DNA of 54,538 nt from an uncultured bacterium (lineage in GTDB: Bacteria; Babelota; Babeliae; Babelales; CAIQNR01). Below, in pieces: positions 1 through 54,538 of this stretch. Under the pieces are notes generated by a model. It did no database searches, was not told the origin of the DNA, and was given only the letters and a program-made list of their open reading frames with translations. Both the position numbers and the translations under genes were made by a program. Within the stretch, counting starts at the first letter, position 1; each line of letters begins with the position of its first letter. Location of the stretch: contig CAIQNR010000031.1 in the NCBI GenBank assembly GCA_903873255.1, forward strand, positions 1-54,538. The letters are read 5' to 3'.

Positions 1-9548: not shown

Positions 9549-11687
9549 ATGAACTTAATAACTAAAGACCGCTTTGCCCTTATAAAAAGTTACATACTAA
9601 CCCCTCTCATTCTTATCATCACAACAATAATAACCTACTACCCCTCACTCTTTTACGACTTCCAATTTGATGACATCGCAAATATAAAAAAGTTTTTCGC
9701 ACTCAGAACACACACATTCTGGGATTTTGCATTTAAAGGATCCCGTTGGATCAGCTACTGGCTCAATACCGTTAACTACAATCTTGGCAAGTTTGATCCC
9801 TTTTATTACCGTGTTTTTAATGTTGCATTCCATACCATTACGGGAATTTTAATATTTTTTGTCACAATCAAACTGCTGCAATTAACAAAAAAGAATGGTT
9901 TTTATTCTGTACGTGCTCTACCAATTGCAGCGCTAACCTCATTACTTTTTTTATTACATCCCGTACAAACACAAACAGTTTCATATGTAATTCAAGGGCA
10001 ACTTGAAGGACTTGCAGGCCTTTTTATTATGGCGATTATGCTCTGTTTTATTTTTATGACAACCACAAAAAAACGCTACCTCTCTTATATTCTTGGTGTA
10101 GTTATTTGCCTACTGGGATATATTTCATGCGGCACCAAAGAGATAGCTATTCTTTCTCCTGTTATGATGCTTCTTATTGATTGGTTTTTTATTGCACAAG
10201 CAGATTTTAAACAAATAAAAAAACGAATCCCTTTTTACTTGCTCTTTACTGGAATCTTGATTGGTCAATACATCTATGTTTTAAAACCACATTTATGTAA
10301 AACATATGTCATGGGTAATATTCAGCTCAATAACAATGTTGGCAATGTTATTACACAAGTAGCCGGAGAAAAAATAACACGTTGGAATTACTTCATTTCT
10401 CAATTTAAAGTAATTATTCATTACATTTGGATATTTATCTGTCCAACAAAATTAAGTGTTGATTATGATTGGAAAATGGTATCTGGTTTTTTTACTAGTG
10501 AATGTCTTTTTCCTCTTTTACTCTTACTATTTATTGCGGGATGGGTTCTTAACTTACTAAGAAAAAATAAAATTGATGTACGAGCATTTGCCGCTTTATG
10601 GTTCTTTATTGGACTTTCTCCTCGATCCACTTTTATTCCTTCAACCGAACTTATAGCTGATTACAAAACCTATTTTAGTTCCTATGGATGGCTTTTTTTA
10701 ATGGCCATTGCACTTGTTTACTTATTTGAATGGACCATTAAAAAAATTACAAAAAAGAATGATCTTCAAACCAACTATAGCTATCTTGCTTTTGGGCTTG
10801 CAGCACTCTTTTTAGGCCATGCAACCTATGAAAGAAATAAAGTATGGCGATCACAAGAAGAATTTTGGATGAATATTATTCAAAATTCACCAAAAAAAGC
10901 ACGTGGATATAACAACTATGCCGTAGCAATTGCAGAAAAAAATCGTCATGAAGAAGCTATTCCTTATCTTAGAAAAGCAATAAAAATGGATGCTTACTAC
11001 CCTGATCCATGGAGTAACATTGCTGTATGTTTTAGCGCTACTGGTCAAGTTGATATGGCAATTATGCAACTTGAAAAAGCAATTCAAATTAATCCAAACT
11101 ACCCAGAGTTTTACAACAATCTTGCATCTTTTTATTTAAACAAAAAGAATTTCCCACGTGTTGAACAACTTGCAAATTATGCAATAAAATTACGTCCACA
11201 TTATGGCAAAGCTTATTTTAATTTAGGCCAAGCTCTTTATGAACAAGGGAAAAAAGAAGAAGCACTCGAAAAACTACGCTTTGCATGCCTTAAAGCAGAT
11301 TTTGATACTGTAGAAGCGTTTACTGCCTATGCACAACTTTCTCTTGAATTACAGAAATTTGATGAAGCTGTAATTGGATACCAAAATATATGCGCACTTG
11401 AACCACATAATCCTGATCACCATTTTAATTTAGCAAACGGTTATTACTGCACTAAGCAGTATGACAAAGCAAAGCAAATCTACAAAATGCTTATCGCTCA
11501 AAATCAACAAGAATATCGCTCATGGTTTAATTTAGCTGAAACACATATTGTGCTTGGCGAAACACCAGAAGCTATTGAATGCTTTAAAATAGCACAACCA
11601 CTTGGACTTGAAGTTCCACAAATTGGACTCCGCATTACTCAATTTATCGGAAACAGCCAACCTGGCGCACAACAACATATTGTATAA
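9549..11687 (+). CDS. TMTC-like membrane glycosyltransferase with C-terminal TPRs
   Basis: FQFDD after the first TM, YRVFNVAFH, FLLHPVQTQTVSY, KE, LSVDY, RNKVW motifs; about 7 TPR repeats. Confidence 0.8.
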   Translation: MNLITKDRFALIKSYILTPLILIITTIITYYPSLFYDFQFDDIANIKKFFALRTHTFWDFAFKGSRWISYWLNTVNYNLGKFDPFYYRVFNVAFHTITGILIFFVTIKLLQLTKKNGFYSVRALPIAALTSLLFLLHPVQTQTVSYVIQGQLEGLAGLFIMAIMLCFIFMTTTKKRYLSYILGVVICLLGYISCGTKEIAILSPVMMLLIDWFFIAQADFKQIKKRIPFYLLFTGILIGQYIYVLKPHLCKTYVMGNIQLNNNVGNVITQVAGEKITRWNYFISQFKVIIHYIWIFICPTKLSVDYDWKMVSGFFTSECLFPLLLLLFIAGWVLNLLRKNKIDVRAFAALWFFIGLSPRSTFIPSTELIADYKTYFSSYGWLFLMAIALVYLFEWTIKKITKKNDLQTNYSYLAFGLAALFLGHATYERNKVWRSQEEFWMNIIQNSPKKARGYNNYAVAIAEKNRHEEAIPYLRKAIKMDAYYPDPWSNIAVCFSATGQVDMAIMQLEKAIQINPNYPEFYNNLASFYLNKKNFPRVEQLANYAIKLRPHYGKAYFNLGQALYEQGKKEEALEKLRFACLKADFDTVEAFTAYAQLSLELQKFDEAVIGYQNICALEPHNPDHHFNLANGYYCTKQYDKAKQIYKMLIAQNQQEYRSWFNLAETHIVLGETPEAIECFKIAQPLGLEVPQIGLRITQFIGNSQPGAQQHIV

Positions 11688-11700
11688 GCTAATAAACTTT

Positions 11701-11727
11701 AAGGCCGGAATTTATCCGGCCTATTTT
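11701..11727 (+). terminator. Intrinsic terminator
   Basis: aggccgga-attta-tccggcct followed by atttt. Confidence 0.7.
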
Positions 11728-11754
11728 GACAAAATAGCGGCCTGGTGGCATTCT
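11726..11754 (+). promoter_or_regulatory. Sigma70 promoter with extended -10
   Basis: TTGACA-17bp-CATTCT with TG upstream of the -10. Confidence 0.55.
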
Positions 11755-11802
11755 ACTAACTAGATGGAATATTTAGGGATACTTTTATTATGGTAGGTTA
11801 TT

Positions 11803-12144
11803 ATGAAAAAAATCAGTCTTTTATTTGCGTTTTTAGCTACACAAATCACATTTTGTCCAGGCAATTTAGAAAAAGAATCTCTCGAGTCAAAAAACCTTAT
11901 AGAAAGAGTCTTGCTTAATCAAAATCGTGCAATCTCAAAATCTCTTTATGATGCACTAGTTAGAACTAGAAGAATACAACCTGACGAAGTATTTATAACG
12001 ACAGAAATACATTTATCAACTCCAAGAGCTTATAGTGTCAGTATTTTATTTGATATGACACATCTTAATAGACCAGACTATCCAATAATAATCAACTACA
12101 CAGAACCAATAGAGCCATTTAATCACCTTACCAGAAATCAATAA
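11803..12144 (+). CDS. Small secreted orphan, paralog A
   Basis: MKKISLLFAFLATQITFCPG N-terminus and YTEPIEPFN...RNQ C-terminus shared with the next gene. Confidence 0.8.
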   Translation: MKKISLLFAFLATQITFCPGNLEKESLESKNLIERVLLNQNRAISKSLYDALVRTRRIQPDEVFITTEIHLSTPRAYSVSILFDMTHLNRPDYPIIINYTEPIEPFNHLTRNQ

Positions 12145-12204
12145 CACTCTTTTTTTGACCCAATTTTCGTTTACACATAATAGATATTTATTTTTAAGGT
12201 TATT

Positions 12205-12537
12205 ATGAAAAAAATTAGTCTTTTACTTGCATTCTTAGCGGCACAAATCACATTTTGTCCAGGCGATTTTACTAAATCTACTTCGCACAATATTGTGGCA
12301 ATTCATTTAACGATGAAAGCAGATAAGTTTTCGCAAGCAATGCTTCAAAAAGTGTATTTCCGCGATCCTTCGCTATCTATGTATGAAATAGGTGTAAGTA
12401 TATGCATAAACCTATCCGGACTACGTTCTTCTTTTACAAGTACATTTTATGGTCCAGACAACCAACTATTTTGTACAATTGAAGCAACTTACACAGAACC
12501 AATAGAACCATTTAATACGCAACCCAGAAATCAATAA
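12205..12537 (+). CDS. Small secreted orphan, paralog B
   Basis: MKKISLLLAFLAAQITFCPG ... YTEPIEPFN...RNQ. Confidence 0.8.
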   Translation: MKKISLLLAFLAAQITFCPGDFTKSTSHNIVAIHLTMKADKFSQAMLQKVYFRDPSLSMYEIGVSICINLSGLRSSFTSTFYGPDNQLFCTIEATYTEPIEPFNTQPRNQ

Positions 12538-12547
12538 TGCTCTCTTT

Positions 12548-12576
12548 TTGACCCAACTTTCATTTGCCGGTAAACT
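12548..12576 (+). promoter_or_regulatory. Putative valS promoter
   Basis: TTGACC-17bp-TAAACT. Confidence 0.5.
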
Positions 12577-12621
12577 TTATCTAAGAATTCTTTAAACATT
12601 TTATCCGTAGATGCAGGAACC

Positions 12622-15117
12622 ATGGAAAAAAAATATGACCACCTTACTGGTGATGCCAAAGCACAAAAAAAATGGGCTCAAGAAAAAACCTATCAAGCTC
12701 AACGTGCTTCAGAAAAACAACTTTTTAGTATAGATACACCACCACCAACAGTCTCTGGATCGCTTCATATTGGTCATATTTTCTCCTATACACAAACGGA
12801 TATCATCGCTCGCTTTAAGCGACTTTCTGGCTTTAATGTTTTTTACCCTTTCGGTTTTGATGACAACGGCCTTCCTACGGAAAAATATGTAGAAAAAAAA
12901 CATAAAGTCAGCGCACACCGTATGGGTAGATCTGAATTTATAAAATTATGTTCAAAAGAATCCCAAGAAATTGGCCTAGTTTTTGCAAATTTATGGCAAC
13001 GTATGGGTATTTCTGCAGATTGGGCACACACCTACTCAACTATTTCAGCTGATGTACGTAAAATTTCTCAAGCATCATTTATCGATCTCTATAACAAAGG
13101 GTTTGTCTATCAAAAAGAAGACCCTGCTTTATATTGTACTGTTTGCCAAACAACTGTAGCGCAAGCGGAACTTGATGATACACAAGTATCCTCTCACTTT
13201 TCTGACATTACCTTTAAAACAACTGATGGTGAATCAGTTGTTATTGGCACAACACGTCCCGAACTCCTTCCTTCATGCGTAGCGCTTTTTTACCACCCAG
13301 AAGACACACGATATACACACCTTGCAGGTAAAAAAGTTATTGTTCCAATTTTTGGGCATGAAGTTCCTGTTCTTGCGGATGATACCGTTCAACAAGAAAA
13401 AGGCACCGGCCTTGTTATGTGTTGTACCTTTGGAGATAAAAATGATATTCACTGGTACAAAATTCACAAACTTCCCTACCGTCAATCAATTGAACGCAAT
13501 GGAACATGGTCAAGCAATACAGGCATTCTTGCAGGGATGAAGGCACACGTAGCACGAGAAACTATTCTTGCAGCACTTGAAGCAGCCCAAGTCCTTGGAG
13601 AAAAACGACCAATTACACATACCGTTAATGTGCATGAACGCTGCAAACATGAAATTGAATATATTGTTATTAAACAATGGTTCTTAAATATTTTAGATCA
13701 CAAACAAGCATTCTTAGATACCGGCGATGCTATTGAATGGCACCCTGCATTTATGAAATCACGTTATAAAGATTGGGTAGAAAATTTACAATGGGACTGG
13801 TGCTTAAGCAGACAACGTTTTTATGGCATACCATTTCCAGTCTGGCACTGTATAACTTGCGACCACATTATACCAGCAAATACAACTCAGCTTCCTATTG
13901 ACCCACAAGAAACAGAGTGTCCGGCTTCTATATGTCCGCAATGTAAGAGTAAACATTTTAGAGCTGATACTGACGTAATGGATACCTGGAACACGTCATC
14001 TCTTTCTCCTTATATTTGTGATGCTCTCTTTACAGGAAACAGCGACGCATTGTTTGGATCAGCAAAACCAGCACTACTGCCTATGTCTATGCGACCTCAA
14101 GCACACGATATTATTCGTACTTGGGCATTTTATACCATCATTAAGGGGTATATGCACCATGCAACACTCCCATGGAAAGAAATTGTTATTTCTGGTCATG
14201 TGCTAAGTTCTGAAAAAGACAAAATTTCAAAATCAAAAGGCAATACTCCTACAGACCCAGAAAATTTGCTTAAGGTTCATCCAGCCGATGCTATTCGTTT
14301 TTGGACCGCATCAGGAACATTGGGACAAGACATCAGTTTTTCTGAAACACAACTTGCACAAGGAAATAAATTACTTAATAAATTATGGAATGCATTTAGA
14401 TTCTTAGAAGAACATGTTGCACAAGCACCAACCACACAACCAGAAAATCTTGGAACGCTCAATGAATGGTTACTCCACAAAGCAACTGAGCATTTTAATA
14501 CCTACCGCACAAACTTAGAAAAACATGAATTTGGCAACGCACTCAATGCTGTTGAACAATTTTTTTGGCAAGATTTCTGCGACAATTATCTTGAACTCGT
14601 AAAGGATCAATTCTTTAACCCTGAAAAATATCCTGCTGAAATTATTGCTGCAACACGCTGGACACTCTATCAAACAGGACTTCGTATTCTTCAGATGTTT
14701 GCGCCGTACTTGCCCCATATCACCGAAGAACTCTATGGCCTTCTGTATCAACACCGTGAAGGGGCAAAATCAATTCATGTAACTGATTACACTACTGTTC
14801 AACTACCAATGCTTTCTCCAAAACAAGTTGAAATTGGTGATCTTTTAATTGCAATTGTTGGTGGCATTCGACGTATGAAAACCGAAAAACAACTTTCACT
14901 TAAAGCTCCACTTACTAGCTTGACCATTCACAGCGTGCATGGCGAAACCATTAAAGCACTCATGCAACATGAACAACTTCTTAAAGGTGTTATTCATGCC
15001 GATACTATCAGCTATGCAACAGGTGATGTAGAAAAATCTACGCTCACTATGGAACATGAAGTATGGTTTGCAACACTTGATATTGACCACATTCTTGACG
15101 CAAAAGAGCAAGCATGA
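12622..15117 (+). CDS. valS: Valyl-tRNA synthetase (short archaeal/rickettsial type)
   Basis: DTPPPTVSGSLHIGH, GFDDNGLPTE, WDWCLSRQRFYG, RPQAHDIIRTWAF, KISKSKGN; no C-terminal coiled-coil arm. Confidence 0.97.
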   Translation: MEKKYDHLTGDAKAQKKWAQEKTYQAQRASEKQLFSIDTPPPTVSGSLHIGHIFSYTQTDIIARFKRLSGFNVFYPFGFDDNGLPTEKYVEKKHKVSAHRMGRSEFIKLCSKESQEIGLVFANLWQRMGISADWAHTYSTISADVRKISQASFIDLYNKGFVYQKEDPALYCTVCQTTVAQAELDDTQVSSHFSDITFKTTDGESVVIGTTRPELLPSCVALFYHPEDTRYTHLAGKKVIVPIFGHEVPVLADDTVQQEKGTGLVMCCTFGDKNDIHWYKIHKLPYRQSIERNGTWSSNTGILAGMKAHVARETILAALEAAQVLGEKRPITHTVNVHERCKHEIEYIVIKQWFLNILDHKQAFLDTGDAIEWHPAFMKSRYKDWVENLQWDWCLSRQRFYGIPFPVWHCITCDHIIPANTTQLPIDPQETECPASICPQCKSKHFRADTDVMDTWNTSSLSPYICDALFTGNSDALFGSAKPALLPMSMRPQAHDIIRTWAFYTIIKGYMHHATLPWKEIVISGHVLSSEKDKISKSKGNTPTDPENLLKVHPADAIRFWTASGTLGQDISFSETQLAQGNKLLNKLWNAFRFLEEHVAQAPTTQPENLGTLNEWLLHKATEHFNTYRTNLEKHEFGNALNAVEQFFWQDFCDNYLELVKDQFFNPEKYPAEIIAATRWTLYQTGLRILQMFAPYLPHITEELYGLLYQHREGAKSIHVTDYTTVQLPMLSPKQVEIGDLLIAIVGGIRRMKTEKQLSLKAPLTSLTIHSVHGETIKALMQHEQLLKGVIHADTISYATGDVEKSTLTMEHEVWFATLDIDHILDAKEQA

Positions 15118-15575
15118 TCACCATAAAAAACACACAACGAAAACATGCAATTAATATTGAGCAGTTAAAAACAACTGCTCAAGGAATTTTAAACGAACTT
15201 GGTTATGGAGATTTTGATCTTGGAATTTGGCTAACAACCAGCAAGACAATCCGAACCTATAACCGCGACTACCGAAAAAAAGATAAGCCAACTGATATTT
15301 TATCATTTCCTTACCACACCAATTTACAACCAGGCGAGCGCATTAAAGTAACGTGTGAAGAAGATAAAAATATTGGAGACATAATCCTTGCAATTGATTT
15401 TATTAATGACCTACTACCACTTTTTGAAACTACACTTGATGAGCGCTTGCGCACTATTTTGGTTCATGGAATTTGCCACTTACTGGGCTATTCCCATTAC
15501 GATCCCGATAATGATGAAATGATGACCAAAATAGAAAAGAAGATTGCAAAAAAGCTGAATATTACGTTTAATTAA
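15114..15575 (+). CDS. ybeY: rRNA maturation endoribonuclease YbeY
   Basis: NRDYRKKDKPTDILSF, GDI, HGICHLLGYSH; ATGA overlap with valS. Confidence 0.95.
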   Translation: MITIKNTQRKHAINIEQLKTTAQGILNELGYGDFDLGIWLTTSKTIRTYNRDYRKKDKPTDILSFPYHTNLQPGERIKVTCEEDKNIGDIILAIDFINDLLPLFETTLDERLRTILVHGICHLLGYSHYDPDNDEMMTKIEKKIAKKLNITFN

Positions 15576-15608
15576 CTTACAAGTTCAATCAATTAAAAAA
15601 GGAAATAT

Positions 15609-15983
15609 ATGATTAAAAATTTAGACAAACTAAAAAAAGCACAATCTAAATTTGAAAAATTTAGACAAAATCTTACAACAGAACAAGAACAAGTTGGGGC
15701 AATACAAGCATTTGAATTTTGTTATGAACTTGCCTGGAAAACAATAAAAAAATTCCTTGAATCAGAAAATTTTGAAGTTACATCACCAAAAGATACCTTT
15801 AGAAAAGCTGCTATTAATGGAATTATATCAAACCCAGAAATCTGGTTTGATTTTCAAAATATACGCAATATCACTGTTCATACTTACGAAGAAGACAATA
15901 TTTTATTAGTTCTTAATGCCTTTGATTCTTTCTCTATAGAACTTGAAAAAGTAATTATAAACTTAGAAAAATTAAATGTATGA
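15609..15983 (+). CDS. HEPN-domain protein (HI0074-like nucleotidyltransferase substrate-binding family), putative toxin
   Basis: GAIQAFEFCYELAWK, SPKDTFR, Rx4H motif RNITVH. Confidence 0.9.
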   Translation: MIKNLDKLKKAQSKFEKFRQNLTTEQEQVGAIQAFEFCYELAWKTIKKFLESENFEVTSPKDTFRKAAINGIISNPEIWFDFQNIRNITVHTYEEDNILLVLNAFDSFSIELEKVIINLEKLNV

Positions 15984-16315
15984 TTATAGAAGAACGCCAT
16001 TTAAAAATGGTACAAGATATACTCAAAAAATATCCTTATAATTTTTTTGCATTTGGCTCTCGTGTACATGGAAAACCACGTAAATTCTCTGATTTAGATA
16101 TCTGCTTTTTTGAAAAAGTCCCTTTTAGTGTTCAATCACACATTGATGAAGATTTTGAAGAATCTTATCTCCCCTTTACTGTAGACCTTGTTGATTGGAA
16201 TTTAACAGGAGATGATTTTAAAAACGCCATAAAAAATGATCTTGTATGTATCCAAAAAACAGAAACATACCCAGAAATCCAAGCATTAATCGATGCATAT
16301 AAGACAAAAAAATAA
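15980..16315 (+). CDS. Minimal nucleotidyltransferase (MNT), putative antitoxin
   Basis: FGSRVHG...FSDLDI, LPFTVDLVD; ATGA overlap with the HEPN gene. Confidence 0.9.
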   Translation: MIIEERHLKMVQDILKKYPYNFFAFGSRVHGKPRKFSDLDICFFEKVPFSVQSHIDEDFEESYLPFTVDLVDWNLTGDDFKNAIKNDLVCIQKTETYPEIQALIDAYKTKK

Positions 16316-16434
16316 ATTTTTTGAGAGCCACCACTTAAAAAATAATCCGCCCTTTGTTGATTTAAAACCTTGATTTATGTAAAATATGTAATGTGATTCC
16401 ATTTTTTACATACTAGCCTTAAAGTGAGCTTATC

Positions 16435-17616
16435 ATGTTAATAAATCGTATTTTGATGCCTCATCTACTTGAACTAGCAAAATCATTCCCTGCAATAGCC
16501 ATCATGGGCCCTCGCCAATCGGGTAAAACGACATTAGCTAAACAAGCATTTCCACATTATGCATATGTGACTTTAGAAGATCTTGATATGCGGATGGCAG
16601 CTCAAGAAGACCCGAGAAGTTTTTTTGATACCTATGCTAAAAAAGATGGGCTTATTATTGATGAAATTCAAGAAGTTCCAGAACTTCTTTCGTACATGCA
16701 AGGAATTATTGATCAAGCTCATAAACCAGGACGATTTATTATTACCGGATCTCAGCACTTTTTAATGTATGAAAAAATCACACAAACACTTGCTGGAAGA
16801 ATTGCACTTTTAACTTTGTTACCGCTTTCTGTGGATGAACTTAAAGAAGCAAACTTACTTCCCGATACTATCGAACCATTGCTTATTAAAGGTTTTTACC
16901 CTCGTTTGTATTCGCAAATAATGCCTGTACAAATTTGGTATGCCAACTACATCAGTACCTATGTAGAAAAAGATGTTAGACAAATTCTTAATATTTCAGA
17001 TGTTGTAAAATTCCAAAAATTCATAAAATTATGTGCTGCACGTGTTGGTAATCTTATTAACTATGCCGATCTTGCACGAGATTGCGGAATTACTCCTCAT
17101 ACAGCAAAAGACTGGATATCTGTACTTGAAGCTAGTTTTATTATAAAAATTGTTACACCCTATCATAATAATTTTAGTAAACGGCTTGTAAAAAGCCCTA
17201 AATTATATTTTTATGATACTGCACTGATATGCGCACTACTTGGTATTAAAACAGAAGAAGATTTATTAATACACCCATTTAAAGGTGCAATTTTTGAATC
17301 GTTTGTTATGAGTGAACTCTTTAAACATAGTTTTAATAAAGCTGAACTCCCCAACCTTTATTTTTGGAGAGATACTCAAGGCAAAGAAATTGATTGTATT
17401 ATAGAAAAAGCTTTTGGAGTCACTATCCCAATAGAGATTAAAGCTCGTAAAACAATCGTCGAAAATTTTTTTGAAACTGGCAGTCAATGGAAATCAATAT
17501 CCAATCAACCAACAACCTCTACCTATATCATTTATAGTGGAAATGAAACAGTGCACCGTAAAACGGGCACTGCTATTAGTTGGAAAAATATTTCAGAATT
17601 TATCGACTCTCTCTAG
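16435..17616 (+). CDS. AAA_14 ATPase with DUF4143 domain
   Basis: GPRQSGKTTL, IIDEIQ, ITGS, KSPKLYFYDT, FWRD..GKEID...PIEIK. Confidence 0.92.
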   Translation: MLINRILMPHLLELAKSFPAIAIMGPRQSGKTTLAKQAFPHYAYVTLEDLDMRMAAQEDPRSFFDTYAKKDGLIIDEIQEVPELLSYMQGIIDQAHKPGRFIITGSQHFLMYEKITQTLAGRIALLTLLPLSVDELKEANLLPDTIEPLLIKGFYPRLYSQIMPVQIWYANYISTYVEKDVRQILNISDVVKFQKFIKLCAARVGNLINYADLARDCGITPHTAKDWISVLEASFIIKIVTPYHNNFSKRLVKSPKLYFYDTALICALLGIKTEEDLLIHPFKGAIFESFVMSELFKHSFNKAELPNLYFWRDTQGKEIDCIIEKAFGVTIPIEIKARKTIVENFFETGSQWKSISNQPTTSTYIIYSGNETVHRKTGTAISWKNISEFIDSL

Positions 17617-17644
17617 AAAGTTAATTTTTTAGGGCAACTTCCTC

Positions 17645-18151
17645 TTAATAATCATCGTCCTCATCTGCAACTTCTACCGTTTTTTGGTCGTTCGAGCTTG
17701 CTTCTTCGGTGTCTGCTTCTTCTGAACTGTCTTCTTTTTTGGTGTTGCTAGCTTCTTGACTGGACGCTTCTTCGTCGTCTCCATCCTCATAATCTGCATC
17801 ACTATCTTCTTGGCCTTCTGAGCCATCTTCTGTAACTTCTTCTGCATTGTTATCAACTTCATCTTCATTCTCCTTTTCATAACCTTCATTAATATCGTCT
17901 TCTACATCTTCAGTATCTTCTTCAGGCTCTTCTTGGTTTCTGCCTAAAAATCTATTTACACCTGATTGCAGACTTTTACGGACTTTTTTCCACCAATCTG
18001 GCGCCTGTGCTTTTACATGTTTTGTGGATACATTTGACTGTGGTTGTACTGCACTATTTTTTTCTAATGTTGCCCCATAATTTTGAACCACCATAATACC
18101 AAAAACGAGTAAAATAACCCGGGTAAATGGCTTTAATATGTTACTCTCCAT
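17645..18151 (-). CDS. Highly acidic secreted orphan protein
   Basis: GGGAG RBS, N-terminal hydrophobic stretch, basic amphipathic WWKKVRK, then about 95 aa D/E-rich tail. Confidence 0.75.
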   Translation of the reverse strand: MESNILKPFTRVILLVFGIMVVQNYGATLEKNSAVQPQSNVSTKHVKAQAPDWWKKVRKSLQSGVNRFLGRNQEEPEEDTEDVEDDINEGYEKENEDEVDNNAEEVTEDGSEGQEDSDADYEDGDDEEASSQEASNTKKEDSSEEADTEEASSNDQKTVEVADEDDDY

Positions 18152-18170
18152 AACTCTCCCTTTTTTCTTC

Positions 18171-18500
18171 TTATTCTAAATCTTCTAAAATACTATTCTG
18201 ATCGTAATTAGCCCTCTTGCTTTCCTGATCATCCATTTGATTATCTGTAGGAATATCATTATTTTCTGCTTCATCATCGATAACCACATTAGGATTTACC
18301 AATACATTACTTGTTGGATCAGCTGAGGGAATAGTACAACAATGATCTTTAAATCTATGTGCTGCCTTACTTAAAGTTCCAATTACGGATGAACATACTG
18401 CATGTATTTTATGAACCATACCTTGTGAATCAGACGTGCTACCTTGCAACCCGAAAACACAAACAGCCACAAACGCGAGTACTCTCTTCTTCATGAACAA
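18171..18500 (-). CDS. Small secreted orphan protein
   Basis: MKKRVLAFVAVCVFGLQG signal peptide, acidic tail, AAGGGGG RBS. Confidence 0.7.
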   Translation of the reverse strand: MFMKKRVLAFVAVCVFGLQGSTSDSQGMVHKIHAVCSSVIGTLSKAAHRFKDHCCTIPSADPTSNVLVNPNVVIDDEAENNDIPTDNQMDDQESKRANYDQNSILEDLE

Positions 18501-18605
18501 TCCCCCTTTAGATAAGCTACCTCAGTGCATCTTGATACTAAGCGTACCTATAAGAAGTGGCTAAAGTAAAGGGTTTTTGAATTTTAAGAACGCAAAATAG
18601 TGATT

Positions 18606-19289
18606 TTAAGCCAGTTTTTTATAAAATTCTCGTTCAAGAATATCACCACGATCAACTGCAGCTTTAAGCCAAATAAGCTCAAGTGCTGCTTGTTCTTCTG
18701 CTGACAACTTCCAATCAACATCTAATACACGTAGCCGGGAAGTAAGATCATACAAACAAAGCGCAACACTAACCGACACATTAAAACTTTCTACAAACCC
18801 ATACATTGGAATAGTCATAAGTTCATCTGCCGCATCAAGCGCATCTTTACTCAGACCTTCATCTTCTGTGCCAAACATAAGGGCTATTTTTGAATTGAGC
18901 GGTAATTGACTGAGTGTTTTTTTACCATGAGGCGACGTTGCAACAATGGTATATCCCGATTTTTTTAACTTTTCTATGCATGAAAGTGTTGCACTTTTAC
19001 CAGGTTCAGCCGATTTATAACGGTGTACGGTAAGCCATTTACTTGCACCCATTGCAATATTTTTTTTAATTTCAAGCGTATTTTCATGCTCAACACAGTG
19101 AATATCTTGCACGCCAAGTCCGTCACATGACCGCATAACGGCTGCAACATTATGGGACTGATGCATATCTTCGAGAAGTACTGTTATATAGCGCGTACGA
19201 TCTAAAAGATTTTTTTTAATTTTTTTCTGACGATCTTCTGTCAAAAACGTATATAAATAAGCTAACAAATTTTTTTTATCGTCTAACAT
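18606..19289 (-). CDS. trmH: tRNA Gm18 2'-O-methyltransferase
   Basis: HNVAAVMRSCD, GASKWL, FGTEDEGLS, IPMYGFVESFNVSVS. Confidence 0.88.
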   Translation of the reverse strand: MLDDKKNLLAYLYTFLTEDRQKKIKKNLLDRTRYITVLLEDMHQSHNVAAVMRSCDGLGVQDIHCVEHENTLEIKKNIAMGASKWLTVHRYKSAEPGKSATLSCIEKLKKSGYTIVATSPHGKKTLSQLPLNSKIALMFGTEDEGLSKDALDAADELMTIPMYGFVESFNVSVSVALCLYDLTSRLRVLDVDWKLSAEEQAALELIWLKAAVDRGDILEREFYKKLA

Positions 19290-19405
19290 TCATCAATCTT
19301 TCTGGGTGATAGTACACAATTAAAGTTTGCATCTCACTTAAAATATTGTATATCTTAATCGCCACTTAGTACAGAGACGATTTTTACGATTAGGATAGCA
19401 TATAT

Positions 19406-20431
19406 ATGAAAAAAACTACCATCATTTTCTTGGTCATTTTAAGCTCCATAAACACCATATTTGCAAGCAACAAACAACATGCAAGTGCCATCCCACAAGA
19501 AACTGAAAGTGATACAAAAAATATTGTTATTACCAATCAAAAAGGTGGCAATATGACCATTAACCTTTCACAAACAGTAATACATAGTAATTCCTCTTCT
19601 TCTAGCAGCCCCATTACAGAGAATAAAACACAATTAGATATTAAAGGCGGAGACACAAAAGTAGATACCGACACAAAAGTAAAAGCTGAATCTGATCTTG
19701 CAAATACACTTGATACAAAAAATGAAATCGATAGCACAAATCAAACAGCTACAAGTAATGTATCCGCCTTGGACAATACAATAGAAGCAACTAATACAAC
19801 AGAAACTACAAATCAAACCGCCGCAGAAAATAAATCAGAAAATAAAACGGATAATACAACTGAATATCAACCAACCCATACACAAGAACAAGAACATATA
19901 CTTACAAATACCAACACTCAAAAACTGCGTACTACCTTCCAAAAACAATCTACCTATCAAAAACAAGCAATCTTAAAAACCTATATTTTCCCAATTGCAA
20001 TCTGCTGCGCTGCCTCTTACAGTATCTGTTTAGCAACAACTTATCGTATGAAAAAGCTCATAGAAAACAAAGATGCATGGTGTAATTGGAAATATGATGC
20101 AATTTTATATGATTCAAAAAAAATGGTCATGCAAGAATTAATCGAAGCGATTGAAACAAAAAATATTAATCCTGCACGGCCTACCGATCATATTTCTCCT
20201 ATGATGCAATTTTTGAAAGAGATCGACCATGAACAAGCAATTATTCGTCATTATCTTTTTACTATGAAGATTGCATATGCTATCTATATGAACAAAATCC
20301 TTCCAGGAAATGATATGAGAGAACTTGCCAAACAAAAAATGGACCGCCTTGATGTACTCAAAAAACTTTTTTTTGATTGGGCACAATCGCAGCGGTCTCG
20401 TAAAATTAGTCAGTTAGTAGGAGCGCATTAA
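19406..20431 (+). CDS. Secreted Thr/Asn-rich protein with internal TM and helical C-terminal domain
   Basis: Signal peptide ending IFA; T/N/E-rich low-complexity region; hydrophobic IFPIAICCAASYSICL. Confidence 0.75.
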   Translation: MKKTTIIFLVILSSINTIFASNKQHASAIPQETESDTKNIVITNQKGGNMTINLSQTVIHSNSSSSSSPITENKTQLDIKGGDTKVDTDTKVKAESDLANTLDTKNEIDSTNQTATSNVSALDNTIEATNTTETTNQTAAENKSENKTDNTTEYQPTHTQEQEHILTNTNTQKLRTTFQKQSTYQKQAILKTYIFPIAICCAASYSICLATTYRMKKLIENKDAWCNWKYDAILYDSKKMVMQELIEAIETKNINPARPTDHISPMMQFLKEIDHEQAIIRHYLFTMKIAYAIYMNKILPGNDMRELAKQKMDRLDVLKKLFFDWAQSQRSRKISQLVGAH

Positions 20432-22074
20432 TCGCGTGCGCCACCAAACCCTAGCTTAGATATAAAGTACTTAATATCATCGTCGGCAAATCTTATACCC
20501 ATACCATAAAAGACGTTACCATTATGTTTACTGACAAAGTCGTCGGCACCACAGTTAACATAGAAGTTACGCAGCAAGAATACTCTGTTAATCCACTTGA
20601 GATGGGGTCTTGCATCATCAATACGATCACGACCACGCATATCAAAAGCTTCAAGTGTTGTTACCCAACGGAATGTGTCTGTTCCAAGTGGCAATTCGTA
20701 ATCAACCCCGAATCCAAAAGTGTTTTCAAAAAGACCGGCTCTAAACGCTACATCATTATATGCTTTACCAAATTGGAAACCATATTTTAGAGAGTCACGT
20801 TCTTGAACAATTTCCACAATGTCAGGAGATTGAAACAATTTAAAATCATCACTAATATTCATATTATTCTGATTATAAAGGTTTCCATTTTGATCATAAA
20901 ACTCTCTGCGTGTTTGTTTACGTTTAATTTTACCTTTTGTTGATCCTACAAATTGTACAACATAAAAACGATCTTCTGCAGGATGAATGCGCATATCTAC
21001 ATATCCCTTAGAATCTTTATGGTCAAAATGTTCGGCAGGACGATACATAGCTTCAAAGTGAGTGTCACATACTATGCCAAGACTTTCTACACGTGAGAAG
21101 TAATTTTTGAGCCCTTGCACGGCAACTTTAAGGTCTTGATAGGTTTCATCTTCATTGATTAATTTACCAACCAACCCTTTTCCTTCATTTATCTTGTCAG
21201 CTACAGCACCGATACTTCTAAATCCATCACGTGTTTGCAGCGCCGCTTCTTCTATTGCTGTTGCAGTACTTTCTATCTTGCCCGTTACTTTATCAAAATC
21301 ACGGTCAAATGCTTTTGCAATCTTTTCTATATTGCGCTGCACCGATGGTAAAACATCTACTTCAACTTGTTGTGCTATACGATGAATATCATCTTGAATC
21401 ATTGGATATCCAGAGCGCAGATCTTGTGCAAAGGTACGCAGATCAGCAATCAATGCATTAACATCGTTTTCATTTTTACCTACAATGCGATCGAGACCTT
21501 CTGAAAATGATGCAATTTTTTCTGACGCTGTATGAAATTTATCAACCATGTCTTTAAGTTGACCTCGTTGATTAACCCCAACTACTGCATCTTTAAGCGA
21601 TGAGGTAATTTCTTCTACATTGTCGGCAACTGAACTAAATTTTTGAATTAAGGAATCAACTGATGCAGGAGATTTACCAGGATTACCCAGCGCTTGGCCC
21701 TTTGGCAGCACGGGAAGAAGTGGATCTCCGGGATTGATTTCTAAAAACTTAACGCCCAACAAACCATCTTGTCTGACAAGAGCGGTTGCATCTGAACGGA
21801 GAGAATATCGTTTATCAATTAAAATTGTCGCTTTTGCTTGGAACTGTGCATTCCCTTGAATGAGCGATATGTCATCAACCCAACCAACTTTAACACCAGC
21901 AATTTTTACATCTGCCTTGCGAGCAAGCCCTGAAACGTCCTGAAAATAAATCGCATGCGATTTATAATTTCCTGTATCTACTCTAAATGCACCAATCTGA
22001 AAGGTCATATACAAGAAGACACTCAAAGCACCAAGGACAAATATACCAACTTTTGTTTCTGTACTGATCCGCAT
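20428..22074 (-). CDS. mlaD: Long MCE/MlaD protein with helical stalk and C-terminal beta-barrel-like domain
   Basis: ETKVGIFV TM, GL...ADVKIAGVKVGWV, GLLGVKFLEINPG MCE motifs; long coiled coil; amphipathic beta-strands ending FYGMGIRFADDDIKYF. Confidence 0.88.
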   Translation of the reverse strand: MRISTETKVGIFVLGALSVFLYMTFQIGAFRVDTGNYKSHAIYFQDVSGLARKADVKIAGVKVGWVDDISLIQGNAQFQAKATILIDKRYSLRSDATALVRQDGLLGVKFLEINPGDPLLPVLPKGQALGNPGKSPASVDSLIQKFSSVADNVEEITSSLKDAVVGVNQRGQLKDMVDKFHTASEKIASFSEGLDRIVGKNENDVNALIADLRTFAQDLRSGYPMIQDDIHRIAQQVEVDVLPSVQRNIEKIAKAFDRDFDKVTGKIESTATAIEEAALQTRDGFRSIGAVADKINEGKGLVGKLINEDETYQDLKVAVQGLKNYFSRVESLGIVCDTHFEAMYRPAEHFDHKDSKGYVDMRIHPAEDRFYVVQFVGSTKGKIKRKQTRREFYDQNGNLYNQNNMNISDDFKLFQSPDIVEIVQERDSLKYGFQFGKAYNDVAFRAGLFENTFGFGVDYELPLGTDTFRWVTTLEAFDMRGRDRIDDARPHLKWINRVFLLRNFYVNCGADDFVSKHNGNVFYGMGIRFADDDIKYFISKLGFGGARD

Positions 22075-22085
22075 TGTTTCCTTTT

Positions 22086-23213
22086 CTAGAGCCAATATAT
22101 TTTTTTAACCATCACCACATCTCCCTTATCTTCTGTACTTCGCTCAAGAATTGCAAGGAGTTTTTGTTCAATTCTGCCAACCTTTCCATAACATACCACA
22201 GAAAATACTCGAGGCTCAAATTTTGTGCTCAAAAATGGAACTATCTCTTTAGGTAATGCTTTGTATTCTTTACCATATAATTCTTTCAGAGAGGTATCCC
22301 AAGTGGTATCCCACGCAACATCTGTTAAAGAAATTTTCTCAAGCATCATATCAATATCTTCTTTTTTTAACTTTTTATCACTTTTAAAACCAAGCAATAC
22401 CTGCATTGAAGGGCTTAACAACCAAGGATCAATATGAAAATCATCTGCATAAGTTGTAAAAATATCTGCCAAATAAATTTTTGAACTTTGAGTTGTATCA
22501 TCAAATTTTTCTTGTTTTTTACCTTCGGATGGTACATAAAAAACGGTATCTGCAAAGAATGAAAACTTCTTATGCGAGAGCAGATCCATAGGTGTAGAAA
22601 AAGGCTGTTTTTGTTTTTTAAGAATATCGATCAAAATAATTTGCACATCAATATTTTTATAAAATTCTTTGATCCGATCTGTCATCATTTTAATCATTAA
22701 TTCTGTTGTGTCTTTTGAATCGATTGAGTAAAAAGCCTTTTGAGAGATATTATACAGCGCATTAAGATTAATCTTTCCCGATTCACACGTAATACAAATT
22801 TTTATTTTTCCATCAATTCCATCTTTTGGTGTTGTTAAATTAAATTCTTGCCATTGATTTTGCACAAGTAACAATGTTTTAAGTAAATCTTTTTTATTTT
22901 TTTCTGGATTATCTTTTAATTTTTCAGTATCAGACTTTTTTTCAGATGCATCTTTTGGATCTTTTGTATCTTTACCAGCCTCTTTAGAGGAATCTTTTGA
23001 ACCGTAAAATTGTTTATCTTGCGAAAGTAATTGTGCTGTTGCAATAGAAATACCAGAAAGCGCCAGTTGCTTTGCTTTTTCTCGTTCAAATGTTAATGGC
23101 ACATACAAATTGTAGGCACCACCGATATAAAAAATTTGAGTTACAATAATAGTCATAACTGCAAGAACACTAATTGTTAAAAAGAGGATATACCCACGTT
23201 GCATATGCTTCAT
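22086..23213 (-). CDS. gspK: Type II secretion minor pseudopilin GspK-like
   Basis: RG^YILFL prepilin-like start lacking E5, AKQLALSGI, I.CESGKINLN; last pseudopilin of the operon. Confidence 0.78.
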   Translation of the reverse strand: MKHMQRGYILFLTISVLAVMTIIVTQIFYIGGAYNLYVPLTFEREKAKQLALSGISIATAQLLSQDKQFYGSKDSSKEAGKDTKDPKDASEKKSDTEKLKDNPEKNKKDLLKTLLLVQNQWQEFNLTTPKDGIDGKIKICITCESGKINLNALYNISQKAFYSIDSKDTTELMIKMMTDRIKEFYKNIDVQIILIDILKKQKQPFSTPMDLLSHKKFSFFADTVFYVPSEGKKQEKFDDTTQSSKIYLADIFTTYADDFHIDPWLLSPSMQVLLGFKSDKKLKKEDIDMMLEKISLTDVAWDTTWDTSLKELYGKEYKALPKEIVPFLSTKFEPRVFSVVCYGKVGRIEQKLLAILERSTEDKGDVVMVKKIYWL

Positions 23214-24286
23214 TTTGGTTTTCCTCCAGCATCTTTAAGCAACTTTTGATGATCTTCAAAGGCAAGTTTTGAGCCTTTTCGTTCCGCTTCTTTTGGAAGT
23301 CCTGTAGATTTTTCACTCGTTCCTTTTTCTATGTCATATTGTGGCGCATACCAATAATCATACGTGTGTACTTTTTTTACATCATCAAAAATCGTCAAAG
23401 TTATATGAATAAATAAAGGAAGCTCAGGTCGCTTAGGTTCTTCTTTTTTAACTTCTACTTCTTTTGCATCTTTTTTATCACTCTTTTTCTCATCTGTTTT
23501 TATATCTTCTTTTTTTTCTTCTTTCCAATCCTTAAGAACTTCAAGCATTCTTACCTTCTTAGGTTCTTCTTTTTTTGCATCTTTAGAATCTTTTTTTTCA
23601 GGTTGTGCAGGCTCTTCTTTTTTATCTTTATTTTGATCCTTAGGTTTTTCTGCCTGCTTTTCTAACAAAAATTCAAGCTTCATGCTCTTAATACCACCAA
23701 GTATTTGATACCCACGAATTCCATTATGAGAACCTGGGATAAATCTTTTAGGATCAAGTTTTTCTGATTGCTGATGCGTTAATAAAAATTCACCAGAATT
23801 TTCTTTATCTGGCTCAAGACGATACATAATACGAGACATTCTAACTTGTGGCTCGCCATACATGGTTGTTGCATTGGCAGTTATAAAAGTGAACATTTTA
23901 AGATTGCCAATTTCATCTGTTTCATACACAAAAGATTGTGGTACTTTTTCGTCTTTTTTTTCATCTTTTTTGTCAGTATTATTGACATCTTTTTTTGAAT
24001 CTTTTTCATCCTTTTTTTCTTCAGGAGATTCTTTTGCTCCGCCCTCTTCATCTTGATTTTGCAATTTTTCATCCCACACAACTGTAGGAATAAAAATACC
24101 AGAAATTTCGCGATCCCATACTTGTTGAATAATAGTCATTTTACGTTCAAGACCCGAAAAAGTGACCACGCGCTGAAATACAGTATTGCTTTGAGAAAGA
24201 GACTGAAAAAGTATTGTGCTCAGACCCACACTTATGACCATTGCGATCATAACTTCTATAAGAGAAAAACCTTTAACGAGCTTCAC
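23210..24286 (-). CDS. gspJ: Type II secretion minor pseudopilin GspJ-like with K/E/D-rich insertions
   Basis: KG^FSLIEVMIAM cleavage/methylation motif, RIMYRL, ELPLFIHITL; GTG start at 24286 with GGAG RBS. Confidence 0.72.
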   Translation of the reverse strand: MKLVKGFSLIEVMIAMVISVGLSTILFQSLSQSNTVFQRVVTFSGLERKMTIIQQVWDREISGIFIPTVVWDEKLQNQDEEGGAKESPEEKKDEKDSKKDVNNTDKKDEKKDEKVPQSFVYETDEIGNLKMFTFITANATTMYGEPQVRMSRIMYRLEPDKENSGEFLLTHQQSEKLDPKRFIPGSHNGIRGYQILGGIKSMKLEFLLEKQAEKPKDQNKDKKEEPAQPEKKDSKDAKKEEPKKVRMLEVLKDWKEEKKEDIKTDEKKSDKKDAKEVEVKKEEPKRPELPLFIHITLTIFDDVKKVHTYDYWYAPQYDIEKGTSEKSTGLPKEAERKGSKLAFEDHQKLLKDAGGKPK

Positions 24287-24719
24287 TTTTTTTCTCCTGC
24301 ATCTCAAAACCATAATGATAAAGATCTGCTATTCGCTTCTTATCAGCTTCAAACCACTCAGCAGTCACCCGTTCTTGATACAATCCCTCAAAACGAGAAA
24401 GTGCCGAATCAGATGGAATTGGCAACTGTTCATACACTACTTTTGTCTCTGGATCTGTAAATGTTTTTTCTATTTTTTTTGATTCTTTTTGATTTACTGC
24501 CAGCTGAGATGAGCTATTTTCTAAATTAATTTTTGGCAGCAATAGCATATTTTTTAAATAATAAAGTCGTTGAATCTTAAATGTATTAAATATAACGCGC
24601 CGAAAAACCTTCTGCTGTAACACTGCAAATGACCCAATCGACACTGCAATAATGGTAAGCGCTATAACTGTTTCTATCAAGGAAAAACCATTACGAAAGT
24701 GGTTTTTGAAATGTATCAT
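24273..24719 (-). CDS. gspI: Minor pseudopilin GspI-like
   Basis: NG^FSLIETVIAL motif, size and position in the operon. Confidence 0.68.
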   Translation of the reverse strand: MIHFKNHFRNGFSLIETVIALTIIAVSIGSFAVLQQKVFRRVIFNTFKIQRLYYLKNMLLLPKINLENSSSQLAVNQKESKKIEKTFTDPETKVVYEQLPIPSDSALSRFEGLYQERVTAEWFEADKKRIADLYHYGFEMQEKKSEAR

Positions 24720-25287
24720 ACATCACACACTGAGCAGTAAAAGGATTAAGAACAATACTTATCTGTTTTGCATCTTTTTCTGATTGATTTTCCGGTTGAT
24801 CAACTATATTGATAATAACTTCTTGCGTGGTCCCATCAGGCATCATAAAAAACCATATGTTTTCTGTCTTACGCGAAAGACCGCCAGCTGCAATTTCATC
24901 AACCCCCTGAACATACAGTTGTTGAATCTCAAACGTTTCGGGCCACGTGTAAGAGTTAGAAGCAAAATGTAATGCTACCGGAGCAAAGATTGGTTTTTTT
25001 TCTGCATCCAATGTATCGGTCTGCTGACTTACTTCTATTTTTCTGTGTTCCAAATCAAAAGTTATTTTATGAAGAATATTATTTTCAAGCCCGCGCAGCC
25101 AAACTTCACTCATAACAGTATTGAGTTCAGAAGCAAAAGCTTTGCGCTCCTGAACCACTCGACGGCCAAGCAGATTGGGTACTGTAATGGCCATGAGCAA
25201 GCCCACAAGCGCAAGAGCTATAATAATTTCTATAAGACTAAAGCCTGGTTTATTCCCAGACTGTGAGACGTTCTTCTTCAGGGGCAT
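24691..25287 (-). CDS. gspH: Minor pseudopilin GspH-like
   Basis: PG^FSLIEIIIAL motif, FMMPDG; start placed at the ATG at 25287 (GGGAG RBS). Confidence 0.72.
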   Translation of the reverse strand: MPLKKNVSQSGNKPGFSLIEIIIALALVGLLMAITVPNLLGRRVVQERKAFASELNTVMSEVWLRGLENNILHKITFDLEHRKIEVSQQTDTLDAEKKPIFAPVALHFASNSYTWPETFEIQQLYVQGVDEIAAGGLSRKTENIWFFMMPDGTTQEVIINIVDQPENQSEKDAKQISIVLNPFTAQCVMYDTFQKPLS

Positions 25288-25669
25288 CTTCTCCCTTTGG
25301 TCCAAAAGAATATAATTCGTAAGGATGTTCGCCCTGTGCAGTTCTTTCGTATTGGAAATCATTGTTCCAATTATCAACTTTTATTTTATCCATGTAAGGG
25401 CCTGCCCACTTAGCACCAATACGTTCATCGCTTGGCTTTTCTGCAAGATCATTAAGTTCTGTTGGATAGCTACCTGTATCAGCATAGAAAATATCAATCG
25501 ATTGCTTAAAACCTTTTAAATCAGATTTTGTTGAACTAATTCTTTGTTTATCAAGAACCCCAGTCAAATTAACAACTGCTACACCCGCTACAATCGCCAT
25601 AATTGCAACTGCTATAATAATTTCTATTAAACTGAATCCAGAGCGGAGCGATCTTTGTAGTACCTTCAT
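25250..25669 (-). CDS. gspG: Type II secretion major pseudopilin GspG
   Basis: SG^FSLIEIII, FYADTGSYP, WAGPYM, DNWNNDFQY, LYSFGPKG (T2SSG domain). Confidence 0.9.
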   Translation of the reverse strand: MKVLQRSLRSGFSLIEIIIAVAIMAIVAGVAVVNLTGVLDKQRISSTKSDLKGFKQSIDIFYADTGSYPTELNDLAEKPSDERIGAKWAGPYMDKIKVDNWNNDFQYERTAQGEHPYELYSFGPKGEDAPEEERLTVWE

Positions 25670-25688
25670 AAAAACCTTTCATCATATA

Positions 25689-26903
25689 TTAGTGAACCAT
25701 ACTGCTCATCTTCATAATTGGCATGGTGATACCCATAATAACAAATCCAACTATCAATGCTGTTACTAATGTCATCATAGGATTTAGCAATGCTGCTAGT
25801 CCATCAGCAAATTCAGTTAATTCTTTTTCATACGTATCGCCTACACCAATAAGCATCATATCTAATTTTCCCGTTTCTTCACCAGTGCTAATTAAATAGG
25901 TTGCCATTGGAGGAAAAATGCCAGTTTGCTTAAGATACTGTGCTATTTTACCTTGTTTTATAATTTTTTCTCGTGCTTCTTTTAAAGATTCTTTCAAAAC
26001 TCTGTTGTCAACAATGTTACAAACAATGTCGAGCGCCTCTGATAAGTTAACGCCACCTTCTAGCAGCATGCCCAATGTTTTTGAAAATTGAACAATTGCA
26101 CCAATCTTTGTAAATGTACTTATAACTGGCATTTTTAATTTAAAGCGATCAAAATTAAGAGCGCCACTTTTAGTTGATTTCCAATACAAAAATGCCATCA
26201 CAACACTCACAATCGATCCAATCAGCACCACATAATGATTCAAAATAATACCTGACATCGCAACTAAAAGTACTGTTGCAAAAGGCAAATCGCCACCTTG
26301 TTGTTCAAAAATACCCATTAACTTAGGAACTATGGTTGTCATAAGACCAATAACAACCAAAAAGATAAGGCCCAATTGTATCAATGGCATACGAATAGCA
26401 TCTGTAATTTTTCCGCTTAATTCTTCGCTTCGTTCAAGATACTGAGTTAAACGATCAAGAATAACTTCTAATTTCCCGCTCGCTTCCCCTGCACGAATTA
26501 GTTGGATATATAAATTTTCAAAATCATGGGGATAACTGCTCATACCATCTGCCAAACCTTGTCCCTCTTTAAGGCCATCTTTAAGAGACACAATAATGCG
26601 ATGCATACGCCCTGTAAATTGCTCAATCAAAAGTTCAATAGCAGGAAGTAATGGGATACCTGATTTTAAAAGCACGGAAAGCTGTTTCGTGAATAATATT
26701 TTCTCTTTGAGTGTGATTGAACTAGAAAAAAGGCGTTCTAAGAAACTTTCCGACTGTATCGCTTTGTGTGCGGCAACAATAGAATATGCTAAAAGACCTT
26801 TACGCTGCAACAACTCGCGCGCTGAACCTTCAGAAGGTGCATCAAGAGAGCCTGTTACTTTTTTGCCGTCACGAGAAAATGCTTGGTATACAAACAAAGC
26901 CAT
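25689..26903 (-). CDS. gspF: Type II secretion inner-membrane platform protein GspF/PilC
   Basis: FTKQLSVLLKSGIPL, AGEASGKL, GEETGKLD duplicated T2SSF domains. Confidence 0.93.
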   Translation of the reverse strand: MALFVYQAFSRDGKKVTGSLDAPSEGSARELLQRKGLLAYSIVAAHKAIQSESFLERLFSSSITLKEKILFTKQLSVLLKSGIPLLPAIELLIEQFTGRMHRIIVSLKDGLKEGQGLADGMSSYPHDFENLYIQLIRAGEASGKLEVILDRLTQYLERSEELSGKITDAIRMPLIQLGLIFLVVIGLMTTIVPKLMGIFEQQGGDLPFATVLLVAMSGIILNHYVVLIGSIVSVVMAFLYWKSTKSGALNFDRFKLKMPVISTFTKIGAIVQFSKTLGMLLEGGVNLSEALDIVCNIVDNRVLKESLKEAREKIIKQGKIAQYLKQTGIFPPMATYLISTGEETGKLDMMLIGVGDTYEKELTEFADGLAALLNPMMTLVTALIVGFVIMGITMPIMKMSSMVH

Positions 26904-27017
26904 TATTTCACCTTTTTACATCTACCATGTTACATATGCATATGAATTATTAGTCATAAAACAAAAGCGTACACTAATCAATGATTCATAAAAAAACGGC
27001 TTTGTATTCTTATTTTT

Positions 27018-27953
27018 TTATTGTGCACTATCAGATAAAAACTCAGTGTAATACTGAATTTTTGGTGCGCCTAAATGTTGTTCTAAAACATCTTGCCACA
27101 AATTCCAGTGCCATCCACCAAAAGCAATTATTACCGTATTGTGTGTTTTAAGAGATTCAAAAAGAGTTGTTAATGCATGTTGATCACGAACATAAATATG
27201 TTCAAAAAACATCATATCCCCTTTTTTGAAATTAAAAAATTCAAGAATGCCTTCAAAGGGCATTTCTGCTTTTAAATCTAAATTTTTCTTAATTTTACTC
27301 TTAATAACATAATCATACGCAGACTTTGTAAACGTTGGATATCCTAAAAATTGGGATCCTAAATAAACACCAAAACCAAAAATATCTTCTTCTGAATAGC
27401 CCTTGTTTCTCAAAAACTGCATAGTCTCGTCATACGGCAAATCGGCACAAGCAAATGAAATGCCTCGCTTATCTGCTTCATAACAAAATAAACCCATTTC
27501 TGTAGTTGCATGAGGTTTAAAATACCCAATTATCTTATCCCACCAACTTGGCTCATATACTTTTTTTGTATGATTAACATTACTCTCATTAATGTTAATT
27601 TCTTTACCAAAAACGATTCGATTTCCAAAAGATGTTGATTCATACAAAACCTGTGCATCTTGAGGCAAAGAAGCCATAAGTTTATGTATCATTTTGAAAG
27701 GAATACCATCTTTATAAGAACTATGAAGCGACCCAAAAACAATAACTTGTTTACCTTTAAATTCACCTTTAGTTGGCTCATACGTAGCTACAAAAGCACC
27801 TCTTTGTAGCAAATCTGTATTTGCTATCTGAAATTCACTCACTTGAGTAATTTTGCGTAATTTTGAAATATCCACTTGCTTCCCTTCTGATGCATGCGCC
27901 GAAAGCAACATGGTCAATACTAAAAAACCTGAAATAACTATTCTACGAATCAT
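27018..27953 (-). CDS. Secreted protein, possible TraB/GumN/Tiki-like metalloenzyme fold
   Basis: Signal peptide ending AHA; motifs VFGSLH, VLYE, RDQH, IAFGGWH in the expected order. Confidence 0.55.
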   Translation of the reverse strand: MIRRIVISGFLVLTMLLSAHASEGKQVDISKLRKITQVSEFQIANTDLLQRGAFVATYEPTKGEFKGKQVIVFGSLHSSYKDGIPFKMIHKLMASLPQDAQVLYESTSFGNRIVFGKEININESNVNHTKKVYEPSWWDKIIGYFKPHATTEMGLFCYEADKRGISFACADLPYDETMQFLRNKGYSEEDIFGFGVYLGSQFLGYPTFTKSAYDYVIKSKIKKNLDLKAEMPFEGILEFFNFKKGDMMFFEHIYVRDQHALTTLFESLKTHNTVIIAFGGWHWNLWQDVLEQHLGAPKIQYYTEFLSDSAQ

Positions 27954-28053
27954 GCTTTTAAAACCCCATGTATATCTGGAAAAATTTCCATTTGATAAGC
28001 ATTAGAATAGCAGAAGGGCCCATTTAATCAATTAAGGCAATGAATATATGCCG

Positions 28054-28426
28054 CTATCTATAAAACATAGAATGCAGGACTAAGGCATGATTTAATGATA
28101 CTTTCATAAAATAATTAGTGATATAAAGACCCGCTACAGGAATAGAACTCATAGCTGCATAATAGGCCAGAAGGGCTTTTACAGGATGGCTAGATATTTT
28201 TTTGAATTGATCAAATTGCTCTTTTAAAATCTTTTTTTATCCGCATTACTGTGCTTAAGAAAAGCATATGTAGCCACAGCAACTTCAAAAGCATCGTATG
28301 CTAAAGACATATAACCCATAGAACTCATACCATAAATAGTAGCTTTCAATACTGGTGCAACATACCAACCATGCACTGTCATAGATGAAATACCCAAAGA
28401 AAATATCAATATATATACTTTTTCAT
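28054..28426 (-). pseudogene. Doubly frameshifted secreted/membrane protein gene (about 124 aa if repaired)
   Basis: GGAGA RBS plus ATG at 28426; a frameshift in a TA repeat (28410-28417) and one in an A7 run (28232-28238) join three open segments into MKKYILIFSLGISSMTVHGW...SMFYR*. Confidence 0.7.
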
Positions 28427-28523
28427 ACTATCTCCTATCGCAATAAAAATCATAATTGAAATAATCATATAAAAAAATAATATACGATTACAACAATTTG
28501 AGAATCTGTAAAAAAATAGATAT

Positions 28524-28552
28524 TTGCTTCATAAAAAATATCTTACTAGAAT
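28524..28552 (+). promoter_or_regulatory. Sigma70 promoter
   Basis: TTGCTT-17bp-TAGAAT upstream of the ORF at 28605. Confidence 0.55.
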
Positions 28553-28604
28553 AACAAATTATGCCTTATCTAACCCCTAGTAATTATTATTAAAGGAGTT
28601 TGTT

Positions 28605-29723
28605 GTGAACAAAAAAGTATCCTTCCTGCTCTTTACCCTCATCTGCTTTTCATTCAAAGCAAGCAACCAGTTTATGCAAGATTCTGAAACTCAATACGAA
28701 GAAGCAAAAAAAGAGTCTCGTCGCGATAAAAAAAGACGAGACATTAAGAAAAAACAGGAGGCAGAAAGACAAGAGGAAGAAAATCAAAATGTATCTCGCC
28801 TTTCATTTAATACTGATAACTCTATCCCTGTGCTCACAGTAAAAAACACTCAACCACAAATAAAAAAAGTATCATTTTTTTGCTACCCCCTTGTTTTTAC
28901 ATCGGATGGAATAGCATCATTTTTTAACCATAGTTTTAATAGAGAAGAGTATGGCAAAGAATTTTTGCCCCATAACCTTTCCCATCTAAGCCAAATTATT
29001 TGTCATGGACAAACAGCTGGCCTTTCTAAAGAATTTACGGAAGGAGCCATTCGCTTATTTCATCAAAAACTAAAAATGTGCCCTTACATAAGCGCTCCTG
29101 CCGTTGAAAAATTCTTAGATCAAACTGCTCCTTACCTTGAGCTTCAACTTGCAAAAAGAGAGTTCAGCTTATGGGGAGAGATTAAAGACACATTAGTAGA
29201 TCGCTTTAAATCTCAATTTTCATTTCTACAAGATGATCCTTTAGGCTTTTTTGAACATGTTTCAAAAGAACTTGATGAAAAAATAACTACCAACATTATT
29301 TCACCTGAACGTGCACGCGCTACACTGGTAAAGTTTTTAAACAGCGGCCTTGATAAAATTATCTGGAGCCCTGATGACCAAGAACGAACCTGGGAATCGT
29401 TTAAAAAACTGGGAGGTTCACTTGAATATCTCCATAAAACAAGAGTAATTCCTGATCCTCTTGATGTTAATGATCTCTATTGGTCACTTGTTGAACGGTA
29501 TTGCTATTTTCTTGAGCTTGTAGGGACACAACTTAACTTAGAAACATGCCAACGCATCAAAAAAGATATTGCGGAAAAAAATATTTCTTGGCTTTTAACC
29601 TCAGAACAAGAAAAAGGGATTACTACCAAATTAGAAAAAATTGCACATGCCGTTATGGAAACAGAAGCACGAATACTCGCAAAAAATAATGGTATTTTTA
29701 CAGAAAAAATGTTTATGCAATAA
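28605..29723 (+). CDS. Secreted hypothetical protein, helical
   Basis: AAGGAG RBS, GTG start, signal peptide ending FKA, charged helix then globular domain. Confidence 0.8.
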   Translation: MNKKVSFLLFTLICFSFKASNQFMQDSETQYEEAKKESRRDKKRRDIKKKQEAERQEEENQNVSRLSFNTDNSIPVLTVKNTQPQIKKVSFFCYPLVFTSDGIASFFNHSFNREEYGKEFLPHNLSHLSQIICHGQTAGLSKEFTEGAIRLFHQKLKMCPYISAPAVEKFLDQTAPYLELQLAKREFSLWGEIKDTLVDRFKSQFSFLQDDPLGFFEHVSKELDEKITTNIISPERARATLVKFLNSGLDKIIWSPDDQERTWESFKKLGGSLEYLHKTRVIPDPLDVNDLYWSLVERYCYFLELVGTQLNLETCQRIKKDIAEKNISWLLTSEQEKGITTKLEKIAHAVMETEARILAKNNGIFTEKMFMQ

Positions 29724-29813
29724 TCGCACAATTGTTTTTATAAGCGATCAAGCTAAACTATAATCGTTATTTTAAAACCGGCCCTATGTACCATCTTTTT
29801 TAAGGAGCTCCCC

Positions 29814-30479
29814 ATGAAAAAATTACTCATATGCTTACTGGTAGTATCAGCAATGCCAGCTTTTTCATCTGATGATTTTTCAGTAAAAAATTTAGATGCA
29901 AAAACAATCACAAAACTCAACACGCCTACTATTACAAAAATACTTTCCAGCTTTCTTGCTGAAGTTAAAGCAATACTCACCTATACTACCCATACAGAAA
30001 ACAGTTCAGCTCTTGTTCAAGAATATCTTGCATGTTTTGGAGAAAACGATTTAAACGATATGAGCTCTTTAAAACTTTTAGAAATTGTAGAAGAGATTGT
30101 TGTTATTCATAAAAAACATACCAATGAAATAGATTTAGAAACAGATGCATCCCTCGCATTTACCGCAGATCTATTGATAAACAAACCTAATACACTTGCA
30201 GCACGCAACGTTTACTTTATTTATGCTATTTACCGCATGCTTCTTCTTCCTCTTTCAATTTCTGATATTGAGCTTGATGCAGCAACACAAAGTAAAATTA
30301 ATGCTCTTTCTGTTCTTCAATATCCAACGAATCACTCTCTTGATGAAGTTAAGCAAGCTCTTTCTATAGCAACTTCAAGTAGTCTTAAAACAAAAGATAA
30401 AATAGATACTTTTAAAGAATTATATATCAGCAGTTTGCTTAAAATTAAGCTCAATATCCAAAACGAAACACAAGAGTAA
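29814..30479 (+). CDS. Secreted helical orphan; core paralogous to 31571-32434
   Basis: AAGGAG RBS, signal peptide ending AFS; TADLLINKP versus TANILVNNP in the paralog. Confidence 0.8.
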   Translation: MKKLLICLLVVSAMPAFSSDDFSVKNLDAKTITKLNTPTITKILSSFLAEVKAILTYTTHTENSSALVQEYLACFGENDLNDMSSLKLLEIVEEIVVIHKKHTNEIDLETDASLAFTADLLINKPNTLAARNVYFIYAIYRMLLLPLSISDIELDAATQSKINALSVLQYPTNHSLDEVKQALSIATSSSLKTKDKIDTFKELYISSLLKIKLNIQNETQE

Positions 30480-30565
30480 ATACGATGGGGAGCTCAAAAT
30501 TCTCCCTACAAAGAACTTCTAATAACTATAAAATCCAAAGCTCTCTCCTGAATAAATAATATCTA

Positions 30566-30609
30566 CCGCTCGCTTCGAGTGTTTACCGCTAGGTAAATGT
30601 ATCGAAACG
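30566..30609. repeat. REP-like GC-rich intergenic palindrome
   Basis: ccgctcgc-ttcga-gtg-tttacc-gcta-ggtaaa-tgta-tcgaa-acg forms a bulged hairpin. Confidence 0.6.
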
Positions 30610-30619
30610 TAAAATTCTT

Positions 30620-30652
30620 AAGGGATCGATCCAAAAAAATCGATCCTTTTTT
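30620..30652 (+). terminator. Intrinsic terminator
   Basis: ggatcgat-ccaaaaaa-atcgatcc followed by T6. Confidence 0.75.
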
Positions 30653-30767
30653 ATGTCAAAAATAAGCCTATAACAACTTTTTCATGCAAAACTCTTGATT
30701 TTAATCATGTAAAAAAACGATACTAATTACAGATAGAAAGTTTTTAAATTACATGGAAGGTTATGAT

Positions 30768-31535
30768 ATGAGGCGTTTTTTAACAGTTATTTTCTTATTT
30801 GCTTATAATTCTGATGCATTATGCAATAGCAATTTTGATACAACAAAAAAAATGGTGTCTCAACTTAATGCCGTGGGGCAGACACCGAGATTCAATAGTG
30901 AGGTCGAATTTCTTAGCTTTATGAATTGCAGGGAAAGGAAGAGGCTAGATGTGCATTACAGGGAAATGGTGGAGCGACGCGGTAGGAGGGGAAATGAGAG
31001 TGTGGCTATTAGATCATTAAATGACCAACCTATTATTATTGAAAATTCTTCTACCCCATTTAATAAAGTATTAGTTTATTTTTATACAAACGGTAGCGTA
31101 CGAACCATTATTACACAGCTTAATTTCAGAGATCAGCCCGTTGATAATTTTGATTATAGCAAAGTGTATCTAATAAATACTGCTGATGGTTCTTTTTTTG
31201 GTACCTTATCAGGCCTTACATACGATGCTATAAAAGATGCCTACAAAAACCTTGCTATTACTAATATCAATCCACTTAATCAACCAACTGAAGCAACAAT
31301 TGAAACTCCAGAAAAACAAGCAGTTGAGACTGCACCTGTAGTTGATGATCTTACAGTTGCATCAGATGATGCTGCAAATACTGACACTACCTCAATTGAT
31401 CAACCAACTGAAGCAGTAGCTGAAGATATACCAGAACAATCATTTGAACCTGCACCAGCTACAAATGATGATAGAGCAGTATCAGATAATGCTGCAAATA
31501 CTAACGTTGAACCAGAAACACAATTAATAGAATAA
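30768..31535 (+). CDS. Secreted mosaic orphan with duplicated acidic T/A/P/D tail
   Basis: Signal region nearly identical to the next gene; two imperfect repeats of about 40 aa, QPTEA...SD(D/N)AANT. Confidence 0.78.
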   Translation: MRRFLTVIFLFAYNSDALCNSNFDTTKKMVSQLNAVGQTPRFNSEVEFLSFMNCRERKRLDVHYREMVERRGRRGNESVAIRSLNDQPIIIENSSTPFNKVLVYFYTNGSVRTIITQLNFRDQPVDNFDYSKVYLINTADGSFFGTLSGLTYDAIKDAYKNLAITNINPLNQPTEATIETPEKQAVETAPVVDDLTVASDDAANTDTTSIDQPTEAVAEDIPEQSFEPAPATNDDRAVSDNAANTNVEPETQLIE

Positions 31536-31570
31536 AAAATACTGTTTACATTTAAATGAAAGGTTATGAT

Positions 31571-32434
31571 ATGAAACGTTTTTTACCAGTTATTTTCTTA
31601 CTTGCTTACAGCTCTAATGCCCTTTGCAGTAGCAATCCAGATACTACCACAGCTCAAATAGTAAATGCATTTGATATCGCCCAAAATGCTCTACTACAAA
31701 AAGAACAAGCATTACAAATCGATCCTAATGGAAAAGAATCACAAGAAATATTCAAAAATTTAATAAATGAATTACAAAATATATTGATGTATGCAAGTTA
31801 CTGTAAAAATTTTAAGCCCTATACAGAACCAATTCTTACACTACTAAAAAACCAGAACCTAGAAACAATGTCAGCAGAAGAATCACAAATGCTTGGTCTG
31901 CAAATAGTGCTTCAACTGTCTACTATGGCCGGAAATATCCCGCAAAATAATGGTGTTCCATCCTATAAAGCAACTGCAAATATATTAGTTAATAACCCAG
32001 GAGAAATAGCACCTCAGCTTACATACCTCGTATTAGCATTAATGCGAACAATGGCTATATGGGTTGAAGCAATTGCAGATGATAAAAATATTCCAATCCC
32101 AAATACCATTCAAGAAATATTTAATGGATTAAAAATGCTTAAAAACCCTGCAACAAGTACTGTTCAAGAAGTAGAAAAGGGTCTACAAAAAATTAATCTT
32201 TTAGGATTAATAACTAATAAAGAAAAAATAAGTGAAGTTATAGCTTTTTATACAGCGATACAAAATGCCAGCCAAAATCTTGATACTCAACAAATACCTG
32301 CTCCTACTACTGAAAATACAGAGATTATAACGGATACCACACAAGCACAACCAACAAAAAATGAGCCCGTTACAGATGACGTTATTGTAGCAACAGATGA
32401 TGCTGTAAATACTGACGCGCAACCAGCAAATTAA
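31571..32434 (+). CDS. Secreted mosaic orphan
   Basis: MKRFLPVIFLLAYSSNALC signal; helical core similar to the 29814 protein; tail PVTDDVIVATDDAVNTD. Confidence 0.8.
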   Translation: MKRFLPVIFLLAYSSNALCSSNPDTTTAQIVNAFDIAQNALLQKEQALQIDPNGKESQEIFKNLINELQNILMYASYCKNFKPYTEPILTLLKNQNLETMSAEESQMLGLQIVLQLSTMAGNIPQNNGVPSYKATANILVNNPGEIAPQLTYLVLALMRTMAIWVEAIADDKNIPIPNTIQEIFNGLKMLKNPATSTVQEVEKGLQKINLLGLITNKEKISEVIAFYTAIQNASQNLDTQQIPAPTTENTEIITDTTQAQPTKNEPVTDDVIVATDDAVNTDAQPAN

Positions 32435-32547
32435 GCTCTATTGATACTTACTTTACCGCAACTTGCAGATGGTTATTACTGCTGATGTAATAACTGACAC
32501 AAATAATTAATACATGCGACTAAAAATCGTATAAAAAGGAGATTGTT

Positions 32548-33000
32548 ATGAAGAAGATCAGAATAATAAGCGTATTGGGATTGGGAGTTCTTGCTCTAAC
32601 ATTAAAAGCACCGGGTATTTTACTGGATATGCCTGAGAATAACCCTTCAATTCCCCTTACGAAAGAAGTACAAAATGGTTATAAAAAAATCGAGAAGATC
32701 TGGCAACAAAATAATAAAAGATCTCAGCAAAATCTTATTTCAAGGGATAAAGAAGGCCCTAGGATAAAAATAAAACAATTACAAACACAATTAGAAACAA
32801 AACAATTAGAACAACCATTATTACAAACACAACAACCAAAAAAATTAAGTACTCAAAGAGTTCGTCCTATAAAAAAGACTCTATCAAGAACTAACAGTTC
32901 CCCTCTTCTTGATGCATCTGTACCAACTGGACAAACTCAAACACAAGCTTCTTCTGAGCTTTTTGATGTATCTGTACCAACTGGACAAACTCAAACATAA
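32548..33000 (+). CDS. Secreted low-complexity orphan, truncated by a nonsense change in its repeat
   Basis: AGGAG RBS, signal peptide ending LKA, Q/K/T-rich; the stop TAA corresponds to CAA in the preceding repeat copy. Confidence 0.7.
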   Translation: MKKIRIISVLGLGVLALTLKAPGILLDMPENNPSIPLTKEVQNGYKKIEKIWQQNNKRSQQNLISRDKEGPRIKIKQLQTQLETKQLEQPLLQTQQPKKLSTQRVRPIKKTLSRTNSSPLLDASVPTGQTQTQASSELFDVSVPTGQTQT

Positions 33001-33021
33001 GCTTCTTCTGAGCTTTTTGAT
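32909..33021 (+). repeat. 54-bp tandem repeat x2
   Basis: gatg(c/t)atctgtaccaactggacaaactcaaaca(c/t)aagcttcttctgagcttttt at 32911 and 32965. Confidence 0.92.
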
Positions 33022-33093
33022 ATAAACGTACATTGAGACAGTTCTCTATTTATTAATGCAATTATAAAAAAATAGAGATAAAATTGAATTTTT

Positions 33094-33124
33094 AAAGGGA
33101 TTTCCTAAAAAGAGATCCCTTTTT
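33094..33124. terminator. Bidirectional terminator between convergent genes
   Basis: aaagggatttc-ctaaaaa-gagatcccttttt. Confidence 0.7.
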
Positions 33125-33138
33125 CTAATGCACTTATC

Positions 33139-34377
33139 TTAAAAATGCATTGCTATATCAAACCCAATAGTAGGTGCATCAAGTGATCGCTTACCATTAA
33201 AAGGTATTTGAGCAAAGACAGAAAAAATAGGTGAAACAACACCACGCGTTCCCAGATTGTCATAACGAAACTGCATAAATATATCATGAGTTGTCCATTC
33301 CTTAAGGCCCATTGCCTTACTTGCGGTAATAGAAGAAAAATCATTATTTAAAATACAGAGTTTGTCATGGCCATGTTTTGTATGTTGATAAGCAATTCTA
33401 ACAACCATAGTATCGGTTAGTTGAGGTTCAAGATATAAATTAAAACGTTGCGTAATGCCATATTCTTTACGTGCATCAGCTTTTTGTAAAAACAAAAAAT
33501 CTGTTTGTAATAGATCGGTCATAATTCTTCTATGCTTAGTACAACTAAATATTTGTTCAAATCCTACATCGATACCAGCACGTAAAAACTTTTTAAATTT
33601 AAGATCAATTCCAGCACCAAAAGGCAATGCAAATGCACCATCATTACCAAATGCATATGAGAATGCTTGATCTTCATTTTTACACTTACCCGTTGGGAAA
33701 GAAACACCTAAGCGTGCATTAATTCCAACCTCTTTTAACCATTCTTTCTCTTGTAAAAAAACACGCATCCAATGAAGGTACGTCGTTAGATCACCAGGCC
33801 CAACAGCAGACCAATCTGTCAATCTAAGACCTCCAAATGTTTCTACATTATTAAAAAAGTTATCGGTCAGTAATTGGTGTGTAAGCATATCGTCATAAGT
33901 CAAATTCTGAGTTTGATCAACCCATGATGTATGATTAATTCGTGCTATATACACAGGCATACGAAACCGCAAAAACCACTCACTAAAAAAACGATAGCTG
34001 TATTCAAAAACTGAACTTTCAAAAGAAAGATCGCCATTAATAACAAAATGGCCTCTCATTCCGTTATCATCATCAATATTAATATTTTGGCCAATCTGGC
34101 TTTCTATAGATCCAACAGGAAAACCTTTAAGCATTGCTAAAGCATCCTGTGTTGTTGCTAAATATTGAAGTGGATTTACTTTATCACCATGGCAAGATCT
34201 GCCCTGCCCCGCAAAAGAAATACTTGGTATTACAAGAATTTCATGTTTTTTAAGCCGTTGTAAATGGGATCTAAAATTAATATCAGCAAGAGATCTTTCA
34301 AAAAAATTTATTGCGTCCACTGAAAAGCAACTTATTAATACACTCGATAAAATTATTTTTTTCATACAATTACTCAT
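33139..34377 (-). CDS. Putative outer-membrane beta-barrel protein
   Basis: Signal peptide (MKKIIL..VDA; start may be 34365), amphipathic strands, GPGDL and VSFPTG motifs, terminal IGFDIAMHF beta-signal. Confidence 0.7.
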   Translation of the reverse strand: MSNCMKKIILSSVLISCFSVDAINFFERSLADINFRSHLQRLKKHEILVIPSISFAGQGRSCHGDKVNPLQYLATTQDALAMLKGFPVGSIESQIGQNINIDDDNGMRGHFVINGDLSFESSVFEYSYRFFSEWFLRFRMPVYIARINHTSWVDQTQNLTYDDMLTHQLLTDNFFNNVETFGGLRLTDWSAVGPGDLTTYLHWMRVFLQEKEWLKEVGINARLGVSFPTGKCKNEDQAFSYAFGNDGAFALPFGAGIDLKFKKFLRAGIDVGFEQIFSCTKHRRIMTDLLQTDFLFLQKADARKEYGITQRFNLYLEPQLTDTMVVRIAYQHTKHGHDKLCILNNDFSSITASKAMGLKEWTTHDIFMQFRYDNLGTRGVVSPIFSVFAQIPFNGKRSLDAPTIGFDIAMHF

Positions 34378-34382
34378 TTTTA

Positions 34383-37310
34383 TTATTCAAGAATTTGAAG
34401 GCCATCATTTGTTACTACAATTAAAGACCCTAATGCGGAATTACGTACTATACCAGCAATACGTGTTGGGGTAGTTTGAAAAGGAATTGATTGAATATGA
34501 CGAGCAATCATACCAGTAAATGGCTCTGCAAATCCCAAATCACTTGGCAAAGCTTGTAACAATGCAAGATTATTTCCATACGCAGACCTTGTAATAAAGG
34601 GTACCGCACCATCGGTTATGTAATAATTTCTGTACTCACCAATATGCACATAGGGACTTATTATTCCAAGAAGCAGCCCATCTGGTATGCGTTGGACCGT
34701 AGTACTTGTAACACCACCTGTAGCATCTGCAATAGAAAATCTGTAAACAGAAGAAAGTTTATAACCAACTGACGATGCGAGCACATCAATCTGCCCGCCA
34801 ATTGTATCTTTTGCTATATCATATGAAAAACCAGTAGTAGAAAATGGCACAAGACGTGTTATAGCAGTTGGCCCTTCTGCCACTGAAATTTTATTCCATA
34901 AAGCACTTTCTGTACCTGTTGCTGTAGAAATAACACCTCCAGCCCCCGTTGTATACAGACCCATACTTGTTGCAAGAAGCGCAAGATCACCAGACACTAC
35001 ACAATCGGAAAAACTTCCAAATTGAGGCAATGCTAAAGAAGTTGGAGTTGCCAGTGGAACCGGAGTTACCGTACTGCCCTGTAACTGTGCTGTGGGGATG
35101 CGATCTAATTTTTTATTGGTAAGTACATACAGATTTTGGCCATCAGAAGTTAATTTTCTAATATTGGTATAAGAACCTAATTGAACCCATGAAAAATTAT
35201 TAATCCCATTAAATGATTTTTGCAAACTTGTCCAACCTGTTCCATCTTCTGCTCGTAGTACCGCAAGACCTCCAGTACCCCCTATAACAAGATAGGTGCC
35301 ATAAGAATAAGTTGTCTCTTTTACTAATGTTGCACTTGTAATGGCTCCAAGATTAGCAAGAGCTCCGCCAGACATTGTGATCATATAAGTATTTGAAGTT
35401 GGTGCGCTGCTAATGGTACCAGTAGTAAATATTTTATTGTCAGAACCGACAAAATTTCCTATACGTGGCGCAAAATAATTAGCCCCATTATCTTGTCCTG
35501 TTTCTACTAAAACAATTTTTTCATATCCCGTTGCAAGCATCAAAGATGTTCTAGAGCCTACCGTTGTGGTAAATCCAACAGAATTTTTTGGGAAATCAAA
35601 AAGACCATAAATACCTTCTGTAGCAGAAAATGTTTGTTGAAGTTGATCATTAAAACCAACAGTTTCATCAGTAGTTAAGCCTCCTAAAAGATTATCTGTA
35701 GCTCCAGCTCCCCAAGTAGAACTAATTACCGTATCAATAGTACTGCTTGAACTCCCCTGTAATGCAAACATTGTCCCTTGATTAGAATCAAAACTAATAC
35801 CAAAAAAACCAGTTGTACTATCTGTTGCATTTATTACTTGTTGCCATGGTGTCCACGCTTTAATTGCACCATTATTATCAAGCAATGCTTGAGAATAAAA
35901 AATTCCTGCAAAATCTGCCGTTCCTGTAACAGTAGAAACAAATACTGTATCTTTAAAAACTTGAATATCCTGAATGTTTCCAATGGTAACTCCACCACCA
36001 ACTTGAGCAGATGCATCAGTTTCTATGGGAAGATGAGATGGCACTGTAGGCGCAACTTGAAAAGCTCTTCTTACAATGCGAGAGGGAGTAACATTGGTAT
36101 CGTACAATGTTGTTAAATTTGTGCCTGAATTAATAACTTTACTTGCAAGAACCCCATGAGATGGATCAGTCCATACAGTTGAACGAAGATTTACTAACCT
36201 TTTATCAACAATCGGTAATGCATACACCGTTTTTTGATTGTTAGTATTTGATGCATTTCCTACAACAACAAGATATGACGGACCTGTCGTTGTATGCATA
36301 ACACGCACTTTACGTAAACAAGCAACTGTTCCTGCACCAACCCCACCAAGAATAGTATTAGTTCCTGTAAATAATGCTCCTTGAACAAATGGAGCTATAA
36401 TAACTTTTGGAATTATTATGTATTTTCCTATTTCATTAAGAACCTGAGTCCCTGCAAGATACACCATTGCAATACCAATTGCGCCATCAGTACCAGCTCC
36501 ATTGCCCGTGGATTGAAACACAATATAACCACGCTGTAAAACTTCATCCCAAACCATATCAAGAATAGTATGATCAAATGTTGGCGTAGTTCCAATTGTT
36601 AAAAAATTAAGAGTTGGATCCAAAGGCACCGCCTTAATACCTGTATCATTTAAAAGTGCTGCACACTGTATAATTCCTGTATACCCTGCTTGCAATAATG
36701 CAACACCTGATCCTATATCGCCAAAATTTCCACCTGTTTTTTTTACAATATTAAAAATATAATTATTTGAAGCTGCTATTTTAAGAACGCCAGCAGTAAC
36801 TGATCCATCAACATTTTGAATCCCTTGAGCATCTTTAATACCAGTAATAGAAGTTACTACAACTGGAGTTGAACCTAAACCACTACTAATCCAATAAAGA
36901 TTACTTGGGGTATCGTTACAAACTACTACAGGGGTTGTTCGATAAAGCCCCATCGCAGCTATTTTTTGTCCTATCAATGGATTAGCTTGATCGGCAACTC
37001 CATTGAGATTTACAAGCGTTGGCGCAAGAGGGGAGAAAGTTGAATTTAAAATAGAACATCCAGCTACTGAAAACTGGCGTATAGAATCAGGAGATATGTT
37101 ATCAGTTGAGCTGAACCTTGCTGTATAAAAAAGACCAGTATCTCCTGCTGATTGCGAAACATCAAAAGAAAAACTTTTCCCTGCTGGGGCATCAGCATCA
37201 CCAGTAATAACAACTCGTCCATTACAACTAAAAAACAAACTCACCGATAGGAGCAATTGCATACATTTTAAAGAAATCATACATACCCTCAATAACATTT
37301 TTATTCTCAA
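34383..37310 (-). CDS. Large secreted Thr/Gly-rich beta-rich (propeller-like) surface protein
   Basis: N-terminal hydrophobic leader; blade-like repeats LVIGGTGGL, LYVLTNKKL, LLATSMGLY, LIVVTNDGL. Start uncertain. Confidence 0.75.
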   Translation of the reverse strand: MRIKMLLRVCMISLKCMQLLLSVSLFFSCNGRVVITGDADAPAGKSFSFDVSQSAGDTGLFYTARFSSTDNISPDSIRQFSVAGCSILNSTFSPLAPTLVNLNGVADQANPLIGQKIAAMGLYRTTPVVVCNDTPSNLYWISSGLGSTPVVVTSITGIKDAQGIQNVDGSVTAGVLKIAASNNYIFNIVKKTGGNFGDIGSGVALLQAGYTGIIQCAALLNDTGIKAVPLDPTLNFLTIGTTPTFDHTILDMVWDEVLQRGYIVFQSTGNGAGTDGAIGIAMVYLAGTQVLNEIGKYIIIPKVIIAPFVQGALFTGTNTILGGVGAGTVACLRKVRVMHTTTGPSYLVVVGNASNTNNQKTVYALPIVDKRLVNLRSTVWTDPSHGVLASKVINSGTNLTTLYDTNVTPSRIVRRAFQVAPTVPSHLPIETDASAQVGGGVTIGNIQDIQVFKDTVFVSTVTGTADFAGIFYSQALLDNNGAIKAWTPWQQVINATDSTTGFFGISFDSNQGTMFALQGSSSSTIDTVISSTWGAGATDNLLGGLTTDETVGFNDQLQQTFSATEGIYGLFDFPKNSVGFTTTVGSRTSLMLATGYEKIVLVETGQDNGANYFAPRIGNFVGSDNKIFTTGTISSAPTSNTYMITMSGGALANLGAITSATLVKETTYSYGTYLVIGGTGGLAVLRAEDGTGWTSLQKSFNGINNFSWVQLGSYTNIRKLTSDGQNLYVLTNKKLDRIPTAQLQGSTVTPVPLATPTSLALPQFGSFSDCVVSGDLALLATSMGLYTTGAGGVISTATGTESALWNKISVAEGPTAITRLVPFSTTGFSYDIAKDTIGGQIDVLASSVGYKLSSVYRFSIADATGGVTSTTVQRIPDGLLLGIISPYVHIGEYRNYYITDGAVPFITRSAYGNNLALLQALPSDLGFAEPFTGMIARHIQSIPFQTTPTRIAGIVRNSALGSLIVVTNDGLQILE

Positions 37311-37419
37311 TCTTATGAATGTGGATTATAGATTAAAAAGCCTAACCTGTGAAATTAAAAGCTCCAAGCTTATTAAGACTTGCAATATGAAATAAAAAAA
37401 ACTCGAAAAAGGCCCTGTA

Positions 37420-37448
37420 TTGCACTTTAGACATAAATTTATTATACT
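37420..37448 (+). promoter_or_regulatory. Sigma70 promoter
   Basis: TTGCAC-17bp-TATACT upstream of 37493. Confidence 0.55.
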
Positions 37449-37492
37449 AATAATGTAATAGTCTAAAAGAAACTTAAAATAATGGGGTTACG

Positions 37493-38023
37493 ATGCAAAA
37501 AAAATTAATTATATCAATGATCATGGCAAGTCAATTTATCTATGGAGCTGAAAAACCATCTTCATTAACAAATCTTATCAACAGATACTGGAATTCTGGA
37601 TTTCCTTCAAACAATGTTTCACCACAAATAGAAGCTCAAAAAGAAGCAGCTTTATTACGCAAACAATTTAAAGAACATACTTTTATGCCTACTTCATGGG
37701 AATGTCATTTTGAAGACAAGGGCGATGAAGCTGTAGAAACAAGAAAAAATGCAGAAACATATAGAGTTGAAAGTCATTTAGCTACTACATATAAAAGAGC
37801 AGGTTTACCCTTAGACTCAGAAATGCAAAAAGCATGGGATCGACAACAAAAAGAAAGGGCTGAAGCTTCTCATAGAGGCCTCGATGCTGCTGCAAGACAA
37901 GATGCTGAACAAGCTAAAGCAGAAGCAAGAACTGCCGAAGAAGCCCGAATTAGAGCTAGAAATGGTTATATGCGTGCTGATCACCCAGAAGAAGTTAATT
38001 ATCACCCAATAGACCTTGAGTAA
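37493..38023 (+). CDS. Secreted orphan with charged helical C-terminus
   Basis: MQKKLII..IYG signal peptide; A/E/R-rich helix. Confidence 0.72.
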   Translation: MQKKLIISMIMASQFIYGAEKPSSLTNLINRYWNSGFPSNNVSPQIEAQKEAALLRKQFKEHTFMPTSWECHFEDKGDEAVETRKNAETYRVESHLATTYKRAGLPLDSEMQKAWDRQQKERAEASHRGLDAAARQDAEQAKAEARTAEEARIRARNGYMRADHPEEVNYHPIDLE

Positions 38024-38189
38024 TAGGTATTTAAAATTTTAATCCTACTCAACAAGCAACTTTGGCGACTTGTTTCACATCATTTCTTTACAAAATTGAG
38101 CAAGCAATTTAACAATTTACAATTTTATAAAACATCTTATAATTATCATTTCTCTTAGAAATTATTTTAATAAGAATGGATATTTTATT

Positions 38190-39560
38190 ATGCCTAAATT
38201 TTTTTTATTGTTTGTTATTTTTTCTTATTCCCAAGTTTTTACTGCTACTGATACTCCTACAAATCGCAGACGTCTTGCATCTGAAGCTTTGAGCGATGAC
38301 GCATCACAGCATTCCGACTCATTATCAAGCGTTAATTCAGAGCAAGATGATGACGCATCACAACATTCCGACTCATCATCAAGCGTTAATTCAGAGCAAG
38401 ATGATGACGCATCACAGCATTCCGACTCATCATCAAGCGTTAATTCAGAGCAAGATGAGGAGGCATTAAAAGACTATCTTGCGGGATTAAACTACGATGA
38501 CCACAATGTTCTAAGTCTGACAGAAAATTTTATAAGATTTGCTGGTAATATGACAGCAGAAGATATAGTTGATAGAAAAATTAATCCTATAAAAGAAATG
38601 TATTTTGGACCTGGAGTTGAAGAAGATTATTCAATTTACGATGAAAATACAGACACTACAGAATTTAGTAGCCCCTTTCAATATAAAACAGTTGATACAA
38701 TCGCAGGACCTTATATTATTGCTGCAAAATTAGCTCTTCCTAGAGATATTTATAGGGAATACAAGGGAATAAATGAGAAAGATCGGATAGTAAGATTAAA
38801 AGGAATATCAAACTATGATCAATCTATTGAAAACATAGCTCTTTTATCATATGGAAGATTACCCTTATATAAAAATTATGAAGACTATGAATATCACCCT
38901 CGATATCGGGGAGAATCTTTCACCGTTAATAGACATTCATTGCTTACTGATTTTTTTAACGATAAAATGGAAGAAAAAGTAGAAAAAGATTTTGAAAAAT
39001 TACATGAAGATGAAGAAGTTTTTTATGAAAATTCGTTTCCCGAAAAGAACGTTACATATGAACCCATTCTAGAAAGATATTTAGAAAAAATTATTAAACG
39101 AGAAGAATATTTTCCCATTAAGTTAACTAAAAAAACCTTAGACCTCATGAGATTTGTCTCCGGCTATAAAGAGGATTTTCTGAAAAATGAGAACTATATA
39201 AAATCTGTTAAAAATATTTTAACTCTACCAAGCTTCAAAAGCGGTCTTGCTAAAAATCAATTGCTTTCAACGTTTCTTAATCAAGATACATTCAACTTGC
39301 CGCTCACAGAAGAAGTGCTTCATAGAGATCTTATGAAAGATGCAATGGACCTTGCCCGTAGAAAACATCATGCTCTTTTTGGCAAACAAATTCCTGCGTC
39401 ACGATGTCATAATCAATTAAACTCAGAAGATCGTAGTGATATTTGTAAAAAACTTCTTAATGGTAAAAATATGATTCCTTCTTTAGAAAAAGTTGGCAAA
39501 GATTTTGTATTAACATTTCACGATGAAGATCTTACAAAAAAACTACTCACGACACGTTAA
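38190..39560 (+). CDS. Secreted orphan with Ser/Asp-rich tandem repeats (possibly prematurely terminated)
   Basis: Signal peptide; 3x DDASQHSDS(L/S)SSVNSEQD; the frame stays open 45 codons past the TAA. Confidence 0.78.
   Translation: MPKFFLLFVIFSYSQVFTATDTPTNRRRLASEALSDDASQHSDSLSSVNSEQDDDASQHSDSSSSVNSEQDDDASQHSDSSSSVNSEQDEEALKDYLAGLNYDDHNVLSLTENFIRFAGNMTAEDIVDRKINPIKEMYFGPGVEEDYSIYDENTDTTEFSSPFQYKTVDTIAGPYIIAAKLALPRDIYREYKGINEKDRIVRLKGISNYDQSIENIALLSYGRLPLYKNYEDYEYHPRYRGESFTVNRHSLLTDFFNDKMEEKVEKDFEKLHEDEEVFYENSFPEKNVTYEPILERYLEKIIKREEYFPIKLTKKTLDLMRFVSGYKEDFLKNENYIKSVKNILTLPSFKSGLAKNQLLSTFLNQDTFNLPLTEEVLHRDLMKDAMDLARRKHHALFGKQIPASRCHNQLNSEDRSDICKKLLNGKNMIPSLEKVGKDFVLTFHDEDLTKKLLTTR
38295..38458 (+). 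repeat. 54-bp in-frame tandem repeat x3
   Basis: Units start at 38295, 38349 and 38403 and are nearly identical. Confidence 0.95.
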
Positions 39561-39714
39561 AAATATGAAACTCGTCAAGTACAGGAAACTGCAAAGGCAC
39601 GTGCTGCCTATCAAGCATACAAACGTACTGTGCCAATTGAAAAACTACAAGAAGTAGTTATTCCATCTGGCAATGAGACCCAAGCAAAAATTCAGTAAAT
39701 CTATTTGTGTTGAC

Positions 39715-40518
39715 TTAGCGCCATGATGGGCGCTTACGCTTAGGAGCATCTTCTTTAGTTCGCTCTGTTTGAATTGGGCCATTAGTAAGACCACGAATAA
39801 ATTGATGAACGTAAGGATTATCAGTTTCCCAAATAGTTTTTGCATCACCAAAAAATTGAATCTTGCGTTCATTAAGTAATGCAACATGGTCAACATACTT
39901 AAAAATTTCCACATCATGAGAAATTACAATTGCAGTAATGCCTAATTTTTTTTGAGTATTAAACATCAATTCATGAATAATACGTGTTGTGATTGGGTCA
40001 AGACCTGTTGTTGGCTCATCGTATAAAATAATTTTTGGATTTACGATCAAAGTACGAGCAAGACCTACTCGCTTTTTCATACCACCAGAAATTTCTGATG
40101 GGTATTTGTCCATAGTTTGCTCTGGAGAAAGATTAACCAATGTTAATTTTTCTTTAACAATAGGAAGAACTTCTTCTTTAGGAATTCCTTTTTCCAGCAA
40201 AGGAAGACCGACATTTTCAAAAACAGTCAGAGAGTCGAGAAGTGCAGCAAATTGGAAAACATATCCAACTTTTTTAAAGACATGCTTTAGTTCTGCTTCA
40301 TCCAATTTTGTGATATCAACACCATCAATTAAAATGCTACCAGAAGTTGGTTTTATAAGCCCAATAATTTGTTTAAGAAGAACAGACTTACCTTCTCCTG
40401 ACTTTCCTATAATACACGTTGTTTGCCCTTCAGGAATACTGAGAGTTACACCATCTGTAATCCATTCTGAATCATCAGAAAAACGCTTACGTACATTCAC
40501 CAACTCTATCACAGGCAA
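39715..40518 (-). CDS. mlaF: ABC ATPase MlaF/Mkl
   Basis: GKSGEGKS, FQFAALLDSLTVFENV, ISGGMKKRVGLAR, YDEPTTGLDP. Confidence 0.92.
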   Translation of the reverse strand: MPVIELVNVRKRFSDDSEWITDGVTLSIPEGQTTCIIGKSGEGKSVLLKQIIGLIKPTSGSILIDGVDITKLDEAELKHVFKKVGYVFQFAALLDSLTVFENVGLPLLEKGIPKEEVLPIVKEKLTLVNLSPEQTMDKYPSEISGGMKKRVGLARTLIVNPKIILYDEPTTGLDPITTRIIHELMFNTQKKLGITAIVISHDVEIFKYVDHVALLNERKIQFFGDAKTIWETDNPYVHQFIRGLTNGPIQTERTKEDAPKRKRPSWR

Positions 40519-40528
40519 ACTCCTTGCA

Positions 40529-41335
40529 TTACTTAAATAACAATGTTGTTAAGAAGTAGTCGGCTATCAAAATAGAAATAGAACTTATTACCACACTTTG
40601 GGTTGTTGCAAGACCAACACCTTTGGCACCACCAGATGTATAAAATCCTTTATAACAACCAACAGAAGAAAAAATAAAACCAAAAGCTGCTGCTTTTAGA
40701 AGGCCTCCCGTAATATCGGCAAGCTCAACAAATGTTTTAATCCCAGAAATATACTGTTCACCATTGATAAAAAGTACATTAACGCAAATCAAATAACCAC
40801 CGACAATACCGCAGATCATGCTAAATACTGCCAAAAATGGAATGATAATTGTGGCACCCAAGATACGTGGCACCATAAGATATTGATTAACATCAATACA
40901 AAGCGTCTGAAGAGCTTCAAGCTGTTCGGTAATGCTCATTGTCCCAAGCTCAGCAGTCATTGCCGAACCTGCACGACCAGTAACCATTAAGCCAGTAAGT
41001 ACTGGGCCAAGCTCTCGAATTAAACTAAGTGCAACAACTGGACCAATAAAATCTTCGGCACCAAATCGTTTGAATCCTATATAACTTTGCCATGCTAAAA
41101 CAGCTCCAGTAGAAAAACCGGTCAACAAAATAATACTGAGCGATTCAACGCCTATGGTACACATTTGATCAAATAATTGATGAACGCGTAATTTAGAAGT
41201 AAAGGCAGTTTTGATAACGCCCCACATAAATAGAAAGAAACTACCAATCGTATCAAGGGTAGAAACTACATATGCACCAACAGAAAAAACTAGACCTTGT
41301 ACCATTCTAGCCATAGAAAGAACCGATGAAATCAT
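40529..41335 (-). CDS. mlaE: ABC permease MlaE
   Basis: IRELGPVLTGLMVTGRAGSAMTAELGTM, GGAKGVG.ATT.SVV. Confidence 0.94.
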   Translation of the reverse strand: MISSVLSMARMVQGLVFSVGAYVVSTLDTIGSFFLFMWGVIKTAFTSKLRVHQLFDQMCTIGVESLSIILLTGFSTGAVLAWQSYIGFKRFGAEDFIGPVVALSLIRELGPVLTGLMVTGRAGSAMTAELGTMSITEQLEALQTLCIDVNQYLMVPRILGATIIIPFLAVFSMICGIVGGYLICVNVLFINGEQYISGIKTFVELADITGGLLKAAAFGFIFSSVGCYKGFYTSGGAKGVGLATTQSVVISSISILIADYFLTTLLFK

Positions 41336-41371
41336 AGTACTACTCCTACTGATCGGTGCATATATAAAAAA

Positions 41372-41668
41372 TTATTCGTAAACGTCTTCAGCTGAAGGTA
41401 GTGGCATGTTATAGCTAATATTTGAAGGGTTCGCATGCTTTCTGCTTTTCATAATCGCAATGCTCAATGAACCAAACATAAAAAGCGCAAGGAGTACCCA
41501 GGTAATTTTTTGGAAAACTTCTTGGCCACCTGATCCACCAAATAACATTTGTGAACCGCCACCCATTCCACCAAGTCCCAAGCTGCTTTTACCTTTTTGA
41601 AGTAAAATAATAAAGGCAAGGACGAAAGCTAAAAGAACAAATCCGCTTGTTAGTAATCCAACAATCAT
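41372..41668 (-). CDS. secG: Preprotein translocase subunit SecG
   Basis: ILLQKGK..G.GG..GGS..LFG, KITW, two TMs. Confidence 0.9.
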   Translation of the reverse strand: MIVGLLTSGFVLLAFVLAFIILLQKGKSSLGLGGMGGGSQMLFGGSGGQEVFQKITWVLLALFMFGSLSIAIMKSRKHANPSNISYNMPLPSAEDVYE

Positions 41669-41777
41669 GTGTTACTCCGTATAGGTAAAAAACTTTAAAC
41701 AAGAATTATAGGATACTACTTTTTTTGATTCTTGAAAATCTGAGGTTTTTTTATTACTAAATAAGCTCACAGTAAGG

Positions 41778-42089
41778 TTATTTGGAAAATGTAATTCCTA
41801 AAGCATCAAGTAATACTGTTCGTGCTCCCTTTTTTTCGGTCAAGGCATAAACAGCTTCCATTTTACCTCGCACATCTAAATTTTGTTTATGTATTGCAGC
41901 AACTAATGATTGTAATGTTTGAGGTTGCGCTGAAATTAATTCATATAAAGCATTACCTTTTACTGAGCCTATTTTTTGAGCGAGGCGCAATTCTAGATAT
42001 GGTGCAAATTCTACAATTTTTTCACTGGATGCTTGCATGCCACACACTGACAATAACAAAATAACTAATAATTTTTTCATACTCATCAC
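41778..42089 (-). CDS. Small secreted orphan
   Basis: MKKLLVILLLSVCGMQA signal peptide; distant paralog of the 42551 gene. Confidence 0.75.
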   Translation of the reverse strand: MMSMKKLLVILLLSVCGMQASSEKIVEFAPYLELRLAQKIGSVKGNALYELISAQPQTLQSLVAAIHKQNLDVRGKMEAVYALTEKKGARTVLLDALGITFSK

Positions 42090-42101
42090 CTTTTAACGCT
42101 A

Positions 42102-42563
42102 TTAAACCTCTGTATTTATTGTACTTTTTGCTGCTTTAAGTATTGCTTTAGAGCCTTTACCCTTAGAAGGATCTTGAATACAATCAACTATCAAATCTTG
42201 TATCCAAGGAATCTGCGTAATTGCATTAATCAAACGTTTTTCTCGACTCTCATCTAACTCAAACTCACCAATTATTTTCCCAATATCTTTAATCTTTTTT
42301 TGATCATCCTTACCAAAAGCTTGGGCTATTTTGTAATACCCTTCTCTTTGTGCTACTTCTTCCTCATCTACCTTAAACCTGACCGATCTTTTTCCAATAT
42401 CCTGTATCGTCTTTGGCCCTGTTCTTTTAGATGCTCGATATCGCTCCAGAATAAATGGGCCTGTTATAATCTTTAAGTTATCAAGACTTGGATTCTTTTT
42501 GAAACAAGCTCCCTGCAATGTTGTAATACCTAAAAAGACAAAGAGTGCGATTACTTTGAACAT
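42102..42563 (-). CDS. Small secreted basic orphan
   Basis: MFKVIALFVFLGITTLQG signal peptide (LQGAC could be a lipobox). Confidence 0.7.
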   Translation of the reverse strand: MFKVIALFVFLGITTLQGACFKKNPSLDNLKIITGPFILERYRASKRTGPKTIQDIGKRSVRFKVDEEEVAQREGYYKIAQAFGKDDQKKIKDIGKIIGEFELDESREKRLINAITQIPWIQDLIVDCIQDPSKGKGSKAILKAAKSTINTEV

Positions 42564-42850
42564 AATTTTGCAAAACCTCTTGTAATATCAGCACGGTATC
42601 CCCAATCACGAGTTGCTGCCCAAGCAATTATTCTGACATCTTCTTCATCAATTTGACGTTTAATGGAGCCTAAATTTAAAAGCAGATCTTCAACGGTTGT
42701 TTTTCCTGGCTGAATAACGGTTTTAATTAAAGAAATTTTATCTTGAGAGATAGGTTCAAGACGACGTTCCATCGGCTCTGGAATGGTAATTTCTGCGGCT
42801 TGCATATTTACTATTTGTAGCATTGCACAAAGTGCTAATAATTTTTTCAC
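42551..42850 (-). CDS. Small secreted orphan
   Basis: GTG start at 42850 gives MKKLLALCAMLQIVNMQA signal peptide. Confidence 0.7.
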   Translation of the reverse strand: MKKLLALCAMLQIVNMQAAEITIPEPMERRLEPISQDKISLIKTVIQPGKTTVEDLLLNLGSIKRQIDEEDVRIIAWAATRDWGYRADITRGFAKLCSK

Positions 42851-42887
42851 GAATTGCCTTTCATTACACACAAATTACATACAGCAT

Positions 42888-45458
42888 TTAAGTAAACGAG
42901 ATTGTGTCACCTGCTAGAGTAATCGTCAATTCTTTTATATCAGGATGTTTCAGTAAGTATTGAGAAAGTGGAACCATAATGTATTCTTGTACCGCTCGTG
43001 CAATAGGCCGCGCACCAAACTCTTTTACATACCCTTTTTTTGCAATGTACTGTGCAACACTCCTACCAATAACCAATGAAATATGACGATCCTTAAGTCG
43101 ATTAAGTAATTTATCAATCTGTAATTGAGCAATAGTTTCAACTGCTTTTTCACTCAACCCATTAAAGAATACAATGGCATCAATACGATTTAAAAACTCT
43201 GGTTTAAAGCTGCGATGCAACTCTTTTTGCACCTCAGCTTTTACTTGGTCATCAATCGTTTTTGCTTCAAGAATATAATGAGAACCAATATTTGATGTCA
43301 TAATAATAATGGTGTTTTTAAATGATACTTGCCGACCTTGCCCATCGGTTAAATGACCTTCATCAAGTATTTGTAAGAAGATATTAAAAACATCTGGATG
43401 TGCTTTTTCTATCTCATCAAATAGCACGACGCTATAAGGAGATCTGCGCACCTGCTCAGTTAATTGACCACCTTCTTCGTACCCCACATACCCCGGAGGA
43501 GCGCCAAGTAAACGAGCAACTGTATGCTTTTCCATATACTCAGACATGTCGATACGGATAATGCGCTTTGGATCATGAAACAAAAAGTCGGCAAGTGTTT
43601 TTGCAACTTCAGTTTTACCAACACCTGTAGGCCCAAGAAAAAGAAATGACCCAATTGGTCTATTAGGGTCAGTTAAACCTGTGCGATGCATTTGAATTGC
43701 ATGCGCAACTTTTTCTATCGCCTCATCTTGACCAATCACACTCTTTTTTAAAATTTCTTCCATGCGCAAAATGCGATCTGTCTCTGTTTGTTGTAATTTT
43801 TCTGCAGGAATTTTTGTCCAACGAGAAAGCACCATTGCAACATCATACTCATCAACTTCTTGTTTGATTAAGCATGCATTGAGGTTTTTAAGTTTATCTT
43901 GCTGAACTGCAAGTTCTTTTTCGAGCGTAACTATTTTTCCATATTTAATTTCGGAAGCTTTTGCATAATCACCACTGTGTTCTGCTTGTTGATATTGATA
44001 TCGCGCAGCATCAATGTTTGCTTTTATTTCATTTATTTTTTCAAGCGGAGCTGTCTCTGCCTTCCACTGGGTAAAGATTTTTTGATGTTGCTCTTTAAGC
44101 TCAGCGAGTTCTTTTTCCAGCGCCTTTAAACGTTCTTGAGCTTGCGCATCTTCTTTTTCTTTAGCAAGTGCCACTTTTTCTATTTCAAGCTGATTGATTG
44201 TACGCTCAAGCTTATCAAGCTCTTCCGGTTTAGAATCAATAGCCATACGAACCATAGAAGCTGCTTCATCAATAAGATCGATCGCTTTGTCTGGTAAAAA
44301 ACGGTCCGCAATATTTTTATGAGCCAAATTAACCGCTGCAACAAGTGCTTGATCTTTAATGCGAATACCGTGATGCAATTCATACCGTTCTTTAAGGCCA
44401 CGCAAAATAGAAAGGGCATCATCAGGAGTTGGTTCTTCTACCAAAACTGGCTGAAATCGACGTTCAAGCGCTGCATCTTTTTCTATATATTTTTTATATT
44501 CTTTAAGGGTTGTTGCACCAATACAATGGAGCTGCCCACGAGCAAGCGCAGGTTTAAGCAAATTAGAGGCATCCATACCACCACTGCTATTTGCACCAGC
44601 ACCAACAAGCATGTGCATTTCATCTATAAATAAGATAGTTGTTTCTTGAGCTTCATCAATTGCTTTAAGAATATTCTTTAGACGTTCTTCGAACTCACCT
44701 TGATACTTAGTCCCTGCAACAAGCGCTCCCATATCTAGTGAAAAAATCTGTTTATTTTGCAAACTTTCTGGGACATCGCCTTGCACAATGCGCTGAGCAA
44801 TACCTTCAACAATTGCCGTTTTACCTACACCCGGTTCGCCAATAAGTACCGGATTATTTTTTGTTCTGCGGGAAAGAATCTGTATAACACGGCGTATTTC
44901 TTCGTGCCGACCAATAACGGGATCCAGTTTACCTTGCTGGGCAAGCTTTGTTATATTTTGAGTATACTTTTCTAAAACTTGATATTGCTGTTCTGTATTT
45001 TTAGCATCAACCGATTTTCCTTTACGCATTCCTTGCATCTGCTTGATAATCGATTGCTTAGAAAATTGTGATCGAGCAAAAAAAGTACGGATACTTTCGG
45101 GTAGCGCAGAAGTGGAAACCCATGCAAGTAAAAAATGCTCCAAACTAATATAGGTATCTTTAAGATCATGCGCCTCTTGCTGACACAAATCTAAGAAATT
45201 TTGTATTTCGGAAGATAAACTAATCTGACTCGGTTTTGAACTTACCTTTGGAAGTAGATTAAGTTCTCTTTGGACAATCAATTTAAGTTCATGATGCGGA
45301 ACATCGGCAACATTAAAAAACGATTGGCAAAATGGATCGTCAAGACCTTCAAGCAATGTATGCAAGGGTTGGAGCGTTGTATGATAATATTCAATCGCCT
45401 TTTGTGCTGCTTTTTGGAGTAGCTCTTGACTGGCAGTGGTAAAGTTTTCGGTATTCAT
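42888..45458 (-). CDS. clpB: ATP-dependent disaggregase ClpB
   Basis: Two AAA+ domains ([16 protein letters not shown]), middle coiled coil, [13 protein letters not shown]. Confidence 0.97.
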
Positions 45459-45461
45459 TGT

Positions 45462-46745
45462 TCACCTCGTAAATTTTTTACTTCGCAATACTCTGTGATA
45501 GGTAATGGCAAAATGATGTGCATAATCACGCAATGCAATCAATAGTTTACCACTCTCCAGCTTAAGATCTAGATGAATCCCTTCTGGATATGCATCAGCA
45601 AATAATAACTCTTCTTTTTTTGCCAAACTCACACAAGGCGTATGGGGAACTAATGACAAAACTGCATTTCTTTGTCCTTTACCACCATCGATAAGAATAA
45701 GGTCGGGCAAGTTTTTTGAATCTTTATAACGACGACCAACAATTTCATGGAGCGCCGCATAATCATTTTGCTCGACGAGTGTTTTAATCTTAAATCGACG
45801 AAATGCTTTTTTATCTGGTCTTCCGCTAGTAAAACGGACACATGAACCAACAATTGAATTGCTCTGAAAATGTGAAATATCAAAACAATCTATAGTTAAA
45901 GGAATAGATGAAAGTTTAAGCATTTTTTTAATTTCTAACGCTGTTTTTTCATAATCTTTTGCAAGAGTAACAGTTTCAGAAGCAGTCACAGAAACAACTT
46001 TTTCTTGGTACTTAGAAAAATCAAATTTTGTTTTAATAATTTTAAAAATTCCATCAATATTTTGTTGATAGTCACGTAAATTTTTTGCTTTTTCAAACTC
46101 TAATTTTTGTGAATATTCTTTAATTTTCGTACTTATTTTTTTTATAAATGCCCCATGGTTATCCTCTAAAGCATCAACTGCTAGTTGCAGTCTAAAAAGG
46201 TAACCCTCTTTATCAAAATCATTTTTACAAATCCCAGCGCATTTACCCAAATGATAATCAAGACAACCATTTTCTATTTTTTTATTACAGAGATACAGCT
46301 TAAACGTACTAAGTAAATAATCATATGCTGCTCGCGCTTGTTGCTTATGAATAAAAGGACCAAAGTATGTTCCCATTTTTGGCTTTGCCCGTACCAATTC
46401 AAGAATAGGCAAATCATCCTGACTACCAACAATCAGAAAAATAAAAGGCTGCCCAGATTTTAAAAGAACATTATATTTTGGCTGATAGCGCTGCACAAGT
46501 TCTGCCTCGAGAAGCAAGGCATCATGTTCTGTTTTTGTCAGTATGTGATCGATTGAAGTACTGTCATCAATAAGGCCTTGAACTTTCCAATCTGTTTTAT
46601 GTTTTGCAAAATAAGAAAGCACCCTTTTTTGTAATATTTTTGCCTTACCAACATAGATAATATCGCCTTGTTCATTTTTAAAAAGATAGATTCCTGGTAA
46701 TTTTGGTAGCTCCCGAGCAGACTCTTTAAGTTGTTCGTAATTCAT
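45462..46745 (-). CDS. uvrC: Excinuclease UvrC, short form without C-terminal HhH domain
   Basis: GIY...YVGKA GIY-YIG domain, Cys cluster, UVR helix, CFDISH, PDLILIDGGKGQ, RDYAHHFAITYH. Confidence 0.92.
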   Translation of the reverse strand: MNYEQLKESARELPKLPGIYLFKNEQGDIIYVGKAKILQKRVLSYFAKHKTDWKVQGLIDDSTSIDHILTKTEHDALLLEAELVQRYQPKYNVLLKSGQPFIFLIVGSQDDLPILELVRAKPKMGTYFGPFIHKQQARAAYDYLLSTFKLYLCNKKIENGCLDYHLGKCAGICKNDFDKEGYLFRLQLAVDALEDNHGAFIKKISTKIKEYSQKLEFEKAKNLRDYQQNIDGIFKIIKTKFDFSKYQEKVVSVTASETVTLAKDYEKTALEIKKMLKLSSIPLTIDCFDISHFQSNSIVGSCVRFTSGRPDKKAFRRFKIKTLVEQNDYAALHEIVGRRYKDSKNLPDLILIDGGKGQRNAVLSLVPHTPCVSLAKKEELLFADAYPEGIHLDLKLESGKLLIALRDYAHHFAITYHRVLRSKKFTR

Positions 46746-46751
46746 GGTCTT

Positions 46752-49700
46752 TTAGAATCCCCCTGTATCGAGCATATTGTTAAAGTTTTGAGTATTTGAG
46801 CCCTTAGTTGTACTTGGGGTGCCAAGCAACGATCCAAGTGTTGGAAGTGGCGGCTTAGAAACCTGTGGAGGTGTAACAACAGGAGGTGTTGGCGGAACAA
46901 CTGTAACAATAGGTTGTGCTTTTACATAGGCAATACTTTGCTGTTGTATTGTTTGATACAGAGCTACAGAAGTAAGACCACTGTAATTGGAAAGCATTGT
47001 GGTATATAAAGGCGCGTTTGCAACCGGAGCAATAGTAACTTTTGTAAGGTCCTGCCCAACAAGCGAAGTTACCAGTTTTCCAGCAATGGTATACATAAAT
47101 ACTTGGCCTGTCACAAGGCTTACAAGCCCATTAATTGTACTATCTTTTGGATCTAATTTTTGACCATAAGCATGCGATGGTGTTATGAGTCCGGCACTAT
47201 TGATAGTTGCAGCAATAAAGTAATCTTTACCTGTAAGATTTTTAGTTATTGAGCTACCACTATACACAAATCCACCATTTTGGATTGCTTGCACTTCACC
47301 TGTTAAGGTTATATTTGCAAACAATATGCTTGTTGCAAGAGAAGCATAGTACTGCGTGTTTGCGGCGGTAATTGCTTGAATTAAACTTACAGGAAGCCCC
47401 AATGAACTTTGGCATAGAGCAAGTACACCATTACATGGCTGAATAAGTTGTTTAGTTTGATCATAAGCATTACCAGTTACCAAACTAACAATTATTTGAG
47501 GGTTTTCACTTGGATCAACACCAAGGCCATTTGCAACGCCAACTGATGCACCTTTGGTAATAGAAGATGCAAAAACCACATAATCGATGTCATTATTTGC
47601 AAGACCTGTTTGGTTAGTTGTATACACAAAAACACCTTGGCTTATTAAATCTTTGCTTACTGGTGCTAGTGTAAATGAACCAAAGGTAATTGGATTTCCC
47701 AGTTGAGCGCTTTTTGCCATCCAACTTTTTTCTTGATCAATTTCTTTTGGAAGTATGCCCTGTTTTGCAAATTGAGCATCAACAGCAGCATTTGATTGTT
47801 TGCGAGCAGCAGAGATGACGGGGGTAAAACTTGGAGTAATAACTTGGTATTCAACTGCAGCACCTGACGCGATAACACCAATCGATCCTGCATATTTTGG
47901 AGCGCCCTGTTGCTGTTGTGATTGAGAAACGTAAGGAATCCAACTATTTTGTGATGAATCATAACCCTGTTTACCAACTCCAGTATCGGCTACTAAGGAA
48001 ATGTTTGCAGGCGTAACTTCTTGGTTTGTTGGGGCACTTAGCTGAGAACTTCCTGGCATTGCAACCATCGGTGCAGGATAAATATACTGAGGATCCATAC
48101 TAACAGGAAAACTACCCTGCCAATTTCCAGGCTCAACATCTGTTTCTACCCAACATTTTACTACTGCTGTATTACTATTTATTTGCATTTTCATTCTATA
48201 CCAGACACCTGTTTGATAATTAATTGGTGCAATATTTTTATTAATCCAGTCAGCTCCTTGATGTTCATATAACCCAACTGAAGGCGTTATTGTAAGAGCA
48301 TCTCTAAATATAACAAGCGCTTTACCTTTATTATTGAAATTCAAAACATGCATATTTACATCATTAATGCTTTTCCAGAGCTGCTGTTCAAGTATATCTC
48401 TATTTGTAGCTGTTGAATTTTCTAGAACAGTAAGATTATTATAAAGCCCTGTCAGAGCATTTGCGTCGATATATTGATTACTCATAAAGAGACCTACATA
48501 AAAGGCGCCTTGTGTTTCATAAAGCGTACGCCATCTTATTTCTGCGGAAAGCGCCGTTCCATTTGGAACCATAGAAAGATCTTTTTGGTTAATCCAAAAT
48601 TGAGTTGGGGATTGATTAATTTTTACAGAGCTTCCTTGTGTATCAGCTACTACTTGTGTTGGCATACACCCAACTTCTTGTGCAAAACTATTTCTTTGAG
48701 AGTTGTATACCGTTAATCCCTGCGATGGGTTCAATGCAACGCGATTTGTTTGAATACCATACACAGCTCCAGGATCTCCATACATAAGACCTGTTTTACT
48801 ATCTGGCGTAAGTAATTGATTATAAAAACTGCCAAGCCCATAAGCAGAAGTTTGTATAGATGTATTAAGGGAATTATTAAGATAGTTTTGGTAGTAGAGC
48901 AAGCTTCTTTCTTGATTTTTAAGTGTATCATCAAGCTGACTATTGATATCTTGAACTAAAAGACTTTGAGTAAAGCTTGATGTCATAATATTGTCAGTAA
49001 CATATGCCGAAAATTTATGGAGATAATCTGTTTGATTAGCCTTATTGGTAATAGCTTCTTCATCTTTCTGATTTTCACCCACGGTACTCATCGCCATCAT
49101 ACCAGCACTAAGAGCTGCAATAGAAGCTGCAATAGCAATCCCAAGCGGTCCCGCGGCAGCTCCTCCTGTAAAAACTGTTGCTACAGCACCAGCAATCGTT
49201 AAAACTGCTATCGAAATTGCACTAACAATCACTCGGCGATGCTGATTTAACGAAGTCTGAATATTGTTGAATGCAGCAGATGCATCCCCACCATTAACCG
49301 TTGCATTAAGAGCAGCAATACCGCCCGCAATATTAATACTAAGATCAAGAATTGCACCGGCCAAATAGGCAGCCCCTTGCATAATTCCTTGCAGCCCTAC
49401 CTCAACCGCTTTAATCATAAATTTAATTGGTCTAAGTAATGCAACAACCATATTTTTTAAGAAAGTAGAACCCATAGAGTCCATTCCTGCAAAAGGGGTT
49501 CCTCCAGTAGCTGCAATAAAGGGAGCGGCTGCAAGTTCAACTACTGCTTGTGCTATAAATGCAAGCGATCCAGCAGCAAGTTGTACTAATGTTGCAAGAC
49601 CCGATGCAGCCATTCCAACAACATCAACACAGACATCTATAGTTGCATCATTAATACTATTTATAAATCCAGTGATATCGTCTCCTAATGCCCCTCCACC

Positions 49701-51608
49701 CAAAATAACACCTAAAGATTGACCAATAACGCTTCCAACTAAATTTGTTGTTGCCTTAGCTGTAGCACCATAAGCTGCTTGTATGTTTACAAAATTTTCA
49801 GCAAAATCCCCTATATCTGTTTGACTCTGAATCAGAGTTTTTCCACCCTTTACTAACGATTGACCATAGCTAATACCTTCAACAGCACATGCTATACCCG
49901 TATCATAATACCAGAGACTCATGTTCCAATCTTTAAGATACTCCCCTGCTATCTTTACACCTGTATATAAAGCGCTGCCCAATTGCTTCATTGCACCAAC
50001 AAATGAATGTCCAAAATCTGTAAATGCGCTGGTAAATGAATGACCTTGAGGTGCGGCAGTCCCATTATTTGCTGTACTACTAGTAGGTGGAGTTGCAGCA
50101 CCGGCCTTTAAAAAATTAATATCATCAAGATACAAATAGTCTGATGGTTGATAAGAAATAATAATAGGAAATGTATCAAAAAATGATTGGTCTATTGTTG
50201 CTAGTTGCGCCATTGTACTTTCTAAGTTTGCCGTATTAAACAGATAATCAAGAGTATTATTTAGCAATTTGATACCAGAAAAACCAACAAGCGTCATATA
50301 TAAAGGAGTAGGCATATATCCTGAATGGCCCTGCGTAAAGAGAGCATTAAACATACTTGTATAAGTTAAGCCTTCAGATGTTGAACCCTTTGCTGGTTGA
50401 TACTGTAATAATAAATTTCCAAAACTTGTCAGCGAAACATTTCCAGTTTTTTGGTCAACAAGCAACATCCCCTTAAGATTTTGATTTGGTACTAAAGTAA
50501 AAGTACCATCATTATTTTTAACGGTATAAAAAAAAGATGCAAAACCAGGAGCAATAACTCCCGATGCATCTACTATTTTAATAGAAGTTGATAATGGATA
50601 GGTAGCTTTCCCAAAGGTAGCCTCAGTAAATGATTTTTGTGAAAAATAATCAGCTGAACCTTTAAAAATCTGGATTGCATCATACAAAGCAGATGTATCT
50701 TTAATCTGACTCCATTCAACAGATTGAGCAATAGCACGAGCACGAACTATTTCTGTAATAACTAAAAAAACGCGTACAATTTCTGAATTAATACGCAAAT
50801 CCTGAAAGCATTGAGTGTAATAAGCAACTTCAAACTGAGGTATATAGGTGAAAAGCTGCTTTTCTTCATCATGAACATTTGAAAGTAATAATTTTTCATA
50901 ATCAAAAGAAGATGCAATAAGTGATTTAAGATACTTTTGCCATAAAGGAGATTGTACGCAAAGCTTTATTATTGATGAATCTAATCCATTTTTTTTCGAC
51001 TGATAATCATTCTTAGCTTGGGTTAACTGAGATTGATACTTTGCAAGAAGCGGATCTTTTTTTGATGTAGCAATGGCAATTTGCTGCTGCAAGTTATTAA
51101 TTGTTTGTTGTTCAGATTGCAAAACAGTATCAACAACAAGCCCTTGCATTAATGCATATAATCTTCTAATTGCATCCATAACAACAGGTGGCAAATGGAG
51201 CGTATCGTTATAAAAATGAGTAACAGCTTTATCAAGAGAAGGAAGCAGAGCACAAGCAGGATTTGCTGGATCAGGAAAAACTGAAAAAAATTGTTGAAGG
51301 GTAGTTTCTATAACAGAATCAATATTTTGATTTGATCCCACTGGAGTTTGACTAGATGAAGCCGTTCCAGGCAAAGGCACTGGTACATTAGAAGAACTAG
51401 TAGGTGATGCAGACAGAGTAATCACATTACTAGGTGAAGATGTTACTAAAGCAGATTGTATCGGGGTACTAACCGAAAGAGCTTTATTAGATTGCAGAGC
51501 AACAGTTGCAATTGATTGTTTCTTTTTTTTGCTAGTAATAGGAGTTGCAGCATAAAGATATGAAGTCATGCAAAAAAAAATTGTTATATATTTTATAATT
51601 TTATTCAT
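46752..51608 (-). CDS. Giant secreted multi-domain protein (1618 aa) with pore/translocon-like hydrophobic core
   Basis: Signal peptide ending LYA, S/T/P linker, helical domain, about 320 aa Gly/Ala hydrophobic region, coiled coil, beta-sandwich, two VSLVTG repeats, Pro-rich tail. Confidence 0.85.
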   Translation of the reverse strand: MNKIIKYITIFFCMTSYLYAATPITSKKKKQSIATVALQSNKALSVSTPIQSALVTSSPSNVITLSASPTSSSNVPVPLPGTASSSQTPVGSNQNIDSVIETTLQQFFSVFPDPANPACALLPSLDKAVTHFYNDTLHLPPVVMDAIRRLYALMQGLVVDTVLQSEQQTINNLQQQIAIATSKKDPLLAKYQSQLTQAKNDYQSKKNGLDSSIIKLCVQSPLWQKYLKSLIASSFDYEKLLLSNVHDEEKQLFTYIPQFEVAYYTQCFQDLRINSEIVRVFLVITEIVRARAIAQSVEWSQIKDTSALYDAIQIFKGSADYFSQKSFTEATFGKATYPLSTSIKIVDASGVIAPGFASFFYTVKNNDGTFTLVPNQNLKGMLLVDQKTGNVSLTSFGNLLLQYQPAKGSTSEGLTYTSMFNALFTQGHSGYMPTPLYMTLVGFSGIKLLNNTLDYLFNTANLESTMAQLATIDQSFFDTFPIIISYQPSDYLYLDDINFLKAGAATPPTSSTANNGTAAPQGHSFTSAFTDFGHSFVGAMKQLGSALYTGVKIAGEYLKDWNMSLWYYDTGIACAVEGISYGQSLVKGGKTLIQSQTDIGDFAENFVNIQAAYGATAKATTNLVGSVIGQSLGVILGGGALGDDITGFINSINDATIDVCVDVVGMAASGLATLVQLAAGSLAFIAQAVVELAAAPFIAATGGTPFAGMDSMGSTFLKNMVVALLRPIKFMIKAVEVGLQGIMQGAAYLAGAILDLSINIAGGIAALNATVNGGDASAAFNNIQTSLNQHRRVIVSAISIAVLTIAGAVATVFTGGAAAGPLGIAIAASIAALSAGMMAMSTVGENQKDEEAITNKANQTDYLHKFSAYVTDNIMTSSFTQSLLVQDINSQLDDTLKNQERSLLYYQNYLNNSLNTSIQTSAYGLGSFYNQLLTPDSKTGLMYGDPGAVYGIQTNRVALNPSQGLTVYNSQRNSFAQEVGCMPTQVVADTQGSSVKINQSPTQFWINQKDLSMVPNGTALSAEIRWRTLYETQGAFYVGLFMSNQYIDANALTGLYNNLTVLENSTATNRDILEQQLWKSINDVNMHVLNFNNKGKALVIFRDALTITPSVGLYEHQGADWINKNIAPINYQTGVWYRMKMQINSNTAVVKCWVETDVEPGNWQGSFPVSMDPQYIYPAPMVAMPGSSQLSAPTNQEVTPANISLVADTGVGKQGYDSSQNSWIPYVSQSQQQQGAPKYAGSIGVIASGAAVEYQVITPSFTPVISAARKQSNAAVDAQFAKQGILPKEIDQEKSWMAKSAQLGNPITFGSFTLAPVSKDLISQGVFVYTTNQTGLANNDIDYVVFASSITKGASVGVANGLGVDPSENPQIIVSLVTGNAYDQTKQLIQPCNGVLALCQSSLGLPVSLIQAITAANTQYYASLATSILFANITLTGEVQAIQNGGFVYSGSSITKNLTGKDYFIAATINSAGLITPSHAYGQKLDPKDSTINGLVSLVTGQVFMYTIAGKLVTSLVGQDLTKVTIAPVANAPLYTTMLSNYSGLTSVALYQTIQQQSIAYVKAQPIVTVVPPTPPVVTPPQVSKPPLPTLGSLLGTPSTTKGSNTQNFNNMLDTGGF

Positions 51609-51610
51609 AG

Positions 51611-54538
51611 TTATGTTCCCGATGAAAGTTGTTTGGTAAATCGTGCAATATCACTTGCTGTATAAACCAATTCTTGTGGTTTATTTAAGCTAAAACGAGC
51701 AGAACATCCTGATGAAACAAATCCTATAGAATGACCATGCCATACGATTGGATTTCTACCTGCAAGCACTGCTGGGCCAAATACGTTTGTCAAAGAACCA
51801 TCCGTATTTTTTATGCTTAATATAACAAAAATAGTCTCTGGCTGAGTAAAAATTGTTATGACATAGGTTGTTCCAAGCGCAAGAGGAGTCTGAGTACTTG
51901 TACCAGCTGTAGGATACAAAGGATTACTTATTAAATTTTTATTAGCAGTACTCCAAAGTGCTTTTTCAGATACAGTTCCCATAATTTGATGTAAAGGAGT
52001 AATAGGAGAAAGCGCAGACTGTGTTGCAATGGTTGAAGTCATAAACAAACTTTCTGCCGCGCAAAAAGTAATAGGTGATGACTTGCTTGAACTATAAAGT
52101 CCACAAAAACGATACTGATTCATTTGATCTGTAACCCCAGAAATCCAACGGGCCTGATTAAATATAATTCCAGCTACCCATGGGGATTGGCCAGAACTTA
52201 TCTGTACTTCTGCTTGAATTTGATAGGTCCGAACACCAGTAACATCATTGATAGTAGGAGGTATATATTCTGTAAAAATAGAATTTAAACCCGCTTGTGA
52301 TGAATCACCTTGCGGTAGTTGGGGTGTAGCAGAAGGAATCATAGAATATTGATAGAATGAATTATCGGTAGCACTGTACTCCCAATTTCCACATCTACCA
52401 ACATTATACCAAGTATGATCGACAGGATAAGACGGAATTGTTTGTGAAATTTTTGGAAGTGATGATGGAGGAATAATAGGAAGACCTGATGGCGCAATCG
52501 CGGCAATGGTGAGCTTTCCATTTAAAAACTTCCATAAATAGGTATCTGCTAAACTTTTTGTACTAAGCAAGGGAGGAACAGACCAAGGAGTACTGTAATA
52601 AACGGGGCTAGGAGGAAAATAAATAATAGGATTTTTCTTATTAGGAGAAGGCTGAACTATTGCAGAAGGCGTATACATAGGTGCATATAAAAAATATTGG
52701 TCCCATACCATAGGATTGGATATATAATTAGTTGCCACACTTGCAGAAATTAATGTTTGTAAAAAATAGGTTTGCTGATCAGTAAACAAGCTCGTAATAT
52801 CTGCCTGCTTAGCTGCTAATATATTTAATCTCCACGATGCTGCTTGTTCACTTAATTGAATTTGCGCCTGTGATGCTGCTTGAATTTGATTAATCTTTAC
52901 CTGAAAATCTACTTGTACCTTAGTTTCTTTTGCCTTAATATCGGCAAATGTTTGTGCATCTGCAGCATCAATCCAAGAAATGGCAAGCGATGACCCTTGC
53001 ATAATACCCATTTGAAGCATCATATCAGCAGCTGTTTTTGTACGATCCGCCCATACAGCTGCAGTATCCCATGATTTCGCTTTGTTCAGTTCTTTTTCTA
53101 TTGATATCTCTTTACCTTTTGACGTTAATGTATCAAGCACCCCTTCTTTTGATTTTTTTAATGCCTTTATTTGGTTATTAATCTCAATCGTCCGCGGATC
53201 TTTTTTGGGTAATTTTTTTGCCAGCGCATTCATTTCTTTTACTTGGCTTTTGATAGTACTATCTAATTTTTCTTTTGAATGGTTGATATTAGTCAAAAGT
53301 CTTTTTTTAGTAAGCCATCCATCATCGCCCTTTCTAATCTTTCTTGTCTGAGCTGCAAGCTCTTTATACATCCCTTGATATTTAGCACCATCATTTTTAA
53401 ATTTTTCACCTAGATCTGCTACATACTCATCAAAAGTCATAGCTGTATCTTCACTCAGAGGTTCTATCATAGGCTCTAGTCCTTCAAGATCTGAAACAAC
53501 ACCTTCTTTTGCCGCATCACTAAGAACATCGCTAACATCAGCAGATCTAGAAATACCTGTTAACTCATCTACTGCATTCATAGCAGCTGTATCATTTTTC
53601 AGAGCAGAAATAGTATCTTCTACTTCACTTAAGTTAGAAAAAGATGAATCAAATTTTGATGCTACCCCTGATACTGACCTTATTCCAACTTGTTCAGCAG
53701 CTATTTCAGCCAATTCTGCCGAAACTGCTCCAGGCAAAGGTTTGAGAGCTCCAGTAGAATCAGCAGCAAGCTCAACCGATGAACCATCTGGCAAGGTTTC
53801 TTTTAAAATATTACCAGAAGCGTTTTCAATAATCGAACCACCGCTCTTAACAGTACTTTTGAGAACATTTCCAGCACCATCAGCAAGAGCTTCGCCTACT
53901 ACTTCAGCCAAATCACCCACAATAGAAGCCTGTATTTTAGGAATGGAAGTGAACTTTTTTATCTGCTGTGTTAATGCAAACCGCATTGGTTTATAAGCCC
54001 AAAAGTTAACAACTTCAGGAAGTTTTATATGTTTTTGAAATACAAAATAATGCATTGCTTGTGAGTACGTTTGCAAGCATTCGCACCGTTCAAGAGCTGT
54101 GTAAATAAGTAGTTGATTGGTAAGATTCTGAATGACCGTTATTTTTTTATTGCCATACCATTGCATACTCGTAGTAATAGAATCCCACACTGCATTAATC
54201 CAACCCTTGATACACTGGAAATATGGAAGATGATGAGTTTCTATCCGTGCAAAATCTTTAAAATGCGCTCTCTGTAACTCTACAATTTCGATGGCAAGGC
54301 TAATTGGACCCTGATCTTCTTCATAAGCATTCAATAAAACTTTTTTCTTGCTATCAATTATTTTCTGAAGATCATCTGCAGCTTTACAAGCGGCTTGAAT
54401 TTTTTGGTACATTGTTGCTTCGTCAATAGTAATAAGTACATGACGAAGTATCTCTCTTTTCTTTTTAGAAAGTCCTGAATTTTCAAGAAAATAGGTATGT
54501 TTTTCTGTAATAAAACCATCTAAAGCAATAAAAGAAAC
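51611..54538 (-). CDS. Giant protein (>975 aa, 5' partial); C-terminal half paralogous to the downstream gene
   Basis: Frame is open from 54412 to the window edge with no stop; acidic then basic helical regions, Q/A coiled coil, beta-sandwich ending HSIGFVSSGC; 2-bp gap to the next gene. Confidence 0.85.
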   Translation of the reverse strand, partial: VSFIALDGFITEKHTYFLENSGLSKKKREILRHVLITIDEATMYQKIQAACKAADDLQKIIDSKKKVLLNAYEEDQGPISLAIEIVELQRAHFKDFARIETHHLPYFQCIKGWINAVWDSITTSMQWYGNKKITVIQNLTNQLLIYTALERCECLQTYSQAMHYFVFQKHIKLPEVVNFWAYKPMRFALTQQIKKFTSIPKIQASIVGDLAEVVGEALADGAGNVLKSTVKSGGSIIENASGNILKETLPDGSSVELAADSTGALKPLPGAVSAELAEIAAEQVGIRSVSGVASKFDSSFSNLSEVEDTISALKNDTAAMNAVDELTGISRSADVSDVLSDAAKEGVVSDLEGLEPMIEPLSEDTAMTFDEYVADLGEKFKNDGAKYQGMYKELAAQTRKIRKGDDGWLTKKRLLTNINHSKEKLDSTIKSQVKEMNALAKKLPKKDPRTIEINNQIKALKKSKEGVLDTLTSKGKEISIEKELNKAKSWDTAAVWADRTKTAADMMLQMGIMQGSSLAISWIDAADAQTFADIKAKETKVQVDFQVKINQIQAASQAQIQLSEQAASWRLNILAAKQADITSLFTDQQTYFLQTLISASVATNYISNPMVWDQYFLYAPMYTPSAIVQPSPNKKNPIIYFPPSPVYYSTPWSVPPLLSTKSLADTYLWKFLNGKLTIAAIAPSGLPIIPPSSLPKISQTIPSYPVDHTWYNVGRCGNWEYSATDNSFYQYSMIPSATPQLPQGDSSQAGLNSIFTEYIPPTINDVTGVRTYQIQAEVQISSGQSPWVAGIIFNQARWISGVTDQMNQYRFCGLYSSSKSSPITFCAAESLFMTSTIATQSALSPITPLHQIMGTVSEKALWSTANKNLISNPLYPTAGTSTQTPLALGTTYVITIFTQPETIFVILSIKNTDGSLTNVFGPAVLAGRNPIVWHGHSIGFVSSGCSARFSLNKPQELVYTASDIARFTKQLSSGT

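Follow-up and report, generated by a model that had tools for sequence, protein, structure and literature searches.

A coupled three-gene cassette of some Babeliales families encodes large, predicted-exported proteins, two of them with lectin-like folds

Gene layout at the locus

The window analysed here, a stretch of DNA of 54,538 nucleotides, carries at its far end two large genes on the minus strand, which we call B and C (Table 1). A sequence-only reading of the window had described them as two big adjacent open reading frames. We verified their coordinates and strand: both are real large ORFs, and their junction reads TAA-CT-ATG, with a spacer of 2 bp. The same reading had taken B for a giant protein cut by the window edge, but merely 13 N-terminal residues are missing, the first 13 codons lying beyond the contig end as judged from an identical 988-aa protein in another assembly. 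The N-terminus of full-length B is MKKIIAYILLISMVSFIAL. Placement of the DNA in the Dependentiae was borne out, the relatives belonging to Candidatus Babelota or Babeliales. In a sequencing-run search the sequence was traced in one DNA run (a lake water metagenome that is possibly its source) and no RNA run was listed.

B and C are members of a translationally coupled cassette of three genes, A-B-C, in which stop and start codons overlap or lie 2 bp apart at the junctions, both in the loci of relatives and in the window. Gene A, the third large gene, is found upstream of B in 17 of 17 loci with a full region, as anticipated by the suggestion that the operon might have further members past the window edge; in this genome its start lies at the end of another contig, C42. 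The A protein of the same-genus genome G001 matched all 16 other upstream ORFs at E<=7e-17. Comparison of A with B and with C by hhalign gave best E values of 0.58 and 0.37, respectively.

Table 1. Genes at the locus and segments of the B and C proteins
Feature	Coordinates	Strand	Description	Basis
Gene C	46752..51608	-	Complete, 1618 aa; third gene of the A-B-C cassette	ORF list and translation
Gene B	51611..54538	-	975 of 988 codons in the window; second cassette gene	
uvrC-like gene	45462..46745	-	427 aa; downstream border of the cassette, not a member	Pfam GIY-YIG, UVR, UvrC_RNaseH_dom
B residues 20-195	53954..54481	-	N-terminal helical bundle	AlphaFold pLDDT ~77-92
B residues 200-370	53429..53941	-	Acidic low-complexity linker, variable among orthologues	pLDDT 27-41, no secondary structure
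B residues 371-601	52736..53428	-	Long helices: moderately hydrophobic 502-520, Q-rich 525-601	
B residues 706-975	51614..52423	-	Concanavalin-A-like beta-sandwich; best conserved part of B	
C residues 1-21	51546..51608	-	Signal-peptide-like N-terminus, MNKIIKYITIFFCMTSYLYA/A	Own crude rule
C residues 22-95	51324..51545	-	Ser/Thr/Pro-rich linker	S 24%, T 12%, P 11%
C residues 96-500	50109..51323	-	N-terminal domain, helical bundle and small beta part	AlphaFold
C residues 505-790	49239..50096	-	Gly/Ala-rich helical region, amphipathic to hydrophobic helices	A 16%, G 13%
C residues 791-843	49080..49238	-	Helical hairpin of 52 residues, strongly hydrophobic, directly behind a conserved HRR	Kyte-Doolittle, composition
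C residues 844-930	48819..49079	-	Long helix ('stalk'), N/Q/S-rich	AlphaFold helices, model residues 727-776 and 780-838
C residues 931-1265	47814..48818	-	Concanavalin-A-like beta-sandwich	
C residues 1306-1565	46914..47693	-	Two tandem ~135-aa module copies, motifs DY.VFA and SLVTG	
C residues 1566-1618	46755..46913	-	Pro/Thr-rich tail	P 19%, T 16% over 1561-1618

Architecture of B and C and their putative common module

C orthologues in relatives are single-copy and 1258-1747 aa long, and a search of 1.84 billion proteins gave the family 124 representatives at E<=1e-30. The linker behind the signal-like N-terminus of C is not conserved among orthologues, and the alignment to relatives begins at about residue 96, with an N-terminal domain modelled by AlphaFold at a pLDDT of ~75-90 across model residues 1-405. 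The Gly/Ala-rich region contains segments with Kyte-Doolittle values of at least 1.6 (623-641, 657-701 and 749-767), modelled as helices at a pLDDT of 30-45. It leads into the hairpin, which has Kyte-Doolittle maxima of 2.33 (19-residue window, 793-811) and 1.95, is composed of 28% A, 13% I, 11% V and 11% G, contains many small-xxx-small patterns and follows the consensus HRRLI...TGGA...GMM in alignment A2. The earlier claim of a conserved hydrophobic region held for C alone. Segments of at least 1.6 were present in the central hydrophobic region of 17 of the 18 members scored, the 16 full-length orthologues reaching 1.86-2.77; the lone exception was the split C ORF of genome G010, with such a segment just at its end (753-771). 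No membrane-grade segment was detected in A or B on the same scale. The two tail modules of C are clearly repeats of each other (hhalign, prob 98.9%, P 1.3e-17), and a profile search for a PDB sequence relative of them found none.

B orthologues, located directly upstream of C, range from 398 to 1054 aa, those of the same genus from 974 to 984 aa. The acidic linker of B, which has no consensus residues in alignment A1, is probably disordered in view of its model. Behind it, DSSP assigns helices at 369-402, 408-441, 448-473, 480-518 and 525-601, with low to moderate pLDDT. A word-based homologue search with residues 600-975 returned 6 close relatives, the sole name given being 'hypothetical protein'.

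The statement that neither protein belongs to a recognised family was upheld. Pfam gave no match at E<=1 for B or C, and no family for the A-B-C trios of G001 and G029, for any of the 16 A proteins or for four of the longest C homologues (2236-2716 aa). Profile searches of PDB sequences with the B domain, the C tail, C 96-1270, full B and A returned nothing below E 0.0025, the few rows seen corresponding to biased or designed proteins, and the ESM Atlas yielded neither a usable match nor a stored model for C or for the A protein of G001. A full-text literature search on Dependentiae, Babeliales and Babelota brought up no paper on the cassette; supplementary gene lists could mention its proteins.

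The beta-rich domain that had been announced in both proteins is, in the AlphaFold models of B and of C alike, a beta-sandwich with the concanavalin-A-like lectin/glucanase fold, which is characterised by a curved jelly roll of two antiparallel sheets and ~200-250 residues. The nearest solved structures are the CBM66 of Bacillus subtilis (4b1m) and the thrombospondin C-terminal L-lectin domain (2rhp, 1ux6), along with ECA2234 (3mep), legume lectins and GH43 C-terminal domains; CBM66, the thrombospondin domain and 3mep are top neighbours of both sandwiches. In contrast to the members of this superfamily, with which they share 8-13% sequence identity and no Pfam or PDB sequence match, the B and C sandwiches follow long helices within very large predicted-exported proteins. 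Of the glycan binding attributed to B and C, it is a fold of the glycan-binding type that was recovered, in both proteins. The fold suggests that the two heads may act as lectins. Stalked L-type lectins such as ERGIC-53 and VIP36 combine a lectin head with a helical stalk and an anchor in the membrane. The likeness to C is one of layout only: C runs in the opposite order (anchor, then stalk, then head), its putative anchor is a hairpin embedded in a protein of 1618 aa, and the setting is bacterial, with a second subunit and a third gene.

B and C had also been presented as tandem paralogous giants with a module of hydrophobic helix, Q-rich coiled coil and beta-rich domain in the same order. 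BLASTP between the two gave nothing significant (best E 0.51). B ranked 612 of 1097 in the search with the C HMM, C was absent among the 1179 rows of the B HMM search, and neither profile retrieved the other protein from the 1605 ORFs of this genome; when paralogues of B or C were sought there, self matches alone came up, and the B-domain profile has one match per genome. Profile-profile comparison of B 560-975 with C 860-1275, in contrast, gave a global P of 2.8e-7 (prob 88.8%) and a local P of 2.2e-4, to be read against 0.05-0.17 for reversed profiles and 0.05-0.7 for the controls as a whole. All ten motif strings of the sequence-only reading are present in the translations, at residues 906, 968, 1022/1036, 1134 and 1241 of C and 588, 721, 776/787, 889 and 936 of B, and this alignment pairs the five matching segments collinearly, in the order proposed. 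The N-terminal domains compared at control level (hhalign, P 0.1 against 0.08-0.13). The AlphaFold models place the same elements in the same order in the common part of B and C, a long helix and then the sandwich, and the stalk of C aligns with B 523-610. Individual elements of the proposed module fared differently: the hydrophobic helix is membrane-grade in C, while the corresponding helix of B (502-520) reaches a Kyte-Doolittle value of 0.84, and in place of a Q-rich coiled coil in both, B has 17% Q over 530-600 and C has 9% Q and 13% N over 844-930, the long helices being modelled at low confidence in both. These results suggest that B and C may have in common at most one module, a predicted stalk plus sandwich derived from an old duplication, and that their N-terminal halves are probably unrelated; paralogy was therefore retained as remote similarity in this module, and not for the proteins as wholes.

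Distribution, insertion site and divergence

Among 40 relatives, the same 20 yielded B and C. In 18 of these 20 they are adjacent on one contig and on the same strand, overlapping or nearly abutting, and in the other 2 they lie on separate contigs, at contig ends. Extended to 151 sampled Babelota genomes, the search retrieved C in 34 and the B domain in 33, all of which carry C, with B directly upstream of C in 32 of the 33. Both the co-translated operon and the conserved adjacency in relatives, for which a check had been suggested, were supported in this way. The cassette was not found in 117 of the 151 genomes, including all 55 sampled from family f19, and is restricted to some families of the Babeliales (Dependentiae/Babelota).

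The cassette occupies a fixed site, common to several families, between an M23 peptidase gene and the uvrC-like gene, with clpB, secG and mlaEF among the further neighbours. In each of the 7 cassette genomes examined for it, the M23 peptidase gene lies divergently upstream of A, and Pfam identified the uvrC-like gene downstream of C in the window and in 3 other genomes. In 3 of 5 cassette-less genomes these two flanking genes are direct neighbours, 163-1013 bp apart. Identities to the G001 proteins are 43% for B and 51% for C, whereas the uvrC-like protein and ClpB reach 70% and 86%, respectively. The cassette is thus accessory and diverges much faster than its neighbours.

The Gly/Ala-rich region of C raised the question of a phage origin, in which the cassette would be a domesticated tail module, with C going back to a tape-measure-like protein that had gained a receptor-binding head by fusion, and B to a receptor-binding protein. 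This region indeed has weak matches to long proteins without a name (E 1e-12 to 1e-7). Eight of these were scanned; 6 of them carry Baculo_PEP_C-type helical repeats, and one of these 6 is a tape-measure protein with TMP_3 and Peptidase_M23 domains. The matches are composition-like, however, and confined to biased helices; tape-measure rows of BFVD came at a probability of 0.23, and no tape-measure model of Pfam matched C at E<=1. A, B and C bear signal-like N-termini, whereas we know of no phage tail proteins that do. Near the homologues, the 17 loci inspected contain no relative of the tail, baseplate or capsid kind, and the site is constant across families, a non-phage neighbourhood of M23 peptidase, uvrC-like and clpB genes. 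We accordingly rejected identification of C as a phage tape-measure protein, and a phage-tail ancestry of the module appears very unlikely.

Predicted export and membrane anchoring, and possible roles

Signal-like N-termini, called by a crude rule of our own, were present in 15 of 17 A, 14 of 18 B and 15 of 18 C proteins; one of the four B proteins failing the rule is the N-terminally incomplete copy of the window. The Sec signal reported for C was recovered by this heuristic, and the sequences suggest that all three proteins are exported by Sec. Signal peptides are reported on 44% of the CDS of Chromulinavorax (PMC6561590). Being so common in the phylum, they say little about a special destination. 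Two Omp85 genes imply an outer membrane. GspF (25689-26903), a GspG-like protein (25250-25669) and a pseudopilin are encoded in the window, and export by a type II secretion system had been proposed on that basis, but a search of the 96.9%-complete genome for the secretin family PF00263 gave no match, a divergent secretin or an assembly gap being possible. The same genome gave no match to the export gate FHIPEP (SctV/FlhA, PF00771) of type III secretion and flagella, a family which a control search found in 4 of 14 reference genomes, and a type III secretion translocator pair was rejected as an identity for B and C. With neither secretin nor export gate found, no route across the outer membrane is evident. 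In a diderm cell, a hairpin anchored in the inner membrane would keep the heads in the periplasm, off the surface. With a cleaved signal and a simple hairpin, the conserved HRR would face the periplasm, against the positive-inside rule. The stalks and the hydrophobic region were modelled at pLDDT 30-60 (30-45 for the latter), so that the geometry of hairpin and coiled coil is of low confidence.

When C 845-1270 was co-folded with B 520-975, the median score was 0.59 (runs 0.65, 0.59 and 0.48), compared to 0.00 for the best of 3 controls, with at least 40% contact agreement between runs and a partner pLDDT of at least 63. Of 80 solved complexes, 58 attained the mark used, as did 2 of 110 mismatched pairs; 7 of the 80 complexes and both mismatched pairs did so at 0.60 or below, a weak class which is rated as more often wrong than right absent a strong prior. 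The proposed hetero-oligomer thus stands out from its controls and falls in this class, and the models lend weak support to a pairing of B with C.

On this basis, we tentatively favour a reading in which A-B-C form a Sec-exported, lineage-specific envelope or host-contact complex. Sec would export all three proteins and the hairpin would hold C in a membrane; B would pair with C along the stalk helices, and the pair would display two lectin-like heads. These heads might bind a glycan, most likely on the surface of the host cell or vacuole, which would make the cassette an accessory device for attachment or host contact and not a core part of the envelope.

A rival reading is a lineage-specific envelope structure without direct host role, in which C would be anchored in the inner membrane and span the periplasm, its stalk, concanavalin-A-like domain, repeats and Pro-rich tail reaching the peptidoglycan or outer membrane, with B and A as periplasmic partners. 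In its favour, a protein with both a Sec signal and a strongly hydrophobic hairpin would tend to stay in the inner membrane, the two Omp85 genes imply an outer membrane, the long helices and Pro-rich tail recall spanning proteins of the TolA/TonB type, and the neighbours (M23 peptidase, uvrC-like, clpB, secG, mlaEF) are housekeeping genes. On the other hand, the cassette was not found in 117 of the 151 genomes, and the adjacency of the flanking genes in cassette-less genomes (3 of 5) shows that it is dispensable for the basic envelope. It also diverges much faster than these neighbours, and the M23 gene, present with or without the cassette, is a positional neighbour. We consider a purely structural role unlikely.

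A third possibility, the one originally put forward, is a membrane-inserting alpha-helical system of the pore-forming or translocon type, with A, B and C as its secreted subunits. The Gly/Ala-rich amphipathic helices would shield the C hairpin until the lectin-like heads dock on a host membrane, whereupon the hairpin would insert, opening a pore or some other passage that serves entry, egress or remodelling of the vacuole. Tripartite alpha-helical pore-forming toxins are known (Hbl, Nhe and AhlABC type), as are toxins that insert a hairpin (colicin pore domain, diphtheria T domain). A-B-C resemble the former as three co-transcribed predicted-exported proteins, and the succession in C of amphipathic helices and a very hydrophobic hairpin is reminiscent of colicin-type, ApoL and diphtheria T-domain proteins. 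The small-xxx-small patterns of the hairpin, the accessory, fast-evolving nature of the cassette and the weak co-folding signal of B and C point the same way. However, the searches made here gave no sequence or fold match to these toxins. The A-B-C proteins are three to four times larger, and the module common to B and C alone is a lectin-like sandwich instead of a ClyA-type bundle. No pore-former appeared in Pfam, among PDB sequences or in the fold lists, in which the concanavalin-A-like domain dominates, no chain is of the ClyA type and the helical parts have low pLDDT. Behind a Sec signal, a hairpin with a Kyte-Doolittle value of 2.3 would be expected to halt in the inner membrane of the bacterium. 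There is no evident route through the outer membrane, and A and B lack membrane-grade segments. Pore or translocon activity was therefore not sustained as a claim, and we regard this reading as quite improbable. The same low likelihood attaches to its most specific form, a novel tripartite Sec-exported machine of Babeliales whose two paralogous lectin-like heads, borne on a heteromeric helical stalk, would dock on a protist glycan, after which the Gly/Ala-rich helices and hairpin of C would insert into the host membrane. If true, A-B-C would found a family of alpha-helical proteins that insert into membranes without relation to known pore-formers, and would be gained or lost as a cassette at one site.

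The Babeliales (Dependentiae), obligate intracellular bacteria that live in protists, are widespread, and to our knowledge almost nothing is known of how they attach to, enter or remodel their hosts. The cassette is conserved, previously unannotated and clearly patterned in its presence and absence at one fixed chromosomal site. If A-B-C merely formed an envelope structure, they would be an ordinary lineage-specific cluster of hypothetical proteins. With its two lectin-like heads and one conserved membrane-grade hairpin, the cassette is a concrete candidate for recognising the host or engaging a membrane, and it marks off lineages whose host range or mode of entry may differ.

Organization of the cassette

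The window is contig C31 in its entirety. The genome that holds it comprises 898 kb in 45 contigs and is 96.9% complete. Its assignment to Dependentiae, made from the sequence alone, holds because related MAG records are named Candidatus Babelota or Babeliales. The two ORFs at the right end, genes B and C, are separated by the 2-bp spacer already described, the junction reading TAA-CT-ATG. The sequence-only reading described two giant proteins, one of them complete. B is not a truncated giant, since a 100%-identical protein in another assembly has 988 aa, its 13 residues missing from the window beginning MKKIIAYILLISMVSFIAL, and orthologues within the genus have 974 and 984 aa.

Among 40 relatives, the 20 in which B was found are also those in which C was found. 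The two genes adjoin on one contig in 18 of these, with stop and start codons that overlap or nearly abut, and lie on separate contigs, at contig ends, in the remaining two. The suggestion that the operon extends past the window edge was borne out: all 17 loci covering the full region have gene A immediately upstream of B, and the A protein of a same-genus genome (G001) matches the 16 other upstream ORFs (16/16, E<=7e-17). The length of A is 1169-1318 aa in the family to which the window belongs, whereas members of other families have A proteins of 460-596 aa. In the window's own genome, residues 6-297 of A are found at the extreme end of contig C42 and the remainder falls in an assembly gap. 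The start of A and a divergent M23 peptidase gene lie at this end (6328-7533 and 7655-8512 in locus L057); C42 and C31 are therefore neighbours across the gap, which would be roughly 2.7 kb long and hold the missing part of A and 13 codons of B. Signal-like N-termini, scored by a crude in-house rule, were seen in 15/17 A, 14/18 B and 15/18 C proteins. In one relative (G010, locus L033, G010:C12:1-10500), fragmented into 120 contigs with 3% contamination, A and C are each split into two ORFs, which could be pseudogenes or assembly or frameshift errors.

Downstream of C come housekeeping genes (uvrC-like, clpB, secG, mlaE and mlaF). The uvrC-like protein is short, also in the relatives checked (410-430 aa). 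It combines GIY-YIG, UVR and RNase-H-like endonuclease domains, and Pfam reports no C-terminal helix-hairpin-helix. The Mla-type lipid transport genes are scattered in the window, which also holds a further adjoining ORF pair.

Features of the cassette and of other genes in the window (genes in nucleotides, domains in residues)
Feature	Position	Strand	Remarks
Gene C	46752..51608	minus	1618 aa, complete ORF
Gene B	51611..54538	minus	975 aa in window, open at contig end
B helical bundle	20-195		pLDDT ~85
B acidic linker	200-370		unstructured, non-conserved
B long helices	371-601		Q-rich helix 525-601, 17% Q
B ConA-like domain	706-975		AlphaFold prediction
C signal-like N-terminus	1-21
C Ser/Thr/Pro-rich linker	22-95
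C N-domain	96-500		helices and small beta part, modelled well
C Gly/Ala-rich helical region	505-790		Kyte-Doolittle >=1.6 at 623-641, 657-701, 749-767
C very hydrophobic hairpin	791-843		52 residues; Kyte-Doolittle maxima 2.33 and 1.95; conserved HRR before it
C long N/Q/S-rich helix	844-930
C ConA-like domain	931-1265		predicted
C tandem 135-aa module, two copies	1306-1423, 1427-1565		hhalign P 1.3e-17; internal duplication, ~135 aa each (window 46914-47693, minus); motifs DY.VFA and SLVTG
C Pro/Thr-rich tail	C-terminal end, beyond 135-aa modules
Start of A and divergent M23 gene (contig C42)	13327-14532, 14654-15511	minus, plus
uvrC-like gene	45462-46745	minus	427 aa
mlaE	40529-41335	minus
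mlaF	39715-40518	minus
MlaD-domain protein	20428-22095	minus	555 aa, distant from mlaE/mlaF
Adjoining ORF pair	33139-37310	minus	975 aa (34383-37310) and 412 aa (33139-34377); no Pfam family at E<=1e-5
GspF	25689-26903	minus	T2SS/T4P-type
GspG	25250-25669	minus	T2SS/T4P-type
Pseudopilin	24691-25377	minus	N-methylation motif

A module common to B and C

In the collections searched, neither the whole A, B and C proteins nor the cassette matched a Pfam model, a solved protein by sequence or a named protein, in line with the earlier remark that B and C belong to no recognised family. A has no Pfam family and no PDB relative, and hhalign detected no profile similarity to B (best E 0.58) or C (best E 0.37). 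Full-text literature searches found no paper on the proteins or the cassette. The sole established membership is at the fold level, where the models place B and C in the concanavalin-A-like (ConA-like) superfamily.

The verdict on B-C similarity is mixed, because direct comparison was negative while profile-profile comparison and structure prediction were positive for one module. The best BLASTP E value was 0.51, and in searches of their own genome B did not find C, nor C B. Against its 1605 ORFs, an orthologue HMM of the C module placed B only at rank 612 of 1097, and C was absent from the matches listed for the B-module HMM. In contrast, hhalign on full-length family alignments (18 sequences each) gave three collinear local matches exactly at the motifs noted earlier: B 885-911 / C 1130-1156 (P 4.2e-5), B 933-963 / C 1238-1268 and B 523-610 / C 845-928. 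Comparing B 560-975 with C 860-1275 gave one alignment through all five motif pairs (local P 2.2e-4; global P 2.8e-7, probability 88.8%), against 0.05-0.17 for reversed-profile controls, while the N-terminal domains (B 15-205, C 96-345) only reached the level of such controls (P 0.1). AlphaFold models of B (20 sequences, mean pLDDT 62.9) and of C 96-1270 (17 sequences, mean pLDDT 61.2) each contain a beta-sandwich, at pLDDT 75-95 in B and ~80 in C (~930-1265), and for both Foldseek retrieved legume lectins and GH43 C-terminal domains. The motifs thus truly match in order, and the match corresponds to a common module in which a ConA-like sandwich follows a long helix; an ancient duplication is the simplest explanation. 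B and C are not paralogous along their entire lengths; the proposal of tandem paralogues survives at most for this module. No relative of the 135-aa module of C was found.

The hydrophobic helix attributed to both proteins proved membrane-grade in C but not in B. The B helix aligned to the end of the C hairpin has a Kyte-Doolittle value of only 0.84 and so is not membrane-grade in this genome. Of 18 C-family proteins scored, 17 have membrane-grade segments in the central hydrophobic region; in the exception, the split ORF of G010, the only such segment lies at the end. Amphipathic helices with a hydrophobic hairpin, together with the three-gene format, would fit the pore or translocon system first proposed. 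We consider this unlikely, as pore-former families gave no match, a protein with a Sec signal and such a hairpin would be expected to lodge in the inner membrane of the bacterium, and neither a secretin nor a T3SS gate was found in the genome. Export by a T2SS was suggested as well; GspF and GspG-like genes are indeed present in the window, but secretin (PF00263) had no match anywhere in the 96.9%-complete genome. Derivation from a phage tail seems highly improbable: the biased helices of C match helical-repeat proteins, one of eight scanned matches being an M23-domain tape-measure protein, and ConA-like phage receptor-binding proteins are among the fold matches, but the sequence matches are weak and confined to these helices.

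Distribution and insertion site

Profile searches of 151 evenly sampled Babelota genomes detected C in 34, by family group f1 11/12, f6 12/12, f11 6/7, f2 1/3, f3 2/20 and f15 1/1, with no match in f19 (0/55), f12 (0/12), f5 (0/7) or f7 (0/6). The B-domain profile matched 33 of the 151, exactly once per genome and all among the 34 bearing C; B is directly upstream of C in 32 of these 33. Among the 248 matches (E<=1e-3) of the C profile to 1.84 billion representative proteins, 124 reached E<=1e-30.

The M23 gene (~400 aa) is divergent from A in 7/7 cassette genomes checked, including the window's own, and the uvrC-like gene comes after C. Among five near-complete genomes without the cassette, these two genes are divergent neighbours in three (gaps of 163, 841 and 1013 bp) and lie 39 and 82 kb apart in the others. 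The cassette thus forms an accessory block of 11-12 kb at one fixed site, through gain or clean loss. The site itself is variable: the gap holds one small signal-peptide ORF in G033 and G056 (170 and 208 aa; L061, L062), and in G031 (L059-L060, G031:C1:424000-463800) it spans 39 kb with many signal-peptide ORFs, two of which (623 and 693 aa) have identical N-termini. The cassette also diverges fast: at 43% and 51%, identity to G001 is lower for B and C than for the uvrC-like protein (70%) and ClpB (86%). A lineage-specific envelope structure spanning the periplasm would agree with the housekeeping neighbours, the Pro-rich tail and the anchor, but this patchy distribution and fast divergence count against it, and we consider it rather unlikely.

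A possible exported complex

When C 845-1270 was co-folded with B 520-975, the median score was 0.59, the best control scoring 0.00. Of 80 solved complexes, 58 attained the mark for support, as did 2 of 110 mismatched pairs, but only 7 of the 80 complexes, and both mismatches, did so with scores <=0.60. The result weakly supports B-C pairing. Several points count against the reading proposed below, of an exported envelope or host-contact complex: the low AlphaFold confidence in the helical parts, the topology around the HRR motif of C, which with a cleaved signal peptide and a simple hairpin would face the periplasm, contrary to the positive-inside rule, the very high frequency of signal peptides in the phylum (44% of CDS in Chromulinavorax, as given in PMC6561590), and the diderm envelope, implied by two Omp85 genes in the genome, where an inner-membrane anchor would confine the heads to the periplasm. 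A-B-C is unlikely to be host-entry machinery that inserts into membranes and forms a class of its own; we would group it with the exported lectin-domain complexes of host-associated bacteria. We tentatively propose, at somewhat less than even odds, that A-B-C is an accessory complex, exported by Sec, of the envelope or for host contact. In it the hairpin would hold C in a membrane, B would pair with C along the stalk helices, and the pair may carry two lectin-like heads for binding a glycan, most plausibly one on the protist host.

Follow-up and report, generated by a model that had tools for sequence, protein, structure and literature searches.

The locus studied here bears on the question of how bacteria of the phylum Babelota (Dependentiae, TM6), once inside a food vacuole, gain access to their protist hosts. 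According to the available sections of its description, one cultured member of the phylum, after ingestion, releases vesicles inside the food vacuole and has reached the host cytoplasm within 3 h (PMC6561590), and the available sections of two Babelota genome papers name Sec and type II secretion, and no toxin or pore former (PMC6561590, PMC4776705). The window, i.e. the whole stretch of 54,538 nucleotides that was analysed (contig CAIQNR010000031.1 of assembly GCA_903873255.1), carries a gene, C, which had been described as encoding a Sec-secreted protein with a free-standing, membrane-inserting domain resembling the hydrophobic hairpin of the type III secretion translocator SctE. What does this protein belong to, and what might it do? 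We give a probability of roughly one half to the reading that C and two neighbouring genes, A and B, encode a secreted, protease-activated, multi-component membrane-disrupting complex that would act on the protist vacuole membrane.

The genome to which the window belongs (G000; 898 kb in 45 contigs, 97% complete) was studied together with a comparison set of 261 genomes of the class, which we have treated as Babeliales; Dependentiae and Babeliales are also the names under which homologues of the neighbouring genes are recorded. The features of gene C are as follows.

46752..51608, minus strand: gene C (P0001), an ORF of 1618 aa, the terminal gene of the A-B-C operon
51549..51608, minus strand: C aa 1-20, predicted signal-peptide-like N-terminus (by eye and heuristic)
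50094..51326, minus strand: C aa 95-505, folded and mostly helical, read as a prodomain (AlphaFold2 pLDDT mostly >90; conserved in homologues)
50043..50093, minus strand: C aa 506-522, disordered linker ending in Q521/G522, the putative cleavage site (pLDDT <50; homologue motif)
49245..50042, minus strand: C aa 523-788, amphipathic and hydrophobic helices rich in Gly/Ala (composition, AlphaFold2)
49080..49232, minus strand: C aa 793-843, hydrophobic hairpin with a T-G-G turn (hydropathy, AlphaFold2, homologues)
48810..49079, minus strand: C aa 844-933, long polar helix, coiled-coil-like (AlphaFold2; homologous to the long helix of B)
47799..48809, minus strand: C aa 934-1270, beta-sandwich with a weak likeness to concanavalin-A/lectin folds (pLDDT 75-93 in the modelled part, up to aa 1174)
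46929..47741, minus strand: C aa 1290-1560, a repeat of 130-140 aa in two copies, also present in a giant protein, D (hhalign)

The region singled out in the preliminary description (49080-50040, minus strand) corresponds to aa 523-843 of C, and its first residue, aa 523, lies one residue behind the conserved Gln-Gly site of the protein. The hydrophobic, Gly/Ala-rich stretch with the turn TVFTGGAA (aa 811-818, at 49155-49178) was confirmed, and the hairpin is the most hydrophobic part of C: Gly and Ala make up 28-30% of the residues over aa 561-880 versus 7-24% elsewhere, and the top 19-residue Kyte-Doolittle mean (KD19) of the protein, 2.33, falls on aa 793-811, with a value of 1.95 in the second arm. 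The hairpin is real and conserved. Of 98 C homologues, 74 have a KD19 of at least 1.8 in this segment, and in 72 it contains the peak of hydrophobicity, by 19-mers, past residue 30; its turn reads TGG in 51, SGG in 8, a T/S-F/L-G variant in 9 and otherwise in 30. In 36 of 97 homologues, the first arm and the long helix are more than 200 residues (964 at most) apart and the second arm is then acidic, so that a simple two-pass hairpin is insufficient as a description. About 15 long homologues (P0080-P0107; 1480-2716 aa) have an extra conserved-looking domain between the first V-x-x-Q stretch and the amphipathic region; that this domain might be a B-type prodomain was rejected, with one marginal match in 98. 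The Sec-type N-terminus is supported as well, the signal-peptide call being made by eye and by a crude hydrophobicity heuristic that is passed by 31 of 36 C homologues.

The AlphaFold2 model of C (aa 95-1190, built from 51 sequences; mean pLDDT 74, pTM 0.47) consists of a confident domain at aa 95-505, a disordered linker, long helices of low confidence at aa 525-933 and a confident beta-sandwich. The hairpin is modelled as a helix at 791-813, a turn and helices at 821-872 and 874-933, with a pLDDT of 36-70 around it, and the label 'coiled coil' rests on the long polar helix of this model. Of what had been proposed, a conserved hairpin of a membrane-inserting type next to a long helix is supported, and kinship with SctE is not. 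Of the two outcomes that had been named as refuting the proposal, one is observed, in that all matches outside the family are to generic amphipathic sequence; the other, a compact soluble bundle, is not seen in the model.

Evidence for the kinship was sought at the level of profile, sequence and fold. A hairpin turn like that of C is known from IpaB/YopB, apolipoprotein L and the ClyA-family toxins, and SctE proteins have no Sec signal peptide and are encoded next to a class II chaperone gene. The SctE family profile PF04888 (SseC) had no match in the genome of the window at E <= 10, and was not among the best 25 of 39 families listed for 19 C homologues at the same threshold. A profile of C aa 440-1190, searched against 1.84 billion representatives, matched 532 proteins at E <= 0.001; the best 150, which were listed, comprise about 120 members of the C family followed by proteins that match the amphipathic stretch alone. 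Among 28 non-family matches that were scanned, most have apolipoprotein-like or tape-measure matches and none has a match to an SctE family. With the C model, no Foldseek match reached E <= 0.001, and the ranks listed do not include an SctE protein, the hairpin region being modelled at low confidence. Furthermore, PF00771, the type III/flagellar export gate, exceeds its cut-off in one of the 261 genomes and was not found in that of the window, in agreement with the reported lack of type III secretion genes; the gate is absent from 49 of the 50 C-carrying genomes, and no class II chaperone gene lies beside the operon in ten mapped loci. The sole FHIPEP (SctV/FlhA) gene over the cut-off, G071:C11:179248-181099, comes in two overlapping pieces, and its genome also has A-B-C. 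At the sensitivity used, C is not a member of the SctE family. That it is a displaced SctE homologue seems to us extremely unlikely, the appearance of the hairpin turn being set against the missing profile and sequence links, the lack of an SctE fold among the Foldseek ranks listed, the Sec-type N-terminus and the lack of a type III system.

Matches to other known families are equally scarce. Searches with Pfam on P0001 and P0002 found no family, the ESM Atlas gave no usable match to C aa 520-960, and NCBIfam, PHROGs and Pfam searches with the homologue sets returned scattered noise and compositional tape-measure matches. PDB sequence searches with profiles of A, B and C hit designed helical bundles and synuclein, and nothing at family level; neither these searches nor the Foldseek ranks listed gave a colicin-type pore domain for the hairpin of C. 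Phage tape-measure proteins and apolipoprotein-like repeats are the sole outside matches of C aa 523-790. The PHROGs tape-measure family was matched in 7 of 19 C homologues (best E 7e-10), in matches that are compositional, multi-register and confined to this region, and apolipoprotein L was matched in 2 of 19 (E 0.34 at best). The possibility that C is a phage tape-measure protein was rejected, there being no whole-length match and no tail gene module; tblastn with C aa 523-960 found nothing at E <= 10 in 50,697 phage records and four noise rows (E 6-7) in plasmids. The best-probability rows of Foldseek are lectin-type folds (lentil lectin, probability 0.84, E 0.36, a weak match), and for aa 934-1270 the concanavalin-A-like rows have probabilities of 0.66-0.85 and E-values of 0.3-1.5. 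No matching family or solved structure was found for A, B, C or D, and a literature search limited to openly accessible articles listed no publication on the operon.

Contrary to what had been proposed, C is not free-standing; it belongs to a conserved three-gene operon with which two further genes co-occur. The part of gene B that lies within the window has the following features.

51611..54538, minus strand: gene B (P0002), 975 aa seen, truncated at its start where the contig ends; 2 bases lie between its end and the start of C; a distant paralogue of C
53930..53941, minus strand: motif P-K-I-Q closing the B prodomain, with a putative cut after Q203 of the open frame
52961..53029, minus strand: apolar/amphipathic helix of B, leading into the long helix (sequence)

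A, B and C lie on one strand and in this order in all 30 genomes in which a wide stretch was examined; in the genome of the window, contig C42 carries the start of A at its end. C was found in 50 of the 261 genomes (54 rows, of which 4 weak amphipathic-only rows were dropped), B in 49 (50 rows, 1 weak row dropped) and A in 48, with neither A nor B ever occurring without C. FastTree trees of the three proteins from 29 genomes have 16-20 supported splits in common and one conflict, and on this basis the inheritance of the operon is judged to be vertical and single-copy. By the same crude heuristic as used for C, signal-peptide-like starts are present in 27 of 30 A and 27 of 30 B proteins. Around the operon, an M23 peptidoglycan peptidase gene points away from A in all ten mapped loci, uvrC follows C in seven of the ten, and no phage genes were found.

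By plan, B is a short version of C, with an optional prodomain, an apolar helix, a 90-aa helix and a beta-sandwich. Its profile matches the core of C at 92% (hhalign; E 6e-7, 138 collinear columns), or at 27% (E 7e-4) with shallower alignments, and on these comparisons B is a distant paralogue of C. In the B of the window, about 300 charged low-complexity residues separate the Q site from the apolar helix, and no segment exceeds a KD19 of 1.5. This lack of a strongly hydrophobic segment counts against the reading as a membrane-disrupting complex. A complex prediction for C aa 785-1176 with mature B scored 0.14 against a mark of 0.32, which gives no verdict for or against binding. A, on the other hand, had no match to B or C in profile comparison and is confidently predicted as a mostly helical domain; as a candidate for the activating protease it was set aside, since no catalytic pattern was seen among its conserved residues and it matches no family. 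In G056, A and B form one ORF of 975 aa (L087:6837-9761); it was rejected as a joint protein because of a second signal peptide inside the ORF, and probably arose from a lost stop codon.

The two proteins recall the translocator pairs SctE/SctB (IpaB/IpaC, YopB/YopD) in being encoded by partner genes and in combining a two-arm hairpin in one with a single apolar helix in the other, each near a long helix; they differ in their signal-peptide-like starts, prodomains and C-terminal beta-sandwiches, and no sequence or profile link between the two sets was found, nor a fold link among the Foldseek ranks listed. A functional analogue of SctB/SctE made of unrelated proteins is conceivable, in which B and C would open the vacuole membrane as a channel or as a fusion device and so let effectors brought by Sec and type II secretion or by vesicles enter the host cytosol. 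Such a true translocon is favoured by the parallel with two hydrophobic translocators (PMC6140923, in its available sections), by the absence of the type III gate from 260 of the 261 genomes and by the many secreted orphans and ankyrin proteins of the cultured member, as given in the available sections of its description (PMC6561590); nevertheless we regard it as improbable, for no cargo, bacterium-to-pore conduit or chaperone gene was identified, and a lytic pore is as compatible with the present data as a channel.

The ClyA-family multi-component alpha-pore-forming toxins (Hbl, Nhe, AhlABC, YaxAB) are products of operons whose secreted helical proteins are in part paralogous and have a hydrophobic hairpin, features that A-B-C have in common with them. 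They differ in that A is unrelated to B and C, and in that prodomain, Gln site and lectin-like domains are not features of the ClyA family, whose components all have one helical-bundle fold; for A-B-C no Pfam or PDB match to this fold was found, and HblB (2nrj) in the Foldseek search of the C model is at noise level (E 0.79, probability 0.07).

Further evidence concerns the proposed activation. Immediately ahead of the amphipathic region, homologues of C contain V-x-[VAP]-Q and then [GS]-[FW]-[FW]. The strict form, V-x-[VAP]-Q/[GS]-[FW], is present in 40 of 91 C linkers versus 2.2 expected in shuffles and in 52 of 1309 other windows, counts in which the motif was read off the same sequences and kin are non-independent; it is missed by 51 of the 91 linkers, including that of P0001 itself, which reads A-A-P-Q/G-H (Q521/G522). 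As the motif had been derived from C sequences and P0001 misses it, it was tested on B. In this separate test, the C-derived P4-P1 pattern was found at 23 of 48 B prodomain ends versus 4.4 expected, and a loose form at 46 of 48 versus 20.7 expected. In G020, G056, G102, G104 and G108 (family f6), B has no prodomain and its helix comes directly after the signal peptide, which is the best sign that the helix would need a free N-terminus. The first 18 residues after the Gln have a mean hydrophobic moment of 0.41 versus a background of 0.22 (40 C homologues), and the 30 residues after the motif contain 4.3% His (1.4% overall) and 4.5% Trp (1.1% overall). Q521/G522 of C is likely to be a cleavage site.

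Precedents for such a release are available. The membrane-active amphipathic segment of adenovirus protein VI is, according to the available part of the source, inactive until released (10.1101/857581), and subtilisin-like proteases remove the Gln-ending leaders of subtilin, Pep5 and epilancin 15X, according to the available sections of PMC5812297. With protein VI and with the LanP-cut leaders of class I lantibiotics C would share a lytic helix that is unmasked by a protease, an analogy and no homology; unlike in these, the helix of C heads a 1100-aa multidomain chain. Because subtilisin-like proteases cut Gln-ending leaders, an S8 protease was sought, and the following genes outside the window are of relevance.

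G000:C6:21962-23804 (L120:529-2370): gene of the S8 subtilisin, located behind dnaN-recF-like genes and truncated where the contig ends
G000:C1:10797-18770 (L092:5798-13771): gene of D, the giant protein of 2657 aa, on contig C1
G000:C43:9702-11507 and L123:14847-16892: secreted-looking orphan used as a control

The genome of the window has a single S8 gene, which exceeds the PF00082 cut-off and has a signal-peptide-like start and the Asp/His/Ser motifs. In a search made after the motif had suggested such a protease, PF00082 was found in 49 of the 50 genomes with C and in 5 of the 211 others. An orphan of 380-400 aa follows the S8 gene in five of eight mapped genomes.

A-B-C might also be an antibacterial weapon, whose bacteriocin-like amphipathic helices would be freed by the subtilisin and act, aided by the M23 peptidase, on competing bacteria in the vacuole. 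The maturation of Gln-ending leaders in lantibiotics (PMC5812297, in its available sections), the neighbouring M23 gene and weak matches of the post-Q helix to dermcidin and PSM-beta (E 0.05-1.2) point this way; these matches are at noise level, however, the ten mapped loci have no small immunity gene or polymorphic toxin tip, and the inheritance is vertical and single-copy, so that this is in our view very unlikely.

The second co-occurring gene encodes D, in which a signal-peptide-like start is followed by a charged, low-complexity region of about 400 residues, then by a conserved helix, first amphipathic and then apolar, and by C-type repeats. The two repeats of C match each other at 99.4% (hhalign), and they match at least three places in D (E 1.2e-10). 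With a single-protein query, D was found in 40 of the 50 genomes with C and in 1 of the 211 others, its homologues being 1750-2770 aa long in 41 of the 261 genomes; in G071 it is split into two ORFs. G012 has D and S8, and A, B and C were not found in it (90% complete, about 60 contigs), which a gap in the assembly may explain. In families f2, f3 and f11, A-B-C, D and S8 are jointly missing and the control orphan, present in 152 of the 261 genomes, is kept (4 of 4, 39 of 41 and 9 of 10 genomes, respectively). A single control gene and perhaps three to five losses underlie the co-occurrence, which is not statistical proof. Some copies of the control orphan have an insert that by eye we take to be a J-domain. 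S8 and D lie outside the operon among housekeeping genes; a dedicated S8-D cluster was rejected, as the two are 20-50 kb apart among such genes in seven of eight mapped genomes and further apart in G001.

D and the lectin-like domains bring another explanation into play, namely that the proteins form an envelope or surface structure of the bacterium itself. The hairpin would then anchor C in the bacterium's own membrane, B, C and D would assemble into a coiled-coil stalk or coat with a lectin tip, serving attachment or the extracellular particle, and the subtilisin would mature the subunits. A lectin-like beta-sandwich after a long helix, a repeat protein of 1800-2700 aa, the M23 gene facing away from A in 10 of 10 mapped genomes and a strictly vertical single-copy inheritance, which fits a structural surface complex and is unlike that of fast-turnover toxins, are all in line with it. 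Left without explanation are the free N-terminus of the His/Trp-rich amphipathic helix and the apolar stretch of 270 aa before the hairpin, and we hold the explanation to be rather unlikely.

We therefore return to the membrane-disrupting complex, in which C is likely a secreted, protease-activated, membrane-inserting subunit acting together with its paralogue B. A, B and C would leave the cell via Sec and then probably via the type II secretion system or vesicles. The folded N-terminal domain would cover the apolar part until the co-occurring subtilisin cuts after the Gln, as is suggested by the motif, the disorder of the linker, the prodomain-less forms of B and the co-occurrence. From the character of the sequence, the new His/Trp-rich amphipathic N-terminus would bind and thin the membrane and the T-G-G hairpin would insert. 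The long helices of B and C might then oligomerise, and the lectin-like domains and the repeats shared with D might bind a glycan or a cell surface. His-rich amphipathic helices suit an acid compartment, and it is for this reason, and for the passage of the cultured member from food vacuole to cytoplasm, that the host vacuole is taken as the target; the operon is known here from genomes, and its link to the cultured isolate is that of the same phylum. Gene order, co-occurrence, conservation, paralogy, the conserved hairpin and the enrichment of the motif are observed, and cleavage, binding and pore formation are putative. Against this reading count the pLDDT of 36-70 of the helical region, the wide spacing of the first arm and the long helix in 36 of 97 C homologues, the failure of the searches to find a homologue of known function or a fold match at E <= 0.001, and the absence of the operon from four fifths of the class, although the phylum is held to be intracellular throughout.

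By sequence A-B-C would be a new family, and by function a variant of protease-activated multi-component membrane-attack systems. The wider proposal, that A, B, C, D and the subtilisin make up a protease-armed translocon or vacuole-breaking complex, delivered by Sec and type II secretion and unrelated to known translocators and pore-forming toxins, is tentative and somewhat unlikely; if true, several families of Babeliales would have a way out of the protist's food vacuole that needs neither type III nor type IV secretion. Should A-B-C be a pore or a translocon, a new family of proteins that cross eukaryotic membranes would be represented by it. From the division into genomes with and without the operon, two lifestyles are predicted for the phylum, one cytosolic or lytic and one vacuole-bound. 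With five genes to start from, and with a cleavage site and a protease predicted, the question becomes accessible to work on purified proteins and liposomes and to proteomics on infected cultures.

With regard to secretion genes, gspF and pseudopilin genes lie at 22086-26903 of the window, and gspC-, gspD- and gspL-like genes are found about 8 kb downstream of the operon in G001, with look-alike ORFs in G009, G016 and G043. No secretin gene was found in the assembly of the window; as gspC and gspD follow the same MoxR gene in G001, it is probably within the gap after contig C41. Two orphans of 412 and 975 aa with signal-peptide-like starts and no Pfam match are located at 33139-37310 of the window; homologues of the two lie next to the G020 pseudopilin cluster, and G000:C30:10915-13887 resembles the longer one by eye. 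In G046, three tandem ORFs of 131 aa with the same start (L030:13502-15029) resemble IS200-type transposases. The genes at 39715-41668 and 20428-22095 of the window, downstream of the operon, we take to be mlaE/mlaF-like and secG-like; an MlaD protein was also found by Pfam, and mlaE/F genes are near the operon in six of the ten mapped genomes.
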